Shown here: positions 1-52,609 of the stretch, piece by piece
How the letters are laid out: the number at the start of each line of letters is the position of its first letter
How positions within the stretch are numbered: the stretch's first letter is position 1
NCBI GenBank assembly: GCA_964463145.1
Contig: CAYXBG010000003.1
Span: 1-52,609 of the forward strand
Reading direction: 5' to 3'
Length of the DNA stretch: 52,609 nt
Source: an uncultured Acidobacteriota bacterium
Lineage (GTDB): Bacteria; Acidobacteriota; UBA6911; RPQK01; CBDAPI01
Position numbers and translations under genes: made by a program
Notes under the pieces: model-generated
The model's database searches: none
What the model saw: only the letters and a program-made list of their open reading frames with translations
What the model was told of the DNA's origin: nothing

Positions 1-1
1 T

Positions 2-2614
2 GCAAGAAACTTCAATTTTCAATTTCTGGATGGCACCTCCGCCACCTACACATACGAGGAATTGGAGAATACTTTCAACGGCCTAAAAAATCGGCAAGGA
101 GAACTTCAAACAGAAAAAGTTTTGCTTCTTCGTCGACCTACTGAAATTCGCAGTGAGATGAACGCCTATATGAAGGACCGTCTGACCGGCCTCACGGAAA
201 ACCAGATCGACGGTCTAATTAGCAAGGCTGAAACAATGGATGTTTTCATCCGCCAAATCCACAACGAGGAAATGAATTTGGTAGACCGATGCGAATCTTG
301 TCACGTAGGTGCCCGTGAGCCTGTTGCCCTGTCTGCCGATGACATGGGGGGCAGGAGCCTATTTGCAAGTCACCCAAGACGTGACCTGCTCGCCATCCAC
401 GACCCGGAAACCTTTGGTTGCACACCCTGCCACAACGGTAACGGTATTGGAACGGTTAGCACTGTAAGGGCCCACGGTAAGTACAAGCACTGGTTGCACC
501 CTCTTTACGACAGAGAAAATTTCGAAGCAGGCTGCATTCAATGTCATCGCTTGGACAGACATCTTGAAGGTGCACATACCTTCAACGCTGCTAAGGACGC
601 CTTTCAACACCAAGGCTGTATGGGTTGTCACGCCTACGAAGGTTTTGATACCGAACCTGCGCAAATGCGGGCGGTGCGTAAGAATCTTCAAGACTTGAAT
701 GCCGAACGAATGACCAGCCAAATTTCCGTTGAGCGACTGCTAGAAAAGGGTGATAGTGCCGAGACTAACAAAGAGGCCAACCTCGCCTATGCAGAAGCCA
801 CTCGTGCAACCCAATCGATTGCAACCATTGACGCTGACCTAGCCAGGTTAACCATACGTCTCGATGAATTACTGATGGAGCGAAAACGCCCTGGCCCAAA
901 CTTGAAAGAGGTCCGTAATAAACTCGTCAAGGAGTGGATCCCCCAATGGATCAGAAATCCACAGGCTTTTCGGCCAAACACCAAGATGCCTCAATTCCGA
1001 CTCAATGGAGATGAAATCGAAGCTATTTCAGCCTTCCTATGGCAGTCTGGAGTGAACGAACCAGTGGCCTCACACCCAATGGGAGACGCCTTGAGTGGAA
1101 AAAGTCTCTTCGAATCTAAAGGCTGCTTGGCATGTCATTCGGTTGGTGAGGAGAGCGATCTCATTGGTGGAGACTTCGCAGCTAATCTAAGTCGGATAGG
1201 AGAAAAAACTAACTACAACTATCTCGTTCGCTGGATTCACAATCCGAAGGAACGGAGTCTCCCATACGACCCGGTACTGAAACATGACGTAACCCGTGAG
1301 GATTATGAAAGCCGTGGTCTTCCATTTCAGTTCGGACCAGAGCACAACCAGAGCCCTCTGGGAAATCATTCTCTACAGGTACAGAATTCCACAGTCATGC
1401 CTAATCTAAGGCTGACCTGGCAAGAATCAAGAGACATAGGAACATACTTGGTGGGCCTGAAAAAAGAAATTGATCCCTTGCCTACCACACCTTTCCTGGA
1501 AGACACCAAACTTTTTGAAAGAGGCCGTTTTCTAACCAGGCACTATGGTTGCGCCGGATGCCACGAAATAGCTGGACTAGAGGACGAGGGGAAAATCGGC
1601 ACAGACCTCACTGTTGAGGGAAGTAAGCCCCTTGAACGTCTTGACTTCGCACTACTCACCCACGATGCAAAACACGATGGTTGGTACAACCACAAGGGCT
1701 TTTTTGAGCGGAAACTTAAAGATCCCTCCGTCTATGACCAAGGGAAAATCAAGGGAGACTTGGAAAAGTTGAGAATGCCCAATTTTCACCTGGACGACAA
1801 AGAAATCGACCAGCTAACAACATTCCTCTTAGGTAGTGTTGAATCAATTGTGCCTCCACAATTTCACAACACTCCATCGGACCAGAGACAAGATGTACAA
1901 AAAGGTTGGGCTTTGGTCAAAAAATATAACTGCATGAGCTGTCATCAATTCACTCCCGGCCAATCTGAAACTGTGATGGCAGAACTACCCCTTTATGCAG
2001 GTTCTTTAGCTGAAAAACTCCCGCCCAGTCTGGTGGGACAAGGTGCACGTACTAACCCCGAGTGGCTCAAGCGTTTTCTCAAAAATCCGGCACTGAGCTC
2101 TGCTGATCCACACCGGAATGGTGTTCGTCCCTACCTTGATGTGCGCATGCCCACTTTTGCCTTATCGGATAACGAGGTCGGAACATTGGCTCGTTTTTTT
2201 CAGGCCCTTTCCAAGCAGCCTACCCCATATATTCCACCCGAATTGCCCCCTCTAACTAATAAAGAGAGAGCAATGGCAAGGGAGTTGTTCACAAGTAATG
2301 CAGCTCCTTGTTTACGATGCCATGCAACGGGAGACAAGCGTACCGACCCTGATAAGACCGCACCCAATCTAGACCTCGTGAAGGCGCGGCTAAAACCAGA
2401 CTGGACCAAACGATGGCTAGTCCATCCTGAAATTATCAGACCCGGTACGGCCATGCCCTCCGGACTTTTCAGGCGCGAGGGGGATCGCTGGGTTTTCTCT
2501 CTGGCAAACTTCCGTAGCTTCAGGGGCTACAACAAGGACGAGGCTGAACTTGTGGTACGATACATGTTCGAATACACTCCGGAAGAACAACGCAGACTAA
2601 CACGAGGACGATAA
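2..2614 (+). CDS. multihaem c-type cytochrome, 5'-truncated at the window edge (at least 8 CxxCH sites)
   Basis: The frame is open from nt 2, with no stop before the TTG at 62. Haem motifs are CESCH, CTPCH, CIQCH, CMGCH, then CLACH, CAGCH, CMSCH, CLRCH. Distal-Met segments recur (TKMPQF, RMPNF, RMPTF, TAMPSG). A coiled-coil-like linker separates the tetrahaem block from the four monohaem modules. Confidence 0.85.
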   Translation, partial: ARNFNFQFLDGTSATYTYEELENTFNGLKNRQGELQTEKVLLLRRPTEIRSEMNAYMKDRLTGLTENQIDGLISKAETMDVFIRQIHNEEMNLVDRCESCHVGAREPVALSADDMGGRSLFASHPRRDLLAIHDPETFGCTPCHNGNGIGTVSTVRAHGKYKHWLHPLYDRENFEAGCIQCHRLDRHLEGAHTFNAAKDAFQHQGCMGCHAYEGFDTEPAQMRAVRKNLQDLNAERMTSQISVERLLEKGDSAETNKEANLAYAEATRATQSIATIDADLARLTIRLDELLMERKRPGPNLKEVRNKLVKEWIPQWIRNPQAFRPNTKMPQFRLNGDEIEAISAFLWQSGVNEPVASHPMGDALSGKSLFESKGCLACHSVGEESDLIGGDFAANLSRIGEKTNYNYLVRWIHNPKERSLPYDPVLKHDVTREDYESRGLPFQFGPEHNQSPLGNHSLQVQNSTVMPNLRLTWQESRDIGTYLVGLKKEIDPLPTTPFLEDTKLFERGRFLTRHYGCAGCHEIAGLEDEGKIGTDLTVEGSKPLERLDFALLTHDAKHDGWYNHKGFFERKLKDPSVYDQGKIKGDLEKLRMPNFHLDDKEIDQLTTFLLGSVESIVPPQFHNTPSDQRQDVQKGWALVKKYNCMSCHQFTPGQSETVMAELPLYAGSLAEKLPPSLVGQGARTNPEWLKRFLKNPALSSADPHRNGVRPYLDVRMPTFALSDNEVGTLARFFQALSKQPTPYIPPELPPLTNKERAMARELFTSNAAPCLRCHATGDKRTDPDKTAPNLDLVKARLKPDWTKRWLVHPEIIRPGTAMPSGLFRREGDRWVFSLANFRSFRGYNKDEAELVVRYMFEYTPEEQRRLTRGR

Positions 2615-2689
2615 CTGGATAGTATTCGAAATTCCAAGATACCAGGGAAGTTGGGTTGTGTTCCCATTATACGGATAGGAGACTCTCAT

Positions 2690-3484
2690 ATGCGATTCTT
2701 AAGTATGTGTTTTGTTTGGTTGGTTACAAGTGTAGTTTTTATCGGATGTGGTGGAAGTGAACAGGCAGATTCTGGATCAGGGAACACGACTGAGGCCCCT
2801 GCGGAAACAGCTGTAGTAAGTGAGAAAAAACAAGTAGATCCGGCAACCACGGGATCTGTCAGCGGCAAGGTAAACTACTCCGGGAAGGCTGGCAGAAAAG
2901 CTCGTATACGGATGAATGCCGACCCTAACTGTGCTGAACAGCATCAATCGCCCGTCTATGCGGCCGACCTGAAGATCAACGAAAATGGCACCTTACAAAA
3001 TGCTTTCGTCTGGGTCAGTTCTGGCCTGGAGGAATATGCTTTCGATACTCCTTCAGAAGCTGTCGAGTTGGATCAAAAGGGCTGTGTATATGTGCCTCAT
3101 GTGCTCGGAATTCAGACTGGCCAGAATTTAAACGTGTTGAATAGTGACGGGACCACCCATAATATCAACCCGTCTCCGGCACAAAACAGAGACTGGAACA
3201 TCTCTCAGGCACCAAACTCAGATCCTATTGTTAAAAAATTCGCGCGCGCGGAAATAATGATCCCGATCAAGTGTAATGTCCATCCTTGGATGAAGTCCTA
3301 TCTTGGTGTAGTGCCTCACCCTTATTTCACAGTAACGGGAGCCGACGGCTCTTTTGAGCTCAAAGGTCTACCACCTGGCGAATACACCGTGGAGTCCTGG
3401 CATGAAAAGCTAGGAGTGCAGAAGCAGACGGTTACCGTATTGAGTGGTGGTGACCAGGCCACCGATTTTTCTTACGGGAGCTGA
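2690..3484 (+). CDS. blue-copper (amicyanin-like cupredoxin) lipoprotein with a C-terminal CarboxypepD_reg-like beta-sandwich
   Basis: ATG at 2690 is preceded by TAGGAG. Signal peptide plus lipobox (VVFIGC-GGS). Type-1 Cu ligand pattern: DGTTHNI ... CNVHPWM (C-x2-H-x2-M, as in amicyanin). C-terminal FTVTGADGSFELKGLPPGEYTVESWHEKLG resembles the carboxypeptidase-regulatory fold. Confidence 0.7.
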   Translation: MRFLSMCFVWLVTSVVFIGCGGSEQADSGSGNTTEAPAETAVVSEKKQVDPATTGSVSGKVNYSGKAGRKARIRMNADPNCAEQHQSPVYAADLKINENGTLQNAFVWVSSGLEEYAFDTPSEAVELDQKGCVYVPHVLGIQTGQNLNVLNSDGTTHNINPSPAQNRDWNISQAPNSDPIVKKFARAEIMIPIKCNVHPWMKSYLGVVPHPYFTVTGADGSFELKGLPPGEYTVESWHEKLGVQKQTVTVLSGGDQATDFSYGS

Positions 3485-3563
3485 CACCACAATCCTCCTC
3501 GAACGATCAATCACTAAAGGAAGGCCCTATCTCGGTAACCTTTTTGCTTGATATGGGGTAAGT

Positions 3564-4523
3564 GTGCTTTCTCAAAGGACTAAGCCCGTGAAACGCTCAA
3601 TACACGTCTTTAGCGTGATCGTGGCCTCCTCCACGTTTATCCTGCTTATCGCGGGCGGCCTGGTCACCAGCAATGACGCTGGATTGGCCGTACCTGACTG
3701 GCCTCTCTCCTATGGTAGCTGGATGCCTCCTATGGTAGGAGGCATCTTTTATGAGCACGGCCACCGTATCATCGCAGCAAGCGTTGGGCTGATGACCCTT
3801 TTACTGTGTGTCGCCCTATTTATGACTCGCACACCTAGGTGGATGCGTGTGCTTGGTGTTACAACACCTATTACGGTAATCCTCCAAGGGATTTTAGGAG
3901 GTGTAACAGTCCGATACCAACTCCCTCTAGCGATCTCGGTTATACATGCCTGCCTGGCCCAAATCTTTTTTTGCCTCACCACCAGTCTGGCTCTATTTTC
4001 ATCGCGGCCCTGGTCTCGCGGTTGGGACATACCTGCTTCCCTAACCTATACTCTAAGCCCCAGAGCGATTCTCCTTACTTCCTCTATTCTGATTCAGCTG
4101 ATTCTGGGGGCTTTGTTAAGACATACTGGAGTTGTGGACGGATCTAAAGCGGGCCGATTAGTCTCCTGGGTTGTGATCGCCCACATTCTGGGTGCCATTA
4201 TTGTGACTGTACTGGTTCTGCGGGTAGGCGTAATGCTTTTACGCCATTTTGAGGAAGGACTACTATATCAACTAGGCGTTGCCTTGCTATCCTTACTTGT
4301 CGTACAAGTTTCTCTGGGCGTGGGCTCCTTTTGGGTCCGACTTAAAGCAATGGAATGGGTCCAACCTTTACCCTTGGATACTTGGATAACGACCTCACAT
4401 CTCGCCGTCGGAGCACTCATGTTAGTCACAAGCTTACTGGTCATATTCTGTCTCAAGAATAGGTATAATAACAGCACTCCACTATCGGTAGGTTCCACAG
4501 TCTTGACGGTAGTATTTAAATGA
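3564..4523 (+). CDS. ctaA: haem A synthase (COX15/CtaA family)
   Basis: GTG start. Polytopic membrane protein with the hallmark LVTSNDAGLAVPDWPLSYG ... YEHGHRIIA and further conserved His (IHAC, LRHTG, IAHILG, TSHLAVG). Its stop overlaps the ctaB start (ATGA). Confidence 0.9.
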   Translation: MLSQRTKPVKRSIHVFSVIVASSTFILLIAGGLVTSNDAGLAVPDWPLSYGSWMPPMVGGIFYEHGHRIIAASVGLMTLLLCVALFMTRTPRWMRVLGVTTPITVILQGILGGVTVRYQLPLAISVIHACLAQIFFCLTTSLALFSSRPWSRGWDIPASLTYTLSPRAILLTSSILIQLILGALLRHTGVVDGSKAGRLVSWVVIAHILGAIIVTVLVLRVGVMLLRHFEEGLLYQLGVALLSLLVVQVSLGVGSFWVRLKAMEWVQPLPLDTWITTSHLAVGALMLVTSLLVIFCLKNRYNNSTPLSVGSTVLTVVFK

Positions 4524-5416
4524 ATATTTCTACGCACAGCACTCCCCACGCTTCTGGCCTATTCTCACGGATTCCAGCGTATCTAGAACTTACCAAGCCA
4601 CGAGTATCCATAATGGTTGCTTTGACAGCAGGCGCGGGTGTTTTCTTAGGATCAGCTTCTTCCTCGCAGCTCCTTCTGGTGGCATGGGTTATTCTAGCTA
4701 CAGGACTTCTTGCTGGAGGGGCAGCCTGCCTCAACCAATTTCTTGAGAACCAGCCTGATTCCTTAATGGCAAGAACGGCTAGACGCCCGATCCCGAGCGG
4801 ACGCATAGGTCGAGTCCAGGCCGTGGTTTTCGGATTATCTCTTAGTATCGTTGGTGCGTTTCTTCTGATCATCTATGCCAATACTCTGGCCACATTACTC
4901 GGACTTTTGACAAGTATCATTTATCTCCTTGCCTACACTCCACTCAAACGCCATAGCACAATCTGCACCACTGTGGGAGCAGTACCCGGCGCAGTTCCCC
5001 CTCTAATTGGATGGGCTGCAGCTACAGGTAGTCTCAATAGTCAAGCTTGGGCCCTATTTCTAATTCTTTTCCTGTGGCAATATCCTCATTTTCTGGCTAT
5101 AGCTTGGCTCTATAGAGACGACTATGCTAAAGCTGGCTTCAAAATGCTCCCAATGCTTGACGTCTCTGGGAAAAAAACCTCCAAGCAGGTTGTAATATTT
5201 TCCAGCTTATTGCTCGTTGCCAGTGTCCTTCCTGTGTACCTAGACCTGGCCGGAAAAATTTATCTGATGGGTGCTCTCGGCTTGGGAGCGTTACAGGTAA
5301 TCGTTTCTCTACAACTGCACAGAGATCCATCTACCACTAAAGCGAGACACGTTCTGAGAGCCTCTCTCGTTTATCTGCCAATATTGTTGATCTTCTTGAT
5401 GATCGACAAAATCTAG
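4520..5416 (+). CDS. ctaB: protohaem IX farnesyltransferase (haem O synthase)
   Basis: UbiA-family motifs are present (NQFLENQPDSLMARTARRPIPSG, WQYPHFLAIAWLYRDDYAKAGFKMLP). Translationally coupled to ctaA. Confidence 0.92.
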   Translation: MNISTHSTPHASGLFSRIPAYLELTKPRVSIMVALTAGAGVFLGSASSSQLLLVAWVILATGLLAGGAACLNQFLENQPDSLMARTARRPIPSGRIGRVQAVVFGLSLSIVGAFLLIIYANTLATLLGLLTSIIYLLAYTPLKRHSTICTTVGAVPGAVPPLIGWAAATGSLNSQAWALFLILFLWQYPHFLAIAWLYRDDYAKAGFKMLPMLDVSGKKTSKQVVIFSSLLLVASVLPVYLDLAGKIYLMGALGLGALQVIVSLQLHRDPSTTKARHVLRASLVYLPILLIFLMIDKI

Positions 5417-5476
5417 GGACAGGATGATCGTCACAGCTTCTTTGCAGATCGTCGATCCGGACGTTTGATCAGACCA

Positions 5477-5959
5477 CTAAGGCTTACTTCCAAAGTATCC
5501 GCCACCAAAATAGAGTAGTGGTCGGGTGGTCATCGATGAGAGCTCCCCGCCAAGCACTTTACCAACTAAAATCTGATGATCTCCCTCGGGATAACAAGTA
5601 GAAAGACTGCATTCTAAGTACCCCAAACAATCCCTAATAATAGGAGCACCCGTCATCTCCCCCCTCAATTCCAGATATTTACTCCTATCGGGGACACTTG
5701 TCGCAAAGTATTCAGAGATATTTTGCTGTTCTTGGTTGAGTATACTGATGGCGAAAAATTTCCGCTCTAGGAAGAGAGGCAAGCCTGTTAAATGATTGCC
5801 GAGACATACTAACACCAGCATTGGCTCAAGAGAGACTGAAGTAAAGGAATTAACAGTTACTCCATAAGGATTTCCATTTGTACCTAGGGTCGTTACGACA
5901 GTAACCCCGGTGGCAAAATTACCCATGATCTTTCGGAAATCAGTGGCATTAAAATTCAT
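5477..5959 (-). CDS. flavin reductase-like FMN-binding split-barrel protein
   Basis: N-terminus FRKIMGNFATGVTVVTT...G.PYGVTVNSFTSVSLEPMLVLVCL is typical of the HpaC/NADH:flavin reductase family. Confidence 0.85.
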   Translation of the reverse strand: MNFNATDFRKIMGNFATGVTVVTTLGTNGNPYGVTVNSFTSVSLEPMLVLVCLGNHLTGLPLFLERKFFAISILNQEQQNISEYFATSVPDRSKYLELRGEMTGAPIIRDCLGYLECSLSTCYPEGDHQILVGKVLGGELSSMTTRPLLYFGGGYFGSKP

Positions 5960-6181
5960 TTGGACATCCTATTATTTCAGTTGGCAAGTCTAGGACTTTA
6001 AAACACCTTTCGGAGAATTTCCAGAATCTTCCGGATTTGGACAACGATCAGAGAGCAAATCCCCTGATTGCACTCCTGCAGGAGAGGACTTTTCAGGAAG
6101 TTAAAGTTTTCATCCTCAAACGAGTCGTCGTGACCTGAGAGCATGGCTGTGCTAATGTTGTGACACCGTATACACTCCGTC

Positions 6182-7036
6182 ATGCCCGTACCTGAGCCGT
6201 CACCCACTATTTCTCTTTTCTTCCGTTCGAAATTACTGATCCTAACAGTTCTTCTAATCGGTATTTGGATCCCCTTCCAATTTTGGTACGGGGTTTGGTT
6301 TGGACGAGACTTAACAGACGAACAATTATCCGCATACCTGAGCTCGAATTCGAAGCAGCGATTGGTACAACATGCATTGTCCCAGATCGGTGAGAGAATG
6401 ATTGCGGGAGACCCAACGGTCCGAAAATGGCATGCTCATATTGCTGCCCTCGTTGATAATCCTGCGATTTCTTTACGAGCACAGGCGGCATGGGTCATGG
6501 GACAGGACAACACTTCAGAAATTTTCCACATGGCCCTGCTCCGGAACCTAAAAGATTCCAACCCACTTGTACGTCGGAATAGCTCCCTCTCTCTGGTCAA
6601 ATTCAAGGATGAGAAGGCCATCCCTGAATTACGACAGATGCTCTCTCCCTGGATCGTTTCTAGTCCTATTCAGGGCAAGGTAACCCTGCACGCAAAACTT
6701 ACGCAGTCGGTTCACGAAAATGTTGATCTAATAACCATCACAGCTCCGGATGGAGAAACTCAATCCATTAGATCGAAAATTGGTGGTCAAATCAGTGAGA
6801 TCAAGGTGAAGGATGGAGCATCGGTGGACGTAGATCAACCACTGTTGGTGCTCGCTGCAAATCCAAAACACGCATGGGAAGCACTCCGTGGACTTTTTCT
6901 GATTGGTCAGAAATCGGACTTACCCTGGGTTCAATCCTATTTGGAACATACCAATCATAATGAAGAAATAAGGATACAAGCTGAATCCACGGCCGCTGCA
7001 CTACGAGGACGCTCAGATACTCCTTCGGAAAAATAA
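6182..7036 (+). CDS. membrane-anchored HEAT-repeat protein with a C-terminal barrel-sandwich (lipoyl/HlyD-like) segment
   Basis: One N-terminal TM helix. HEAT_2-like repeats (DNPAISLRAQAAWVMGQ, LKDSNPLVRRNSSLSLVKFKDEKAIPEL). C-terminal GGQISEIKVKDGASVDVDQPLLVL resembles a hybrid-barrel motif. Confidence 0.6.
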   Translation: MPVPEPSPTISLFFRSKLLILTVLLIGIWIPFQFWYGVWFGRDLTDEQLSAYLSSNSKQRLVQHALSQIGERMIAGDPTVRKWHAHIAALVDNPAISLRAQAAWVMGQDNTSEIFHMALLRNLKDSNPLVRRNSSLSLVKFKDEKAIPELRQMLSPWIVSSPIQGKVTLHAKLTQSVHENVDLITITAPDGETQSIRSKIGGQISEIKVKDGASVDVDQPLLVLAANPKHAWEALRGLFLIGQKSDLPWVQSYLEHTNHNEEIRIQAESTAAALRGRSDTPSEK

Positions 7037-7052
7037 GTTGCCCTGGGATAAC

Positions 7053-7409
7053 TTACCAAGGGAGTAACCCTAAGTTTTTTTCCACCTGAGCTATATCGAC
7101 CATGTCGATAGCGTCCCAAGGACATCCATCTAAAAATGTATCCTCAGGGCCCTTACTCGTGCACAACTTGCATCCGATGCAGAGGAGAGGATCCACCTCA
7201 ATCCGACCTAAAGGAGGAGCTTCTGGATCAGTTACCCAGATCATACAGTGCTCGACAGGGCAATAGTCCACACAAGCGGGAGATCCAGCACAACCAGTAC
7301 AAGAATCATTTATAACCGCTACTATACGCGGTTTTCTTTTGCGCCTATGGCTCTGTTTGACTGTTTTGGGGTCTTTGAAGGTATCGACTGCCATGCTTTG
7401 TTGTATCAC
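7053..7409 (-). CDS. 2x[4Fe-4S] dicluster ferredoxin
   Basis: Cluster motifs CTGCAGSPACVDYCP and CIGCKLC...GCP. Basic N-terminal tail. The start is ambiguous between GTG at 7409 and ATG at 7394. Confidence 0.85.
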   Translation of the reverse strand: MIQQSMAVDTFKDPKTVKQSHRRKRKPRIVAVINDSCTGCAGSPACVDYCPVEHCMIWVTDPEAPPLGRIEVDPLLCIGCKLCTSKGPEDTFLDGCPWDAIDMVDIAQVEKNLGLLPW

Positions 7410-7443
7410 CTGACTTAGTTAGTTCCAGATACTACTACACCAC

Positions 7444-7971
7444 TCATACTTCTTCCTCACGATTTGCCGCGTCGCCTTTAGTCTCCCCATCAACCTTCTT
7501 CGCTTCTGCCGCAGCTTTCTTGGCAGCAATAGCTGCTGCCTTCGCCTCTTTTGCCTTACGTTGCTGCTGTTCGTAGTGTTCAGGCGTAAACCAAGAAAGG
7601 TCATGAGAAGGGAAAGCTTCCCTAAGTAGTTGTGCTACTTCCTCGCGATTCTCTTCGATGCCACTATCCGGTCTCCCACCAAACACCGTAACGGTACCAT
7701 AGTAAGGGTTGATACTCAGACTCCCTCCACCCTTCACAGAAAGAAAGGCATTGTCTTCATCCAGACCTACCTCTTCTAAGCCTCCCCATGTCCATTTAAT
7801 AATACGTTGCTCCAGGTTATCCCTGTACGGCCGGAAATTTAGAGCCCGGACCAAGGTTTTCGCCTGGTTCCCTGCGGTGAGTTTCAGAACAAGGTAGCAA
7901 AAATGAACGCCACTACTCTCAACTGCAACATTTGGAATGGAAGCTAGCTGCATCTCTAAGGGGGCCTCCAT
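7444..7971 (-). CDS. hypothetical protein with a Lys/Ala/Glu-rich C-terminal tail
   Basis: Long ORF 34 nt upstream of the ferredoxin gene and 6 nt downstream of the small membrane ORF. Tail is QQQRKAKEAKAAAIAAKKAAAEAKKVDGETKGD. No recognisable catalytic motif. Confidence 0.6.
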   Translation of the reverse strand: MEAPLEMQLASIPNVAVESSGVHFCYLVLKLTAGNQAKTLVRALNFRPYRDNLEQRIIKWTWGGLEEVGLDEDNAFLSVKGGGSLSINPYYGTVTVFGGRPDSGIEENREEVAQLLREAFPSHDLSWFTPEHYEQQQRKAKEAKAAAIAAKKAAAEAKKVDGETKGDAANREEEV

Positions 7972-7977
7972 AAAAAA

Positions 7978-8142
7978 TCAGGTAAGTACTACGCTGAGGG
8001 TCAGACCGACAGTCATTAAAGCGACACCGGCCCAATAGCCTAATCTCACAATGGTGGAGTCGCCCGATAAAACAAGGCCGAATATTAGGAGTAGGAGAGT
8101 CCCCAGAATTGAAATGGACAGCCCCAACCAGATAAGTGTCAC
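7978..8142 (-). CDS. small (54 aa) two-helix membrane protein, below the ORF-track cutoff
   Basis: Hand translation: VTLIWLGLSISILGTLLLLIFGLVLSGDSTIVRLGYWAGVALMTVGLTLSVVLT*. GTG start with GGAGGA 6 nt upstream. The stop lies 6 nt before the ATG of the 175-aa gene. Confidence 0.55.
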   Translation of the reverse strand: MTLIWLGLSISILGTLLLLIFGLVLSGDSTIVRLGYWAGVALMTVGLTLSVVLT

Positions 8143-8305
8143 CCGAATTCCTCCAGCTCGCGTTACGTAAAAGAAGAGCTCACGGTCTGCACAAAGGCCA
8201 CCGCAAGCAACCCTACACCGAGCGTAAGTTTAGCCTCGAAAGCAGGGTGAAAACAAGGTCCTAATTAGTAACCCCCTGCAATACTTCGTGAGGGTCGCAA
8301 TTGAG

Positions 8306-8566
8306 TTAGGCCAGCACTTGCTCTTCTTCGTTGTCAGGTCGCGGAACACCGGTCAAGTTATCCAGTTCCTTTTGGGAAACCTTTACTTGGCGTTTATTGG
8401 CCTTATAGTAGTGAGGGTGCTCGTTTTTACGGGCGGCATATATTTCCCCCCAGCACTTCTTGCACTCCCTAACGTGGTCCAAAAAGTCCAGCTTGTCATC
8501 CAGATCAAGCTGATTACCTAAAAAATCTACCAGTAAACTACGGTCACACATAAGCGTCGATATCAT
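8306..8566 (-). CDS. small zf-HC2 (anti-sigma-like) zinc-finger protein, no TM segment
   Basis: C...H-x3-C-x2-C pattern (MCDRS...LDHVRECKKCWGE). The ATG at 8566 is preferred, with a G-rich stretch upstream. No sigma factor gene is adjacent. Confidence 0.55.
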   Translation of the reverse strand: MISTLMCDRSLLVDFLGNQLDLDDKLDFLDHVRECKKCWGEIYAARKNEHPHYYKANKRQVKVSQKELDNLTGVPRPDNEEEQVLA

Positions 8567-8855
8567 ATTTAGAAGACCCCCCCAACTTCGGATCAGACAT
8601 CTATAAGACAATGGCAGTAGGTGGAAAGTTTCAAAAAATTTAAAAGTTTAGTTAGAAACACTCTAAATCTAACCGAATAACACAGTGCAGAGAGGTTTAT
8701 GATCTGCCGCCTCAAAGACCCTCTACCTCAGGCAAACTCAAACAGGTGTTCGGTACTAGATATATTCGAACCCTTTTCCCAAACCAAACCTCTAAACAAG
8801 GTAAAGAGGCTGAATTTTAACGGAGATTAAAAGAATCAAAGAAGAGGAGCATGAA

Positions 8856-9377
8856 ATGAAAAACTCATTGAAATCTACAATCTTTCTCGCCATTGCAGTC
8901 ATTATCTCCACTCATGCCTGTGTTATGGGTAGAGCAACACTGACCGAGATGGAAGAGACAGTACGTGATGAACTTCTGAGACTTCCCTATTACGGGGTTT
9001 TTGACAACATCAATTTCCAGATCCAAGGAACCAAAGTGATTCTCAACGGTCAGGTTACACGACCTGCTGTTAAACGTTCTGCTGAAGGGGCTATCAACCG
9101 CCTCAACTTCGTATCTGCAGTACAAAACGACCTAGAAGTTTTGCCTCTCTCGAAGAACGACAGACACATCCGAAACAAACTTCTTCGGTCTATCTACTCA
9201 AATGGATATTTTCTGCACTATGGAAGAGTTCATGCACCCGTCCGGATTATTGTGAAAAATGGCAATGTCAGATTGGTTGGGAATGTTTTTAGCGAACTTC
9301 ATAAAAACCTGGCACAGCGTAAAGCAATGAATACTCCCGGCGTATTCTCGGTAACAAATGATCTGATAATCTCATAA
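8856..9377 (+). CDS. secreted BON-domain protein (OsmY-like, two BON repeats)
   Basis: Signal peptide, GAGGAG RBS, and two BON-like repeats (VFDNINFQIQGTKVILNGQV...; VRIIVKNGNVRLVGNV...VFSVTNDLII). Confidence 0.8.
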   Translation: MKNSLKSTIFLAIAVIISTHACVMGRATLTEMEETVRDELLRLPYYGVFDNINFQIQGTKVILNGQVTRPAVKRSAEGAINRLNFVSAVQNDLEVLPLSKNDRHIRNKLLRSIYSNGYFLHYGRVHAPVRIIVKNGNVRLVGNVFSELHKNLAQRKAMNTPGVFSVTNDLIIS

Positions 9378-9400
9378 CGGTCGATCACAATGGTCCTAGA

Positions 9401-9443
9401 GACTGGAGGATTGTCTTGCATTGCTAGTGACACTCCTCCAGTC
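9401..9443. repeat. 10-bp perfect inverted repeat (GACTGGAGGA / TCCTCCAGTC, 23-nt loop) between convergent genes; possible terminator hairpin
   Basis: Read directly from the sequence. It lies between the BON gene stop (9377) and the smc stop (9618). No U-tract on either side. Confidence 0.3.
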
Positions 9444-9617
9444 AAGACAGTAGAACTCAACAAAGTGCGGGTAGAAATTCGGGTCGAGAGTCACTTGTCC
9501 TGAAACAACCGGGGGAAAACAAACTTCCCGTACTCGGGCCAATAAACCAAGATAATCTAGCTTCTCACCCAAATTGCTCTACTCAGATCGACACTATGGC
9601 TTGGGAACAGCAATGTC

Positions 9618-12600
9618 TCAGATTCGGACCGAGATAGCCTCAGAAATACCGGCCAAAGGCATGGTTACCCCCAAAAGCGAATCCGCTACTTCCATAGTTT
9701 GCTTGTTGTGAGTAACTACAATGACCTGAGTCTTCTCACACATTTGCTGTAGCAAATGTGTGAACCGGCTTATGTTGGCATCATCCAAAGGAGCATCAAC
9801 CTCGTCTAACACGCAAAACTTGCTGGGGCGATAGGTGAAAAGGCCTACCATCAAAGCCAACACTGTGAGTGTTTTCTCACCCCCTGATAACAACATTACA
9901 TTTTGGAGACGCTTCCCGGGTGGTTGAGCAAAAACCTCTAAACCACTCTCCAAAATGTCGTCACCATCAAGTAGACGCATGCCACAATCGCCTCCTCCCA
10001 AAAGAGTGTGGAACACTCTCTTGAAAGGCCTGTTAATCGCATCGAAAGCCTCTTGAAATTTTTCAAGGCTACGTCTATTCAGGTCATTTATTACTTTCTC
10101 GGTGTCGGCGATTGAGCCCTCGAGATCACTGCGCTGGGTAGTTAGGAACTTATGACGTTCTTCACTCTCCTGGTACTCCTCTAGGGCGGTCATGTTGATA
10201 GCTCCAAAGCTTTCCAATTTACGTTGCAGATCCGAATGTCTACTGACAACATCTTCGGAGGCCACTTGTGAAAGATCTGTATTCTCAGCCAAAGAAGCAA
10301 GATCTTGACTCAGTTGTTCCTTACACTTCTCTTCAATCCCCTCCAACTGCGTCTCCAATCGTGCCACTCCGACCTGGATTTCTGAACACATTGACTGCCG
10401 TTCTTCCCGCTCCTTTAATAATCCTTCCATCTTTTCTTGTAGGCCTGGAAATTCTGACTTCCATCTCTGATAATGCTCTCGCTGATCTGATAAAGCCTCT
10501 CCGACTTGTAACTCCTCTGTCTCGAGTTCCTTGAGGCGAGTCGCTAGAGTTTTTTCCTCGAGATCCAAGGATGCATTATTATTTTCAGATCGCTCAATCC
10601 CCTGAGTAGCCACTTCTTCTCGTGCACGAAGACTTTTCACCTGCTCCTGAATACGCCCCAAGGTATCCTGAAGTGATTGCCCTCGTTCTTCAACCACCTT
10701 GCGATCCGAAGCCACTGAATTAAATTGTTGCTGAACACGTTCCAATTCTGATCTAACCTGAGACAACTCACCTAGGGACTCCTGTAGAAGTTTCTCCGCC
10801 TTGATCTTCTCCGTCTTGGCCTGGGCGAGCTCTTGTTCGGTTGTCTTGGTCCTCTTTTTTACTTTCTGAGCTCTTTGACTTGCATCATCTAAATTCCTGG
10901 CAAGTTCCGCTATCAGCCTTTTATCCCGTGCCAGATCACTGGTCAACTGTTCCCGGCGCATACCGAGGCCGAGAACTTCACGATCAAGAACATTAGCTCT
11001 GGCACTGATTTCCCCAACATCTTTTTTCACATCGGCCAGTTTTTTCCGACTTGCCTTTAAACGGTCCTCTAACTTGCTCAGCTTCTTCTGAGCCCCGCCC
11101 AGTCTTTGTTCAACCTCTTGTCTCTGCCTTTTAAGACTAAGAATACCCAGCTTGTGGGATTCCGTGGAATTAGCAGTTAGAAGTCCTCTCGGTTCCAGAG
11201 ACACCCCATCCATAGTGATAAAAGTAGTCTGAGGATAGGAATGCGCCAAGTTGAATGCACAATCTAAATCGGAAACTACGACCGCATTTGCACTGCCGGG
11301 AAGCACGCGCTGGAAGGCAGCTTCCACTACAGGATCCATTTTCAGTAAATCCGCTACCGTACCTAAAACCCCAGGTGTCCCAGCAGAGGGGACAGTGTGA
11401 ACGGGGAGATCCTTTCCGAACCCGTTGTCAGATTGAAGGGTCAAAAACGAACACCGCCCCCCTCCCAAACTACGGGCCTGGCCCAATCCCAACTTCGCTT
11501 GATCCATGGAATCCACCAAAACATATTCCAATTGATCGTCCAGAAATTCCTCCATGAGCCGTTCGAACTCTGGAGGAGCATCTATACTCTCAGCCAGCGT
11601 GCCCCCGTTCGTAATCTGATGGCCATTCTCCAAGTTGTTTAGAAACTGCTGAACACCATCACTGTAATTCGAGTGATTCAACTCCACTTCCTGTAAAGAC
11701 TGGAGTCTCTCTTTGAAAGCTATAACCTGATGATTGAGTCCTGTCTGCTCGGATTCCAATTCGTATACTTCGTCTTCCAGTTTCTTCCTTTGTTTGGTAA
11801 GCCTTGATAGCTCCGCCAGGGCGTCCTCATACTTTGCGTTGATTTCCTCAGAATCCTTTTGGAATAGCGCGTCTCGTCTTTCACGCTCGTGCAGATCGAT
11901 CTCCGCCCGCCCGTGCTCTTCTCCCAATTCAGACTGTTCCCGCCGCAGATGCCTTCTTTGTACTTCTAGTTGCTCCAGAAGATGCCCCAGCGATGCACTT
12001 CGAGCCGATCTCTCCAAAATCTGATTACGATAGCTTTCAACCTTCTCCTCAATCTCTTTGACCTTGCTTAAGCATTTGTCCAATAATCCGGTATGGCTCT
12101 CCATAAGACCGGTTACCTCGTCCTGCTGTGAAACTAGTTGCTCGAGCTCCAACTCATATCGCTCCAGCTCATCTCCAGATTTCTCAAGAGCGTCCTGGAT
12201 AGAAGCCCGCTGAGAATTGCTATCCAAAAGATACTTCTTATTTGCCTCAATTTGCTCCTGATGATAGTTGATGGCATTTCTGGTTCGATCAATCTCCAAG
12301 ACGATAGCCGCGCTTTTTTCGGTAAGGTGAGACAGCTGCTCTTCCAGGCTATCCCTCTCTTTATTTCTAGCCTTATATTCCTTGGACATTTCCCTGTACG
12401 ATTCATCTAAAGAACTTCCCTCTTTTTTGGTTGAAGCTAGCTCTATTGAACACTTCTCAAGTTGGGCCGCTAACTCCTCTGCTTCCAGAGCAAAACGGAC
12501 AGCTTGCAATTCCCGGAACTCTTCCTTCATACGGGTATAGCGTCTGGCCTTTGAGGCTTGGCGTTTCAGTGATCGTAAACCTTTCTCAACTTCCTGTATT

Positions 12601-13202
12601 ATGTCGGTCGCACGCAACAAGTTTTGACGGGCCAATTCCAACTTCAGCTCGGCTCTTCGACGCTGGCTCTTGTACCCAGAGATTTGTGCGGCCTCTTCTA
12701 TGACAGCCCTTCTTTCCAAGGGCTTCGAAGTCAAAAATGACTCCATCTTTCCCTGTGCAATAAATGCATAAGAAGCATACCCTAGTCCCAGTGTCTCCAA
12801 AGACTCACGGATATCTCTAAGTCGGCACCGTCTATCGTTGATGAGATAGACACTCTCGCCTGAACGGTACAGCTTACGACAGATCTCGAGCCGATCATCG
12901 GTAAATTCCCGACCTTGCACCTCGATGGTCTGCTCTTGATTGAACTTCAAGCGCAGAGTCGCCTGTGCCATACCACTCTGCTTTCGCTTGCTCGTACCAC
13001 TGAAAATGAAATCTTCCATTTTCAGCCCACGCATCTCTCGCGCATTCTGGGCTCCTAGAACCCAGCCGAGCGCATCGAACAAATTCGATTTTCCACAACC
13101 GTTCGGCCCTACGATCCCAGTGAGTTTGTCGTCAAAGCAAACCTCCACCTTGTCGGCAAAAGACTTAAAGCCAACGAGGCTCAAAGAATCAAATTTGGGC
13201 AT
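9618..13202 (-). CDS. smc: chromosome segregation protein SMC
   Basis: 1194 aa. N-terminal Walker A (GPNGCGKSN), long coiled coils, hinge, C-terminal LSGGEKTL signature and Walker B (FCVLDEVDAPLD). Confidence 0.97.
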   Translation of the reverse strand: MPKFDSLSLVGFKSFADKVEVCFDDKLTGIVGPNGCGKSNLFDALGWVLGAQNAREMRGLKMEDFIFSGTSKRKQSGMAQATLRLKFNQEQTIEVQGREFTDDRLEICRKLYRSGESVYLINDRRCRLRDIRESLETLGLGYASYAFIAQGKMESFLTSKPLERRAVIEEAAQISGYKSQRRRAELKLELARQNLLRATDIIQEVEKGLRSLKRQASKARRYTRMKEEFRELQAVRFALEAEELAAQLEKCSIELASTKKEGSSLDESYREMSKEYKARNKERDSLEEQLSHLTEKSAAIVLEIDRTRNAINYHQEQIEANKKYLLDSNSQRASIQDALEKSGDELERYELELEQLVSQQDEVTGLMESHTGLLDKCLSKVKEIEEKVESYRNQILERSARSASLGHLLEQLEVQRRHLRREQSELGEEHGRAEIDLHERERRDALFQKDSEEINAKYEDALAELSRLTKQRKKLEDEVYELESEQTGLNHQVIAFKERLQSLQEVELNHSNYSDGVQQFLNNLENGHQITNGGTLAESIDAPPEFERLMEEFLDDQLEYVLVDSMDQAKLGLGQARSLGGGRCSFLTLQSDNGFGKDLPVHTVPSAGTPGVLGTVADLLKMDPVVEAAFQRVLPGSANAVVVSDLDCAFNLAHSYPQTTFITMDGVSLEPRGLLTANSTESHKLGILSLKRQRQEVEQRLGGAQKKLSKLEDRLKASRKKLADVKKDVGEISARANVLDREVLGLGMRREQLTSDLARDKRLIAELARNLDDASQRAQKVKKRTKTTEQELAQAKTEKIKAEKLLQESLGELSQVRSELERVQQQFNSVASDRKVVEERGQSLQDTLGRIQEQVKSLRAREEVATQGIERSENNNASLDLEEKTLATRLKELETEELQVGEALSDQREHYQRWKSEFPGLQEKMEGLLKEREERQSMCSEIQVGVARLETQLEGIEEKCKEQLSQDLASLAENTDLSQVASEDVVSRHSDLQRKLESFGAINMTALEEYQESEERHKFLTTQRSDLEGSIADTEKVINDLNRRSLEKFQEAFDAINRPFKRVFHTLLGGGDCGMRLLDGDDILESGLEVFAQPPGKRLQNVMLLSGGEKTLTVLALMVGLFTYRPSKFCVLDEVDAPLDDANISRFTHLLQQMCEKTQVIVVTHNKQTMEVADSLLGVTMPLAGISEAISVRI

Positions 13203-13439
13203 CTTTAGTCAGTCAATCCTCTAGAAAAAATATACGCTAATGATGTCAATCGAGACTGACAAAACCTATCTACTTAGACCATTGCACAGCATCTGCCTGA
13301 CAAGGTAGTTTCCTGTACCCCTAGGTCAAATCTATCTCCGCATTGTGTAAATCTTATCCGGTTGCTAGCCCCCAGACAGCTTCTGTATAGTTAGGGGCGC
13401 TTCTTCTGTCACGAATAGGGCTGAAGTTTAAAATCACCA

Positions 13440-15248
13440 ATGATGACCATCCGTTACCGTCTTGCCATACAAGTCAGTTCTCTCCTTGTCTTTTCTCTGT
13501 CTTCATTCTGCTGGACGCAACAAGTCGAGTTTTTCCCATTGACTGAGGTTAGGCCAGGGTTGCAGGGTATAGGGAAAACTGTCTTTGAGGGGGTTACGGT
13601 TGAGGATTTCAACGTTGAAATCCTCGGAGTCATCGGGAAGATTCGTCCCGGACGCAACCTGATTCTTTCTCGTCTTTCCGGGGCCAAAATAGAAAGAACC
13701 GGTGTCTTTGCAGGTATGAGTGGAAGCCCTGTCTATGTTGAAGGCAAACTCCTCGGTGCCGTTGCTTTTGCATTCCCTTTCTCGAAAGAGCCAATCACCG
13801 GCATAACCCCAATCCAAGAGATGGTCGGAATTTTTCAAGGAGAACCTGAAACCCTTAGGTCATGGGCACCTCGGGCAAACCTCAAAAACAAACTTCAAGC
13901 TTTTGGTCTCGGACAAAAGCTTAATCCTCCTCCCAAATTACCGTCGATTTCGGTCGACCTCGTCAACACAAAACTCAAAGGGACACTAGAACCGATTGCA
14001 GCCCCTCTGAATCTGATAGGTGTGGAACTAAGCGCATCAAAAAAATTTCATTCAGATTTCACTGAATTAGGTCTGATTCCTATTTCAGGGATCACCTCAA
14101 TGGACCCTGACCCCGAAAGCGTACCTGTTGTAATCCCAGGCTCTACCATAGCAGCGCACCTTGTAACTGGTGACTTAGAGGTAAGCGCAGCCGGAACAAT
14201 CACAAGTATTGACGGTAATCGAATTTATGCTTTTGGACACCCCTTTCTGGGGCTCGGATTTACCAGTATGCCCATGAGCAGTGGATCAGTAATTACGGTC
14301 ATACCAAGTATATTCAGCAGTCAGAAAGTTACAGCCGTCAACTCCTTCATTGGATCGATTCGCCAGGACCGAGATACTGGTATTTTGGGGCTACGTGGTG
14401 AAAAACCCAACATGATGCCTATTTCTTTACGTCTCACAACCAGTAGAAATATTATCCGTCAGCTCAACTTCCAAATCGTCCAGGGGGCCTTCCTCTCACC
14501 TCTTCTAGCAAACTTTGCAATCTTTAACTCTATAGTCTCCTCCGAAAAAGGAACGGGACCGCAGGCTTTCAGAGTCGAAATAAGTATCTCGATAAAAGGT
14601 TATCCCCAGGTGCGATACTCCCGTAATGTCTCTAATCCAACCAATGCCGCTAAAGTTGTGGGCGGGTTACTTGACCTTCTTCTCAATAGCGGTTTTGACG
14701 GCATACTGTTTGAAGAAGTAGATGTGCGGATACAATCCGTTGAAGAGCAGCTAAAAGCAACACTAGAACAGGTCTGGGTTGACCGTAGAGAGATAAATCC
14801 CGGAGATAAGGTCAATTTCAAAATGATCCTCCGTCAGAATGAAGGAACAATCATTTCCCAGGATTACAGCCTGCCTATCCCAGAAGATATGACTCCCGGG
14901 CCAGTCCATGTAACCATCGGAGAGGGGATATCCTTGGCCAACTCGGATGCAGAAAAGGATACAGCACGGTTTATCCCTCAGAATACCTACCAACTCATTC
15001 GCGCCATTAACAATCTCAAAAAGAACGACAGGCTTTACGTTCGTCTCTACCGTAGCAGCCCGGGGATCGTCATTGCGGGAGAAGAAATGTCTTCGTTACC
15101 TCCATCCATGCTGGAAATTCATAACTCAGGCAAGTCAACCGGTACTAGCCGGCCACTAAATAGTGTGATCCATTTAGAGCGCGAGATGGAGATCACTCGA
15201 TTTATTCTCAAAGGGATTAAAACTATTCAGCTAAACGTTAGAAGCTGA
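13440..15248 (+). CDS. secreted SpoIVB-like (peptidase S55) serine protease-domain protein
   Basis: Signal peptide. GMSGSPVYVEGKLLGAV and ITGITPIQEM segments are typical of S55 and trypsin-like folds. Large C-terminal extension of unknown function. Confidence 0.7.
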   Translation: MMTIRYRLAIQVSSLLVFSLSSFCWTQQVEFFPLTEVRPGLQGIGKTVFEGVTVEDFNVEILGVIGKIRPGRNLILSRLSGAKIERTGVFAGMSGSPVYVEGKLLGAVAFAFPFSKEPITGITPIQEMVGIFQGEPETLRSWAPRANLKNKLQAFGLGQKLNPPPKLPSISVDLVNTKLKGTLEPIAAPLNLIGVELSASKKFHSDFTELGLIPISGITSMDPDPESVPVVIPGSTIAAHLVTGDLEVSAAGTITSIDGNRIYAFGHPFLGLGFTSMPMSSGSVITVIPSIFSSQKVTAVNSFIGSIRQDRDTGILGLRGEKPNMMPISLRLTTSRNIIRQLNFQIVQGAFLSPLLANFAIFNSIVSSEKGTGPQAFRVEISISIKGYPQVRYSRNVSNPTNAAKVVGGLLDLLLNSGFDGILFEEVDVRIQSVEEQLKATLEQVWVDRREINPGDKVNFKMILRQNEGTIISQDYSLPIPEDMTPGPVHVTIGEGISLANSDAEKDTARFIPQNTYQLIRAINNLKKNDRLYVRLYRSSPGIVIAGEEMSSLPPSMLEIHNSGKSTGTSRPLNSVIHLEREMEITRFILKGIKTIQLNVRS

Positions 15249-15266
15249 ATCCATCGGACTCTGTTT

Positions 15267-17474
15267 ATGCTATTTCGTTTCTCCTGCTTAATTTTTCTCT
15301 TTTTGACATTCACCTGCAACCTTTCAGGTTCTAAGCCTCAGTTCTGGAGGACTGCCAACCAATCCGAATTTCTAAAGGGGAAATTCAAGGGAGTGGCCTT
15401 AACTAGTGATGGCCGGCTCATCCTAGCTCCAAAATTTGATCTGCTCTTCAATACTCAGCAACCATTCATCTACTCTCTGACAAGCGACGACGATCAAAAT
15501 ATATATCTAGGCACTGGTGACGCGGGTAAAATTTTCCGAGTTACACCCTCCGGATCTAGTAGTGAAATTGCAGATTTGGAGGAATCTGGAGTGCAAAGCC
15601 TAGTGATTTCAGCGGACGGCAGCCTGTTCGCTGCCACAGCACCCAGTGGGAGTATTTACAAAATACGGCGCGGGAAAGCCCCGGAGTTATTTTTAAGTCT
15701 TGAAGACAAATACATTTGGGATCTGATCATCGACTCCGACGGTTACCTTTACATAGCCACAGGACCTCAGGGGAAAATCTATCGGGCTGATACAGAGAGT
15801 GGTCAATCAACAGTTTTCTATGACAGCAAGGAACACCATTTTGTTGATCTAGGCTGGGACATCGACTCGAATCTATTGGCAGGCTCGGCTCCTAATGGCC
15901 ACCTTCTCCGTCTGGATAAACAGGGGAAGCCTTTCGTTCTATACGACTCCAACCTCGAGGAAATGAGAGGCATTCGAGTCGACCGCAACGGTAATATCTA
16001 CGCTGCGGGCATCTCCTCCGAGTTTTCCCGGAACACCACCGCTACCCCAACAACTATAAAAGCTGCTGCCAGAAGAGCTCTAGGTGAAACGGTTCTCGCC
16101 AGTGCATCCAGCCAGCTCGAAAAATTAGAAGGCTCGCTGAGAGGCAACAAAGTCGAACTCTACCGGATTAATCGGGAGGGGTTAGTAACGACCCTCTATG
16201 GGCGAGATGATTACAGCATTCTGGATTTATTAGTGCGTGATAACGGAGAGATCATATTTGGTACCAGCTATCAGGGGCGCTTATTTTCTGTCACACCACA
16301 AAGACTCGTCAAATTGATCGGTTCAACTCCAGACGAAAAAATAACTCGTCTTGCATCCAGTGGCGAAACAATCCTATTGGCCACCAGCAACTTGGGTAAG
16401 CTGTATCGCTTGTCGAGCTCTTCAAAAAATAGAGGCAGCTACGAGTCGCTGCCCCTGGATGCGGCTATGTCAGCAAAGTGGGGTCGAATACGTTGGGAGG
16501 TAGTCAACCCTCTAGGCCATATCATACGTTTCAGCACACGTTCCGGAAACACCTCGAGACCCGACCAATCATGGTCAGACTGGGAAGAGGCTAATGGGGC
16601 CGCAGATGGGGCTTCAATTGTTAGTCCTAATGCTCGGTTTCTACAGTGGAAGGTCCATTTCCAGGCAACTCCCCAATCGAGAGGGCTTCTTGCAGAAGGC
16701 GATGCCATAGGACTAGTCGAGATCAGTTATTTGCAGCAAAACCTACCGCCCTTGATTAAATCTGTGGCGATTCATGGGCCAGGCACGGCATTTGTGCCTC
16801 AAATCGCAACCATTCCTGCAGGAGGAAGTTCTATTGGCGGACCAGGAAATGCCCACCTAAGATCGCTACCCAAAAGAATTCAAAAAATCAATAATACTCC
16901 AGTTCTTCCTCCAAGAAGGGTCTTTGTGCCCGGGGCACGAAGTATCTCCTGGAAAGCAGCTGACCCAAATGGGGATGACCTTGTATATACCGTTGACCTT
17001 AAAAGACTGAACGGTTCAAACTGGACTCAAGTAGCGACCAAATTAGAAAACAATTTCTACACCTTGGATGGAGTAAGTGTCCCAGCAGGTAAGTATGTCT
17101 TCAGAATCACAGCCTCTGATCTCATTAGTAATCCCCCGGAACTAGCGCTCCGAACAACAATGCAAAGCAAGCCGTTCTCTATAACTAATGCTCCTCCTAG
17201 CCTCAAAATCTTACAAACCGGAAACATCGATGGAATCGTGACCGTCTCCGTAAAAGCTAGTACTACCTCAAGCTGGATCTACCAGATGGAGTATTCAGTG
17301 AACGGGGGAACGTGGACCATCGTCCACCCGGTTGACGGGATTGCCGACAGCACTGAAGAATCCTACCAATTTAACGTTGAGGACCTCTCCACAGGACAAC
17401 ACGATCTGCGGGTTCGAGTGGTTGACACGGTGGGAAATGTAGGCACCAGCCGTTCAGAACTCTACATACCCTGA
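15267..17474 (+). CDS. secreted beta-propeller repeat protein with C-terminal FN3/Ig-like domains
   Basis: Signal peptide. Repeated ~40-aa blades (DGxLYxATgpxGxIYRi). The C-terminal WKAADPNGDDLVYTVDLK... segment is FN3-like. Starts 18 nt after the S55 gene. Confidence 0.65.
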   Translation: MLFRFSCLIFLFLTFTCNLSGSKPQFWRTANQSEFLKGKFKGVALTSDGRLILAPKFDLLFNTQQPFIYSLTSDDDQNIYLGTGDAGKIFRVTPSGSSSEIADLEESGVQSLVISADGSLFAATAPSGSIYKIRRGKAPELFLSLEDKYIWDLIIDSDGYLYIATGPQGKIYRADTESGQSTVFYDSKEHHFVDLGWDIDSNLLAGSAPNGHLLRLDKQGKPFVLYDSNLEEMRGIRVDRNGNIYAAGISSEFSRNTTATPTTIKAAARRALGETVLASASSQLEKLEGSLRGNKVELYRINREGLVTTLYGRDDYSILDLLVRDNGEIIFGTSYQGRLFSVTPQRLVKLIGSTPDEKITRLASSGETILLATSNLGKLYRLSSSSKNRGSYESLPLDAAMSAKWGRIRWEVVNPLGHIIRFSTRSGNTSRPDQSWSDWEEANGAADGASIVSPNARFLQWKVHFQATPQSRGLLAEGDAIGLVEISYLQQNLPPLIKSVAIHGPGTAFVPQIATIPAGGSSIGGPGNAHLRSLPKRIQKINNTPVLPPRRVFVPGARSISWKAADPNGDDLVYTVDLKRLNGSNWTQVATKLENNFYTLDGVSVPAGKYVFRITASDLISNPPELALRTTMQSKPFSITNAPPSLKILQTGNIDGIVTVSVKASTTSSWIYQMEYSVNGGTWTIVHPVDGIADSTEESYQFNVEDLSTGQHDLRVRVVDTVGNVGTSRSELYIP

Positions 17475-17509
17475 AAACCAGACAAGACTCACGCTCGCCA
17501 TTACCGAGA

Positions 17510-18676
17510 CTAGCTTTGCTTGGTCATTGATATGGAGTTATTGTTACCCAACCGGAGGTTAAGACGTACGCTATCTGGATCCTGTACCTCGATCACAGCC
17601 GTCCCAAAAGTGATACCGAACTTGGGCAACGAAACCGTATATCTACCGGGAGGAACTCTCACGGAGCTAATGCCGGTACGCCCTCGGAAGTTGATCTTCG
17701 ATGTTTGGTAAGTCTTGCCGGTTTTCTGATTAGCCAGACGAAAACTCAAATTAGCTACTCTGTAAATATCAAAGGCATTATTAGCACTCTTGGAAATACG
17801 AATGGTAACCCGCCTTGGAGTCGCGGCTCGCTTTTCAGCGGCAAGACGCAGCTCCCGGCGCTTTTTGACTGCCTGCAGCCTTTCGGTAGGGAATTGCGCC
17901 TCAATCCATCCCTGAATTTTGTCTTTGGACTCATTGACAATACTGTCCACTAGAGGCAAGACCGTATCAGTGTCAGTCTTGCGGAGCGCTATCCCTACTT
18001 CGATAGTATCTATGACATCACCCACAATCTCGAGATTCCTACCACCAGCTATAGTATCGAGAACATAGGCGATCATATTGAGATCATCCACAACAGCATC
18101 AACTTCTCCAGACCTCAGCTGCAATATGGCCTCATCTAGAGTTCCGATGGGGGTAACCTCGACTCCCATACTTCTGGTCCTGACTCCCTCCTCAACCGGC
18201 GTTCCTCTCCGCACACCTATTTTTTTACCACCGTCAGAACTGGGGTTGAGATTTCCGACCCTTAACGGGGGGGTGGCCATCACTAATTCTGATGTGTAAT
18301 AAGTCTCGGAGAAGGCTAAATCTTCCACCCTCTGGGGAGTTTTCCCATAGACCGCAATGATGAAATCATACCCATTGTTTTTGAGACTCTCTGCCATACT
18401 TTCGTATTCTTTTGGTAGCCAAAAAGGAGTTATGCCTTCTTTATCAATCTCATTGCCAATACGCTTGGCGATCAGGTTGGCCAACTCTGCCTCAGGTCCA
18501 ACATATTCTGAATTCACTTGATGTAAAAGAGGCGCACCAAAGGGGACGGAGCCAATATGCAGCTCGCCGGTCCTTCTAATCTGACTGAGGGTGTCCTTCC
18601 CACCTCCATGGCCACCACACCCAATGAAAGTCAAACTTAATCCAAGTAATAAAAGGCTCACCAACTTCTTCTGCAT
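17510..18676 (-). CDS. lipoprotein: family-3 solute-binding domain fused to a CarboxypepD_reg-like C-terminal domain
   Basis: Lipobox LTFIGC-GG. SBP_bac_3-like core (LHIGSVPFGAPLL..., YDFIIAVYGKTPQR, GEVDAVVDD). C-terminal GRYTVSLPKFG beta-sandwich-like tail. Confidence 0.75.
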   Translation of the reverse strand: MQKKLVSLLLLGLSLTFIGCGGHGGGKDTLSQIRRTGELHIGSVPFGAPLLHQVNSEYVGPEAELANLIAKRIGNEIDKEGITPFWLPKEYESMAESLKNNGYDFIIAVYGKTPQRVEDLAFSETYYTSELVMATPPLRVGNLNPSSDGGKKIGVRRGTPVEEGVRTRSMGVEVTPIGTLDEAILQLRSGEVDAVVDDLNMIAYVLDTIAGGRNLEIVGDVIDTIEVGIALRKTDTDTVLPLVDSIVNESKDKIQGWIEAQFPTERLQAVKKRRELRLAAEKRAATPRRVTIRISKSANNAFDIYRVANLSFRLANQKTGKTYQTSKINFRGRTGISSVRVPPGRYTVSLPKFGITFGTAVIEVQDPDSVRLNLRLGNNNSISMTKQS

Positions 18677-18742
18677 GCTTTAGTTTTTCCTTTGAAAGCG
18701 ATTCATATTAACATAAAAGGTTAGTTATGATGGTCGGCATTC

Positions 18743-18767
18743 CCCTTAGCTGGCAAGCAGCTAAGGG
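18743..18767 (-). terminator. 10-bp stem / 5-nt loop hairpin downstream of nfuA (weak terminator candidate)
   Basis: CCCTTAGCTG-GCAAG-CAGCTAAGGG read directly, 57 nt past the nfuA stop. No clear U-tract. Confidence 0.3.
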
Positions 18768-18823
18768 AGCAGCGCAAGCTCCCCAAACCGGCGACTTAAT
18801 GCCCCCCTCTGACACATCGGGTT

Positions 18824-19426
18824 TCAGTTATAGAAAGGGTTCTCTCCTGTCGAATGATCAGTTACATCAACAACCTCTTCTATCTCAGGCACTAGTTCTT
18901 TAATTCGAGACTCAATCCCATGTTTTAGCGTGACATCTACCATGCCACAACCGTGACAACCACCCCCAAAGCTCAGGTATACTTTATTTTCTTTGACACC
19001 CACAAAAGTGACGGTCCCGCCATGGGCTGCCACAGCACTGTTAATCTCCGTATTGATAAGTCGTTCAACCTTTTCAGTGGCAGGCCCGGTCAAGTCCTCA
19101 CGTGGTCCATCACCAATCTGTGGGATCTCCGGCTGGTTGGGATTATCAAAACGAAAACCACTTTTAAGAATGCCTTCTTCGTAATCCACCGTAGCGCCTT
19201 CCAAGTGCTGGGAACTCGCCGGATCCATAAAAACTCGGATACCTTCTGTATCCAGTACGACATCGTCATTTCTCAGATCGTCATCTCCCACTACACGCAT
19301 ACCGTAGACAAACTCTGCGGTACCATTCGCGGAGGCCTCCAGCCTCAGGGCTGTTTTACCGGTGTTTTTTTGCAGAGCATCGATGATCTGCTCTTTCGCT
19401 CCATCTGTGATCGTCAGTTCAGGCAT
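18824..19426 (-). CDS. nfuA: Fe-S cluster biogenesis protein NfuA-like (IscA/HesB-like N-domain plus Nfu C-domain)
   Basis: ATG at 19426 with AGGA upstream. N-terminal ITDGAKEQI...; C-terminal GGGCHGCGMVDVTLKHGIE (CxxC Nfu motif). Confidence 0.85.
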   Translation of the reverse strand: MPELTITDGAKEQIIDALQKNTGKTALRLEASANGTAEFVYGMRVVGDDDLRNDDVVLDTEGIRVFMDPASSQHLEGATVDYEEGILKSGFRFDNPNQPEIPQIGDGPREDLTGPATEKVERLINTEINSAVAAHGGTVTFVGVKENKVYLSFGGGCHGCGMVDVTLKHGIESRIKELVPEIEEVVDVTDHSTGENPFYN

Positions 19427-19750
19427 GATTCTTTTCCTAAAATTTCTACTTAACAATTGCCAAAAATTATGGCGCTTCAGAATTCTACCAGAATTTCATC
19501 CGTAACGATTGATCCATCGCGAGGGATCAGTTCCCCGTTAAAGATCCAATTGTGCCATCTAACGCTATTGTAGACAGTTGACCTACTTCTCGACTTGGAT
19601 CATTATTGTCTACTGTCGGAGCAGACATAGCATATGCAAGCTGGGAGTTTTTATTAGAGCGTCATCTCGGGCCTGCGCACTGCGCCCCTATGGGAGGCCG
19701 CGCAACCCTACCCCAACAACAATCCCGTTGGCTGATGAAAGGATATAGAC

Positions 19751-21760
19751 ATGGCTAGAGCGAATGCAACTACATGGAAGTACCTGGATAGTGCCCTCTG
19801 CCTTACGGCGGCGACGGCTTTCAACTTCATACAATTCTTCAACAAGCGTCGCCCCAAACCTTCTTTTACTCCCAAATGGTCTGATAAACCACTTCTCAAG
19901 TCGTGGCAGAAGACTAAACCTAATCTCGGTTGGCCCAGAGAGACAGATTCCTTGTGCCCTAAATGCGTCATCGAAGCTAGGGAAAAAATTATTGCCGGGG
20001 AAGAAGATTACCAGATTCTGATTGACGAGAAGGTTGGAGAAGTCAAAGCCAAGATTGTGGAACGTGACAACCAGATCTGGATGATGAAAGACTGCCCTCA
20101 ACACGGAAAGTACGAAGACCTCATGGCAATTGATGCCAACTTTCTGCGCTGGATTGAGAGCAATTTCCCTGGCCGTGATATTCGCTCTCACAACGACACC
20201 AATCTACATAACCATGGGTCTAGCACTATTAAGCATGGCCGAGGCTCCGTCCTGACAGTAGATCTTACCAACCGCTGTAACATGATGTGTGACCCCTGCT
20301 TTATGGACGCCAATCAGGTTGGTTTCGTACACGAACTTGAATGGACCGACATCAAGGAAATCCTGGACAACGCACTTAAAATCAAGCCCCGGCGTCAGAT
20401 GTCAGTTCAATTTTCTGGTGGAGAACCGACCATCTCTCCTCACTTTTTCAGAGCCATCAAGTACTCTCGGAAAATCGGCTACAACAGTGTTCAATGTGCT
20501 ACCAACGGCATCGAATTCGCCAAAAGCAAGGAATTCAGTCAAAAGGCAGCAGAGGCTGGGTTGCGCTTCCTTTACTACCAATTCGATGGGGTAGGGAACG
20601 AAGCCAACAGCCATCGTCATATCGGGAACCTTTTCGACGTCAAGTTGAGGGGTATTGAGAATGCTCACGAAGCGGGGATCGAAATCGTTCTCGTCACTAC
20701 ACTGGTTAATGATGTAAACAACGATCAAGTCGGACCTATCATCCGTTTTGCAATGGATAATCCCAAAAAAGTTGCCTTTATCGCTTTCCAGCCCGTTTCC
20801 TTCACGGGTCGAGATGAGGAAGTTACAGACGAACGTCGCTTGAGACAGCGCTACACTCTCTCTCATCTTGCTCACGATGTGAAGAAGCAAACCGGGATGA
20901 CCGAACCGACTCGTGATTGGTTCCCACTTTCCCTTATGGGTTCCTTCGCGGATTTCGCAGATCTAGCGCATGGACCAGAGGCCGACTGGGGGCAGGTCAG
21001 CTGCGGCTGCCATCCCAATTGCGGAGTTGGTACGGCGGTAATGGTCGATAAAGAAACCAAGGACTTCGCGCCCGTACCCCAGTTTCTCAACATCCCAGGA
21101 CTGGTTAAAGACATGCAAGCAATCACAGATGCTGGGCGGGGTAAGCACTTTTCCAACGCTATGATGGGGCTAGCACTGCTCAAAAACTATAAGCCCTTCT
21201 CGGCTCCACCCAGATTAACTTTAAGTGCAGTCCTGAAAAAATTCGATAAAAGTTTTGGACTGTCTGGATACAATTATGGAGAGGGCAAAGATCGCAGAGA
21301 CGATCCTTGGAATTTCCTGTTTGTAGCTGGTATGTGGTTTCAGGATCTTTTCAATTACGATTTTCGTAGAACGGAAATGTGCATCATTCCTTACGGAACA
21401 CAAGAGGGCGAAATCTCTTTCTGCGCCTATAACACTGGGCACGGTTGGCGCAATATCATCGAGCACATGCACCAGAATGCCAGCGTAGCTAATTGGTACA
21501 AGGAACACGGAAGACACCAGATTTGGGCAGGCGGTAAAAAGGTGGATTTGAGTAGTTACGAACACTCCTTAAAACTGCAGTCGAATGACGTGGAGGCCAT
21601 ACGCGCGAAAAAGGATCTCCCTCAAACTGCAAGAGATGAGAAGCTCGCTGCCCGCGAGGCTGCAAAAGAAGCGGCTCAGGTCCGTGCCTACTATGAAGAA
21701 CAGGTGTTGGGCCAGAAGAGCAAAGAGAAGTTGGTTCAGATCACCACTCCTAACCAGTAA
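19751..21760 (+). CDS. large radical SAM enzyme of the archaeal Tes / GDGT-MAS (MJ0619-type) family
   Basis: N-terminal rubredoxin/zinc-ribbon-like CPKC...CPQHG. Radical SAM CNMMCDPC (Cx3Cx2C). VQFSGGEPT, ATNGI, LYYQFDG, IAFQPVSFTGR, DWFP, CHPNCG and a C-terminal CIIPYGTQEGEISFCAYN block. Recognised from memory of family hallmarks. Confidence 0.8.
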   Translation: MARANATTWKYLDSALCLTAATAFNFIQFFNKRRPKPSFTPKWSDKPLLKSWQKTKPNLGWPRETDSLCPKCVIEAREKIIAGEEDYQILIDEKVGEVKAKIVERDNQIWMMKDCPQHGKYEDLMAIDANFLRWIESNFPGRDIRSHNDTNLHNHGSSTIKHGRGSVLTVDLTNRCNMMCDPCFMDANQVGFVHELEWTDIKEILDNALKIKPRRQMSVQFSGGEPTISPHFFRAIKYSRKIGYNSVQCATNGIEFAKSKEFSQKAAEAGLRFLYYQFDGVGNEANSHRHIGNLFDVKLRGIENAHEAGIEIVLVTTLVNDVNNDQVGPIIRFAMDNPKKVAFIAFQPVSFTGRDEEVTDERRLRQRYTLSHLAHDVKKQTGMTEPTRDWFPLSLMGSFADFADLAHGPEADWGQVSCGCHPNCGVGTAVMVDKETKDFAPVPQFLNIPGLVKDMQAITDAGRGKHFSNAMMGLALLKNYKPFSAPPRLTLSAVLKKFDKSFGLSGYNYGEGKDRRDDPWNFLFVAGMWFQDLFNYDFRRTEMCIIPYGTQEGEISFCAYNTGHGWRNIIEHMHQNASVANWYKEHGRHQIWAGGKKVDLSSYEHSLKLQSNDVEAIRAKKDLPQTARDEKLAAREAAKEAAQVRAYYEEQVLGQKSKEKLVQITTPNQ

Positions 21761-21984
21761 ATCCAAGCCTTCATCACTTTGCTTCCTATCGGTTAAAGGG
21801 GGCGTGGGGACTTGCCGCTTCGAGACGAAGACAGTTTCGGTGACACGTTTCCGGCCTCGTGCTACCGTTGTGTAAAGGCTAGTACACGTTTATTACCTAA
21901 TGGCTCCAGAAAGACGTGATTTGTTCGATTGCCACAAGAATTTTGGAGGCATTCAGGTTACCATAATTATTGAGAGGTACACTA

Positions 21985-22308
21985 ATGAGTGATCTGGCTA
22001 GTAAAGAATGTGTCCCCTGTCGGGGAGGAGTCCCTGCACTTACAAGCGAGGGGATAGAGCCTTTATTGCAACATATTCAGGGTTGGCAAGTAATCAAAGA
22101 TCATCATCTCCATGGAGACTTCGGATTTCCTGATTTCCAGACAGCCCTGGATTTCGTGAATCAGGTAGGCCACTTGGCCGAGGAACAGGGGCATCATCCA
22201 GATATCTATCTGAGCTGGGGCAAGGTAGTAATCACGATCTGGACTCACAAAATCGACGGTCTTACCGAAAGCGATTTCATACTGGCTGCTAAGATTAACC
22301 GACTTTAA
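21985..22308 (+). CDS. pterin-4a-carbinolamine dehydratase (PCD/DCoH)
   Basis: ATG at 21985 with GAGAGG upstream. Motif GHHPDIYLSWGKVVITIWTHKIDGLTESDF is diagnostic of PCD. Confidence 0.9.
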   Translation: MSDLASKECVPCRGGVPALTSEGIEPLLQHIQGWQVIKDHHLHGDFGFPDFQTALDFVNQVGHLAEEQGHHPDIYLSWGKVVITIWTHKIDGLTESDFILAAKINRL

Positions 22309-22443
22309 TGTGCCCCCATCTGAGACAGGAATTCCCAGCTCTGGCCCTGGCATTTCAGCTCACCTCAATACCTCTCCGACACCTCCGGGCAGGCTTTGCA
22401 TACACATATATCTTGCCATGTTGTAGCATTGAGTGCGTTTCTC

Positions 22444-25104
22444 ATGACGCCAGATTTTTTTGACCAACTCAAACGCAATGCAGAGCTGACACCAAATCGA
22501 ATTGCTCTCCAGCTCCTCGAAGGCAAGGATCAAGCATCTTTCACATTTCATCGCCTGTACCATGAGGTTTCTAAGCTCAGCCAGTTTTTTTCTCGTCACA
22601 TAAACCCTGGTGAGACGCTCGGAATTCTCATGCAAAACCACCCTCGCTGGGGCATCGCCTTTCTCGCCGCCGAAAGTGCCGGCGCAAGAATCCTCCCTCT
22701 CGACGTCCTACACACACCCCAAACTATTGCAGAGCTGATTCGGCATTCCGACTGCTCATTTATAGTCTCGTCTCATCAGCTTTTTGGAAAGTTGGAAGAA
22801 ATCCAGACTCAACTCCAGAGCCCTATCCCTACGCTTGTGATGGATTCACAGAAACCTGACTGCTATGACTGGAAATCCGTACTGGAAAAAGAAACCTACG
22901 CCCCTAAGCTACCACTTTTCCGAAGAGATCCAGAAGAAACCTTGCTCCTTGTCTATACAAGTGGAACTACCGGTAACCCCAAAGGCGTTATGCTCTCTCA
23001 TAACGCCATCTATCTGACCGTAAAGGCAGTTCTGGAAACCGTTCAATTAGACAACGAGGATCACATCCTGTCGGTGTTGCCTCTGTACCATATGCTTGCT
23101 CTGATGGCTAATTTCTTGATGCCTCTTTACGCGGCCACTACTGTCACATATCTAAACACTGTCGAACCCAAAAAAATCTTGGAATCTTTTCGCAATCAGG
23201 AGGTTACAGTTTTCGTTTGTGTACCTCAATTTTACTATCTTCTACACCGTAAAATTTTCCAAAAGGCCAAGCAACGAGGACTACTAAGCTATGTTACTTT
23301 CCAAGTATTCCTCCAGATATCTCGCCTAAGTAACGATTGGCTTGGCTTTAATCCTGGCCGCTTGCTATTCCGGTCTGTTCACCAAAACTTCAACAACTTG
23401 CGCTTGTTCGCAGTGGGAGGGGCTCGCTTTGACAAGAAAGTATTGAAGTCCTTTCGGGATCTGGGCTTTCAGTTTGCGCAGGCATTCGGGATGACGGAAA
23501 CCTCTGCGGTCTCAACTATCTCCGTCTCCAATGGTCTGGGATCGGTAGGGAAACCTATGCCTCATGTAGATCTCAAAATTGATCAACCTGGGATGGACGG
23601 AGTCGGAGAAATTCTCATCTCCGGGCCACACATCATGCAGGCCTACTGGAAAAATAAGGTCGCCACAAGAGATGTTCTAAAAAAAGGCTGGTTACACAGT
23701 GGTGACCTAGGGTACCTGGACCCGGACGGGTACCTTCACATCACTGGTCGTAAGAAAGATGTGATCGTATTAAGTTCAGGTAAAAATATTTCCCCAGAAG
23801 AAATCGAGCAAGCTTACGAAAGCAAGTGTTCATATATACGAGAGATGTGTGTGATCGGAGTCGAAGATGGGAGTCAAGAAAAACTCCACGCAATGATTGT
23901 ACCCGACTTTGAGTATCTAAAAAGCCAACAAGTGATCAACATTTCCGACATGTTACGCTACCAGATCGAGAACCTCTCCGTAGAATTTCCAGGGTACAAA
24001 CGAATCAGAACCTTCGATGTCCTCAGTGAGCCTCTACCCCGAACCCCTACTCGAAAGATTAAACGCTTCGAGGTCACTAGCCTGTTCGAAGATCAAAACA
24101 ACTCTAGAGTCGAGCCCATCTCTCCCAGCTCCAATCCTCGCGACGATCTAGAACGGACAGTCTTCGAGCTCCTGAAAGAAACTGGCAAAGTTACAAGTAT
24201 TCGACACGAGATGAGTCTAGAGCTCGATTGCGGATTTGACTCCCTGGAACGAGTGGAATTCCTTTCCAACATACAAGACACCTTTGGATTAAATATCAAG
24301 AGGGAGGATGCGACCACTATCTTCACCGTCCAGGATCTGATAGACGTTTTGAGGACAACTCTGGGCGGCAGAGCAAGAATAAGTACACGGAACAAAGCAA
24401 CCACCTGGAATGACATTCTGAGTCAGCCCTTGACCGACGAAGAGAAAAACGCAATACGCCTAACCTTAAGGCGCCGCCCTATAGTCGAGATCGTGTACTT
24501 TGGCATGAGTCGGCTTCTTCTTTTCCTAGCCAAAGCCCTTCTCAAGTTAAGATTGGATGGGCAGGACAAACTTCCAACAGATGGTCCTTTCCTGATCTGC
24601 CCCAACCATTTGAGTTACCTAGATGGATTTCTCTTAAGTGCCGGAGTCACTTTTACTCACCTAAAACGCATGGGTTACTTGGGTTACAGTGATTACTTCC
24701 GTACCGGGACTCTTGGTGGATACCTCGGGAGCCTTCTCAAGATTGTACCCGTGGATCCAGACAAACACCTACGCCAAGCACTACGGATCGGAGCTTACGG
24801 GTTGTCAGAAGGTTACATCCTGAGCATATTCCCAGAAGGGGAAAGATCTATAGATGGAGAGATCAAATCCTTCAGAAAGGGACCGGCAATTTTATCCAAA
24901 GAACTCAATGTAGCGGTCATTCCTACTGCTATAATAGGAACCTACGAAGTCTGGCCACGCGGTTCTTCTAAAATAAAGGCTTCCCCCGTGACGATACGTT
25001 TTGGAGATCCTTTAATGCCTCTTGAGCATGAAAGCCACGCCCAGTTTACTCAGCGCATACAAAATTCTGTGCGAGAGTTGCTAGAGGAGGGTGGCGGTTC
25101 ATGA
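22444..25104 (+). CDS. tri-domain fusion: acyl-AMP/CoA ligase, acyl carrier domain, and PlsC-type (AGPAT) acyltransferase
   Basis: ATG at 22444. AMP-binding core YTSGTTGNPKGVMLSH plus GWLHSGDLGY and PRTPTRKIKR. Carrier-domain Ser motif LDCGFDSLERVEF. Acyltransferase motifs CPNHLSYLDG (HX4D) and FPEGERS. Confidence 0.85.
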   Translation: MTPDFFDQLKRNAELTPNRIALQLLEGKDQASFTFHRLYHEVSKLSQFFSRHINPGETLGILMQNHPRWGIAFLAAESAGARILPLDVLHTPQTIAELIRHSDCSFIVSSHQLFGKLEEIQTQLQSPIPTLVMDSQKPDCYDWKSVLEKETYAPKLPLFRRDPEETLLLVYTSGTTGNPKGVMLSHNAIYLTVKAVLETVQLDNEDHILSVLPLYHMLALMANFLMPLYAATTVTYLNTVEPKKILESFRNQEVTVFVCVPQFYYLLHRKIFQKAKQRGLLSYVTFQVFLQISRLSNDWLGFNPGRLLFRSVHQNFNNLRLFAVGGARFDKKVLKSFRDLGFQFAQAFGMTETSAVSTISVSNGLGSVGKPMPHVDLKIDQPGMDGVGEILISGPHIMQAYWKNKVATRDVLKKGWLHSGDLGYLDPDGYLHITGRKKDVIVLSSGKNISPEEIEQAYESKCSYIREMCVIGVEDGSQEKLHAMIVPDFEYLKSQQVINISDMLRYQIENLSVEFPGYKRIRTFDVLSEPLPRTPTRKIKRFEVTSLFEDQNNSRVEPISPSSNPRDDLERTVFELLKETGKVTSIRHEMSLELDCGFDSLERVEFLSNIQDTFGLNIKREDATTIFTVQDLIDVLRTTLGGRARISTRNKATTWNDILSQPLTDEEKNAIRLTLRRRPIVEIVYFGMSRLLLFLAKALLKLRLDGQDKLPTDGPFLICPNHLSYLDGFLLSAGVTFTHLKRMGYLGYSDYFRTGTLGGYLGSLLKIVPVDPDKHLRQALRIGAYGLSEGYILSIFPEGERSIDGEIKSFRKGPAILSKELNVAVIPTAIIGTYEVWPRGSSKIKASPVTIRFGDPLMPLEHESHAQFTQRIQNSVRELLEEGGGS

Positions 25105-25979
25105 TGTCTGCTCGAGAAATCCCAAAAGCAGATTTCCAAGATCTGGAAACCCTTTGGATACAGATTTCTGGCACTCTGTGCAATTTAAGTTGCACCCACT
25201 GTTTCATCAGTTGCGCACCAGATAATCACGCACTGCCTATGATGCAAACCGAGAAGGTTCTAGGATATTTAAGGGAGGCCGAAGAATTGGGGGTGAAGGA
25301 AATCTACTTCACTGGCGGGGAGCCCTTCCTTCATAAAAATTTCCTGGAAATCTTAAAAGTGACATTACAAAAATTCCCTACATCCATATTAACCAACGGC
25401 CTTCTCATCAATGAGGACCGAGCCGACAAGCTAACTCACATCGCACAGAATTCACACTACTCTCTTGAGATCAGGGTCAGCCTAGATGACTATGAGGAGA
25501 CTCGCAATGACAGCGTTCGTGGACTGGGTACATACCGAAAAGTCCTTGCTGCCTACAAGAGATTGTGGGAAAGGGGCCTTCTTCCGATTCTCGCAGTTAC
25601 AGAAATCAGAGAATACTACTCTCCTGATGACTCGCCCTTCGACGCTTTTGAAAAGTATGTCGAATTGCTCGGATCCCTTGGAGTCCTTCGCCCTCGGATC
25701 AAGATTATCCCGGTCTTCGAGATGGGCATGCTCCCAACCCCTGACAGCCCTACATATATCACTCCTCAAATGATGACGGGCTTCGATCATAGCCTGCTAC
25801 AATGCTCGACATCACGTATTGTAGCCGAAGATGGCATCTACTCCTGTCCTATTCTGGTAAACGAGGAACGGGCACTGATCGGAGACTCCACACTCTCGGG
25901 GTCTCTAGTGTCTTGCGACCTTTACCACACAGCATGTACCACCTGCTATGCCACCGGAATGACCTGTAAGAACTACTAG
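25101..25979 (+). CDS. radical SAM enzyme with a Cys-rich C-terminus (ArsS / TIGR04167-like)
   Basis: Start overlaps the upstream stop (ATGA). Radical SAM CNLSCTHC followed by FISCAPDN, FTGGEPFL, C-terminal LQCSTSRIVAEDGIYSCP and HTACTTCYATGMTC. Architecture recalled from the ArsS-type family. Confidence 0.75.
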   Translation: MMSAREIPKADFQDLETLWIQISGTLCNLSCTHCFISCAPDNHALPMMQTEKVLGYLREAEELGVKEIYFTGGEPFLHKNFLEILKVTLQKFPTSILTNGLLINEDRADKLTHIAQNSHYSLEIRVSLDDYEETRNDSVRGLGTYRKVLAAYKRLWERGLLPILAVTEIREYYSPDDSPFDAFEKYVELLGSLGVLRPRIKIIPVFEMGMLPTPDSPTYITPQMMTGFDHSLLQCSTSRIVAEDGIYSCPILVNEERALIGDSTLSGSLVSCDLYHTACTTCYATGMTCKNY

Positions 25980-26000
25980 CCACAGAAGAGGCCATAGAAT

Positions 26001-26846
26001 TTGGTGGAACATTTACAATCAAACCGAACGCGTGGTCAGAAAAAATGGGAAGATGTTCCGGTATACAATCGTGTTCTCCTTTTTGGAGGTGTCTACAGCA
26101 ACTACATTGCCCTGGCGCATCTATTGAAGAACTGCTCAAAGATGAACGCAGAGGCAATCTTCTGCCTTGGAGATATAGGAGGATTCGGACCGCATCCCAA
26201 CAAATCCTATGAATATCTTCGAAATACCAGAGTAACTACTCTGGCGGGCAACTACGATCTCTCTCTCTCTCAGGGTCTCGATGATTGTGGCTGTGGTTAC
26301 ACGGATCCCCGCGATAATCATTTTGCCCAGATCAGTTATGATTACACCTTTCAAAACACATCCCGGTCCAACAAGGACTGGCTGATTACGCTGCCAAGTT
26401 TAATCCGTTTCAGATTGGCTGATTTAAAAGTGCTACTCTGTCATGGTTCTCCACGTAGAACCAATGAGTTCCTCTGGGACAGTTCCTCACCTGACCATCT
26501 ACTGCATCGATTTCTGGAAGATTCGGGGGCGGATGTCTTGTGCTTCACCCACACGGGACTCAAGTGGTACAGGCAGTTGGAAGGGAATCGTCACGCTGTA
26601 AACGTTGGAGTCATAGGCCGCCCTGAAAATGACGGGACATCTAATGTTTGGTTCACGCTTCTAGAGGCAACAGGGCAAGACCTGCAATGCTTCTTCCTCC
26701 CTCTCAATTACGATCACTCTAGACTGATCAATGAGATGAAACAGGAGGACCTGCCCCCAGAATTTATCGAGACGATTCAAACAGGTTGGTGGACAACGTG
26801 TCTGGAAATAATGCCCTTCAAAGAAAGACTCCGGGGGCGTTTTTAA
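26001..26846 (+). CDS. calcineurin-like metallophosphoesterase (YfcE/MJ0936-like) with a non-canonical motif I
   Basis: TTG or GTG start 22 nt after the radical SAM gene. Motifs GDIGGFGP, GNYD, CHGSP and THTG are present. The usual DxH motif position reads GGVYSN. Confidence 0.75.
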   Translation: MVEHLQSNRTRGQKKWEDVPVYNRVLLFGGVYSNYIALAHLLKNCSKMNAEAIFCLGDIGGFGPHPNKSYEYLRNTRVTTLAGNYDLSLSQGLDDCGCGYTDPRDNHFAQISYDYTFQNTSRSNKDWLITLPSLIRFRLADLKVLLCHGSPRRTNEFLWDSSSPDHLLHRFLEDSGADVLCFTHTGLKWYRQLEGNRHAVNVGVIGRPENDGTSNVWFTLLEATGQDLQCFFLPLNYDHSRLINEMKQEDLPPEFIETIQTGWWTTCLEIMPFKERLRGRF

Positions 26847-26903
26847 AAGCCTTAATCAAATAATTGATTTACAGTACTATCCTTCAAGACAGAGCTGCTC
26901 CAA

Positions 26904-27503
26904 CTAATGAATGGTGCTCTCGCCTGGGGCAGGCATGTCATCCGGAATCACGTTTCGATTGACGTAGTTGTCGAGATTGATCACATAGGTATCCTTTGAG
27001 TCCACAAACGTCTGTGAGTGGGTCGACGCTATAATTCGAAACTGTTTTTCGTCGACTAATTCCATCAACATCTTGAGGACACGGCGCTGATTGGAAATCG
27101 AAAGTGCCATCTCAGGTTCGTCCAGTAGCAATACTGTCCCATTTGGCAAACTCGGGAACGACTGCTGGAACAAGCTCAACATGATCTGACCATGACTTGC
27201 CATCTCCAGGAATTCACGCGTCTCGGCATTATCCTCAAAGAAATCTAGTTGCTTGCGAGGATTGTGTTGCTCGGCATCAAAAAGGAACACACCGCCCAGA
27301 TCGTCAGGTTTATTACTTAATTTATAGGTAAAGTTAGCAACTTCTTCACCGGTTAACGAGTAATAAAGAGAATGGAGCAAAGTCGATTTTCCCGAACCAT
27401 TTTCGCCAGTTAACATGATCAATGGATGTGATAGATCAAGAACCATCGGCATGTGAAAATTCAAGTTAATAAAAACAGGATGTGTGATTATTTTCAGAAA
27501 CAC
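26904..27503 (-). CDS. stand-alone compact ABC/SMC-type ATPase (about 199 aa)
   Basis: GTG start with GAGGAAGG 8 nt upstream. Walker A GENGSGKST, signature-like ASHGQ, Walker B LLLDEPEMAL, H-loop STHS. No fused or adjacent partner domain. Confidence 0.7.
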   Translation of the reverse strand: MFLKIITHPVFINLNFHMPMVLDLSHPLIMLTGENGSGKSTLLHSLYYSLTGEEVANFTYKLSNKPDDLGGVFLFDAEQHNPRKQLDFFEDNAETREFLEMASHGQIMLSLFQQSFPSLPNGTVLLLDEPEMALSISNQRRVLKMLMELVDEKQFRIIASTHSQTFVDSKDTYVINLDNYVNRNVIPDDMPAPGESTIH

Positions 27504-27669
27504 CAGCAGTCCTTCCTCGTTAGTTTAAACATGTCATTCTCCAGACCCTAGGAGGCCATGTCAACCTGTTCAGATCTTTCTATCTGATTACCCAAGTTAT
27601 TCCTGCATGTGTCAATGAATCTAGCGCCCTCTCTAGTCAGCTCCATTAAACAAAAACCTTCCTAGTATC

Positions 27670-29634
27670 CTATGGTTTGAGTTTGAATCGTTCCAGGAGA
27701 CTGAGCAGGATGTCGATGGGAACATCCGTGCTTCTATTCTTACCCTCTCCGAGGCTAGCAAGATGAACAACCGCTCCGTCGGCACCAACATGTTGAGCTG
27801 CATTAACCAGAGGCGGGATGCGATTGTGATGGGAAATACATTGTGTTGGATCTATAAAAACTGGGAAAGGAGTCTCCTCCTTGAGAGCTAGCACCGCCCC
27901 CAGATCTATAGTAGATCTCGAACCACTTTCCGATGTCCTTATTCCTCCTTCACATAGAATGACCTGCTGGTTCCCTAACTCCAATATAGTGTTGGCAGAT
28001 GAGAGCAATTCCTGGACTGTAGAACTTATATTCCTTTCAAGGACAATCGGAACGGATGTCCGGCCGGCTGCTTCGAGGAGAGACATGTTCTGCATTTGTC
28101 TTGAGGAAAGAAACAGTACATCCGCGTGACTGTCATAAAGAGGTATTTGGCCAGGAGCCTGCACCTCACACCCCAACGGGACCCCATGTTGATTGGCCAA
28201 TTGCTGGATCCGTTTAAAATTCCCATCAATTTCTTTCTCCGAGGATCCAAGCCTTGTAATCCGCAGGAGACCTTGGCCTAATCTCCTCAAGCACTTCAGG
28301 GTCTTTTCAACAATTTCCGATCCGGTATCGGGCGGACAAGAAACCACTGTCGTAAAGCTACTATCGCCGACCAGTATTGAGTCAATGAGAATCTGTCTGG
28401 AAGTCAGCGTCTTCTCAGGTAGAGATCTTACTTCACTATCAAAACCCTTGGATTTAAGAGAGCGCAACTCAATCTCTCCAGGCTCTAACTGGGCCCGAGA
28501 TGTAGTGCCCACCATTGCACTGGGAAAACATCCAAGAACACGAAGGAACCTAGCCCTCGAGCGAACCTGGTCTAGGGCTTCAAAGATCCTTGCTTCGTCG
28601 ATATTTCCCTCCATCTCTATATGGAATTGATACTGCCAAGGAGTACCCTTCCGAGGACGAGATTCGAGCTTGGTGAGGTTAATCCCCTCTGACGATAAAG
28701 CTGATAGTGCGGCTACTAGAGCACCTTCAGAATGATCCGTCACTAGCAGAAATGATGTTTTCGCGGGAATTCTGGTATCCACAGATGCTGAATCCCGAGA
28801 AATGATCCAAAAACGAGTGTAGTTTTCAGGGTGGTCGGCTATACCTCGCCTCAAAACTGTCAGCCCATATAGTTCGGCCGCCTCTGCACTCGCAATGGCA
28901 GCTTGAGTTGAGTCGTCCTCATCTTTAACTTTCCGCACAGCTTCGGCTGAGTCAATATAACTCTGATAAGACGCATTAGGGAGGCTTTTTATGAAAGCTG
29001 TACACTGTTGTAACGCGACCGGGTGAGAAAGAACCGTACAGATGTGATCCAGAGGCGTGCCTTCTAACCCGATCAGGCAATGCTCTATTTTGAGATATTC
29101 TTCTCCGACTACATGGAGCTTACTCTCTGCCAACAGGTCATATACTTCGTACACAGTGCCCGCCAGAACATTTTCTATCGGCAGAAAAGCCAAGTCGACA
29201 TTACCAGATTCCACTGCGTCAACAACTTCAACGAAACTGGTATATCCAATCGGTTCGATGTCATCGCCAAAATATTTACGACACGCCATCCAAGAGTAAG
29301 CTCCATTTGCACCTTGATATGCTATCTTGTGGGCCCTTTTCAGAGAAGGATTCCTGGCGTGGTGGACACGCCGGCTCTGGACCTCCCGGGAGTGATTGAT
29401 AACCTCTCTTAGTACACGCTCCGCAAGATTAGGATCGAGATCTTTCTCCATAGCGAGACTTGCCACTTTTGTAAGTAGTCTTGTTTCCCGTTCAGCATCA
29501 AATAGAGGAAGACCTTGCACTTCCTTGCGCTGCAAAATCTCCTCGACCACTTCCATTCGGCGTGCCAAAGCCTCAAGTAACTCTTGGTCAGCCCCGTCAA
29601 TACGGTCTCTAAGTGAATCCAGTTCGCTTGCCAT
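27670..29634 (-). CDS. pheA: P-protein (chorismate mutase, prephenate dehydratase, ACT) fused to a C-terminal DAHP-synthase-like (type I-beta) domain
   Basis: CM helix region (LRDRIDGADQELLEALARRMEV). PDT (KIAYQGANGAYS..., ENVLAGTV). ACT (KTSFLLVT...ESRP). C-terminal ~250 aa align by eye to I-beta DAHPS (QVILCEGGIRT, VFIDPTQ, AAQHVGADGAVV). Confidence 0.85.
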   Translation of the reverse strand: MASELDSLRDRIDGADQELLEALARRMEVVEEILQRKEVQGLPLFDAERETRLLTKVASLAMEKDLDPNLAERVLREVINHSREVQSRRVHHARNPSLKRAHKIAYQGANGAYSWMACRKYFGDDIEPIGYTSFVEVVDAVESGNVDLAFLPIENVLAGTVYEVYDLLAESKLHVVGEEYLKIEHCLIGLEGTPLDHICTVLSHPVALQQCTAFIKSLPNASYQSYIDSAEAVRKVKDEDDSTQAAIASAEAAELYGLTVLRRGIADHPENYTRFWIISRDSASVDTRIPAKTSFLLVTDHSEGALVAALSALSSEGINLTKLESRPRKGTPWQYQFHIEMEGNIDEARIFEALDQVRSRARFLRVLGCFPSAMVGTTSRAQLEPGEIELRSLKSKGFDSEVRSLPEKTLTSRQILIDSILVGDSSFTTVVSCPPDTGSEIVEKTLKCLRRLGQGLLRITRLGSSEKEIDGNFKRIQQLANQHGVPLGCEVQAPGQIPLYDSHADVLFLSSRQMQNMSLLEAAGRTSVPIVLERNISSTVQELLSSANTILELGNQQVILCEGGIRTSESGSRSTIDLGAVLALKEETPFPVFIDPTQCISHHNRIPPLVNAAQHVGADGAVVHLASLGEGKNRSTDVPIDILLSLLERFKLKP

Positions 29635-29649
29635 TATTTTACCCCGAAA

Positions 29650-29686
29650 GCAAAAAAGCCCACCGGCATTCGATCCGGTGGGCTTT
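29650..29686 (-). terminator. intrinsic terminator/attenuator hairpin 16 nt upstream of the pheA start codon
   Basis: Minus-strand RNA: GAAAGCCCACCGG-AUCGAAUG-CCGGUGGGCUUUUUUG. GC-rich stem of 10-13 bp plus a U6 tract. It terminates no upstream gene, because efp diverges on the other strand. Confidence 0.7.
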
Positions 29687-29709
29687 CAATCTCGTGCTGC
29701 TTCAACTCG

Positions 29710-29859
29710 TCAGGAACGCATCCCGCCAGCACGCAAAACCCCAATGTGGCTGATAAAATCAAATCTAACTTCCCCGTGCTGGTACGTCATCACATCGCAA
29801 AGAGTAACCACGTACTGGCTCAACGTCAAGTTCAAAGAGATCGGAATAAGCAACCTCAC
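29710..29859 (-). CDS. candidate 49-codon leader ORF in the pheA 5' leader (below the ORF-track cutoff)
   Basis: AAGGAGG lies 4 nt before the GTG. Translation VRLLIPISLNLTLSQYVVTLCDVMTYQHGEVRFDFISHIGVLRAGGMRS*. It spans two of three mutually complementary 7-8 nt elements. Only two Phe codons (RFDFI). Confidence 0.3.
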   Translation of the reverse strand: MRLLIPISLNLTLSQYVVTLCDVMTYQHGEVRFDFISHIGVLRAGGMRS

Positions 29860-30034
29860 ACTACCTCCTTACACCAGATGTCCTGTGGCCCTGAACAGAA
29901 TCTCCCCCCTCGGACTCGTTCATTGCGTAGTAAATAGGATCGCCAGCTCATCCTCAGGTCAAACCATTTATTACACATTCGCCACGAAGTAATGTTTGGA
30001 AGGCCGCACACGGCTTTGCTATCTTAAGCGGACT

Positions 30035-30595
30035 ATGATTTCCGCGATCCAGATGCGTAAAGGGAATGTGATCATCTACAAGGGCGCACCGCATAGAGTT
30101 CTCGACAGGCAACATCGTACTCCGGGTAAAGGCGCCGCTATCATCCGCGCTCGCTTACGAAACCTGAAATCTGGCGCTTCCTATGAAGTCCGTTTCAACT
30201 CACAAGAGTCCGTCGAGCAAGTAAGTGTCGAACAACACCAAATGGAATATCTGTACACTGATGGGACGCATTTTCATTTCATGAACACCCACAACTACGA
30301 GCAGGTTGCTCTGAATGCAGAGACTTTAGGAGATCTTAAAAACTTCTTGAAGGAAGGCCTCAACATCGAGGTGGAATTCTATGAGGGTGATCCTATTGGG
30401 ATCCAAATGCCCACCGTTGTGGAACTAAAAATCGTCGAAACAGAACCGGAGCTCAAGGGGGCCACTGCCAGCAACTCACCCAAGCCGGCCACATTGGAGA
30501 CAGGAGCAGTCGTGCAAGTACCTCCGTTCATTTCAGTCGGAGAAGTAGTCCGTGTAGATCCCAATGAGGGTAAGTATCTGGAACGGGCAAAATAA
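30035..30595 (+). CDS. efp: elongation factor P
   Basis: The ATG at 30035 gives MISAIQMRKGNVIIYKGAPHRVL...TPGKGAAIIRARLRNL, with the conserved Lys-loop PGKG. Full EF-P domains I-III. Confidence 0.95.
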   Translation: MISAIQMRKGNVIIYKGAPHRVLDRQHRTPGKGAAIIRARLRNLKSGASYEVRFNSQESVEQVSVEQHQMEYLYTDGTHFHFMNTHNYEQVALNAETLGDLKNFLKEGLNIEVEFYEGDPIGIQMPTVVELKIVETEPELKGATASNSPKPATLETGAVVQVPPFISVGEVVRVDPNEGKYLERAK

Positions 30596-30684
30596 ATAGC
30601 CCTCCAACAAGACTTCTAACCTTAGGATCTTGGATCCTTGAAAAACCATACAAACTTGTACTGAAAGGGACTGGCAACGCTCAT

Positions 30685-31140
30685 TTACGGCTTATCTTGT
30701 TCTTCATAGATTATAAAAAAAACAAGTTCCTCATTGCCCGTTTGTCGCAGTCCGTGCCAGCTACCAGCTAGAGTTAATATCGCGTCTCCGGGCCCAACAG
30801 GAATGGTTTTCTCGTTCATCCCAAGATCCCCTGTACCACTTACTACGTAATAGATCTCATCGTGTGTCTGTTCATGGTAGCCGACACTTGAACCTGGCTC
30901 CATTACCCTTTTGCGGAATATGAGTTTTAAATCCTTGGCCGCCTCGAAATAGCTGAAGGCCGTCGACATGCCATCTCCTTCATGAGGCGGGCGTTCCCTA
31001 GTCGCCACATCGGAGTCATTATCAATTATGTACCCTGGTTGCGGATACTTCGGTGACTTCATAGGCGTCTCAGCTTCACAATTCCAGGAAAGGGTCAATA
31101 ACGCTAGTGTCAAAAACATTAATCCTAACCGAGGCTTCAT
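30685..31140 (-). CDS. secreted cupin-domain protein
   Basis: ATG at 31140 preceded by GGAGGGAG. Signal peptide. Cupin motifs (GYHEQTHDEIYYVVSG, GDAILTLAGSWHGL). Confidence 0.75.
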   Translation of the reverse strand: MKPRLGLMFLTLALLTLSWNCEAETPMKSPKYPQPGYIIDNDSDVATRERPPHEGDGMSTAFSYFEAAKDLKLIFRKRVMEPGSSVGYHEQTHDEIYYVVSGTGDLGMNEKTIPVGPGDAILTLAGSWHGLRQTGNEELVFFIIYEEQDKP

Positions 31141-31409
31141 GAGTTCTCCCTCCAAACATTGGCTGCGATATTAATTTCATATCTTTTGGTCAATATAGCA
31201 CCCAGAAGATGGCCATTCTACCGACGCAGCTTCTGGCTGTACTAACTACTCCCTCTATATGCGTTTTTCGGACCAGTCAACAATTCCCATTTAATTGACT
31301 CAGTAAAAACCCTCCCGAGTCCTTAAGTAACCTTGAGATACTTCGGGGAGCTTGCCTAGGATGGTAAGACAAAAATCTCAAAAAGTACTCAACATAAACC
31401 GTAGGAGAG

Positions 31410-32405
31410 TCAGCTCAACTGGCAAAGCTTAGTAAGGCGCCCAATCTCAACCCATTCCCCCACAAAAATATTACCTTCGCGATCGAATGAAGCTCCGTGG
31501 GGACAAATGAATTGGCCAACGGGAAATTCATCCCTTGCTTTGAGACGCAGCTCACGATAATTGGCTGGGCCTTGACCCAAGTGAGCAACTACCTCATTCT
31601 TCTCATCCACGACCGTCACTCGTGCCGCAAGATCAGGGATTACCATATCTTTGCCACGGATATGGAAATGACACGGCAGATCGAACCCATAGTAGAAGCG
31701 TCGATGTTCTCCTTCTAGAGAAAATTCCTGAAGACGATTGTTACTACGATCCGCTACCAAAATCACAGATTGATCTCCGCGTGAATCGCAGATTACGCCG
31801 TGAGGACATTTGAGTTGTCCGGTCTCACTCCCAGGCCCTCCGAATGTCCTCACATACCTGCCGTACTTGTCATATTGAATCACATAGCTTGAACCATACC
31901 CATCTGCTACATAAATATCTCCATTAGGTGAGACTGCAAGGTTGGTTGGCTTATAAACCGGTTTTTCGCCGTCCGAAGAGACCTGGTAAGCAGGTGATTC
32001 CTCCGGATATCCTATTCGGAGCACCTCTTCGCCATACGGAGTCGTTTTGACCACAATACTGCGCTCTATATCGCAAAAATAGAAATATTCCTGCCCCCCC
32101 TCCTTGTTAAGGTGGAACCCGTGGGCTCCACCCTTGAAATCAGCACCCCAGGACCTGACAAATTCCCCATCCGGATCGAAAACGACGGTAGAGTCGCTAC
32201 TCCGACTTGTTTCGTGAACTGTGTGATGGACATGGATAAATCCATCATCATCCTCGACTATACCGTGAACGTTCCCATAGCGGATTTCATCGGGCAATCG
32301 CCCCCAGTCGTGGATAACTTCATAGGTGTAATCACCACTCCCCACTGTTAATTTCAGAGAAGAGGAGGACTCCCCTGAAGTAGATTTACTGGTCATCAAA
32401 GACAC
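31410..32405 (-). CDS. NHL-repeat six-bladed beta-propeller protein (peptidyl-alpha-hydroxyglycine lyase-like)
   Basis: Repeated blade motifs (PHGV..D, IYVADxxNxRIQ-like: GDIYVADGYGSSYVIQY, ILVADRSNNRLQEF, IFVGEW). Confidence 0.7.
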   Translation of the reverse strand: MSLMTSKSTSGESSSSLKLTVGSGDYTYEVIHDWGRLPDEIRYGNVHGIVEDDDGFIHVHHTVHETSRSSDSTVVFDPDGEFVRSWGADFKGGAHGFHLNKEGGQEYFYFCDIERSIVVKTTPYGEEVLRIGYPEESPAYQVSSDGEKPVYKPTNLAVSPNGDIYVADGYGSSYVIQYDKYGRYVRTFGGPGSETGQLKCPHGVICDSRGDQSVILVADRSNNRLQEFSLEGEHRRFYYGFDLPCHFHIRGKDMVIPDLAARVTVVDEKNEVVAHLGQGPANYRELRLKARDEFPVGQFICPHGASFDREGNIFVGEWVEIGRLTKLCQLS

Positions 32406-32417
32406 CCTTCCTCTGAA

Positions 32418-32795
32418 TTAGATGCTTTTGGCTCTGTGAATAATATGGCAGATATTACCCTCAGGATCACGGAAGAATGCCAATCGATTCCCCTCCGCTT
32501 CGACAAAATTTTCAATTTCAATGCCCTTTACTTTCAGATCTTCAACAGATGCATCAAAAACATCAACACTGAACGCTAGATGCCTAATTCCCGGCGTTTT
32601 GTAATCTGATTTCAGTGGAGCCCCCTCGGAGGGAATTATCTCGAGCATGGTACCGTCTGGGGCTTTCACAAAAACATTACCCGCATAACGGTGACAAATT
32701 GGAAAATCGAGGTTTTTTTCATACCAGGCAGCTAGCGCTTCTGGATCAGGTGAGGCAATGGCTGTGTGTTCAATCCCTTTGTACATGCTACTCAT
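32418..32795 (-). CDS. VOC (glyoxalase/bleomycin-resistance/dioxygenase) family protein
   Basis: 125 aa. IEHTAIASPD... and IRHLAFSV...AFFRDPEGN are typical of paired beta-alpha-beta-beta-beta modules. Confidence 0.8.
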   Translation of the reverse strand: MSSMYKGIEHTAIASPDPEALAAWYEKNLDFPICHRYAGNVFVKAPDGTMLEIIPSEGAPLKSDYKTPGIRHLAFSVDVFDASVEDLKVKGIEIENFVEAEGNRLAFFRDPEGNICHIIHRAKSI

Positions 32796-32871
32796 TTCTT
32801 TTATCCTCTCTATGCAAAAACACCTTTACAACTAGTTCGGAACTGACAGGCGCATCTTTCATGCCTCCCAA

Positions 32872-33489
32872 TCACTTGGCGTCCCTGAGGGCCTCGGTTA
32901 TTCGCTTGATGGCAAGTTGTCCAGGGTCGTCTAACCCCACACTTTTTTCAGCAAATATCCGTGCTCGTCCCTGCTTAGCTGGGAGATGGCGGAACTGATC
33001 CAATGCATCTGCGGCCGCCCTGTCAGCCAATTCAAGCATAACTTGGGGATCCTGCTCCCCCTCCAGAGCAACACGTATCGCCTCCAGAGCGTCCAGAACC
33101 GTTTTGTCTCCTAGGCCACTACGTCCCCGCCGAGCCATTGCTTCGATTGCACCACTCATTAGCAGAGACATTTCTGTCCAACTCACTGAGAGGTTGCCCT
33201 TGTAGGCTTTGGCAGCACTCATCATCCCAGTCGCCAACAAAGTTCCAAAAGATGACCCTCCCTCGGTCATTAATATTTGTGCACACTTCAGGAAACTCCC
33301 CCCTAGGTCATCGGGCAGTTCGTCTATTTTCTCAAGGATAGCTTTACTGCCATTAACCATAGTAACTCCAAGATCTCCATCACCTAGCTGTCCGTCAAGT
33401 GAGTTCAACTCCTCGGCTGAAACTTCCATCTTGGGGCCTATCTGCTGGATAGCCCACCGCAGTGAGTTAACAGTTAGCTCGTTAGCCAT
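32872..33489 (-). CDS. dhaL: dihydroxyacetone kinase, ADP-binding subunit DhaL
   Basis: LDGQLGDGDLGVTM and GGSSFGTL motifs. Its start overlaps the dhaK stop by 1 nt. Confidence 0.9.
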   Translation of the reverse strand: MANELTVNSLRWAIQQIGPKMEVSAEELNSLDGQLGDGDLGVTMVNGSKAILEKIDELPDDLGGSFLKCAQILMTEGGSSFGTLLATGMMSAAKAYKGNLSVSWTEMSLLMSGAIEAMARRGRSGLGDKTVLDALEAIRVALEGEQDPQVMLELADRAAADALDQFRHLPAKQGRARIFAEKSVGLDDPGQLAIKRITEALRDAK

Positions 33490-34490
33490 CAGACTTCCCA
33501 GAAAGCACAGCTACAGGGCGCTTTCAGCAAGGACTGAATCTCAGCGTCAAGTTTACAAATGGATATAGATAAACCCGCCATTTCCATTGAGGTCGCATAG
33601 CGACCTACCAACGGAACAGCAATCTCCACACCTAAATCGTTCAGTCTACTGGCTACATGACCATAGACAATATATAACTCCTCAGGAGGTGTCGCCCCAA
33701 GAGAGTTAATCATGGCGCAAACTTTGTCACCGTTGGTGAGTGGTTGATCTTTTAGTATCCCATCCAGTATCTCTCTGGTGATATCCACCGCAGTCGTCAA
33801 TGGTCCACGACGCACACCAGGTTCCCCATGGATACCCATCCCAATTTCCATTTCATCGTCCCCAATCTCAAAGGTAGGCTTACCCGCTTCTGGTACGGTA
33901 CAAGGAGTCAACGCCACACCCATGGTCCTTGTGGCGTCAAGAGTTTTTTGTGCTGCTGCTGCTACTTCAGCTAATTCCGCTCCCTGGGCTGCCTTAGCCC
34001 CTGCAGCCTTAAATCCTAGGACCATTCCTGCTACCCCACGCCGTTTCTGGGAATCTTCTGGTGGAGCACTGGCTACGTCATCGGCAACGACCACTGTCTG
34101 AGTAAGAATATCTTCCAGCTCGAGCATCTCGGCTGCCATTTCAAAGCTCATGACGTCGCCGCCATAATTCCCGTACAGGAGTAATACTCCCTTACCACCA
34201 TTTGCAACACGTATAGCTTCTGATATCTGATCAACTGTAGGAGAAGCAAAGACATTGCCGATTGCGCAAGCATCAAGGAGCCCTTCTCCTACATAGCCTG
34301 TAAAAACGGGCAAATGACCAGAACCGCCACCTGTCACTACTCCAACCTTCCCCTCAATAGGTGCGTTCGGTCTTCCTATGACTCGGTTTTGTGGTCCAAA
34401 TTGCTTATAACATTCAGGATGGGCCGCGCAAAGGCCTGACAACATCTCATCAACATAGGCCTGTGGTTCATTCATGACTTTTTTCATCAT
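33489..34490 (-). CDS. dhaK: dihydroxyacetone kinase, substrate-binding subunit DhaK
   Basis: GVVTGGGSGHLPVFTGYVGEGLLDA and GMGIHGEPG motifs. Confidence 0.92.
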   Translation of the reverse strand: MMKKVMNEPQAYVDEMLSGLCAAHPECYKQFGPQNRVIGRPNAPIEGKVGVVTGGGSGHLPVFTGYVGEGLLDACAIGNVFASPTVDQISEAIRVANGGKGVLLLYGNYGGDVMSFEMAAEMLELEDILTQTVVVADDVASAPPEDSQKRRGVAGMVLGFKAAGAKAAQGAELAEVAAAAQKTLDATRTMGVALTPCTVPEAGKPTFEIGDDEMEIGMGIHGEPGVRRGPLTTAVDITREILDGILKDQPLTNGDKVCAMINSLGATPPEELYIVYGHVASRLNDLGVEIAVPLVGRYATSMEMAGLSISICKLDAEIQSLLKAPCSCAFWEV

Positions 34491-34684
34491 TTGCTTCTCC
34501 TCGTCAAAAGATCTATCTCCGGAACATCCTTACCCAACATTACAGAAGGCACATTCCATATCTTTATCTGTACAATCTGCTTGGTCAAGCGCCGATTTTT
34601 AAAGGAGAAATAAGTGTGCTACTCAGGAACACTTTAAATGTCTCTCTTTTCTGAATTCGGTATGTTCGATTTTTAGCAGAAATT

Positions 34685-35794
34685 TTATTTCAATCCGAGG
34701 TCGCGACGCGGATTCTCGGGATGCAATTCTTCTAGTTCCTGTAGGATTTCCCGAGATCGATCGTCATCGATCTCGGGAACAACTAGTCGGACCTTTACTA
34801 TTTGATCGCCACGCCTGCCTCCCTTTGGTCCCGGTACCCCTTTATTCCTGAGACGGAATTTTTGACCGCTTTGCGTGCCCGCAGGGATGGTTAACCAGGC
34901 CTTGCCAGTTACTGTTGGCACCTCGATTCGAGCACCGAGTAGAGCTTCCGTAAGGGTTAATGGAATCTCGCATAGAATATTTTTCCCCTGGCGTCCGAAA
35001 AAAGCGTGTGGCTCAACCTTTATAACCAGGTAGAGATTTCCGGAAGCCAGACCTTTTGACCCACTGTTCCCCTTACCTGGAACACGTATTCTTGATCCGG
35101 TGTCAACACCTGCCGGAACCTTAACCGAGATAGCCTCTGAAATAACCTCTAGGTTAGAACCATGACATCTAGAACACCTGCTAGACTTGGTCCGTCCGCT
35201 ACCTTTACAGGTACTGCAGGTTGTGGCAATTTCCTTGCTCCCACTTTTTTGTCTCACCTGGCCAGACCCGTCACAAGAAGAACATATTTCTTGATCTGGC
35301 GTATTCTTCGAACCAAATCTAGTACAGGCAGTACAACGCTGCTTTCTGTGGAAATTAATGCGACGGCTCGTACCACCGACTGCATCCAAAAAAGAAACGG
35401 CTATGGAAAACTCAAGATCCTCGCCTCTCTCCCTATGATGACGCCGAGACGGCCCACCCTCTCCGAAAAACTCTGAGAAAATCTCGCCGAAATTATTGAA
35501 GGCCCCTCGGGGGGAAAACCCTTTTGACTGGAAGCCCTGGGACCCGGGCCCTGATCGATTGCCGAAGCCTCCAGGGGCACCCGATGCCCCATACCTGTCG
35601 TAAGCCTCACGTTTGCGAGGATCACTCAGAACTGAATATGCTTCCTGAATCTTCTTAAATCGCTCCTCAGAAGCTTTTTCACCCGGATTAATGTCTGGGT
35701 GAAACTTTCTAGCATTCCTACGATATGCCTTTTTGATCTCCTCTCCTGAGGCGTCTCGCCCGACACCCAGCTGAGCATAGTAATCTTTCGCCAT
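34685..35794 (-). CDS. dnaJ: molecular chaperone DnaJ
   Basis: J-domain with HPD (KFHPDINPG), a G/F region, and four CxxCxGxG-type zinc repeats (CTAC, CSSCDGSG, CSTCKGSG, CSRCHGSN). Confidence 0.95.
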   Translation of the reverse strand: MAKDYYAQLGVGRDASGEEIKKAYRRNARKFHPDINPGEKASEERFKKIQEAYSVLSDPRKREAYDRYGASGAPGGFGNRSGPGSQGFQSKGFSPRGAFNNFGEIFSEFFGEGGPSRRHHRERGEDLEFSIAVSFLDAVGGTSRRINFHRKQRCTACTRFGSKNTPDQEICSSCDGSGQVRQKSGSKEIATTCSTCKGSGRTKSSRCSRCHGSNLEVISEAISVKVPAGVDTGSRIRVPGKGNSGSKGLASGNLYLVIKVEPHAFFGRQGKNILCEIPLTLTEALLGARIEVPTVTGKAWLTIPAGTQSGQKFRLRNKGVPGPKGGRRGDQIVKVRLVVPEIDDDRSREILQELEELHPENPRRDLGLK

Positions 35795-35887
35795 ATCTAC
35801 TCGATTTTAAAGCTGAGAAACTTTAATCTCTACACGAATAGAGGCTGGACAGCTGAGCGGCCATTTCAGAACACTCCGCTGGGATCT

Positions 35888-37798
35888 TCACTTCTCTTCA
35901 TCCACATCCACGAACTCCGCATCAATCACTTCTGCATCATCTTCCTCAGAATCAGAAGTTTCATCAACCTGACTATCTCCATCTTGACTAGCCTCTTGGG
36001 CCTGTGCTTGGTACATCCCTTCGGCCATCTTGTGGGAAGCCTGGGTTAGTTTTTCGATGGAATTCTTGATGACGGCAACGTCCCCTCCCTCAATCGCTTC
36101 TTTAGTCTCGGCAATCGCACCCTCTATAATACTCGCATTTTCCTCACCGACTTTATCGCGATTCTCTTGCAGGAGTTTTTCAGTACTATAAACCAGTGAA
36201 TCTGCCTGATTCCGTACATCAATTTCCTCCTTTTTACGAAGATCTTCTTCGGAATGAGCCTCGGCATCTTGAACCATGTCATCGATTTCCGAATCGGCTA
36301 AGCCACTGGATCCCGTGATCGTAATCTTCTGCTCTTTCCCAGTCCCATTATCCTTGGCACTGACATTGAGAATCCCATTGGCGTCGATGTCAAAAGTAAC
36401 CTCAACCTGTGGGATACCCCGCGGAGCCGGAGGAATCCCCATAAGATGGAATTTCCCCAGAGATTTATTATCGCCGGCCATCGGCCGTTCACCTTGTAAT
36501 ACATGAATTTCTACTGAAGTCTGATTGTCTGCTGCCGTCGAAAAAGTCTCACTCTTTCGCGTCGGGATTGTAGTGTTGCGAGGAATCAGCGGCGTCGAGA
36601 CACTACCTAAAGTCTCAATACCTAGTGACAGAGGCGTCACATCCAACAATAGTAGATCCTTCACATCCCCTCCGAGAACTCCTGCCTGGATGGCAGCTCC
36701 AATAGCCACCACCTCGTCAGGATTAACCCCATGATGAGGCTCTCTTCCAAAGAAAGAGGAGACAAGCTCCTGCACCTTCGGAATTCGTGTCGACCCCCCT
36801 ACAAGGACTACCTCATCTATCTGGCCAGGATCCAGGCCAGCATCTTCAAGAGCTTTGGCACAGGGTTTCAAGGTTCGTCGTAACAAGTCATCCGCTAGTT
36901 GCTCAAACTTGGCTCTCGTAAGACTTAGACTCAGATGTTTTGGACCACTGGAATCTGCAGTCACAAAGGGAAGATTGATATCCGTTTCTTGGGCTGATGA
37001 AAGCTCCATTTTGGCTTTCTCAGCGGCCTCACGTAGTCTCTGGACAGCCATTTTATCAGCTGACAAATCAATTCCTTGATCCTTCTTAAATTCCTCCACA
37101 ATCCAGTCAATGACAAGTTGGTCAATGTTATCTCCACCTAGATGCGTATCCCCATTGGTAGCTTTAACTTCTACAACACCGTCCCCAACTTCCAGGACGG
37201 AAATGTCGAATGTCCCACCTCCAAAATCAAAAACGGCTATAGTCTCATCACCCTTTTTGTCGAGTCCATAAGCTAGTGCAGCCGCAGTCGGCTCATTAAC
37301 CAACCTTTTTACGTCCAGGCCAGCAATTTTACCCGCGTCCTTCGTGGCCTGCCGTTGCGAGTCATTGAAATAAGCTGGCACAGTGATGACTGCTTCTTCA
37401 ATTGACTCACCTAAATATTCTTCTGCGGCACTCTTAAGTTTCTGCAAAACCATTGCAGAAATTTCGGGTGGCGCTAGTTCCTTCTTGTTAAGTTCCACCC
37501 AAGCATCTCCGTTTTCGGCCTTCACCACTTTGTAGGGAACGATGGATTTCTCCTCCGAAATCTCTCCGAACTTTCGTCCCATAAAACGCTTAATCGAATA
37601 AATAGTGTTCTCTGGATTCGTGATGGCCTGACGTTTTGCAACCTGGCCGGCCAACCTCTCATTGTTCTTTGTAACGGCTACAACCGAAGGGGTAACACGA
37701 GCCCCTTCTGGATTGGTAATGACAGTGGGCTCCCCCGCTTCCATCACCGCTACCACTGAGTTGGTTGTACCGAGGTCTATCCCAATGATTTTTCCCAT
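35888..37798 (-). CDS. dnaK: molecular chaperone DnaK (Hsp70)
   Basis: [17 protein letters not shown] and [12 protein letters not shown] motifs. Acidic C-terminus. Confidence 0.98.
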
Positions 37799-37894
37799 AG
37801 CTCAAACTCCTTATAACTTCCTATAAAACAAATGCACAGGGAGTCTTCTTGTATCCTCCCTCTCAAGTCCGGTGTTACTTCCAGATCGATCAGA

Positions 37895-37923
37895 TATATA
37901 AGATCTGTTCTGGGTACTGTCAA
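37895..37923 (-). promoter_or_regulatory. sigma-70-like promoter candidate for dnaK-dnaJ (TTGACA-17 nt-TATATA)
   Basis: Read on the minus strand. The -35 TTGACA is at 37923..37918 and the -10 TATATA at 37900..37895, about 97 nt upstream of the ATG. An inverted repeat CAGATC (37882-37887) / GATCTG (37902-37907) flanks the -10. Confidence 0.45.
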
Positions 37924-38227
37924 GGCCATAGCCTCAATGCAATCACATGACTCAAATAATTGATTAAAAAAGACTTACAACCAAATATCTCTCCCTAAAC
38001 CCAAGATTAAAAATCGATATTTTTACTGAAAATAACAAGAATCCGAGACATCTACAGTCAGTAAGGAGTCGCTTGCCTAGCTTCCTGAATCCATTTCCCC
38101 AGAAGAAATTGGAGGCTGCTTGTGATGGGAAATATGACAAGCTACGCTGGAGGCCTTGCCTAATGAAAAGACATTAAATGACAAGTAGTGAGGACCCTGT
38201 GATCTGGGTTTATACCTGAATCACAGC

Positions 38228-38407
38228 TTATTGTAGACTTGCTTGGGAAGACCCTGAGCTGGAATCAGGATCGTTGTTCTCAGACTTGATCTTCTTGAGA
38301 ATTTCTTCTAGTTCAGACTGAACCATCTGTTGGCGACGCTGGATCAACAGTAGAAAAATAAATAATAGAGTCCAAATGACAGTATAGGCAGCTACTAAAT
38401 ACCCCAT
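38228..38407 (-). CDS. ccmD: haem exporter protein CcmD (59 aa, below the ORF-track cutoff)
   Basis: Hand translation: MGYLVAAYTVIWTLLFIFLLLIQRRQQMVQSELEEILKKIKSENNDPDSSSGSSQASLQ*. One TM helix followed by a basic patch, as in CcmD. The ATG lies 3 nt after the ccmC stop. Confidence 0.7.
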   Translation of the reverse strand: MGYLVAAYTVIWTLLFIFLLLIQRRQQMVQSELEEILKKIKSENNDPDSSSGSSQASLQ

Positions 38408-38410
38408 CGC

Positions 38411-39145
38411 TTATTCCTGCTCTCTAAGATTCTTCAAGAGGTCCTTAGTTATCATATTGTGCATACGAATAGAAATCCTCTGCAGTAATAGTACCAACGC
38501 AAGGAGTAGAAAAGCACTCAAGGCGACTAACCCCGCCTGTTGCATCATTGGATCAAGTTTGACCTCACTCATAGTAATCACAACTGGATGAAAAGTATTC
38601 CACCAATGAACCGACATATAAATTATTGGGACATCAAGAGCGCCAATGATTCCAAACACGGCACAAACAGCATACTTCTTATGGCCTTCCGGAAACGCTG
38701 CTCTCAGAATCACATAGGCCACACATATGACTAGCAGGATGAGTTCTGTTAAAACTCTAGGGTCATCCCATTTGAGCCACACATTCCAGGCCGGTTTGGA
38801 CCATATTGGCCCAGTAGTCAAGACTATAGCTGTTAGGAATAAGCCGACATCCACCGATGATGCCGCCAGGCTATCCCAAAAGCGGTTTCGCGTTACCAGA
38901 TAACCTATCCCACCCAAAAAGACACCGATAAATACCGCAAACGAAACTACCGCAGCACTCACATGAAAATAAAAAATGCGCTGCACGTCCCCCATCACCA
39001 TTTCCGTCGGAGCGTACAGAAATGCGGCATAAATAGCAGCTAGCATTACCAGATATGTGGGTACCAGGGCCCACCTACTAATTTTCAGGCAGCGGCCGGC
39101 ACTGTTTAATCGTGAGACCTGCAATGGTTTACTCGACAACAACAT
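38411..39145 (-). CDS. ccmC: haem exporter/lyase protein CcmC
   Basis: Polytopic. Trp-rich WWD-like loop (WSKPAWNVWLKWDDPR) and conserved His residues. Confidence 0.9.
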   Translation of the reverse strand: MLLSSKPLQVSRLNSAGRCLKISRWALVPTYLVMLAAIYAAFLYAPTEMVMGDVQRIFYFHVSAAVVSFAVFIGVFLGGIGYLVTRNRFWDSLAASSVDVGLFLTAIVLTTGPIWSKPAWNVWLKWDDPRVLTELILLVICVAYVILRAAFPEGHKKYAVCAVFGIIGALDVPIIYMSVHWWNTFHPVVITMSEVKLDPMMQQAGLVALSAFLLLALVLLLQRISIRMHNMITKDLLKNLREQE

Positions 39146-39809
39146 ACTCGAACACCAGAAAACCAGCTGATAGGAATATCACATCAAACGCTACCAGGAT
39201 CTGAATCCAATTCCCTAAATACTCCAGCTGCTCTCTCAACAAAAGCTCCTGGGTTGCGCTCACCGCAGCCAGAATAATTGGAATTATGATGGAAAACAAC
39301 AACACCGGGAAGACCACTTCCCTTGCACGCAAGGAAACCACCATCGCAGCAAAGAGGGTCCCCACAGCCGTAAAACCTGCGGAGGCAACCAAAATGATCG
39401 GAACAATCATAAAAAAACGTGGCGTAACCCTCGGGTTAAAAAGCACAGTGAACGCTAGCAAAATAAACATGTCAATGCAGATCAGGAAAATCCAGTTGGA
39501 GAGGCACTTGCTCAGAAAGAGCGCCCCCCTATCCACCGGAGAAAGGAGGATCGCTTGCAATGTCCCCTGTTCCTGCTCTCTCTGAAAAGAATTATTCAGT
39601 TGGATAATTCCGGGGAACAAAAGCGCAACCCAGAGAATCCCCGGAAGAGAAAGTCTTGTAGCCTCCACTCCAGGCTGAAAAGCGAAGTTGAAAATGACAA
39701 GAATCAAGAGCCCAAAAAATAGGGTAGTAAGAAAAGAGTGTCTTGATCTGGCAGTTAAAATTAGATCCTTAGCCGCCATAGTCCAGATCTGCCCTACAAC
39801 CCTCATCAC
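39129..39809 (-). CDS. ccmB: haem exporter permease CcmB
   Basis: Six-TM ABC-2-type permease between ccmA and ccmC. Overlaps both neighbours. Confidence 0.88.
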   Translation of the reverse strand: MMRVVGQIWTMAAKDLILTARSRHSFLTTLFFGLLILVIFNFAFQPGVEATRLSLPGILWVALLFPGIIQLNNSFQREQEQGTLQAILLSPVDRGALFLSKCLSNWIFLICIDMFILLAFTVLFNPRVTPRFFMIVPIILVASAGFTAVGTLFAAMVVSLRAREVVFPVLLFSIIIPIILAAVSATQELLLREQLEYLGNWIQILVAFDVIFLSAGFLVFEYVVVE

Positions 39810-40519
39810 CCCGCAACCTCCTGACGAATATTTCCAAAGTAGGCCGCCTCCAATTCACTCATGGAAATAGTCTTTCTCTCAACATCGTAGATAAGACGCC
39901 CTGAGTCTAGAATTAGCATTCTCGAGCCAAGTTCGAAGCCTTCTTGTAAGTTGTGTGTAGCCATCATGACAGTGCGCTGTTCCGATTTCAGATCCTTCAG
40001 GATAGTGGTCAGAGCGCGATAACCATGTTGATCCAATCCGGTAAAGGGCTCATCAAGAAGTAACACCTTTGGTTCATGCAGCAAGGCTCGGGCGAGTGTT
40101 AGACGTTGGCGCATACCTCGAGAATAACCGGCGACCTTATAGCCTTTTGACTCGCTCAAGCCGAATTGATCGCATAATTGATCCGCACGCTGAATAGGCA
40201 AATCTAGGCCGTAGAGACCGGCAAAAAATAATAGATTTTCTAAACCGTTCAGCTCCTCGTACAACATGCTCCGGTGAGAGACGTACCCAATTTGATGCCG
40301 CTCTGGGAACTTCTCCTGCCAATTTATTGTCCCTTCAGTGGGACGCACCAAATTGGCTAAAATCTTAAGTAACGTACTTTTCCCGGCTCCGTTAGAACCA
40401 AAAAGTGCGCAGAATTCACCTCGGTGCAAGGCAAGATCGATTCCATTCAATGCGGTTACAGAACCGTAATTGTGTGTAATCTGAAAAAGTTCTAGAACAC
40501 TGGATAAACGTTCTGGCAT
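39806..40519 (-). CDS. ccmA: cytochrome c biogenesis ABC ATPase CcmA
   Basis: Walker A GSNGAGKST, signature YSRGMRQR, Walker B LLLDEPFTGLD. Confidence 0.9.
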   Translation of the reverse strand: MPERLSSVLELFQITHNYGSVTALNGIDLALHRGEFCALFGSNGAGKSTLLKILANLVRPTEGTINWQEKFPERHQIGYVSHRSMLYEELNGLENLLFFAGLYGLDLPIQRADQLCDQFGLSESKGYKVAGYSRGMRQRLTLARALLHEPKVLLLDEPFTGLDQHGYRALTTILKDLKSEQRTVMMATHNLQEGFELGSRMLILDSGRLIYDVERKTISMSELEAAYFGNIRQEVAG

Positions 40520-40830
40520 CAGGCGCTATCTTCTGGGGGGATGGTCCGCTTTTTATCATCCAGCCCATCCAGTATCTCAAACGCCGAGACCACTTGGGCC
40601 TCGTACTGGGACCTCAACTCTTGATAATCTGAATCGGAAAGCTTCCCCATTCGGAAGTCCATCTCGATGTCTTTCAGAGTACCGATAGCATCATCCTTGG
40701 CATGGACTGCCTTTTGTGTCTCGGTTAAGGCTAGTTCTTTTTTCTGTTCTTGAGCTGCATCAAGTAACAAAGGGTATGCCACGTAAAGAATTACTAGAAC
40801 AAATATAATTGGTGCTATTAAAAGTGCCAT
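40519..40830 (-). CDS. single-pass membrane protein with a helical cytoplasmic tail, embedded in the ccm cluster
   Basis: N-terminal TM (LLIAPIIFVLVILYVAYPLLL), then a charged helical region. Its stop shares 1 nt with the ccmA start. Confidence 0.5.
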   Translation of the reverse strand: MALLIAPIIFVLVILYVAYPLLLDAAQEQKKELALTETQKAVHAKDDAIGTLKDIEMDFRMGKLSDSDYQELRSQYEAQVVSAFEILDGLDDKKRTIPPEDSA

Positions 40831-40855
40831 TAGATGATCTCTCGCCTCATCGGTT

Positions 40856-41326
40856 TTAGGTGTCTAGGTCAGCAATCTCCCGTTGGATCTCTGAATGGTA
40901 TTTCTCATTGATCGGGTTTGTCGTTGGGGTAACAATTTTTGCACCGTCATCACCCTTAAGATAACGGTACCCAACTATCACTCCACCCCCCCCCAACAAC
41001 AGCACCAGAAAAGGTAAGAACCAACCAACTATATTGAAGCCTTCAACCCTAGGGGCCGCCAACACTTCTAATCCAAACTGAGCCACATAATGGTCATAAA
41101 TTTCTTGATTTGTAGACCCTTCCGTCAACATAGCCTCTACTTCTCGGTTCATCTCTTCTGCTCGGTGGCAGGAACACGCACTTACTAAGGTTGTGGGACA
41201 TCCGCACGTACACACAATGTTCCCCGTGACATTCAGGACGTCTTCCCACTCCACAGTTGATCCAGCTGGCAAAAATCCAACGGAGCACACCAACAGCAGC
41301 AAAAAAATGTGCTTAGGCGTTTGCAT
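40856..41326 (-). CDS. ccmH: CcmH/NrfF-family cytochrome c maturation protein (CxCGC...CxC variant)
   Basis: ATG at 41326 preceded by GGAGGAGG. Signal/anchor. VCTCGCPTTLVSACSCH motif, then EVEAMLTEGSTNQEIYDHYVAQFG..VLAAP and a C-terminal TM, as in CcmH. Confidence 0.75.
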   Translation of the reverse strand: MQTPKHIFLLLLVCSVGFLPAGSTVEWEDVLNVTGNIVCTCGCPTTLVSACSCHRAEEMNREVEAMLTEGSTNQEIYDHYVAQFGLEVLAAPRVEGFNIVGWFLPFLVLLLGGGGVIVGYRYLKGDDGAKIVTPTTNPINEKYHSEIQREIADLDT

Positions 41327-43298
41327 CCTCCTCCTTTTCAAGGCTACGCAGTGGTGCTCGGGCCTTTTTTTGGTCAGGGACCAGAACAAACAATCCCCCT
41401 AGTACCATTATTGCAACACCAATCCAGATCAGCATGACGAGGGGCCTAAGATATACGTGGAATGTTGCTGAACCCTCTGCCCATGTTGAGAGAACAATGT
41501 AGAGATCATCCTGCAAAGTTGATCGTATTGCTACTTCACTCTGAGGTTGATCCTGAGCGGTGTGATGAACATGTTTTTCTGGTAGTAGCGTCCCTATAAT
41601 CTCCCCATTCCTGGAAATCTCAAGTGGAGCTCCTACCACATCTTTCTCCGGATCTCGCCTTTCCGACAAACCCCGGTAAACCATCGAATACGGACCTAGT
41701 GAAAAACTTTCATTGTCTTGCACAGTAAAAAAACGATCTACACCAAAGAAGCTGCTCACAGTTATCCCGACAAAGACTAAAACCACGCCAGCATGAATCG
41801 CAAAACCTCCATATCGACGTTTATTCATAGTCGCCAGATCGATCACAGCCGGAACAAAGGCACTCGGACGGATTGCCTGTCTTGCTTGAGCTCCCTTATA
41901 AAATTCGAAGAAAATTGTGAGCGCAACAAATCCAGCAGAGGAAAGCATCATAAGGGGCAACAATTCCCGTACTCCCAAGATCAAACAAATCGAAGCCGCT
42001 CCGAGCCCCCCTATGATGGGGAAAATAAAATTTCTTCTAAAATTCTTGAATGTGGCCTTTCGCCAAGCTATCAGAGGGCAGACCCCCGTTAAAATCAAAA
42101 GAGCCAACCATAATGGAGCGGTTACTTGATTAAAGAAAGGAGGCCCTACCGTGATTTTCTCTCCCGTTACCCATTCCGAAAGAACAGGAAAAATACTTCC
42201 CCAAAAAACAGCAAAACATATGGACACAAACAACCAGTTGTTAAGAAGGAACGTAAACTCACGAGACAAAAAAGACTGCATTTCCCCCTTGCGTTGCAGT
42301 TCGGTCGACCGATAAGTAAGCAAATACAACCCCATCAGAGAAGTAATCACCATAAAGACCACAAAAAATGGCCCAATGTTGGATAACGCAAACGAGTGAA
42401 CTGATTCAATTACTCCACTACGGGTTAAAAACGTACCGAACATAGTCAATTCGAAAGCCAAAATAATCAAAATAAAATTCCATGCCTTCAGCATTTCCTT
42501 TTTTTCCGTGATCATAATGGAATGCAAAAAGGCCGTGGCGATCAGCCAGGGCATGAAAGAGGCATTCTCTACAGGATCCCATGCCCAGTAACCACCCCAT
42601 CCTAATTCCTCGTATGCCCACATCCCGCCAAGGGTGATCCCGAAGGTGAGAAAACACCAGGCAACCATCCCCCATTTGCGAGTGGCCGTTACCCAAGTTG
42701 TGCGGAGATCGCCGCTGAAAAGCGCCCCAAGAGCGATAGCAAAAGGCACATTAAGACAAATCAGCCCAAGGTAGAGGGACGGTGGGTGAATAATCATATA
42801 GGGGTTTTGCAGCAAGGGATTCAGTCCTGCTCCGTCTGGAGGAACAGGAGAATGTAAAGCAAAGGGTGGCGCAACAAAGTTAAGCAATAGTAGAAAGAAA
42901 AAGCAACTTGCAAGCAAAATCCCATTGGCATATGGCACAAGGGCTCGGTTCCTAGTCCGATTCTGAAAAACAAAAATGGCACTAAAGGCTGCCAAAATTA
43001 ACGTCCAGAAAAGAAGGCTACCGCTTTGACTACCCCACAATGAGGTGAATTTGTAGATTGCTGGCTGATTAATTGAGCTTACTAGAGCGACATAACGCAC
43101 CTGAAATTGATTTTGGAAAATCAGGCCCCACAGACAACAACTTGAAACCAGACACAGCCCCAGGGTCGCAATTGTCGCGTTTTCAGAAGAACGGACAAGG
43201 GGCAGATGCTTACGATACCCACCCAAAAATGCTGCCAGAATCCCGTACCCACAGAGCAAAAGGGCCGCGATTAGAGAGTAACGCCCTAGTTCGATCAT
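41313..43298 (-). CDS. ccmF: cytochrome c haem lyase subunit CcmF
   Basis: 661-aa polytopic protein with a WWD region (WAYEELGWGGYWAWDPVENASFMPWL). Confidence 0.93.
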   Translation of the reverse strand: MIELGRYSLIAALLLCGYGILAAFLGGYRKHLPLVRSSENATIATLGLCLVSSCCLWGLIFQNQFQVRYVALVSSINQPAIYKFTSLWGSQSGSLLFWTLILAAFSAIFVFQNRTRNRALVPYANGILLASCFFFLLLLNFVAPPFALHSPVPPDGAGLNPLLQNPYMIIHPPSLYLGLICLNVPFAIALGALFSGDLRTTWVTATRKWGMVAWCFLTFGITLGGMWAYEELGWGGYWAWDPVENASFMPWLIATAFLHSIMITEKKEMLKAWNFILIILAFELTMFGTFLTRSGVIESVHSFALSNIGPFFVVFMVITSLMGLYLLTYRSTELQRKGEMQSFLSREFTFLLNNWLFVSICFAVFWGSIFPVLSEWVTGEKITVGPPFFNQVTAPLWLALLILTGVCPLIAWRKATFKNFRRNFIFPIIGGLGAASICLILGVRELLPLMMLSSAGFVALTIFFEFYKGAQARQAIRPSAFVPAVIDLATMNKRRYGGFAIHAGVVLVFVGITVSSFFGVDRFFTVQDNESFSLGPYSMVYRGLSERRDPEKDVVGAPLEISRNGEIIGTLLPEKHVHHTAQDQPQSEVAIRSTLQDDLYIVLSTWAEGSATFHVYLRPLVMLIWIGVAIMVLGGLFVLVPDQKKARAPLRSLEKEEDANA

Positions 43299-43301
43299 GG
43301 C

Positions 43302-43742
43302 TCACTCATTGAGGGTCGCACTGGAAGCAATCACGGCTTCTGGTTCGTCGTCACTCTTTTCGTACTTGGATGGACACTTGGCAAGCAAAATAGTGGCCCG
43401 AAACTGCTCATCATCCTCATGGTATCGACCTTCAAGTACGACCTCGGCTCGCTCCTGAAAAGTATCAGGTATGTCCCCCTCGTAAGTGACCGGGAGACTG
43501 AGTCCCGACGCTTGATCATATACTTCAAAATCGACTTTGGACTGTCTTTTGTAAAGATGAACTGTCCCTGGTTTAACTTGCCCTTTAAGGCGAATACTCG
43601 CCTCGGTAAAACCGGTAGGCTGGGCCAACACCTCAGGGACTTCATGGTAGCGTACCATGGCATCGTTGATACCGTTGTACATCAGAAATACTAGGGACCC
43701 CAGTATCAATCCGCCGGCAACAAGAAATTTCGGTCGAACCAT
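43302..43742 (-). CDS. ccmE: haem chaperone CcmE, CxxxY variant
   Basis: ATG at 43742 preceded by GGAGAG. N-terminal anchor, OB-fold region (IRLKGQVKPGTV), and LAKCPSKYE where canonical CcmE has LAKHDxxY. Confidence 0.9.
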   Translation of the reverse strand: MVRPKFLVAGGLILGSLVFLMYNGINDAMVRYHEVPEVLAQPTGFTEASIRLKGQVKPGTVHLYKRQSKVDFEVYDQASGLSLPVTYEGDIPDTFQERAEVVLEGRYHEDDEQFRATILLAKCPSKYEKSDDEPEAVIASSATLNE

Positions 43743-43970
43743 ATTTCTCTCCGAGGTGTACACAAGTAGTCGTGCACTCATCAGCCATCTTCCCAGCGCT
43801 CCTGGAGCGGTGGGGGTCCATTCTAACAGGACATCCGTCGCTCGGGAACGGAAAACGCCGACCCAGGAGCTGGCTACAGGGCTTTTCTGCTCAGTGTATC
43901 AATCAAGAGAAGGCCGGTTTAGACGGACCAAACTTCCTTCAATTCCGAATTTTTCTATCTGCGCCTGATT

Positions 43971-44264
43971 TTAAATAAATGCGACGTAGACAAAAGTCAG
44001 CAGGGCTAAAAACTCAATAAAAGCAAGGCCCAGGATAATGAAAAACCGGATGGTATCAACGGATCCCGGGTTACGGGCCACACCTTCACAACCCGCTCTT
44101 AAAGCCTTAGCTTGAGCCAGTCCACACCCAGCTGCGGCTATCGCCATTGCCAGCGGGTTCATTAGAGCTGATGCGCTACTGGCATCATCACTCTGAGCAA
44201 GAACAGGCATCGTAAAAAGGCTCAGAAGAAAAAGCAACACTACTAGATAGAAAAACTTCGTCAT
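43971..44264 (-). CDS. atpE: F-type ATP synthase subunit c with a ~35-aa signal-peptide-like N-terminal extension
   Basis: ATG at 44264 with AGGAGAG 8 nt upstream. The core AGCGLAQAKALRAGCEGVARNPG...LGLAFIEFLALL carries the loop RNP and the ion-binding Glu. The extension is MTKFFYLVVLLFLLSLFTMPVLAQS. Confidence 0.9.
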   Translation of the reverse strand: MTKFFYLVVLLFLLSLFTMPVLAQSDDASSASALMNPLAMAIAAAGCGLAQAKALRAGCEGVARNPGSVDTIRFFIILGLAFIEFLALLTFVYVAFI

Positions 44265-44319
44265 TTCCAAATCTCTCCTGTTTGAGACAGCGGGGGCATC
44301 TCGCTTTTCTCCTTATTGG

Positions 44320-45090
44320 TTATGCAGGTTGCCCCACCGATTCTTGGTGCGAATGCCCCTCGTGCTCATCTTCGTGAGCATGCTCCACCGCACCACCGAT
44401 GTAGACCATCGTAAGTACCACAAAGATAAAAGCCTGAATAGTACTGGCAAAGAGAGCCAGCCCCATCACCGGTAGAGACACCAGAAAAGGAAACAGTCCA
44501 TTCAAGCTAGTTATAATAAGTTCTTCAGCAAAAATGTTCCCGAAAAGACGTACAGAAAGAGAAAACGGCCGGGCCAGGTGACCAATGATCTCAATCACGA
44601 ACAAAAGCGGTGCGATTGCCAACGACGGCCCCGCAAAGTGCGCCATGTATTTCCAGAATCCGTGAGTTTTAAAGCCGTGAAAATTATAATAGAGAAACAC
44701 AATTATCGCACAGCCTGAAGTGACATTAATATTACTGGTTGGGGACATAAACCCCGGAACCAGCCCAAGAATATTTCCGGCCAGTATGTATAGAAAAAGC
44801 GACCCAATAATTGGGAAAAAATGTTTGTAATTCGGGCCAACAAGATTCTTCATGAAGTCCATAAGAGCATCTGAGACAAGTTCCAGAGACTGTTGTACGG
44901 CTCCTGGATTATCAACACTCAAACGCCTACGCAGAAAGAGTGCGAACGAAATCAAGCCTAGACTAATCAAGATGATCATCACCAGATGGGCAGGCAAAAC
45001 ATCATGGTCCGTATGCAATCCAAATACTCCAGCAATAGGATTTGCTATGTATCGATTGAATATGGTCGAGACAAAAAACTCGTGATGCAT
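44320..45090 (-). CDS. atpB: F-type ATP synthase subunit a
   Basis: Essential Arg context LSVRLFGNIFAEE. Polytopic. His/Glu-rich C-terminal tail. Confidence 0.93.
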   Translation of the reverse strand: MHHEFFVSTIFNRYIANPIAGVFGLHTDHDVLPAHLVMIILISLGLISFALFLRRRLSVDNPGAVQQSLELVSDALMDFMKNLVGPNYKHFFPIIGSLFLYILAGNILGLVPGFMSPTSNINVTSGCAIIVFLYYNFHGFKTHGFWKYMAHFAGPSLAIAPLLFVIEIIGHLARPFSLSVRLFGNIFAEELIITSLNGLFPFLVSLPVMGLALFASTIQAFIFVVLTMVYIGGAVEHAHEDEHEGHSHQESVGQPA

Positions 45091-45094
45091 AATC

Positions 45095-45457
45095 TCACCG
45101 GCTCGCTTTAAGTTGTCCTGCTAACAAAAGAAAGGCTTCCAGCATGCCCGCCAGAACCAGAATCGAGAGCCCCAAAATAGCGCCACCGAGGCTCAAAAAA
45201 GAAAATCGGATCATAGCAAACAAGATACCCAATATCAATACAAGCCGGAGTAGATATTTCGCCATAACACCTACGGCCGGAACCTCTTCCCCGCCCTCTA
45301 GCGCCCGCCCTACCACTGTGGACATCCAAGCGTGGTTGATAAGGGCTGCCAGCCCTCCTAAAAGAACCGAAGTTGCGACCCCCCAGCCTCCCCATGCGAA
45401 GGCGGAAATTACCAAAACACAAAGGATCCTAGTGGCATTACGATTCAAACTCTTCAT
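45095..45457 (-). CDS. atpI: ATP synthase protein I-like membrane protein
   Basis: 120-aa, four-helix hydrophobic protein immediately upstream of atpB. Confidence 0.7.
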   Translation of the reverse strand: MKSLNRNATRILCVLVISAFAWGGWGVATSVLLGGLAALINHAWMSTVVGRALEGGEEVPAVGVMAKYLLRLVLILGILFAMIRFSFLSLGGAILGLSILVLAGMLEAFLLLAGQLKASR

Positions 45458-45660
45458 GGCTTCTCTCGCAGCATCCTAAACACTTGTATTAGCCCGGCGA
45501 CAGATCCGAAAAGGGCCCCCACAAGTGATACAGTCGCCCCTCCCCCAAGATACCGACCAAACCATCCACCTATTCCATATCCAATGAGCATACAAGCGGG
45601 TAACAGCAGAATAATACCGCTATAACGAGCAACCATTCCCGCTACGCTGGATTTTTTCAT
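45454..45660 (-). CDS. atpZ: AtpZ/AtpI-family small membrane protein
   Basis: 68 aa, two TM helices (GIILLLPACMLIGYGIGGWFG...). Overlaps the atpI start (ATGA). Confidence 0.7.
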   Translation of the reverse strand: MKKSSVAGMVARYSGIILLLPACMLIGYGIGGWFGRYLGGGATVSLVGALFGSVAGLIQVFRMLREKP

Positions 45661-45684
45661 CTCACCAAAGAGAGGTAACCCTCA

Positions 45685-47178
45685 TCACATTAAAGGTAGC
45701 GACGCCGACTTCGCCAGTTCGATAAAAGGTTGAGGATATATCCCCATAAGTAGCGTCAGCAAGCCTGCTAAAACTAGAGTAATTGTCGTCCCAGTAGAAA
45801 GTGCCAGGGGAACCGGCACAAAATCGCGCTCAAAAAACATCAAAACTACTATACGCAAGTAATAGTAGAGGGCAACAACAGCATTCAAGGCCCCTACAAT
45901 CGCTACACTGAACATGAGCAACGCCAGGCCCCCACTACTGTTAAGACCTACATCCATCACAGAAGCAAACACGAAATACTTCGCAATGAACCCTCCCATT
46001 GGAGGAATGCCCGCCAACGAAAGGAGGAAAAATAACATCGATATTGCTACGGCGGGGTGCTGACTGAATAATCCCTTAAAGGAGTCTATATCTTCTCCTT
46101 TAATATCCTCGCGCCGCAAAACTATGATCACTGCCCACGCCCCTAAATTCATGACGGTGTATATGAGCAAATAGATGGCAGCAGCTCTAATTCCAAAGGC
46201 AGTCCCTGCCACTAATCCCATGAGTACATAACCTGCATGAGATATACTTGAATAAGCGAGCAACCGTTTGACATTTTTTTGGGTTACTGCTGCCACATTA
46301 CCCCATGTCATTGTCAACATAGAGATGAACGCTAGCACCCCGACATACACTTCTCGGACATCACCAAAAACCACCAGACAGATCCGGAAAAAGAGGGCGA
46401 ATCCGGCGGCTTTCACTGCCACTGACATGAATGCTGTCACCGAGGTCGGGGCACCCTCGTAGGCATCCGGAGCCCACATATGGAAAGGCACTGCAGCGAC
46501 TTTGAAACACAGACCAACAATTGTGAGCATGACTGCAAGCACCACCAGAGGACCAATTTCAGTGGCACCCAGAACCTCTCCAATTTCAGAAAGGTTGGTC
46601 GACCCGACAATTCCGTAAAGTAACGACGTACCGTAAAGGATTATTCCCGTCGAGAAAGCACCCAAAAGAAAATACTTCATAGATGCTTCATTGGACCGAC
46701 GTTGGCGAGATGTAAAACCAACGAGAATGTACGTACTAACGGACATTAGCTCTAGACCCACAACCACCGTAATGAGTTCCATGGCCCCGGCCATGAACAT
46801 CATGCCTGCCGTTGCAAAAAGAATTAAGGCGTAATATTCGCCGTGATGACTACCCTCAATTTCCAGATACCGATAAGAGAGCAACACCGACAAAAATGCT
46901 GCTACTAGGAAAAGTAAATGGAAAAAACGAGTGAAAAAATCAAAAACAATTGCTCCCTCGAAAGCCGGGCCCGCATCATTGCCCCAGATCACATAAAAAG
47001 CCGAGACGGCCAGACCGGCAAGAGTGTAGAAAAGTGGGTAACGAGTGCTGTTCTTGCCGAGGAAAGGAACAACACACAAGATGGCTATACCCCAAATAAC
47101 CAAAACTATCTGAGGCCGTATCACTAATGAGTTTTGGATCAGGTAAGAAAATGCGTCTTGGCCTCCAAGAAGATCCAT
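45685..47178 (-). CDS. nuoN: NADH-quinone oxidoreductase subunit N
   Basis: Antiporter-like 14-TM protein, last in the nuo array (PFHMWAPDAYEGAPT motif). Confidence 0.92.
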   Translation of the reverse strand: MDLLGGQDAFSYLIQNSLVIRPQIVLVIWGIAILCVVPFLGKNSTRYPLFYTLAGLAVSAFYVIWGNDAGPAFEGAIVFDFFTRFFHLLFLVAAFLSVLLSYRYLEIEGSHHGEYYALILFATAGMMFMAGAMELITVVVGLELMSVSTYILVGFTSRQRRSNEASMKYFLLGAFSTGIILYGTSLLYGIVGSTNLSEIGEVLGATEIGPLVVLAVMLTIVGLCFKVAAVPFHMWAPDAYEGAPTSVTAFMSVAVKAAGFALFFRICLVVFGDVREVYVGVLAFISMLTMTWGNVAAVTQKNVKRLLAYSSISHAGYVLMGLVAGTAFGIRAAAIYLLIYTVMNLGAWAVIIVLRREDIKGEDIDSFKGLFSQHPAVAISMLFFLLSLAGIPPMGGFIAKYFVFASVMDVGLNSSGGLALLMFSVAIVGALNAVVALYYYLRIVVLMFFERDFVPVPLALSTGTTITLVLAGLLTLLMGIYPQPFIELAKSASLPLM

Positions 47179-47183
47179 GTGAT

Positions 47184-48743
47184 TTACTCCTTAGCCCCTC
47201 TCTGGTCACTGATGGCAGGAAACTCGCCCGGACGCACAATCTCAACGATTTCGTTAACCGGATCGTGAAGGTACTGGATAAATGTTTTCGGATAGAGCCC
47301 TATCCAAAAAGCAAGAACAATGAGAGGTACGAAGGTGGCCAGCTCACGAGAGGTTAAGTCGGTTAGCCCTTGATTCTTGGGATTATCATTTTCCCCAAAC
47401 ATGACCCTTTGGTAGAGCCACAACATATAGGCTGCTCCCAGAACAATACCTATCACACCGGCAATAGCCCAAAATCGGTTAGCAGGATCTGCAAATACTC
47501 CCATTAAAATCATCACCTCACCCACAAATCCATTAAGCGTGGGCAACCCGATAGAGGACATCGTCATTATAAGGAAGACAGTGGCGTAGACAGGCATCCT
47601 GTGTGAGATTCCACCGTAGTCTGAAATCAACCTAGTGTGGCGTCGCTCATAGAGTATTCCGACGATCAAAAATAGTGCCCCGGTAGAGATTCCATGATTG
47701 ATCATCTGAAGGATTCCTCCTTCCAGGGCTACAGGCGTCACAACGAACACACCCAGCATGCAAAAACCTAGATGGCTGACGGAAGAATACGCCACCAACT
47801 TTTTCATGTCTTTTTGCATCATAGCTGTTAACGCTCCGTAAATAATACCGATTACCGCCAGAAGCATCATCCAGGGCATAAATTCCATGGTGGCTTCAGG
47901 TAAAATCGGCAAACTAAAGCGAACAAATCCGTAGGTCCCCATCTTGAGCAACACCGCGGCCAAGATCACTGAGCCCGCAGTAGGCGCTTCAACATGAGCA
48001 TCAGGAAGCCAAGTGTGGAACGGGAACATGGGAACTTTGATGGCAAAACCGATGAAAAACGCCAAGAAAATCCACCATTGCAGATCAAGGGGCAGACCGA
48101 GACTCCGCATACCCAAAACATCAAAAGACCATACACCTGTTTGCTGGTATTGGAAGAAATAGAGAGCCAGAATACCCAATAGCAGTAGCACCGACCCGGC
48201 CAAGGTATAGAGGAAGAATTTGATGGCAGCATAAAGTTTTCGAGGCCCACCCCAGACACCAATGATGAAATACATTGGGACCAGCATTACTTCCCAAAAA
48301 ACGTAAAAAAGCACAAAATCGAGGGCTATAAAAACACCCAGCATTCCTGCCTGCAAAATCAAGAAATAGCAATAATATTCAGGCACACGCTCAGTTATAG
48401 CGTTCCAGGAAGCGAGAATCGCTATGAAGCCCATGAGAGTCGTGAGCAGGATCAAGAGCAAGCTGATGCCGTCAATCCCCACGTGGAATTCGGCACCAAT
48501 AGTAGGTATCCATTGTTTCTTAACAACGAACCGCATGCCGTTTACAGCGTTGATGTACTGTGGGCTGTTGAACCATATAATCAAAGGTAACGAAATAATA
48601 AACCCAAGAAAGGCAACGATATTGGCAACCCATTTCACCTTCATATCCTTTCCCTTGTCTCGGGGCAGTAGCACAATCAAGGCAACGCCCAACAAAGGGA
48701 AAAGACATACGATGATAAGGATATTCTGCATGAAGAAATCCAT
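47184..48743 (-). CDS. nuoM: NADH-quinone oxidoreductase subunit M
   Basis: Antiporter-like subunit (PFHTWLPDAHVEAPTAGS). Confidence 0.93.
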   Translation of the reverse strand: MDFFMQNILIIVCLFPLLGVALIVLLPRDKGKDMKVKWVANIVAFLGFIISLPLIIWFNSPQYINAVNGMRFVVKKQWIPTIGAEFHVGIDGISLLLILLTTLMGFIAILASWNAITERVPEYYCYFLILQAGMLGVFIALDFVLFYVFWEVMLVPMYFIIGVWGGPRKLYAAIKFFLYTLAGSVLLLLGILALYFFQYQQTGVWSFDVLGMRSLGLPLDLQWWIFLAFFIGFAIKVPMFPFHTWLPDAHVEAPTAGSVILAAVLLKMGTYGFVRFSLPILPEATMEFMPWMMLLAVIGIIYGALTAMMQKDMKKLVAYSSVSHLGFCMLGVFVVTPVALEGGILQMINHGISTGALFLIVGILYERRHTRLISDYGGISHRMPVYATVFLIMTMSSIGLPTLNGFVGEVMILMGVFADPANRFWAIAGVIGIVLGAAYMLWLYQRVMFGENDNPKNQGLTDLTSRELATFVPLIVLAFWIGLYPKTFIQYLHDPVNEIVEIVRPGEFPAISDQRGAKE

Positions 48744-48746
48744 CTT

Positions 48747-50798
48747 CTAGACTCCCACGAGATAAAAAGTGAGCAACGCGACGACCCCAAACACAAAAAA
48801 TAATGCGTATCGCTGCATCAGTCCTGTTTGCAATTTCCGGAACACCAAACTAAAGGAGTTCACGACTTCCGCGACCATGTTAACCATCCGATCCACCACC
48901 TCCCGATCAAACAGCCCTGAGATCCAGGCCGCTACCCTGGTCAGAGTCGCCGAGCCATTCACGATCCCATCAATAACATTTGCATCAAACCTGGAAAGGA
49001 AGTTGCCGAAGCCCTTGGTCGGGTTAACCACAGCTGCATCGTAGATTTCATCCACGTAGTACTTGCTGTAAACCCAGCGATATAGAGACCCCAGAGTTCC
49101 AGAAACCTCAAAGCAGGCATGCCGTTGTAGGAGGAAATAGCGCGCAAGCAAAAACCCTAAAACAGCGATGATTACAGACAGCACAGCCAGGCCTATCTCC
49201 AGGGCTATTGGAGCATGATGTGCTCCTTGTTCGCCGAGAAAGGTGTGCTTGAATGCTGGTTCAATAAATTCTCCAAACACATTTGGCAATCCCGACCAAA
49301 CGGGCATCCCCAAAAAACCAACCATCACTGAACCCAGGGCGAGGACCAGCAAAGGGATGGTCATAGTCCTTGGAGATTCGTGCACATGAGAGGTGTCCTC
49401 AAAGCGCTCTGTTCCAAAGAAGGTCAGGAAAATCAGCCTGAACATGTAGAAAGATGTCATCCCTGCCACAATAGCGCCAATGATCCAAATGAAATAGCTA
49501 CCATGATCAAAAACTTTCCAGAGAATTTCATCTTTGGAGAAGAATCCCGCGAGTGGAGGTATACCGGCAATTGCGAGCGTTCCTATCAGCATTGTCCGAT
49601 AGGTAACTGGCATATGTTTCCTCAATCCACCCATCTTCAACATATTCTGTTCGTGGTGCATACCATGGATAACGCTCCCAGACCCTAGAAATAAAAGAGC
49701 CTTAAAAAAGGCATGTGTGAAGACATGGAAAATTGCTGCAACTACCGCACCTACTCCAAGAGCCGTAAACATGTAGCCAAGCTGACTGACGGTCGAATAG
49801 GCAAGAACCTTTTTGATATCCCGCTGAAACAATCCGATGGAGGCGGCCACTATCGCGGTCAGAATTCCTATACCAGCAACGATAGCTAATACCTCCGGAG
49901 TACGACTATAGAGAGCTGTCGAGCGGGCAACCACATAAACCCCAGCTGTCACCATGGTCGCAGCGTGTATCAGAGCACTAACAGGAGTAGGGCCTTCCAT
50001 CGCATCCGGCAACCAAACATAAAGAGGAATTTGAGCGCTTTTTCCACAGGCCCCGATAAAAAGTAGGAGGGCGATCCAACTGAGTACTCCCCAGCCAATC
50101 TCAGGCCCTGGGAAGAGTCGGGCAATTTCCGAGGATCCATCCGTAAAATCCAATGTTCCTAGAGTTGAGAAAATCAGAAACATCCCCAGCACAAATCCGA
50201 AATCTCCAATACGATTCACAACAAAGGCTTTCTTGGCTGCATCGCCGGCACTCTTTTTGTGTGTGTAATATCCAATCAACAAGTATGAGCACAAACCCAC
50301 ACCTTCCCATCCAACAAAAAGCCCCATGTAGTTATTAGAAAGGATCAGGATCAGCATCATAAACATGAAAAGATTGAGATAGGCGAAAAAGCGCCAAAAC
50401 CCTTCCTCTTCCCACATATAACCGATCGAATACACATGAATAAGAAAACCGATACCCGTAACGAAAAGAAGAAAAATCGCCGATAAGGGATCAAATTGGA
50501 GCCCCCAGCTGATGTTAAGTTGGGCCAGCTCCCCGCTGGTGGTTCTAATGTTGTTGCCGGGAATCCAAGTCAGGAGGTCTGTCTCAAACACTCTATTCTC
50601 GGGATCCATTGTTGTGAGTTCGACAAAACAGAAAACTGACAATAGAAAAGCAAGCCCAACCACACCGCAACAAGTCCAATACACAATCGGCCGGCCGAGT
50701 CGTTCACCTTTACGGTACAGTTTCCAGAGACCCAAAGTTCCAATAGTCAGGAACCCTGCCAAGGGAAGCGCTGGGATGATCCAAAGATTATTTAACAT
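48747..50798 (-). CDS. nuoL: NADH-quinone oxidoreductase subunit L
   Basis: 683 aa. Antiporter-like core (PLYVWLPDAMEGPTPVSALIHAATMV) plus a C-terminal lateral-helix region. Confidence 0.93.
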   Translation of the reverse strand: MLNNLWIIPALPLAGFLTIGTLGLWKLYRKGERLGRPIVYWTCCGVVGLAFLLSVFCFVELTTMDPENRVFETDLLTWIPGNNIRTTSGELAQLNISWGLQFDPLSAIFLLFVTGIGFLIHVYSIGYMWEEEGFWRFFAYLNLFMFMMLILILSNNYMGLFVGWEGVGLCSYLLIGYYTHKKSAGDAAKKAFVVNRIGDFGFVLGMFLIFSTLGTLDFTDGSSEIARLFPGPEIGWGVLSWIALLLFIGACGKSAQIPLYVWLPDAMEGPTPVSALIHAATMVTAGVYVVARSTALYSRTPEVLAIVAGIGILTAIVAASIGLFQRDIKKVLAYSTVSQLGYMFTALGVGAVVAAIFHVFTHAFFKALLFLGSGSVIHGMHHEQNMLKMGGLRKHMPVTYRTMLIGTLAIAGIPPLAGFFSKDEILWKVFDHGSYFIWIIGAIVAGMTSFYMFRLIFLTFFGTERFEDTSHVHESPRTMTIPLLVLALGSVMVGFLGMPVWSGLPNVFGEFIEPAFKHTFLGEQGAHHAPIALEIGLAVLSVIIAVLGFLLARYFLLQRHACFEVSGTLGSLYRWVYSKYYVDEIYDAAVVNPTKGFGNFLSRFDANVIDGIVNGSATLTRVAAWISGLFDREVVDRMVNMVAEVVNSFSLVFRKLQTGLMQRYALFFVFGVVALLTFYLVGV

Positions 50799-50830
50799 GG
50801 TTCAGTTTTATCCCTAGACTCCACACCACA

Positions 50831-51133
50831 TCACCATTTCATTCGATCTAATGCATCAATATTGATCGTTTCTTGGTTCCTGAAAAGCGCAATGACAATC
50901 CCCAGACCGACAGCTGCTTCCGCAACAGCAATGGTAATCACAAAAATCGCAAAAACCTGCCCATCTAAATTTTGAAGCCGATCACTGAAAGCGACTAAAT
51001 TAAGATTTACCGCGTTCAACATGAGCTCGATAGACATAAAAATAATCAGAATATTCCTACGCGTCAGGACACCTACAACCCCTATGGAAAACAAGACGGC
51101 ACCAAGGATCAGATAATGAGTTGTTTCAATCAT
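50831..51133 (-). CDS. nuoK: NADH-quinone oxidoreductase subunit K
   Basis: The ATG at 51133 gives a 100-aa three-TM protein ([21 protein letters not shown]). Confidence 0.92.
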
Positions 51134-51137
51134 TGCA

Positions 51138-51656
51138 TCATGCTCTATTTTGTAAATTCTTCTTAGCCAGGACGACCGCTCCAATAATTGCCACCAGTAA
51201 AAGCACCGAGGCTATCTCAAATGGGAGAAGATATTGCGTATACAAAAGCTCTCCAACCGACTCTGTGTTCTGGGAGCGCCCCTCTATAAGCTCCCGGGCT
51301 GGGGTTGTACCAAAAATGGATGAGCCTCGTGACAAGAGGTACCCTAGCTCAACCACCAATACCACCCCCAGGGCTAGACCTGTCTTCCATTGCCTGCTCG
51401 AGGTTCTTTCCTTTTCCGCCCGTTCAACATTGACCAAGAGAATCACGAAGAGAAACAACACCATAATACCGCCCACATACACCAGAACCTGGGCTGCTCC
51501 GACAAACTCGGCTTGTAGCAGAAAAAACAGACCGGCCACCGACAACAGGGTCGAGATAAGGTAAACAGCACTACGGACGGGATTGCGGGCCGTCACAGTC
51601 ATAACTGCAAATACGAGCAAGATCGTCGCCAAACTGTAGAAAAGAAAAGTCTCCAT
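51138..51656 (-). CDS. nuoJ: NADH-quinone oxidoreductase subunit J
   Basis: ATG at 51656 with AAGGA upstream, 8 nt after the nuoI stop. [18 protein letters not shown] and [19 protein letters not shown]. Confidence 0.9.
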
Positions 51657-51663
51657 ACTATCC

Positions 51664-52137
51664 TTACCTGAAATTCCTCGACTCGCCATACTCGATACGT
51701 TTCCAACCCTTTTCAAGACGGGATCGATCCCACAACATTGTGGATCGATCGTAGGTTGCGAGTTCGAAATCCTGAGTTAGTTCGACTGCATTCGTCGGGC
51801 AAACCTCTTGGCACAACCCACAGAAAAGACAGCGAGAAGTATCAAAAGTATAGGTGGTGAGGACTTTTTTCCTGCTTTCTGGATCACGTTGCACCCCTAC
51901 AACTATCAAATCCTCCGGACAGATCTGGGCACACAAATCACAAGCAATGCACAGAGTTTCTCCCGTCTCGGGATCATTGTTGAGCCTAGGGGCCCCCTTG
52001 TAACGCGCTGCTAACTTGGGACGCTCTGTTGGATACTGCTCGGTATAAACAGGAGTATAGGTATAGCGGAGGGTAAGCCATAAACCTTTGAGAATGTCTA
52101 AGAAAAGAAACCTTTTTAGAAATTGCATTGCAATCAC
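51664..52137 (-). CDS. nuoI: NADH-quinone oxidoreductase subunit I (2x[4Fe-4S])
   Basis: CIACDLCAQICP and CLFCGLCQEVCP. The start directly abuts the nuoH stop. Confidence 0.95.
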   Translation of the reverse strand: MIAMQFLKRFLFLDILKGLWLTLRYTYTPVYTEQYPTERPKLAARYKGAPRLNNDPETGETLCIACDLCAQICPEDLIVVGVQRDPESRKKVLTTYTFDTSRCLFCGLCQEVCPTNAVELTQDFELATYDRSTMLWDRSRLEKGWKRIEYGESRNFR

Positions 52138-52608
52138 CTAACCCCGAAGCGTAAATAGCCACACTAGACAGGCCGACACAATGACATTGGCCAGTGCAAC
52201 AGGCAAGAATATTTTCCACCCATACTGCATCAATTGATCGAACCGAAAACGTGGCAACGTACCTCTAATCCAAATAAACCCATAAAGGATAAGAAATACC
52301 TTAATTGAGAACCACATAAAAGGCGGGATAAATCCCAAAAACCAAAGCCAGGAGACGTTGGGGAAAGGTTGTAACCAGCCGCCAAAGAAAAGTGTGGTCA
52401 TCAACCCCGCGATAGTAATCATGTTGGCGTATTCAGCCATAAAGTACAACGAGAACCGGAAACCACTATATTCTGTGTGGAAACCACCCACCAACTCCGT
52501 CTCTGCCTCCGGCATATCGAAGGGGAGACGGTTTGTCTCCGCAAGTCCACATATAAAAAATAACACCGCAGCTACCGGCTGAACGGCAAAGTACCAGACC
52601 CCGGACGC
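52138..52608 (-). CDS. nuoH: NADH-quinone oxidoreductase subunit H, C-terminal part (5' end beyond the window)
   Basis: The frame is open to the window edge. Contains AETNRLPFDMPEAETELVGGFHTEYSG. Confidence 0.93.
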   Translation of the reverse strand, partial: ASGVWYFAVQPVAAVLFFICGLAETNRLPFDMPEAETELVGGFHTEYSGFRFSLYFMAEYANMITIAGLMTTLFFGGWLQPFPNVSWLWFLGFIPPFMWFSIKVFLILYGFIWIRGTLPRFRFDQLMQYGWKIFLPVALANVIVSACLVWLFTLRG

Positions 52609-52609
52609 T

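What the first reader, a model, noticed from the sequence alone, without database searches (positions are those of the whole stretch)
19751..26846. Headline candidate: two radical SAM enzymes, an acyl-activating/ACP/acyltransferase fusion and an atypical phosphoesterase form a putative locus for an undescribed modified or membrane-spanning lipid
Five co-directional genes stand out from the surrounding housekeeping content.
- A 669-aa radical SAM protein of the family whose archaeal members join lipid tails (tetraether / macrocyclic archaeol synthase).
- A PCD.
- A single polypeptide that should activate a fatty acid (AMP-ligase), hold it on its own carrier domain and transfer it to a lysolipid (PlsC motifs).
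- A translationally coupled Cys-rich radical SAM enzyme.
- A metallophosphoesterase starting 22 nt further on.

Together these supply acyl loading, radical C-H/C-C chemistry and phosphoester processing. That is the toolkit expected for an unusual bacterial membrane lipid, for example tail-to-tail coupled, branched or head-group-modified. No characterised bacterial pathway that I know of has this gene set.
Basis: partly seen in the sequence, partly recalled or inferred. Interest (0 to 1): 0.75.

Follow-up and report, generated by a model that had tools for sequence, protein, structure and literature searches.

The report
Two adjacent units, not one lipid locus
The five genes are real, but they are two unrelated units: a very conserved bacterial relative of the archaeal tetraether-lipid synthase (already a published candidate for bacterial membrane-spanning lipids), and a conserved acidobacterial three-gene operon joining a fatty-acid-loading acyltransferase to an uncharacterised radical-SAM/odd-phosphoesterase pair of unknown chemistry.

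Summary
All five genes are present as described, with the stated domains. The five-gene locus does not hold up.

**Tes-like gene and PCD.** These lie in a syntenic block (SMC…NifU-like | Tes-like | PCD). That block recurs in relatives without the other three genes. On one 4.04-Mb contig the Tes-like gene and the triad are about 680 kb apart. Bacterial Tes homologues are already published, unproven candidates for brGDGT synthesis.

**The triad.** The fusion (AMP-ligase/ACP/PlsC), the rSAM and the MPE form a real operon. It has an ATGA stop/start overlap and is conserved in at least five acidobacterial lineages with unrelated flanks.

**The rSAM + MPE-like pair.**
- It is a widespread obligate module: 60 of 67 loci with room downstream carry both genes, and natural fusions exist.
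- The MPE-like protein has lost one of its two metal sites and gained invariant cysteines.
- In other lineages the pair sits with flavin disulfide reductases, DedA/VTT, DUF547 and "arsenosugar-type" glycosyltransferases. It also sits inside hopanoid clusters, or is fused to ArsM-type methyltransferases.

**Most likely function.** The operon tailors or remodels an acylated membrane lipid; the chemistry of the pair is unknown. This is a useful lead, not the headline claimed.

The parts
18824..19456 (-). NifU-like Fe-S assembly protein (Fe-S_biosyn + NifU). It is the conserved neighbour of the Tes-like gene and is context, not part of the triad.
   Evidence: Pfam result. It is adjacent to the Tes-like gene in L084, L168, L170 and L171, and in the Gemmatimonadota locus L169.
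19751..21760 (+). Unit A: bacterial Tes/GDGT-MAS-family radical SAM protein (669 aa). It has an N-terminal Zn ribbon, a CxxxCxxC motif and the C-terminal cluster motifs.
   Evidence: Family and structure matches. It is 74-86% identical across Acidobacteriota and Gemmatimonadota.
21970..22308 (+). Unit A: pterin-4a-carbinolamine dehydratase (PCD/DCoH). The probable start is ATG 21986.
   Evidence: Family matches. It follows the Tes-like gene in L084, L168, L170 and L171, but not in L169 or L172.
22444..25104 (+). Unit B, gene 1: acyl-AMP ligase, in-cis ACP and PlsC-type acyltransferase fusion (886 aa). The ORF is open from TTG 22396.
   Evidence: Domains, homologues, and invariant catalytic motifs in alignment A1.
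25101..25979 (+). Unit B, gene 2: twitch/SPASM-like radical SAM protein ('rSAM2', 292 aa). Its start overlaps the fusion's stop as ATGA at 25101-25104.
26001..26846 (+). Unit B, gene 3: degenerate metallophosphoesterase-fold protein (281 aa). The metal-A ligands are lost, the metal-B ligands are kept, and there are extra invariant Cys residues.

Best explanation
The interval holds two independent units that lie side by side only in this lineage.

**Unit A (19751-22308).** This is a stand-alone, strongly conserved bacterial member of the Tes/GDGT-MAS radical-SAM family, followed by a PCD gene. By homology it is a lipid tail C-C coupling enzyme. That role is an inference, and for Acidobacteria it is already a published hypothesis.

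**Unit B (22444-26846).** This is a three-gene operon.
1. The fusion protein adenylates a free fatty acid.
2. It parks the acyl group on its own phosphopantetheinyl carrier domain.
3. Its PlsC domain transfers the acyl group to a hydroxyl acceptor, most simply a lyso-lipid. This is an Aas-like reaction done in cis.

The next two genes encode an obligate partnership: a twitch-type radical SAM enzyme and an MPE-fold protein. The MPE-fold protein keeps only one of the two canonical metal sites and has gained a conserved Cys set.

I propose that the pair makes or tailors the lipid or head-group partner that the fusion then acylates or re-acylates. That would make Unit B a membrane-lipid tailoring or remodelling operon.

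**Shown:** gene content, catalytic motifs, operon conservation, the obligate pairing, the gene fusions and the loss of synteny with Unit A.
**Inferred:** the acyl transfer and the lipid target.
**Unknown:** the reaction catalysed by the pair.
For: **Decomposition into two units**
- Tes-like and PCD lie in a conserved block without the triad in L168, L170 and L171.
- On one contig the Tes-like gene and the triad are about 680 kb apart.
- The Tes-like protein is 86% identical to its counterpart on a contig where the fusion is only 60% identical.

**The triad is an operon**
- Fusion, rSAM2 and MPE are adjacent in L081, L084/85, L086, L087, L088 and L089, with unrelated flanks.
- The ATGA overlap between fusion and rSAM2 occurs in four lineages.
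- Thirteen further fusion/rSAM2 cluster pairs list identical longest-contig lengths. Six of those contigs are 34 kb or shorter.
- The fusion-linked rSAM2 sequences form one clade.

**The pair is obligate**
- In 60 of 67 loci with room downstream, the MPE directly follows rSAM2. The median gap between aligned regions is 27 nt, with many overlaps.
- P0368 is a natural MPE+rSAM2 fusion.

**Lipid or membrane theme in the half of the tree that contains the window**
- A patatin gene follows the MPE in L081.
- The pair is embedded in hopanoid clusters in L175, L158 and L092, and independently sits next to hpnH/hpnA in L134.
- VTT/DedA neighbours occur in 7 loci.

**Fusion chemistry**
- The AMP-binding, ACP-Ser and PlsC motifs are invariant.
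Against: - No experiment or characterised homologue defines the pair's reaction.
- rSAM2 is below the cut-off of every NCBIfam model; its best is the Rv1681 family at 90 bits against 380. Its fold neighbours are generic twitch/SPASM enzymes with TM about 0.6.
- Most loci carrying the pair have no lipid gene nearby.
- In the other half of the family tree the pair is linked or fused to ArsM-type methyltransferases. That points to metalloid chemistry and not to lipids.
- One acidobacterial genome (L083) and the distant homologues L001-L004 carry the fusion without the pair. The fusion can therefore work alone.
- Tes-like and the triad co-occur on at least three chromosomes. They may also share one 41-kb contig, inferred from matching contig lengths. 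A functional link in trans is therefore not excluded.
Confidence: 0.5

Rival explanations
1. All five genes form one pathway for a new tail-coupled or membrane-spanning lipid: Tes-like couples the tails, the fusion loads and transfers acyl chains, and rSAM2 and the MPE tailor the product.
For: The genes are co-directional and adjacent in the window and in its 85%-identity relative. Both units co-occur on several acidobacterial chromosomes. Tes homologues are published brGDGT candidates (PMC8941075).
Against: Synteny is lost outside the close clade, with a separation of about 680 kb on one contig. The conservation levels differ sharply, 86% against 60%. The pair occurs widely without either lipid gene. 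There are intergenic gaps of 209 nt and 135 nt around PCD, in contrast to the tight coupling inside the triad.
Confidence: 0.07
2. rSAM2 plus the MPE-like protein is an organo-metalloid (arsenic) module. The MPE-fold protein binds or reduces arsenate at its retained phosphate-type metal site and Cys set. rSAM2 forms a C-As bond from SAM, as ArsS and ArsL do. In Acidobacteria the fusion would then build the product into an acylated arsenolipid.
For: **Natural fusions**
- rSAM2+ArsM-like in L137.
- MPE+ArsM-like in P0441 and P0467.

**Neighbourhood**
- ArsM-like genes lie within the scanned flanks of the pair in 7 further loci, 8 ArsM-linked loci in all counting L137.
- Neighbours include PHO4, Porin_O_P, TIGR04282/04283 'arsenosugar biosynthesis' glycosyltransferases and flavin disulfide reductases.

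**Precedent**
- ArsL and ArsS are rSAM enzymes that work with ArsM (10.1101/2024.02.01.577332).
- From general knowledge, phosphatase folds have repeatedly become arsenate reductases (ArsC, Acr2).
Against: - All ArsM-linked loci fall in the half of the rSAM2 tree that does not contain the window clade.
- No ArsM, ars or glycosyltransferase gene lies in the 52-kb window or near the acidobacterial loci.
- rSAM2 fails the ArsS model, 64 bits against 300, and lacks the ArsL RCCLKC tail.
- Its C-terminal Cys pattern fits an ordinary twitch auxiliary cluster.
Confidence: 0.12
3. rSAM2 is a maturase. It installs a post-translational modification or protein-derived cofactor, for example a Cys/Tyr/Trp cross-link, in the adjacent MPE-fold protein. 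The matured protein is then the only catalyst of the pair. This is compatible with the best explanation.
For: - The two genes show strict 1:1 adjacency and occur as a natural fusion.
- The nearest sequence and fold relatives of rSAM2 are mostly protein- or peptide-modifying SPASM/twitch enzymes: SkfB, anSME, ChlB, EpeE/YydG, PqqE, MftC and WgkB.
- The MPE-like protein has invariant Y32, Y85, Y100, C96, C98, C267 and WW263-264 in place of lost catalytic residues.
Against: - rSAM2 has no RRE or other recognisable substrate-recognition domain.
- Small-molecule twitch enzymes (BlsE, MoaA, BtrN) score equally well.
- MPE+ArsM fusions exist without an rSAM domain.
Confidence: 0.2
4. The fusion is a housekeeping Aas-type lysophospholipid re-acylation enzyme, and the pair downstream is functionally unrelated. 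The operon would reflect co-regulation only, for example under phosphate limitation or envelope stress.
For: - The fusion occurs alone in L083 and in other phyla (L001-L004), in housekeeping contexts.
- An MFS gene lies near the fusion in L002, which recalls lplT-aas.
- The pair is a mobile, self-contained module found in many contexts.
Against: - The ATGA translational coupling and the gene order are conserved across lineages that share only 48-60% identity and have unrelated flanks.
- The fusion-linked rSAM2 sequences form one clade, which suggests long co-inheritance.
Confidence: 0.15

Closest known systems
Archaeal tetraether synthase Tes / GDGT-MAS (MJ0619, PDB 7TOL; NCBIfam NF045702)
   Same: The window's 669-aa protein shares the Zn-ribbon_HMPTM domain, the radical-SAM CxxxCxxC motif and the C-terminal cluster motifs. 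It aligns with 7TOL over about 470 residues at E 2e-64.
   Different: It scores 322 bits, below the Tes equivalog cut-off of 450. It has extra N- and C-terminal extensions. It belongs to a very conserved bacterial clade, 74-86% identical across phyla. Its substrate would be bacterial, not isoprenoid. No activity has been shown, and only 3 of 14 iso-diabolic-acid-producing acidobacteria carry a Tes homologue (PMC13159169).
E. coli Aas (2-acyl-GPE acyltransferase / acyl-ACP synthetase; NF006386, NF005291)
   Same: Both combine an AMP-forming acyl-activating domain with a PlsC-type acyltransferase in one polypeptide, and the acyl group passes through ACP.
   Different: The domain order is reversed here: ligase, then ACP, then PlsC. 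The carrier domain is built in, whereas Aas uses free ACP. Scores are far below the cut-offs, 228 against 1221.
Myxobacterial ElbD (ligase-ACP-reductase-AGPAT, ether-lipid synthesis)
   Same: The order ligase, ACP, acyltransferase is the same. This comparison draws on my own knowledge and on a mention in PMC10087280.
   Different: No reductase or NAD-binding domain was detected in the window protein, so it cannot make the fatty aldehyde or alcohol needed for ether lipids.
ArsS (arsenosugar) and ArsL (arsinothricin): radical SAM enzymes paired with ArsM
   Same: All are Cys-rich radical SAM enzymes. Members of the rSAM2 family are adjacent to, or fused with, ArsM-type methyltransferases.
   Different: rSAM2 scores 64 against the ArsS cut-off of 300. 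No DUF3641 domain and no RCCLKC tail is present. The window's clade is not ArsM-linked. Neither known system includes an MPE partner.
Calcineurin-like metallophosphoesterases of the ApaH/PrpE/YfcE type (PDB 3rqz, 2gju, 3qfm, 2qjc)
   Same: The fold-level Pfam match passes the gathering scores. The GD, GN, H and H motifs are retained.
   Different: Three motifs are changed and invariant across the family: motif I DxH becomes GG[VI]Y[SN]N, motif III GNH[DE] becomes GNY[DE], and motif V GHxH becomes THTG. Extra invariant features are DCxCGY and C267. The protein matches no NCBIfam model.

Membership tests
Tes / GDGT-MAS (NF045702) | Radical SAM CxxxCxxC motif plus the N-terminal Zn ribbon (PF23545) | tested here: met
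   PF23545 scores 49.5 bits and PF04055 scores 65.4 bits. CNMMCDPC aligns with CNLNCPIC of 7TOL.
Tes / GDGT-MAS (NF045702) | Whole-protein score at or above the curated equivalog cut-off (450 bits) | tested here: not met
   322.1 bits. It is a family homologue, not an equivalog.
Tes / GDGT-MAS (NF045702) | Catalyses tail-to-tail C-C coupling of lipid chains, and the host makes membrane-spanning lipids | not testable with these tools
   This needs lipidomics or an enzyme assay. The literature gives only a hypothesis for bacterial homologues (PMC8941075, PMC10087280, PMC13159169).
Aas (acyl-ACP synthetase / lysophospholipid acyltransferase) | AMP-binding domain and PlsC HX4D/FPEGxR motifs in one protein | tested here: met
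   Domains. Alignment A1 has invariant YTSGTTGxPKG, N721-H722…D727 and F796-PEGE-R801.
Aas (acyl-ACP synthetase / lysophospholipid acyltransferase) | Domain order PlsC then ligase, use of free ACP, and the NCBIfam cut-off | tested here: not met
   The order here is ligase, ACP, PlsC. PP-binding is present in cis with an invariant Ser. Scores are 227.6 against 1221 and 160 against 1349.
ElbD-type ether-lipid enzyme | Reductase (NAD-binding) domain between the ACP and the acyltransferase | tested here: not met
   The only Pfam hits are AMP-binding, AMP-binding_C_3, PP-binding and Acyltransferase.
ArsS (TIGR04167) | Score at or above 300 bits, with the C-terminal Cys-rich DUF3641 region | tested here: not met
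   64.5 bits, covering only the rSAM core (residues 13-159). No DUF3641 hit.
ArsL (RCCLKC-tail rSAM, NF040542) | C-terminal RCCLKC arsenite-binding tail | tested here: not met
   The protein ends …CTTCYATGMTCKNY. The motif is defined in 10.1101/2024.02.01.577332.
Twitch/SPASM radical SAM enzymes | Auxiliary-cluster Cys set after the rSAM core, on a beta-hairpin-plus-helix topology | tested here: inconclusive
   C235, C249, C279, C282 and C289 are invariant; C272 is at least 90% conserved. In the AF2 model the hairpin is at 238-247 and the helix at 277-285. Foldseek top hits are BlsE, SkfB, anSME, MoaA and BtrN at TM about 0.6. Cluster binding was not shown.
Calcineurin-like metallophosphoesterase | Pfam gathering score | tested here: met
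   PF12850 scores 32.5 against 27, and PF00149 scores 27.5 against 21.5.
Calcineurin-like metallophosphoesterase | Full set of dinuclear-metal ligands: DxH, GD, GNH[DE], H, GHxH | tested here: not met
   The motif I Asp and His, the motif III His and the second His of motif V are replaced, invariantly, in 16 diverse family members. D58, N84, H148 and H184 are kept.
Pterin-4a-carbinolamine dehydratase | PF01329 and an NCBIfam equivalog cut-off | tested here: met
   PF01329 scores 105.8 bits. NF002017 scores 84.7 against 80.
Bacterial membrane-spanning lipid synthase Mss (Thermotoga/Clostridia) | Homology to the confirmed Mss proteins | not tested
PMC13159169 reports no mss homologues in the Acidobacteria it examined.

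The most novel reading that the evidence does not exclude
The rSAM2/MPE-like pair may be a third, undescribed kind of organo-metalloid (C-As bond-forming) module, alongside ArsS and ArsL. The degenerate phosphoesterase fold would serve as the arsenate-handling partner. In Acidobacteria, translational coupling to a ligase-ACP-PlsC enzyme would then give the first genetically defined bacterial route to an acylated arsenolipid.

A second reading is less likely but not excluded. The acidobacterial clade of the pair may have been recruited as the missing non-Mss, non-Tes route to iso-diabolic-acid-type membrane-spanning lipids.
Probability: 0.1. Interest if true: 0.85.

Novelty: new variant of a known kind. 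Interest (0 to 1): 0.55.

Why it matters
- **It removes a false lead.** The striking five-gene "lipid toolkit" is an accident of gene order in one lineage. The Tes-like gene adds nothing beyond the published brGDGT hypothesis. Its unusually high conservation and its NifU-like neighbour are worth noting.
- **It defines a real, untested target.** This is a three-gene operon widespread in Acidobacteriota. The enzymes that make the signature lipids of this phylum (iso-diabolic acid, brGDGTs) are still unknown.
- **It identifies a broadly distributed pair with no assigned function.** The pair is a radical SAM enzyme plus a one-metal, Cys-bearing MPE-fold protein. Rosetta-stone fusions tie the pair to ArsM-type methyltransferases, and gene neighbourhood ties it to hopanoid clusters and to "arsenosugar-type" cassettes. 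Either outcome, new lipid chemistry or new metalloid chemistry, would be a new enzyme function that is cheap to test.

Tried and rejected
- **Genome-contig scan.** The scan with the fusion alignment was seeded on the generic AMP-binding motif. It returned mostly ordinary acyl-CoA ligases, and only L001-L004 were useful. The planned genome-wide synteny test therefore had to be rebuilt from the look-up of encoding contigs and the metagenome scan.
- **MPE-like structure.** The single-sequence model was unusable (pLDDT 33). No fold search was run, and no test of whether the four Cys residues cluster in space.
- **Negative searches.**
  - Anti-phage defence: no meaningful PADLOC hit for the triad.
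  - Rfam and tRNA: nothing in the window.
  - Literature on MPE + ArsM + rSAM, TIGR04167/04282/04283 and ligase-ACP-PlsC fusions: nothing relevant.
- **Memberships rejected.** ArsS, ArsL, ElbD, Aas and canonical MPE (see the membership table).
- **PCD plus the old 'hydroxymethylpterin dimethyltransferase' annotation as a pterin pathway.** The adjacency holds only within one syntenic lineage. It is absent in L169 and L172, so it is weak evidence.
- **Pho-regulon reading of the pair.** PHO4 and Porin_O_P occur in 3 loci each. The ABC transporter in L166 has an SBP_bac_6 binding protein and is not a clear Pst system. No conclusion can be drawn.

Full report
**1. Observation**

The five co-directional ORFs are present at the stated coordinates.

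| Coordinates | Product | Key evidence |
|---|---|---|
| 19751-21760 | 669-aa radical SAM protein | Zn_ribbon_HMPTM + Radical_SAM; best NCBIfam model is Tes (322 bits, cut-off 450); PDB 7TOL (GDGT-MAS) at E 2e-64, with the CxxxCxxC and C-terminal Cys motifs aligned |
| 21970-22308 | PCD | Passes an NCBIfam equivalog cut-off |
| 22396/22444-25104 | Ligase-ACP-PlsC fusion | AMP-binding, AMP-binding_C_3, PP-binding, PlsC acyltransferase |
| 25101-25979 | Cys-rich radical SAM ('rSAM2') | ATG overlaps the fusion's TGA as ATGA, with GGAGG upstream |
| 26001-26846 | Weak Metallophos match | Starts 21 nt after the rSAM2 stop |

In 15 homologues of the fusion, at 44-85% identity, four motifs are invariant: the adenylation motif, the ACP serine, HX4D and FPEGER.

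The rest of the window is housekeeping. By best matches the organism is an Acidobacteriota lineage with about 47% GC.

**2. The five genes are not one locus**

The Tes-like gene belongs to a conserved block: SMC(-) | Peptidase_S55 | Reg_prop | SBP_bac_3(-) | NifU-like(-) | Tes-like(+) | PCD(+).

- The block recurs in three further acidobacterial contigs, L168, L170 and L171. What follows PCD there is unrelated to the triad.
- On ENA contig ctg246021_12x_l (4.04 Mb) the Tes-like gene lies at 177-195 kb and the triad at 862-884 kb.
- The five-gene arrangement appears only in the window's close relatives, L084 and L085. There the identities are Tes-like 95%, PCD 68%, fusion 85%, rSAM2 88% and MPE 86%.
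- The Tes-like protein is unusually conserved: 86% identity in the genome where the fusion is 60%, and 74% even in Gemmatimonadota.
- A NifU-like neighbour is present in the Gemmatimonadota locus L169 as well. PCD is absent in L169 and L172.

One caveat applies. A fusion cluster member (P0525) and a Tes-like cluster (P0267) both list a 41,126-bp longest contig. In that lineage the two genes may lie within 41 kb. Judging from L086 they are still more than 10 kb apart.

**3. What is known about Unit A**

- Bacterial Tes homologues, including acidobacterial ones, were proposed as brGDGT or membrane-spanning-lipid enzymes when Tes was discovered. They were invoked again for *Solibacter usitatus* (PMC8941075, PMC10087280).
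- A later survey found Tes homologues in only 3 of 14 iso-diabolic-acid-producing acidobacteria. It suggested another pathway exists (PMC13159169).
- I found no functional test.

Unit A is therefore a new member of a known, hypothesised kind.

**4. Unit B is a genuine operon**

- Fusion, rSAM2 and MPE are adjacent in L081, L086, L087, L088 and L089, with unrelated flanks. Identities to the window are fusion 48-60%, rSAM2 60-66% and MPE 61-64%.
- The ATGA overlap recurs in L081, L084/85 and L087.
- Thirteen further fusion/rSAM2 cluster pairs share identical longest-contig lengths. Six of those contigs are 34 kb or shorter.
- One acidobacterial genome (L083) has the fusion alone.
- Full-length but distant fusions occur in Nitrospirota, Bacteroidota, Verrucomicrobiota and Nitrosomonas, in housekeeping contexts without the pair.

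**5. The conserved core is the rSAM2 + MPE-like pair**

A metagenome scan seeded with family-specific rSAM2 motifs returned 80 loci at 41-66% identity.

- In 60 of the 67 loci with at least 400 nt downstream, an MPE homologue follows directly. The median gap between aligned regions is 27 nt, with many overlaps of 18 or 3 nt.
- P0368 is a natural MPE+rSAM2 fusion.

The MPE-like family departs from the canonical motifs in the same way in all 16 diverse members aligned:

| Feature | Canonical | This family |
|---|---|---|
| Motif I | DxH | GG[VI]Y[SN]N |
| Motif III | GNH[DE] | GNY[DE] |
| Motif V | GHxH | THTG |
| Retained ligands | | D58, N84, H148, H184 |
| Added invariant residues | | DC96xC98GY and C267 invariant; C55 at least 90% conserved |

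Read against the canonical scheme, which I take from general knowledge of the family, the metal-A site is gone and the metal-B site is intact. The protein matches no NCBIfam model. Its PDB matches are weak and of the ApaH/YfcE type.

rSAM2 has the features of a twitch/SPASM enzyme.

- It carries an N-terminal CxxxCxxC motif and five invariant C-terminal Cys residues, plus a sixth (C272) at 90% or more.
- The AF2 model has mean pLDDT 82.6.
- Its structural neighbours are generic: BlsE, SkfB, anSME and MoaA, at TM about 0.6.
- It falls below every curated NCBIfam cut-off. The best match is the Rv1681 family at 90 against 380, and ArsS scores 64 against 300.

**6. Partners of the pair elsewhere**

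I scanned 132 co-directional neighbours within about 3.3 kb of the pair. The recurrent families were:

| Neighbour family | Loci |
|---|---|
| FmdA_AmdA | 10 |
| Pyr_redox_2 (includes MerA-like NF004991 above its cut-off) | 10 |
| VTT/DedA | 7 |
| ArsM-like methyltransferase | 6 |
| DUF547 | 5 |
| DUF2064/TIGR04282 | 5 |
| Ferrochelatase | 4 |
| PHO4 | 3 |
| GT2/TIGR04283 | 3 |
| Porin_O_P | 3 |

- **A large cluster.** L127 reads DUF2652 | Pyr_redox_3-Fer4 | GT2-DUF2064 | DUF547 | DUF2064 | porin | SSS | rSAM2 | MPE | GT2.
- **Gene fusions.** L137 encodes rSAM2+ArsM-like in one ORF. P0441 and P0467 are MPE+ArsM-like fusions.
- **Hopanoid clusters, lineage 1.** In L175, from a 9.09-Mb genome, and in its relatives L158 and L092, the pair is embedded in a hopanoid cluster. 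The cluster reads SQS, MlaC/HpnM-like, HpnH, HpnA, HpnG, Shc | pair | … LPG_synthase_TM.
- **Hopanoid clusters, lineage 2.** Independently, in L134 the pair is followed by a sulfatase-family gene, a B12-rSAM, a GT2, hpnH and hpnA.
- **A marine lineage.** One abundant marine lineage has Lactamase_B | pair | TrxB-like.

None of these accessory genes occurs in the window or near the acidobacterial loci.

An NJ tree of rSAM2 gives structure to these associations.

- The fusion-linked sequences form one clade.
- The same half of the tree holds the hopanoid-, MerA-like-, VTT-, DUF547- and FmdA-linked loci.
- All eight ArsM-linked loci lie in the other half.

**7. Mechanism**

*Shown.* The fusion has everything needed to adenylate a fatty acid, thioesterify it to its own carrier domain and transfer it through a PlsC active site. 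The pair is an obligate two-protein unit. The operon is conserved.

*Inferred.* The fusion acts like Aas, working in cis on a lyso-lipid or other hydroxyl acceptor. In this clade the pair works on the same lipid or head group. The support for this is the translational coupling, the patatin gene next to the MPE in L081, and the hopanoid and DedA contexts in related clades.

*Unknown.* The reaction catalysed by the pair. Three options remain open:

| Option | Probability |
|---|---|
| (a) Small-molecule or lipid radical chemistry plus hydrolysis | not assigned |
| (b) rSAM2 as maturase of the MPE-fold protein | about 0.2 |
| (c) Metalloid (As) chemistry, as the ArsM fusions suggest; about 0.1 of this is the acylated-arsenolipid version given as the novel reading | about 0.12 |

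My confidence is about 0.85 that the interval decomposes into two units. It is about 0.5 for Unit B as a lipid tailoring or remodelling operon.

**8. Verdict**

The headline claim, one locus for a new membrane-spanning lipid, is not supported. What remains is a conserved acidobacterial operon and a widespread, uncharacterised rSAM/MPE-fold pair. I classify it as a new variant of a known kind, of moderate interest (0.55). The most novel reading not excluded is an arsenolipid, or the missing iso-diabolic-acid route, at about 0.1 probability.

Noticed in passing
window 19751-21760; P0242-P0360: The bacterial Tes-like protein is 74-86% identical across Acidobacteriota, 'Aminicenantes' and Gemmatimonadota. 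That is far more conserved than neighbouring genes and suggests a strongly constrained core function.
   Followed up: partly
window 18824-19456 (-) and 19751-21760 (+); L168, L170, L171, L169: A NifU-like Fe-S assembly gene neighbours the Tes-like gene in Acidobacteriota and also in a Gemmatimonadota contig (L169). In L169 a second radical SAM gene (389 aa) precedes the Tes-like gene.
   Followed up: partly
L137:368-2566: One 732-aa ORF fuses an rSAM2-family radical SAM domain (aa 35-322) to an ArsM-type methyltransferase (aa 352-732).
   Followed up: yes
P0368, P0441, P0467 (representative proteins): These are natural fusions of the degenerate MPE-fold domain. P0368 joins it to an rSAM2-like domain. 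P0441 and P0467 join it to ArsM-type methyltransferases.
   Followed up: yes
L175:1-15000; L158; L092; L134:10000-19200: The rSAM2+MPE pair sits inside or beside hopanoid biosynthesis clusters (shc, hpnG, hpnA, hpnH, MlaC-like, LPG_synthase_TM) in at least two independent lineages.
   Followed up: partly
L081:14449-15270 and 17390-18862: In the 60%-identity relative, a patatin-like phospholipase directly follows the MPE. A B12-binding radical SAM gene with DUF4070 lies about 3 kb further on, on the opposite strand.
   Followed up: no
window 26904-27503 (-): A small 199-aa AAA/ABC-type ATPase lies convergent to the triad. It resembles the ATPase parts of defence proteins (AriA, PtuA, mad3) but is much shorter. 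It is conserved at the same position in L084/L085.
   Followed up: no
window 27670-29634 (-): One ORF fuses chorismate mutase, prephenate dehydratase, ACT and a DAHP-synthase domain (654 aa).
   Followed up: no
window 62-5416; L086 and L087 1-9500: A large multihaem cytochrome c and CtaA/CtaB lie at the window start. In L086 and L087 the triad directly abuts a cytochrome oxidase/Rieske-cyt b/multihaem cytochrome cluster. This may be a remnant of regional synteny.
   Followed up: no
L098, L101, L114, L129, L135 and related high-GC loci: A 352-aa FmdA/AmdA-family amidase sits directly upstream of rSAM2 in one large high-GC clade. It is often accompanied by MerA-like reductase, VTT/DedA and GT2-DUF2064 genes.
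   Followed up: partly

What the first reader, a model, noticed from the sequence alone, without database searches (positions are those of the whole stretch)
19751..21760. Bacterial homologue of the archaeal tetraether-lipid-synthase (Tes/GDGT-MAS, MJ0619-type) radical SAM family
The sequence shows several family hallmarks: an N-terminal CPKC...CPQHG metal ribbon, CNMMCDPC, VQFSGGEPT, FQPVSFTGR, DWFP, CHPNCG and the C-terminal CIIPYG...FCAYN block. Archaeal prototypes of this family form C(sp3)-C(sp3) bonds between lipid tails; a member was earlier proposed to be a pterin C-methylase. Bacterial homologues are leading but unproven candidates for membrane-spanning (brGDGT-like) lipid synthesis. 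This copy also lacks the Cys-rich GCPxDCGxC-type segment that I recall preceding the radical SAM motif in archaeal members (here HNHGSSTIKHGRG). It carries a ~60-aa charged C-terminal tail.
Basis: partly seen in the sequence, partly recalled or inferred. Interest (0 to 1): 0.65.

Follow-up and report, generated by a model that had tools for sequence, protein, structure and literature searches.

The report
Bacterial Tes-like lipid radical SAM enzyme
This gene from an uncultured marine acidobacterium encodes a bacterial relative of the archaeal enzyme that welds two lipid tails into membrane-spanning lipids. It belongs to a large bacterial sister clade that has lost one of the enzyme's four metal centres, and its proposed role in making bacterial membrane-spanning (brGDGT-type) lipids is already published but still untested.

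Summary

- **Relation to Tes.** Its best family, sequence and fold matches are all to tetraether synthase Tes/GDGT-MAS: PDB 7TOL E 2e-64, and the AlphaFold model against 7TOM gives TM 0.86.
- **Not a canonical Tes.** It scores 322 bits against the NCBIfam Tes cutoff of 450. It sits in a separate bacterial clade with 100% bootstrap support.
- **What is lost and kept.** The GCPxDCGLC segment, which holds the three Cys ligands of the surface [4Fe-4S]N cluster, is cleanly deleted. This is clade-wide (234 of 238 relatives). The rubredoxin-like site, the radical SAM cluster, nearly all SAM-binding residues and all ligands of the catalytic [4Fe-4S]C cluster (Cys424/544/558, Met528) plus Tyr548 are retained.
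- **Distribution and expression.** The clade is 67-86% identical across Acidobacteriota, Gemmatimonadota and other phyla. The gene is stand-alone. Contigs of a marine metatranscriptome match it.
- **Best explanation (about 0.5).** A Tes-type C(sp3)-C(sp3) lipid-tail coupling enzyme with three metal sites.
- **Novelty.** The brGDGT link was proposed in 2022 and is still unvalidated. The case is a variant of a known kind and moderately interesting.

The parts
19751..21760 (+). Tes-like radical SAM protein, 669 aa, member of the bacterial clade that lacks the [4Fe-4S]N site
   Evidence: ORF; Pfam and NCBIfam; PDB 7TOL E 2e-64; AlphaFold model pLDDT 83.5 and Foldseek 7TOM TM 0.86
19751..19930 (+). 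N-terminal extension (residues 1-60), absent from archaeal Tes. Contains a helix at residues 4-31 that is moderately hydrophobic (Kyte-Doolittle maximum 1.27, below the usual transmembrane threshold)
   Evidence: Model secondary structure, pLDDT about 94; hydropathy; clade consensus LKSWxKxKPxLGWPR
19934..20128 (+). Rubredoxin-like metal ribbon (residues 62-126). Ligands Cys69, Cys72, Cys115, His118 correspond to Cys9, Cys12, Cys33, His36 of GDGT-MAS
   Evidence: PF23545 E 3e-13; ligands invariant in 50 of 50 clade members, and in 48 of 48 (Cys33, His36) or 45 of 48 (Cys9, Cys12; 3 gapped) archaeal sequences; ligand identities from PMC9433317
20192..20248 (+). Remnant of the [4Fe-4S]N loop (residues 148-166, HNDTNLHNHGSSTIKHGRG). 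The three Cys ligands (Cys73/77/80 of GDGT-MAS) are deleted, His155 (= His83) is retained, and there is a 6-residue insertion
   Evidence: Alignment blocks; column mapping; 0 Cys upstream of the radical SAM motif in 234 of 238 clade sequences against 3 or more in all 119 sequences of the MJ0619-centred (largely archaeal) set; low model confidence here, pLDDT 66-68
20264..20752 (+). Radical SAM core (residues 172-334) with Cys176-x3-Cys180-x2-Cys183. SAM-binding residues Phe184, Gly224, Tyr275, Asp279, Val315, Thr317 lie within it, and Gln347, Ser350, Arg354 just C-terminal of it
   Evidence: PF04055 E 9e-18; residue-by-residue mapping to GDGT-MAS
21002..21427 (+). C-terminal auxiliary-cluster domain (residues about 418-559). 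[4Fe-4S]C ligands Cys424, Cys544, Cys558 and Met528 (= Cys338, Cys455, Cys470, Met439), plus Tyr548 (= Tyr459). Extra clade-conserved Cys418 and Cys420
   Evidence: Invariant in the clade and in archaeal Tes
21446..21757 (+). C-terminal extension (residues 566-669), absent from GDGT-MAS. Conserved stretch 566-600, then a charged tail with a helix at 627-651
   Evidence: 7TOL alignment ends at residue 565; model; composition
18824..19456 (-). NfuA-type Fe-S cluster carrier, transcribed divergently. A possible supplier or repairer of the enzyme's clusters (inference)
   Evidence: Pfam NifU + Fe-S_biosyn; NCBIfam NfuA 136 bits, below cutoff; an Fe-S carrier gene lies within about 1.5 kb of the Tes-like gene in 12 of 82 related loci, in three arrangements
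21970..22308 (+). Pterin-4a-carbinolamine dehydratase downstream. Linkage is lineage-restricted and probably not functional
   Evidence: Pfam E 1e-30; adjacent in only 6 of 82 loci; no RNA contig covers it

Best explanation
The gene encodes a bacterial, three-metal-site version of tetraether synthase. It is a radical SAM enzyme that most likely couples the terminal carbons of two lipid tails to make membrane-spanning lipids, of the iso-diabolic-acid or brGDGT type.

Shown here:
- The fold is that of GDGT-MAS over all its domains.
- The radical SAM cluster, nearly all SAM-binding residues, the rubredoxin-like Fe site and the complete ligand set of the C-terminal [4Fe-4S]C cluster (Cys424, Cys544, Cys558, labile Met528) plus Tyr548 are conserved.
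- The three Cys of the surface [4Fe-4S]N cluster are deleted throughout the clade.
- The gene stands alone. Contigs of a marine metatranscriptome match it.

Inferred mechanism, by analogy with GDGT-MAS (PMC9433317):
1. A first 5'-deoxyadenosyl radical abstracts H from a terminal (omega) methyl of a saturated chain, plausibly iso-C15 acyl or alkyl.
2. The carbon radical is parked as a C-S bond on a sulfide of [4Fe-4S]C.
3. A second SAM activates the second tail, which attacks that carbon and forms the C(sp3)-C(sp3) bond.

Without [4Fe-4S]N, electrons would have to reach the radical SAM cluster from the rubredoxin-like site or directly from a partner protein. The neighbouring NfuA could supply or repair clusters. 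The N-terminal helix may help place the enzyme at the membrane.
For: - Family and fold: Tes is the best HMM (322 bits, E 5.5e-96, profile positions 2-483 of 486). 7TOL gives E 2e-64. The model has pLDDT 83.5 and pTM 0.86, and Foldseek gives 7TOM TM 0.86 over 498 residues, with the next fold, MoaA, at 0.50.
- Functional positions: 24 of 30 positions mapped from GDGT-MAS are identical, including every [4Fe-4S]C ligand, Met439, Tyr459 and most SAM contacts. These 24 are invariant in 50 of 50 clade members.
- Constraint: the clade is 67-86% identical across phyla, which indicates strong functional constraint.
- Substrate plausibility: GDGT-MAS binds bacterial ester phospholipids in its active site and binds head groups non-specifically (PMC9433317).
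- Taxonomic fit: the clade is abundant in Acidobacteriota lineages that contain iso-diabolic-acid or brGDGT producers, such as Bryobacterales, Pyrinomonadaceae and Terriglobia. The brGDGT producer S. usitatus has a second, 714-aa Tes homologue at 30% identity to MA_1486. That length and identity match this clade.
- Expression: five metatranscriptome contigs at 99% identity or more tile 19666-21777, and none lie on the neighbours.
- Fe-S supply: carrier genes lie near the gene in 12 of 82 loci.
Against: - No activity has been shown for any bacterial Tes homologue (PMC11868695; PMC13459092; bioRxiv 10.64898/2026.06.23.733905).
- It fails NCBI's Tes equivalog cutoff and forms a separate clade.
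- One of the four metallocofactor sites is missing, and the role of that site is unknown.
- Tes homologues were found in only 3 of 14 iso-diabolic-acid-producing acidobacteria at E <= 1e-50 and >= 30% identity, and Mss is the only proven bacterial coupling enzyme (PMC13159169).
- The clade also occurs in phyla with no reported membrane-spanning lipids, including Gemmatimonadota, Eremiobacterota-type MAGs and Acidimicrobiia.
- In S. usitatus and Koribacter a canonical-type homologue (40-42% identity) is the favoured candidate (PMC8941075).
- No lipid gene is a conserved neighbour.
- The aligned residue for Arg210, an adenine contact, is His or Lys.
Confidence: 0.5

Rival explanations
1. It is a Tes-derived paralogue that keeps the radical SAM and [4Fe-4S]C chemistry but acts on a different hydrophobic substrate or makes a different product. 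Examples are an intramolecular macrocycle, a mid-chain cross-link of the H-shaped kind, or another tail modification. The canonical-type Tes homologue, Mss or an unknown enzyme would then make the membrane-spanning backbone.
For: - It forms a separate clade with 100% bootstrap support and fails the Tes equivalog cutoff.
- S. usitatus carries both a canonical homologue (545 aa, 40%) and a long one (714 aa, 30%), which suggests non-redundant roles.
- The clade has its own N- and C-terminal extensions, extra Cys418 and Cys420, and has lost [4Fe-4S]N.
- It is widespread in phyla not known for membrane-spanning lipids.
- Most iso-diabolic-acid producers lack Tes homologues (PMC13159169).
Against: Every residue known to matter in GDGT-MAS for tail coupling is conserved. 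GDGT-MAS itself already makes both macrocyclic and dimeric products from one active site (PMC9433317). No alternative substrate is suggested by gene context.
Confidence: 0.3
2. It has a non-lipid cofactor-related function, for example C-methylation of a pterin as first proposed for MJ0619, consistent with the pterin-4a-carbinolamine dehydratase gene just downstream.
For: The PCD gene lies 210 nt downstream here, and 12-30 nt downstream in the closest relatives. Some IMG records still name clade members '7,8-dihydro-6-hydroxymethylpterin dimethyltransferase'.
Against: - The pterin-methylase assignment of MJ0619 was overturned by structure and activity: the tunnel is hydrophobic, lipids are bound, and GDGT forms in vitro (PMC9433317).
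- PCD is adjacent in only 6 of 82 loci, nearly all within one lineage.
- No RNA contig joins the two genes.
- No methanopterin genes lie in the window.
Confidence: 0.05
3. It is a degenerate or regulatory remnant of Tes with no catalytic role, disabled by loss of the [4Fe-4S]N cluster.
For: One metallocofactor site is deleted. More degenerate relatives exist: the Terriglobus roseus homologue P0130 lacks the [4Fe-4S]C Cys as well.
Against: The remaining catalytic and cluster residues are invariant across 50 aligned clade sequences, and the same cluster motifs recur in 234 of 238 relatives. Identity is 67-86% across phyla. Contigs of a metatranscriptome match the gene. [4Fe-4S]N lies on the protein surface, away from the active site, and its role is unknown (PMC9433317).
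Confidence: 0.05

Closest known systems
GDGT-MAS / Tes of Methanocaldococcus jannaschii (MJ0619; PDB 7TOL, 7TOM) and archaeal Tes orthologues (MA_1486, Maeo_0574; NCBIfam NF045702)
   Same: - Same domain order and fold (TM 0.86).
- Rubredoxin-like Cys3His Fe site.
- CX3CX2C radical SAM cluster and SAM contacts.
- C-terminal [4Fe-4S] cluster with three Cys plus a labile Met.
- Conserved Tyr next to the substrate terminus.
   Different: - 30-32% identity.
- 322 bits against the 450 cutoff.
- Separate clade.
- The three Cys of [4Fe-4S]N are deleted while its His is kept.
- Extensions of about 60 aa at the N terminus and about 100 aa at the C terminus.
- The host is an aerobic-type marine bacterium with ester-lipid machinery rather than an archaeon.
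Canonical-type bacterial Tes homologues (for example S. usitatus Acid_5929, 545 aa; Ca. Koribacter versatilis; representatives P0164 and P0170 here)
   Same: Bacterial, stand-alone genes, same family. Proposed but unproven brGDGT or iso-diabolic tetraester synthases (PMC8941075, PMC13023045).
   Different: They keep all four metal sites, pass or nearly pass the Tes cutoff (463-593 bits) and are 42-47% identical to archaeal Tes. They group with archaeal Tes in the tree.
Mss, the membrane-spanning lipid synthase of Thermotoga maritima and Thermoanaerobacter ethanolicus
   Same: A radical SAM enzyme that joins two fatty-acid tails. It is the only experimentally proven bacterial tail-coupling enzyme (PMC13159169).
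   Different: BLAST with an archaeal Tes found no homologue in the two Mss-bearing genomes (T. maritima, T. ethanolicus). Mss is restricted to anaerobes and absent from the acidobacterial genomes examined (PMC13159169). No Mss sequence was available here for direct comparison.
Terriglobus roseus-type homologues (P0130, WP_014786616; also P0142, P0179)
   Same: They fall in the same superclade lacking [4Fe-4S]N (100% bootstrap). P0130 is 40% identical to the window protein and comes from an acidobacterial host.
   Different: They also lack the [4Fe-4S]C cysteines and Tyr548, so they cannot use the Tes C-S intermediate mechanism.
TrsS radical SAM (seleno)protein (NF045646)
   Same: Shares the ribbon and radical SAM core (214 bits over residues 97-383).
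   Different: Far below its cutoff of 490. The match does not cover the C-terminal domain.

Membership tests
Tes / GDGT-MAS (NF045702, IPR034474) | Radical SAM CX3CX2C cluster and SAM-binding residues | tested here: met
   Cys176/180/183, Phe184, Gly224, Tyr275, Asp279, Val315, Thr317, Gln347, Ser350, Arg354 are conserved. Only Arg210 differs, becoming His.
Tes / GDGT-MAS (NF045702, IPR034474) | N-terminal rubredoxin-like Fe site (Cys9, Cys12, Cys33, His36) | tested here: met
   Cys69, Cys72, Cys115, His118; PF23545 E 3e-13.
Tes / GDGT-MAS (NF045702, IPR034474) | N-terminal auxiliary [4Fe-4S]N cluster (Cys73, Cys77, Cys80 plus His) | tested here: not met
   The three Cys are deleted and only the His (His155) remains. 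The same holds in 234 of 238 clade sequences.
Tes / GDGT-MAS (NF045702, IPR034474) | C-terminal auxiliary [4Fe-4S]C cluster with labile Met439, plus conserved Tyr459 | tested here: met
   Cys424, Cys544, Cys558, Met528, Tyr548 are invariant. This is sequence-level only.
Tes / GDGT-MAS (NF045702, IPR034474) | Overall four-domain fold | tested here: met
   Foldseek 7TOM E 4e-36, TM 0.86 normalised to the target.
Tes / GDGT-MAS (NF045702, IPR034474) | Score at or above the curated equivalog cutoff (450 bits) | tested here: not met
   322 bits. Canonical-type representatives score 463-593.
Tes / GDGT-MAS (NF045702, IPR034474) | Phylogenetic position among characterised enzymes | tested here: not met
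   NJ tree of 41 sequences, 476 columns, 200 bootstraps. The clade lacking [4Fe-4S]N splits from the canonical and archaeal clade with 100% support. The method is distance-based only.
Tes / GDGT-MAS (NF045702, IPR034474) | Catalyses tail-to-tail C(sp3)-C(sp3) coupling of saturated membrane lipids | not testable with these tools
   Needs an enzyme assay or lipidomics.
SPASM/twitch peptide maturases and haem/cofactor radical SAM enzymes (NirJ, AhbC/D, PqqE, MftC) | Family-specific HMM above cutoff, or a SPASM domain | tested here: not met
   Only core matches of 25-75 bits against cutoffs of 265-650. No SPASM Pfam hit.
MoaA (GTP 3',8-cyclase) | HMM above cutoff and a C-terminal GTP-binding cluster domain | tested here: not met
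   69 bits against 284. Fold TM is 0.50, on the core only.
TrsS (NF045646) | HMM above the cutoff of 490 | tested here: not met
   214 bits, N-terminal two-thirds only.
Mss bacterial membrane-spanning lipid synthase | Sequence homology to Tmari_0825 / WP_129545148 | not tested
   No Mss sequence or model was available in the libraries used. BLAST with an archaeal Tes found no homologue in the two Mss-bearing genomes (PMC13159169).

The most novel reading that the evidence does not exclude
This clade lacking [4Fe-4S]N, rather than the canonical-type Tes homologues or Mss, is the long-sought aerobic tail-coupling enzyme behind iso-diabolic-acid or brGDGT membrane-spanning lipids. It would act in Acidobacteriota and in unsuspected producers such as Gemmatimonadota, Eremiobacterota-type lineages and marine water-column acidobacteria. 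It would work with only three metallocofactors.
Probability: 0.3. Interest if true: 0.8.

Novelty: new variant of a known kind. Interest (0 to 1): 0.45.

Why it matters
brGDGTs are among the most widely used terrestrial and lacustrine palaeotemperature and pH proxies. Their producers and the enzyme that joins the two alkyl chains in aerobic bacteria are still unproven.

This work shows that 'bacterial Tes homologues' are at least three structurally distinct groups:
- a canonical four-site type;
- this type, which lacks [4Fe-4S]N but has an intact catalytic cluster;
- a type lacking both auxiliary clusters.

That sharpens which genes should be expressed or deleted. It also warns against counting every BLAST hit as a brGDGT marker in metagenomes.

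Mechanistically, a natural Tes variant without [4Fe-4S]N would show whether that cluster is dispensable for C(sp3)-C(sp3) coupling. The gene itself is one ordinary member of a very large clade already present in databases, and the functional hypothesis is not new.

Tried and rejected
- **Gene context as a clue to function.** tblastn of 12 window proteins against 82 related loci, plus unbiased clustering of 929 neighbouring ORFs, found no widely conserved neighbour. The best clusters occur in 18 of 82 loci. From their sequences they look like SurE, Pcm, DedA, QueG and phosphoglucomutase (not family-scanned), i.e. lineage synteny. The downstream Aas-like, radical SAM and metallophosphoesterase genes are next to the gene in 0 of 82 loci. 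A canonical bacterial Tes locus is equally uninformative.
- **Naming cultured carriers of the clade.** Three homologue searches and two cluster look-ups returned almost only MAG or metagenome proteins. Assigning S. usitatus Acid_2410 to the clade rests on length and identity only.
- **Supplementary tables.** Those of PMC13159169 and PMC8941075, which list the acidobacteria that carry Tes homologues, were not held or had no hits.
- **Promoter and terminator scan.** It found no more sites than in shuffled sequence.
- **Biopython distance tree.** The first attempt timed out and was redone with a numpy Kimura-distance NJ tree.
- **Rejected readings.** SPASM maturase, MoaA, NirJ and TrsS were rejected on HMM scores. 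Pterin methylase was rejected on the literature and the weak PCD linkage.
- **Cluster geometry.** Model coordinates are not exposed, so it could not be measured.
Full report
**Observation.** The window holds one long ORF at 19751-21760 (+), 669 aa, exactly as reported. An AAGGA ribosome-binding sequence lies 8 nt before the ATG. All quoted motifs are present at residues 69 (CPKC), 115 (CPQHG), 153 (HNHGSSTIKHGRG), 176 (CNMMCDPC), 418 (CGCHPNCG), 544 (CIIPYG) and 557 (FCAYN). Pfam finds Radical_SAM (residues 172-334, E 9e-18) and the HMPTM/Tes zinc-ribbon domain (62-126, E 3e-13).

**Which family.**
- NCBIfam's best model is tetraether lipid synthase Tes (NF045702). It scores 322 bits, E 5.5e-96, over almost the whole profile (2-483 of 486), but this is below the curated equivalog cutoff of 450.
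- The next model is TrsS at 214 bits against a cutoff of 490.
- MoaA, NirJ/Ahb and SPASM maturases match only the core, at 25-75 bits.
- Against PDB sequences the only strong hit is GDGT-MAS (7TOL): E 2e-64, residues 98-565 against chain 36-497.
- I built an AlphaFold2 model from an alignment of 50 clade members and 48 archaeal Tes (A1). It has mean pLDDT 83.5 and pTM 0.86.
- Foldseek places 7TOM and 7TOL far ahead of everything else: E 4e-36, TM 0.86 normalised to the 498-residue target. MoaA follows at TM 0.50.

The protein is therefore a full-length structural homologue of Tes and not merely a radical SAM core.

**Metal sites and catalytic residues.** Lloyd et al. (PMC9433317) describe four cofactors in GDGT-MAS:
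- a rubredoxin-like Fe (Cys9, Cys12, Cys33, His36);
- a surface [4Fe-4S]N (Cys73, Cys77, Cys80 and a conserved His);
- the radical SAM cluster;
- [4Fe-4S]C with labile Met439, on whose sulfide the first substrate radical is stored as a C-S bond before C-C coupling.

I mapped 30 such positions through alignment A1 with full-length MJ0619 (P0271).
- The rubredoxin site (Cys69/72/115, His118) is conserved.
- The radical SAM cluster (Cys176/180/183) is conserved.
- The SAM contacts Phe184, Gly224, Tyr275, Asp279, Val315, Thr317, Gln347, Ser350, Thr352 and Arg354 are conserved.
- The [4Fe-4S]C ligands (Cys424, Cys544, Cys558, Met528) and Tyr548 are conserved.
- These positions are invariant in 50 of 50 clade members.

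The main exception is [4Fe-4S]N. The 'GCPxDCGLC' stretch is cleanly deleted, so Cys73 and Cys77 align to gaps and Cys80 aligns to Leu152. The cluster's histidine survives as His155, and six residues (KHGRGS) are inserted. Three other positions differ: Asn108 becomes Asp186, the non-conserved Cys456 becomes Ile545, and Arg210 aligns to His or Lys. The missing ligands belong to the surface cluster of unknown role, not to the cluster that does the coupling.

**A clade, not a one-off.**
- Of 238 full-length relatives from two homologue searches, 234 have no Cys in the 45 residues before the radical SAM motif and keep the three C-terminal motifs. All 119 sequences of the MJ0619-centred (largely archaeal) set have three or more Cys there.
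- In the 50%-identity representative library the family has 550 clusters at E <= 1e-30. Identity falls abruptly from 57% or more within the clade to 46%, 40% and 36% outside it.
- Representatives that retain the Cys3His N-site score 463-593 bits on the Tes model, with one at 432. Those without it score 204-414.
- An NJ tree (41 sequences, 476 columns, 200 bootstraps) splits a superclade lacking the N-site from canonical Tes, archaeal plus some bacterial, with 100% support. The window protein's tight clade has 87-90% support.
- Inside the superclade there is a further degenerate group. One member is Terriglobus roseus WP_014786616 (P0130, 40% identical), which also lacks the [4Fe-4S]C cysteines and the Tyr.
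- P0126 lacks the N-site but branches with the canonical group.

**Organism, distribution and context.**
- The closest genome hit is an uncultured Acidobacteriota MAG at 85% identity.
- The clade is 67-78% identical in Pyrinomonadaceae, Blastocatellia, Bryobacterales, Solibacteraceae, Terriglobia and Acidiferrales. It is also 67-74% identical in MAGs labelled Gemmatimonadota, Eisenbacteria, Acidimicrobiia, Cybelea and Xenobia. That is unusually tight conservation.
- The window sequence occurs in marine and seawater metagenomes.
- Its neighbours are housekeeping and aerobic-respiration genes: CtaA/CtaB, Ccm, Nuo, DnaK/J, SMC.
- No neighbour is conserved across 82 related loci. NfuA is adjacent in 9, PCD in 6, and the downstream Aas-like, radical SAM and metallophosphoesterase genes in none. 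A canonical bacterial Tes locus is likewise uninformative.
- Fe-S carrier genes (NfuA or an IscA-like gene) lie within about 1.5 kb in 12 of 82 loci, in three arrangements and at least two phyla. This is a weak but mechanistically sensible link for a multi-cluster enzyme whose auxiliary cluster takes part in catalysis. The functional link is my inference.
- In one marine metatranscriptome, five contigs at 99% identity or more tile 19666-21777. None fall on 18.1-19.6 kb or 21.8-27.3 kb. This suggests monocistronic transcription in situ. Contig data are a poor measure of expression, and DNA carry-over cannot be excluded.

**What is already known.**
- Zeng et al. 2022 reported 456 bacterial Tes homologues and proposed a role in brGDGT synthesis. 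They noted 40-42% identity for Solibacter and Koribacter and 32% for Edaphobacter aggregans.
- Halamka et al. list two S. usitatus homologues: Acid_5929 (545 aa, 40.2%) and Acid_2410 (714 aa, 30.1%). They suggest 'one or both' act.
- In my comparisons, canonical-type bacterial representatives are 42-47% identical to Methanosarcinales Tes, P0170 being 545 aa long. Window-clade proteins of 669-727 aa are 30-32% identical. Acid_2410 is therefore very probably a member of this clade.
- Sahonero-Canavesi et al. found Tes homologues in only 3 of 14 iso-diabolic-acid-producing acidobacteria. They proved a different radical SAM enzyme, Mss, in anaerobes.
- Papers and a review from 2025-2026 still state that bacterial Tes homologues are not experimentally validated.
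- I found no paper that describes the clade-wide loss of the N-terminal cluster.

**Mechanism and verdict.** The best-supported reading is a Tes-type lipid-tail coupling enzyme that runs on three rather than four metallocofactors.
1. The radical SAM cluster cleaves SAM.
2. The 5'-deoxyadenosyl radical abstracts H from a terminal methyl of a saturated chain.
3. The radical is stored on [4Fe-4S]C as a C-S adduct.
4. A second SAM-derived radical on the partner tail completes the C(sp3)-C(sp3) bond.

Shown here: the fold, the ligands, conservation, and metatranscriptome contigs that match the gene. Inferred: the substrate (iso-C15 acyl or alkyl glycerolipids), the product (iso-diabolic-acid or brGDGT-type lipids), the electron path without [4Fe-4S]N, and the NfuA link. 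I put this at about 0.5.

The main rival, at about 0.3, is a neofunctionalised paralogue acting on another hydrophobic substrate or making another linkage. It is supported by the separate clade, by co-existence with a canonical copy in S. usitatus, and by the patchy match between Tes homologues and iso-diabolic-acid production. A pterin or cofactor role and a dead enzyme are unlikely, at about 0.05 each.

The case is a variant of a known kind, not a new system, and the functional hypothesis has been in print since 2022. Its value lies in showing that 'bacterial Tes homologues' are structurally heterogeneous and in pointing to a clear experiment.

Noticed in passing
window 22396-26846 (+): Three tightly packed genes. 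The first is a 902-aa AMP-binding + PP-binding + PlsC-type acyltransferase fusion (Aas-like, with reversed domain order). It overlaps by 4 nt a 292-aa radical SAM protein whose best NCBIfam hit is the Rv1681 family at 90 bits against a cutoff of 380. A metallophosphoesterase follows. This may be a lipid-remodelling cassette, but it is next to the Tes-like gene in 0 of 82 related loci.
   Followed up: partly
window 18824-19456 (-), and loci L001-L006, L008, L010, L017, L020, L026, L029: Fe-S carrier genes (NfuA, or a roughly 95-aa IscA-like match) lie within about 1.5 kb of the Tes-like gene in 12 of 82 loci. There are three arrangements: upstream divergent in the window's lineage, downstream convergent in Gemmatimonadota, and downstream on the same strand in three others.
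   Followed up: partly
P0130 (Terriglobus roseus DSM 18391, WP_014786616), P0142, P0179: A sister group of homologues lacks the [4Fe-4S]N cysteines and also the [4Fe-4S]C cysteines and Tyr548. Subdivision-1 acidobacteria such as Terriglobus are nevertheless reported to make iso-diabolic acid. These proteins cannot use the Tes C-S intermediate mechanism.
   Followed up: partly
window 20192-20248 (residues 148-166): His155, the counterpart of the histidine ligand of the lost [4Fe-4S]N cluster, is invariant in the clade. It is flanked by conserved His148 and His153 (consensus HNDxxLHNHGSS). This could be a replacement metal site or purely structural. Model confidence is low here, pLDDT 66-68.
   Followed up: no
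window 19666-21777: In marine metatranscriptome run X11, five contigs at 99% identity or more cover only the Tes-like gene. They start 85 nt before the ATG and end 17 nt after the stop. None cover NfuA, PCD or the downstream cassette.
   Followed up: yes
window 27670-29634 (-): A 654-aa fusion of chorismate mutase (CM_2), prephenate dehydratase, an ACT domain and a DAHP synthase (family I) domain in one ORF. This fusion was not compared with known fusions.
   Followed up: no
window 26904-27503 (-): A 199-aa ORF with matches only to the two ends of AAA_21/AAA_15/SMC_N-type ATPases: the N-terminal P-loop and the C-terminal signature. It could be a very compact or truncated ABC/OLD-like ATPase.
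   Followed up: no
P0126 (601 aa, metagenomic): A homologue that lacks the N-cluster cysteines yet branches at the base of the canonical Tes group and scores 414 bits on the Tes model. It may be an intermediate form or an independent loss.
   Followed up: no
window 62-2614 (+) and 3564-5416 (+): An 850-aa multihaem cytochrome c with an MtrC/MtrF-like domain, followed by haem A/O synthesis genes (CtaA, and a UbiA-family gene taken to be CtaB). Together with the Ccm and Nuo L/M/N genes at 38-51 kb, this points to an aerobic respiratory lifestyle for the host of an oxygen-sensitive radical SAM enzyme.
   Followed up: no
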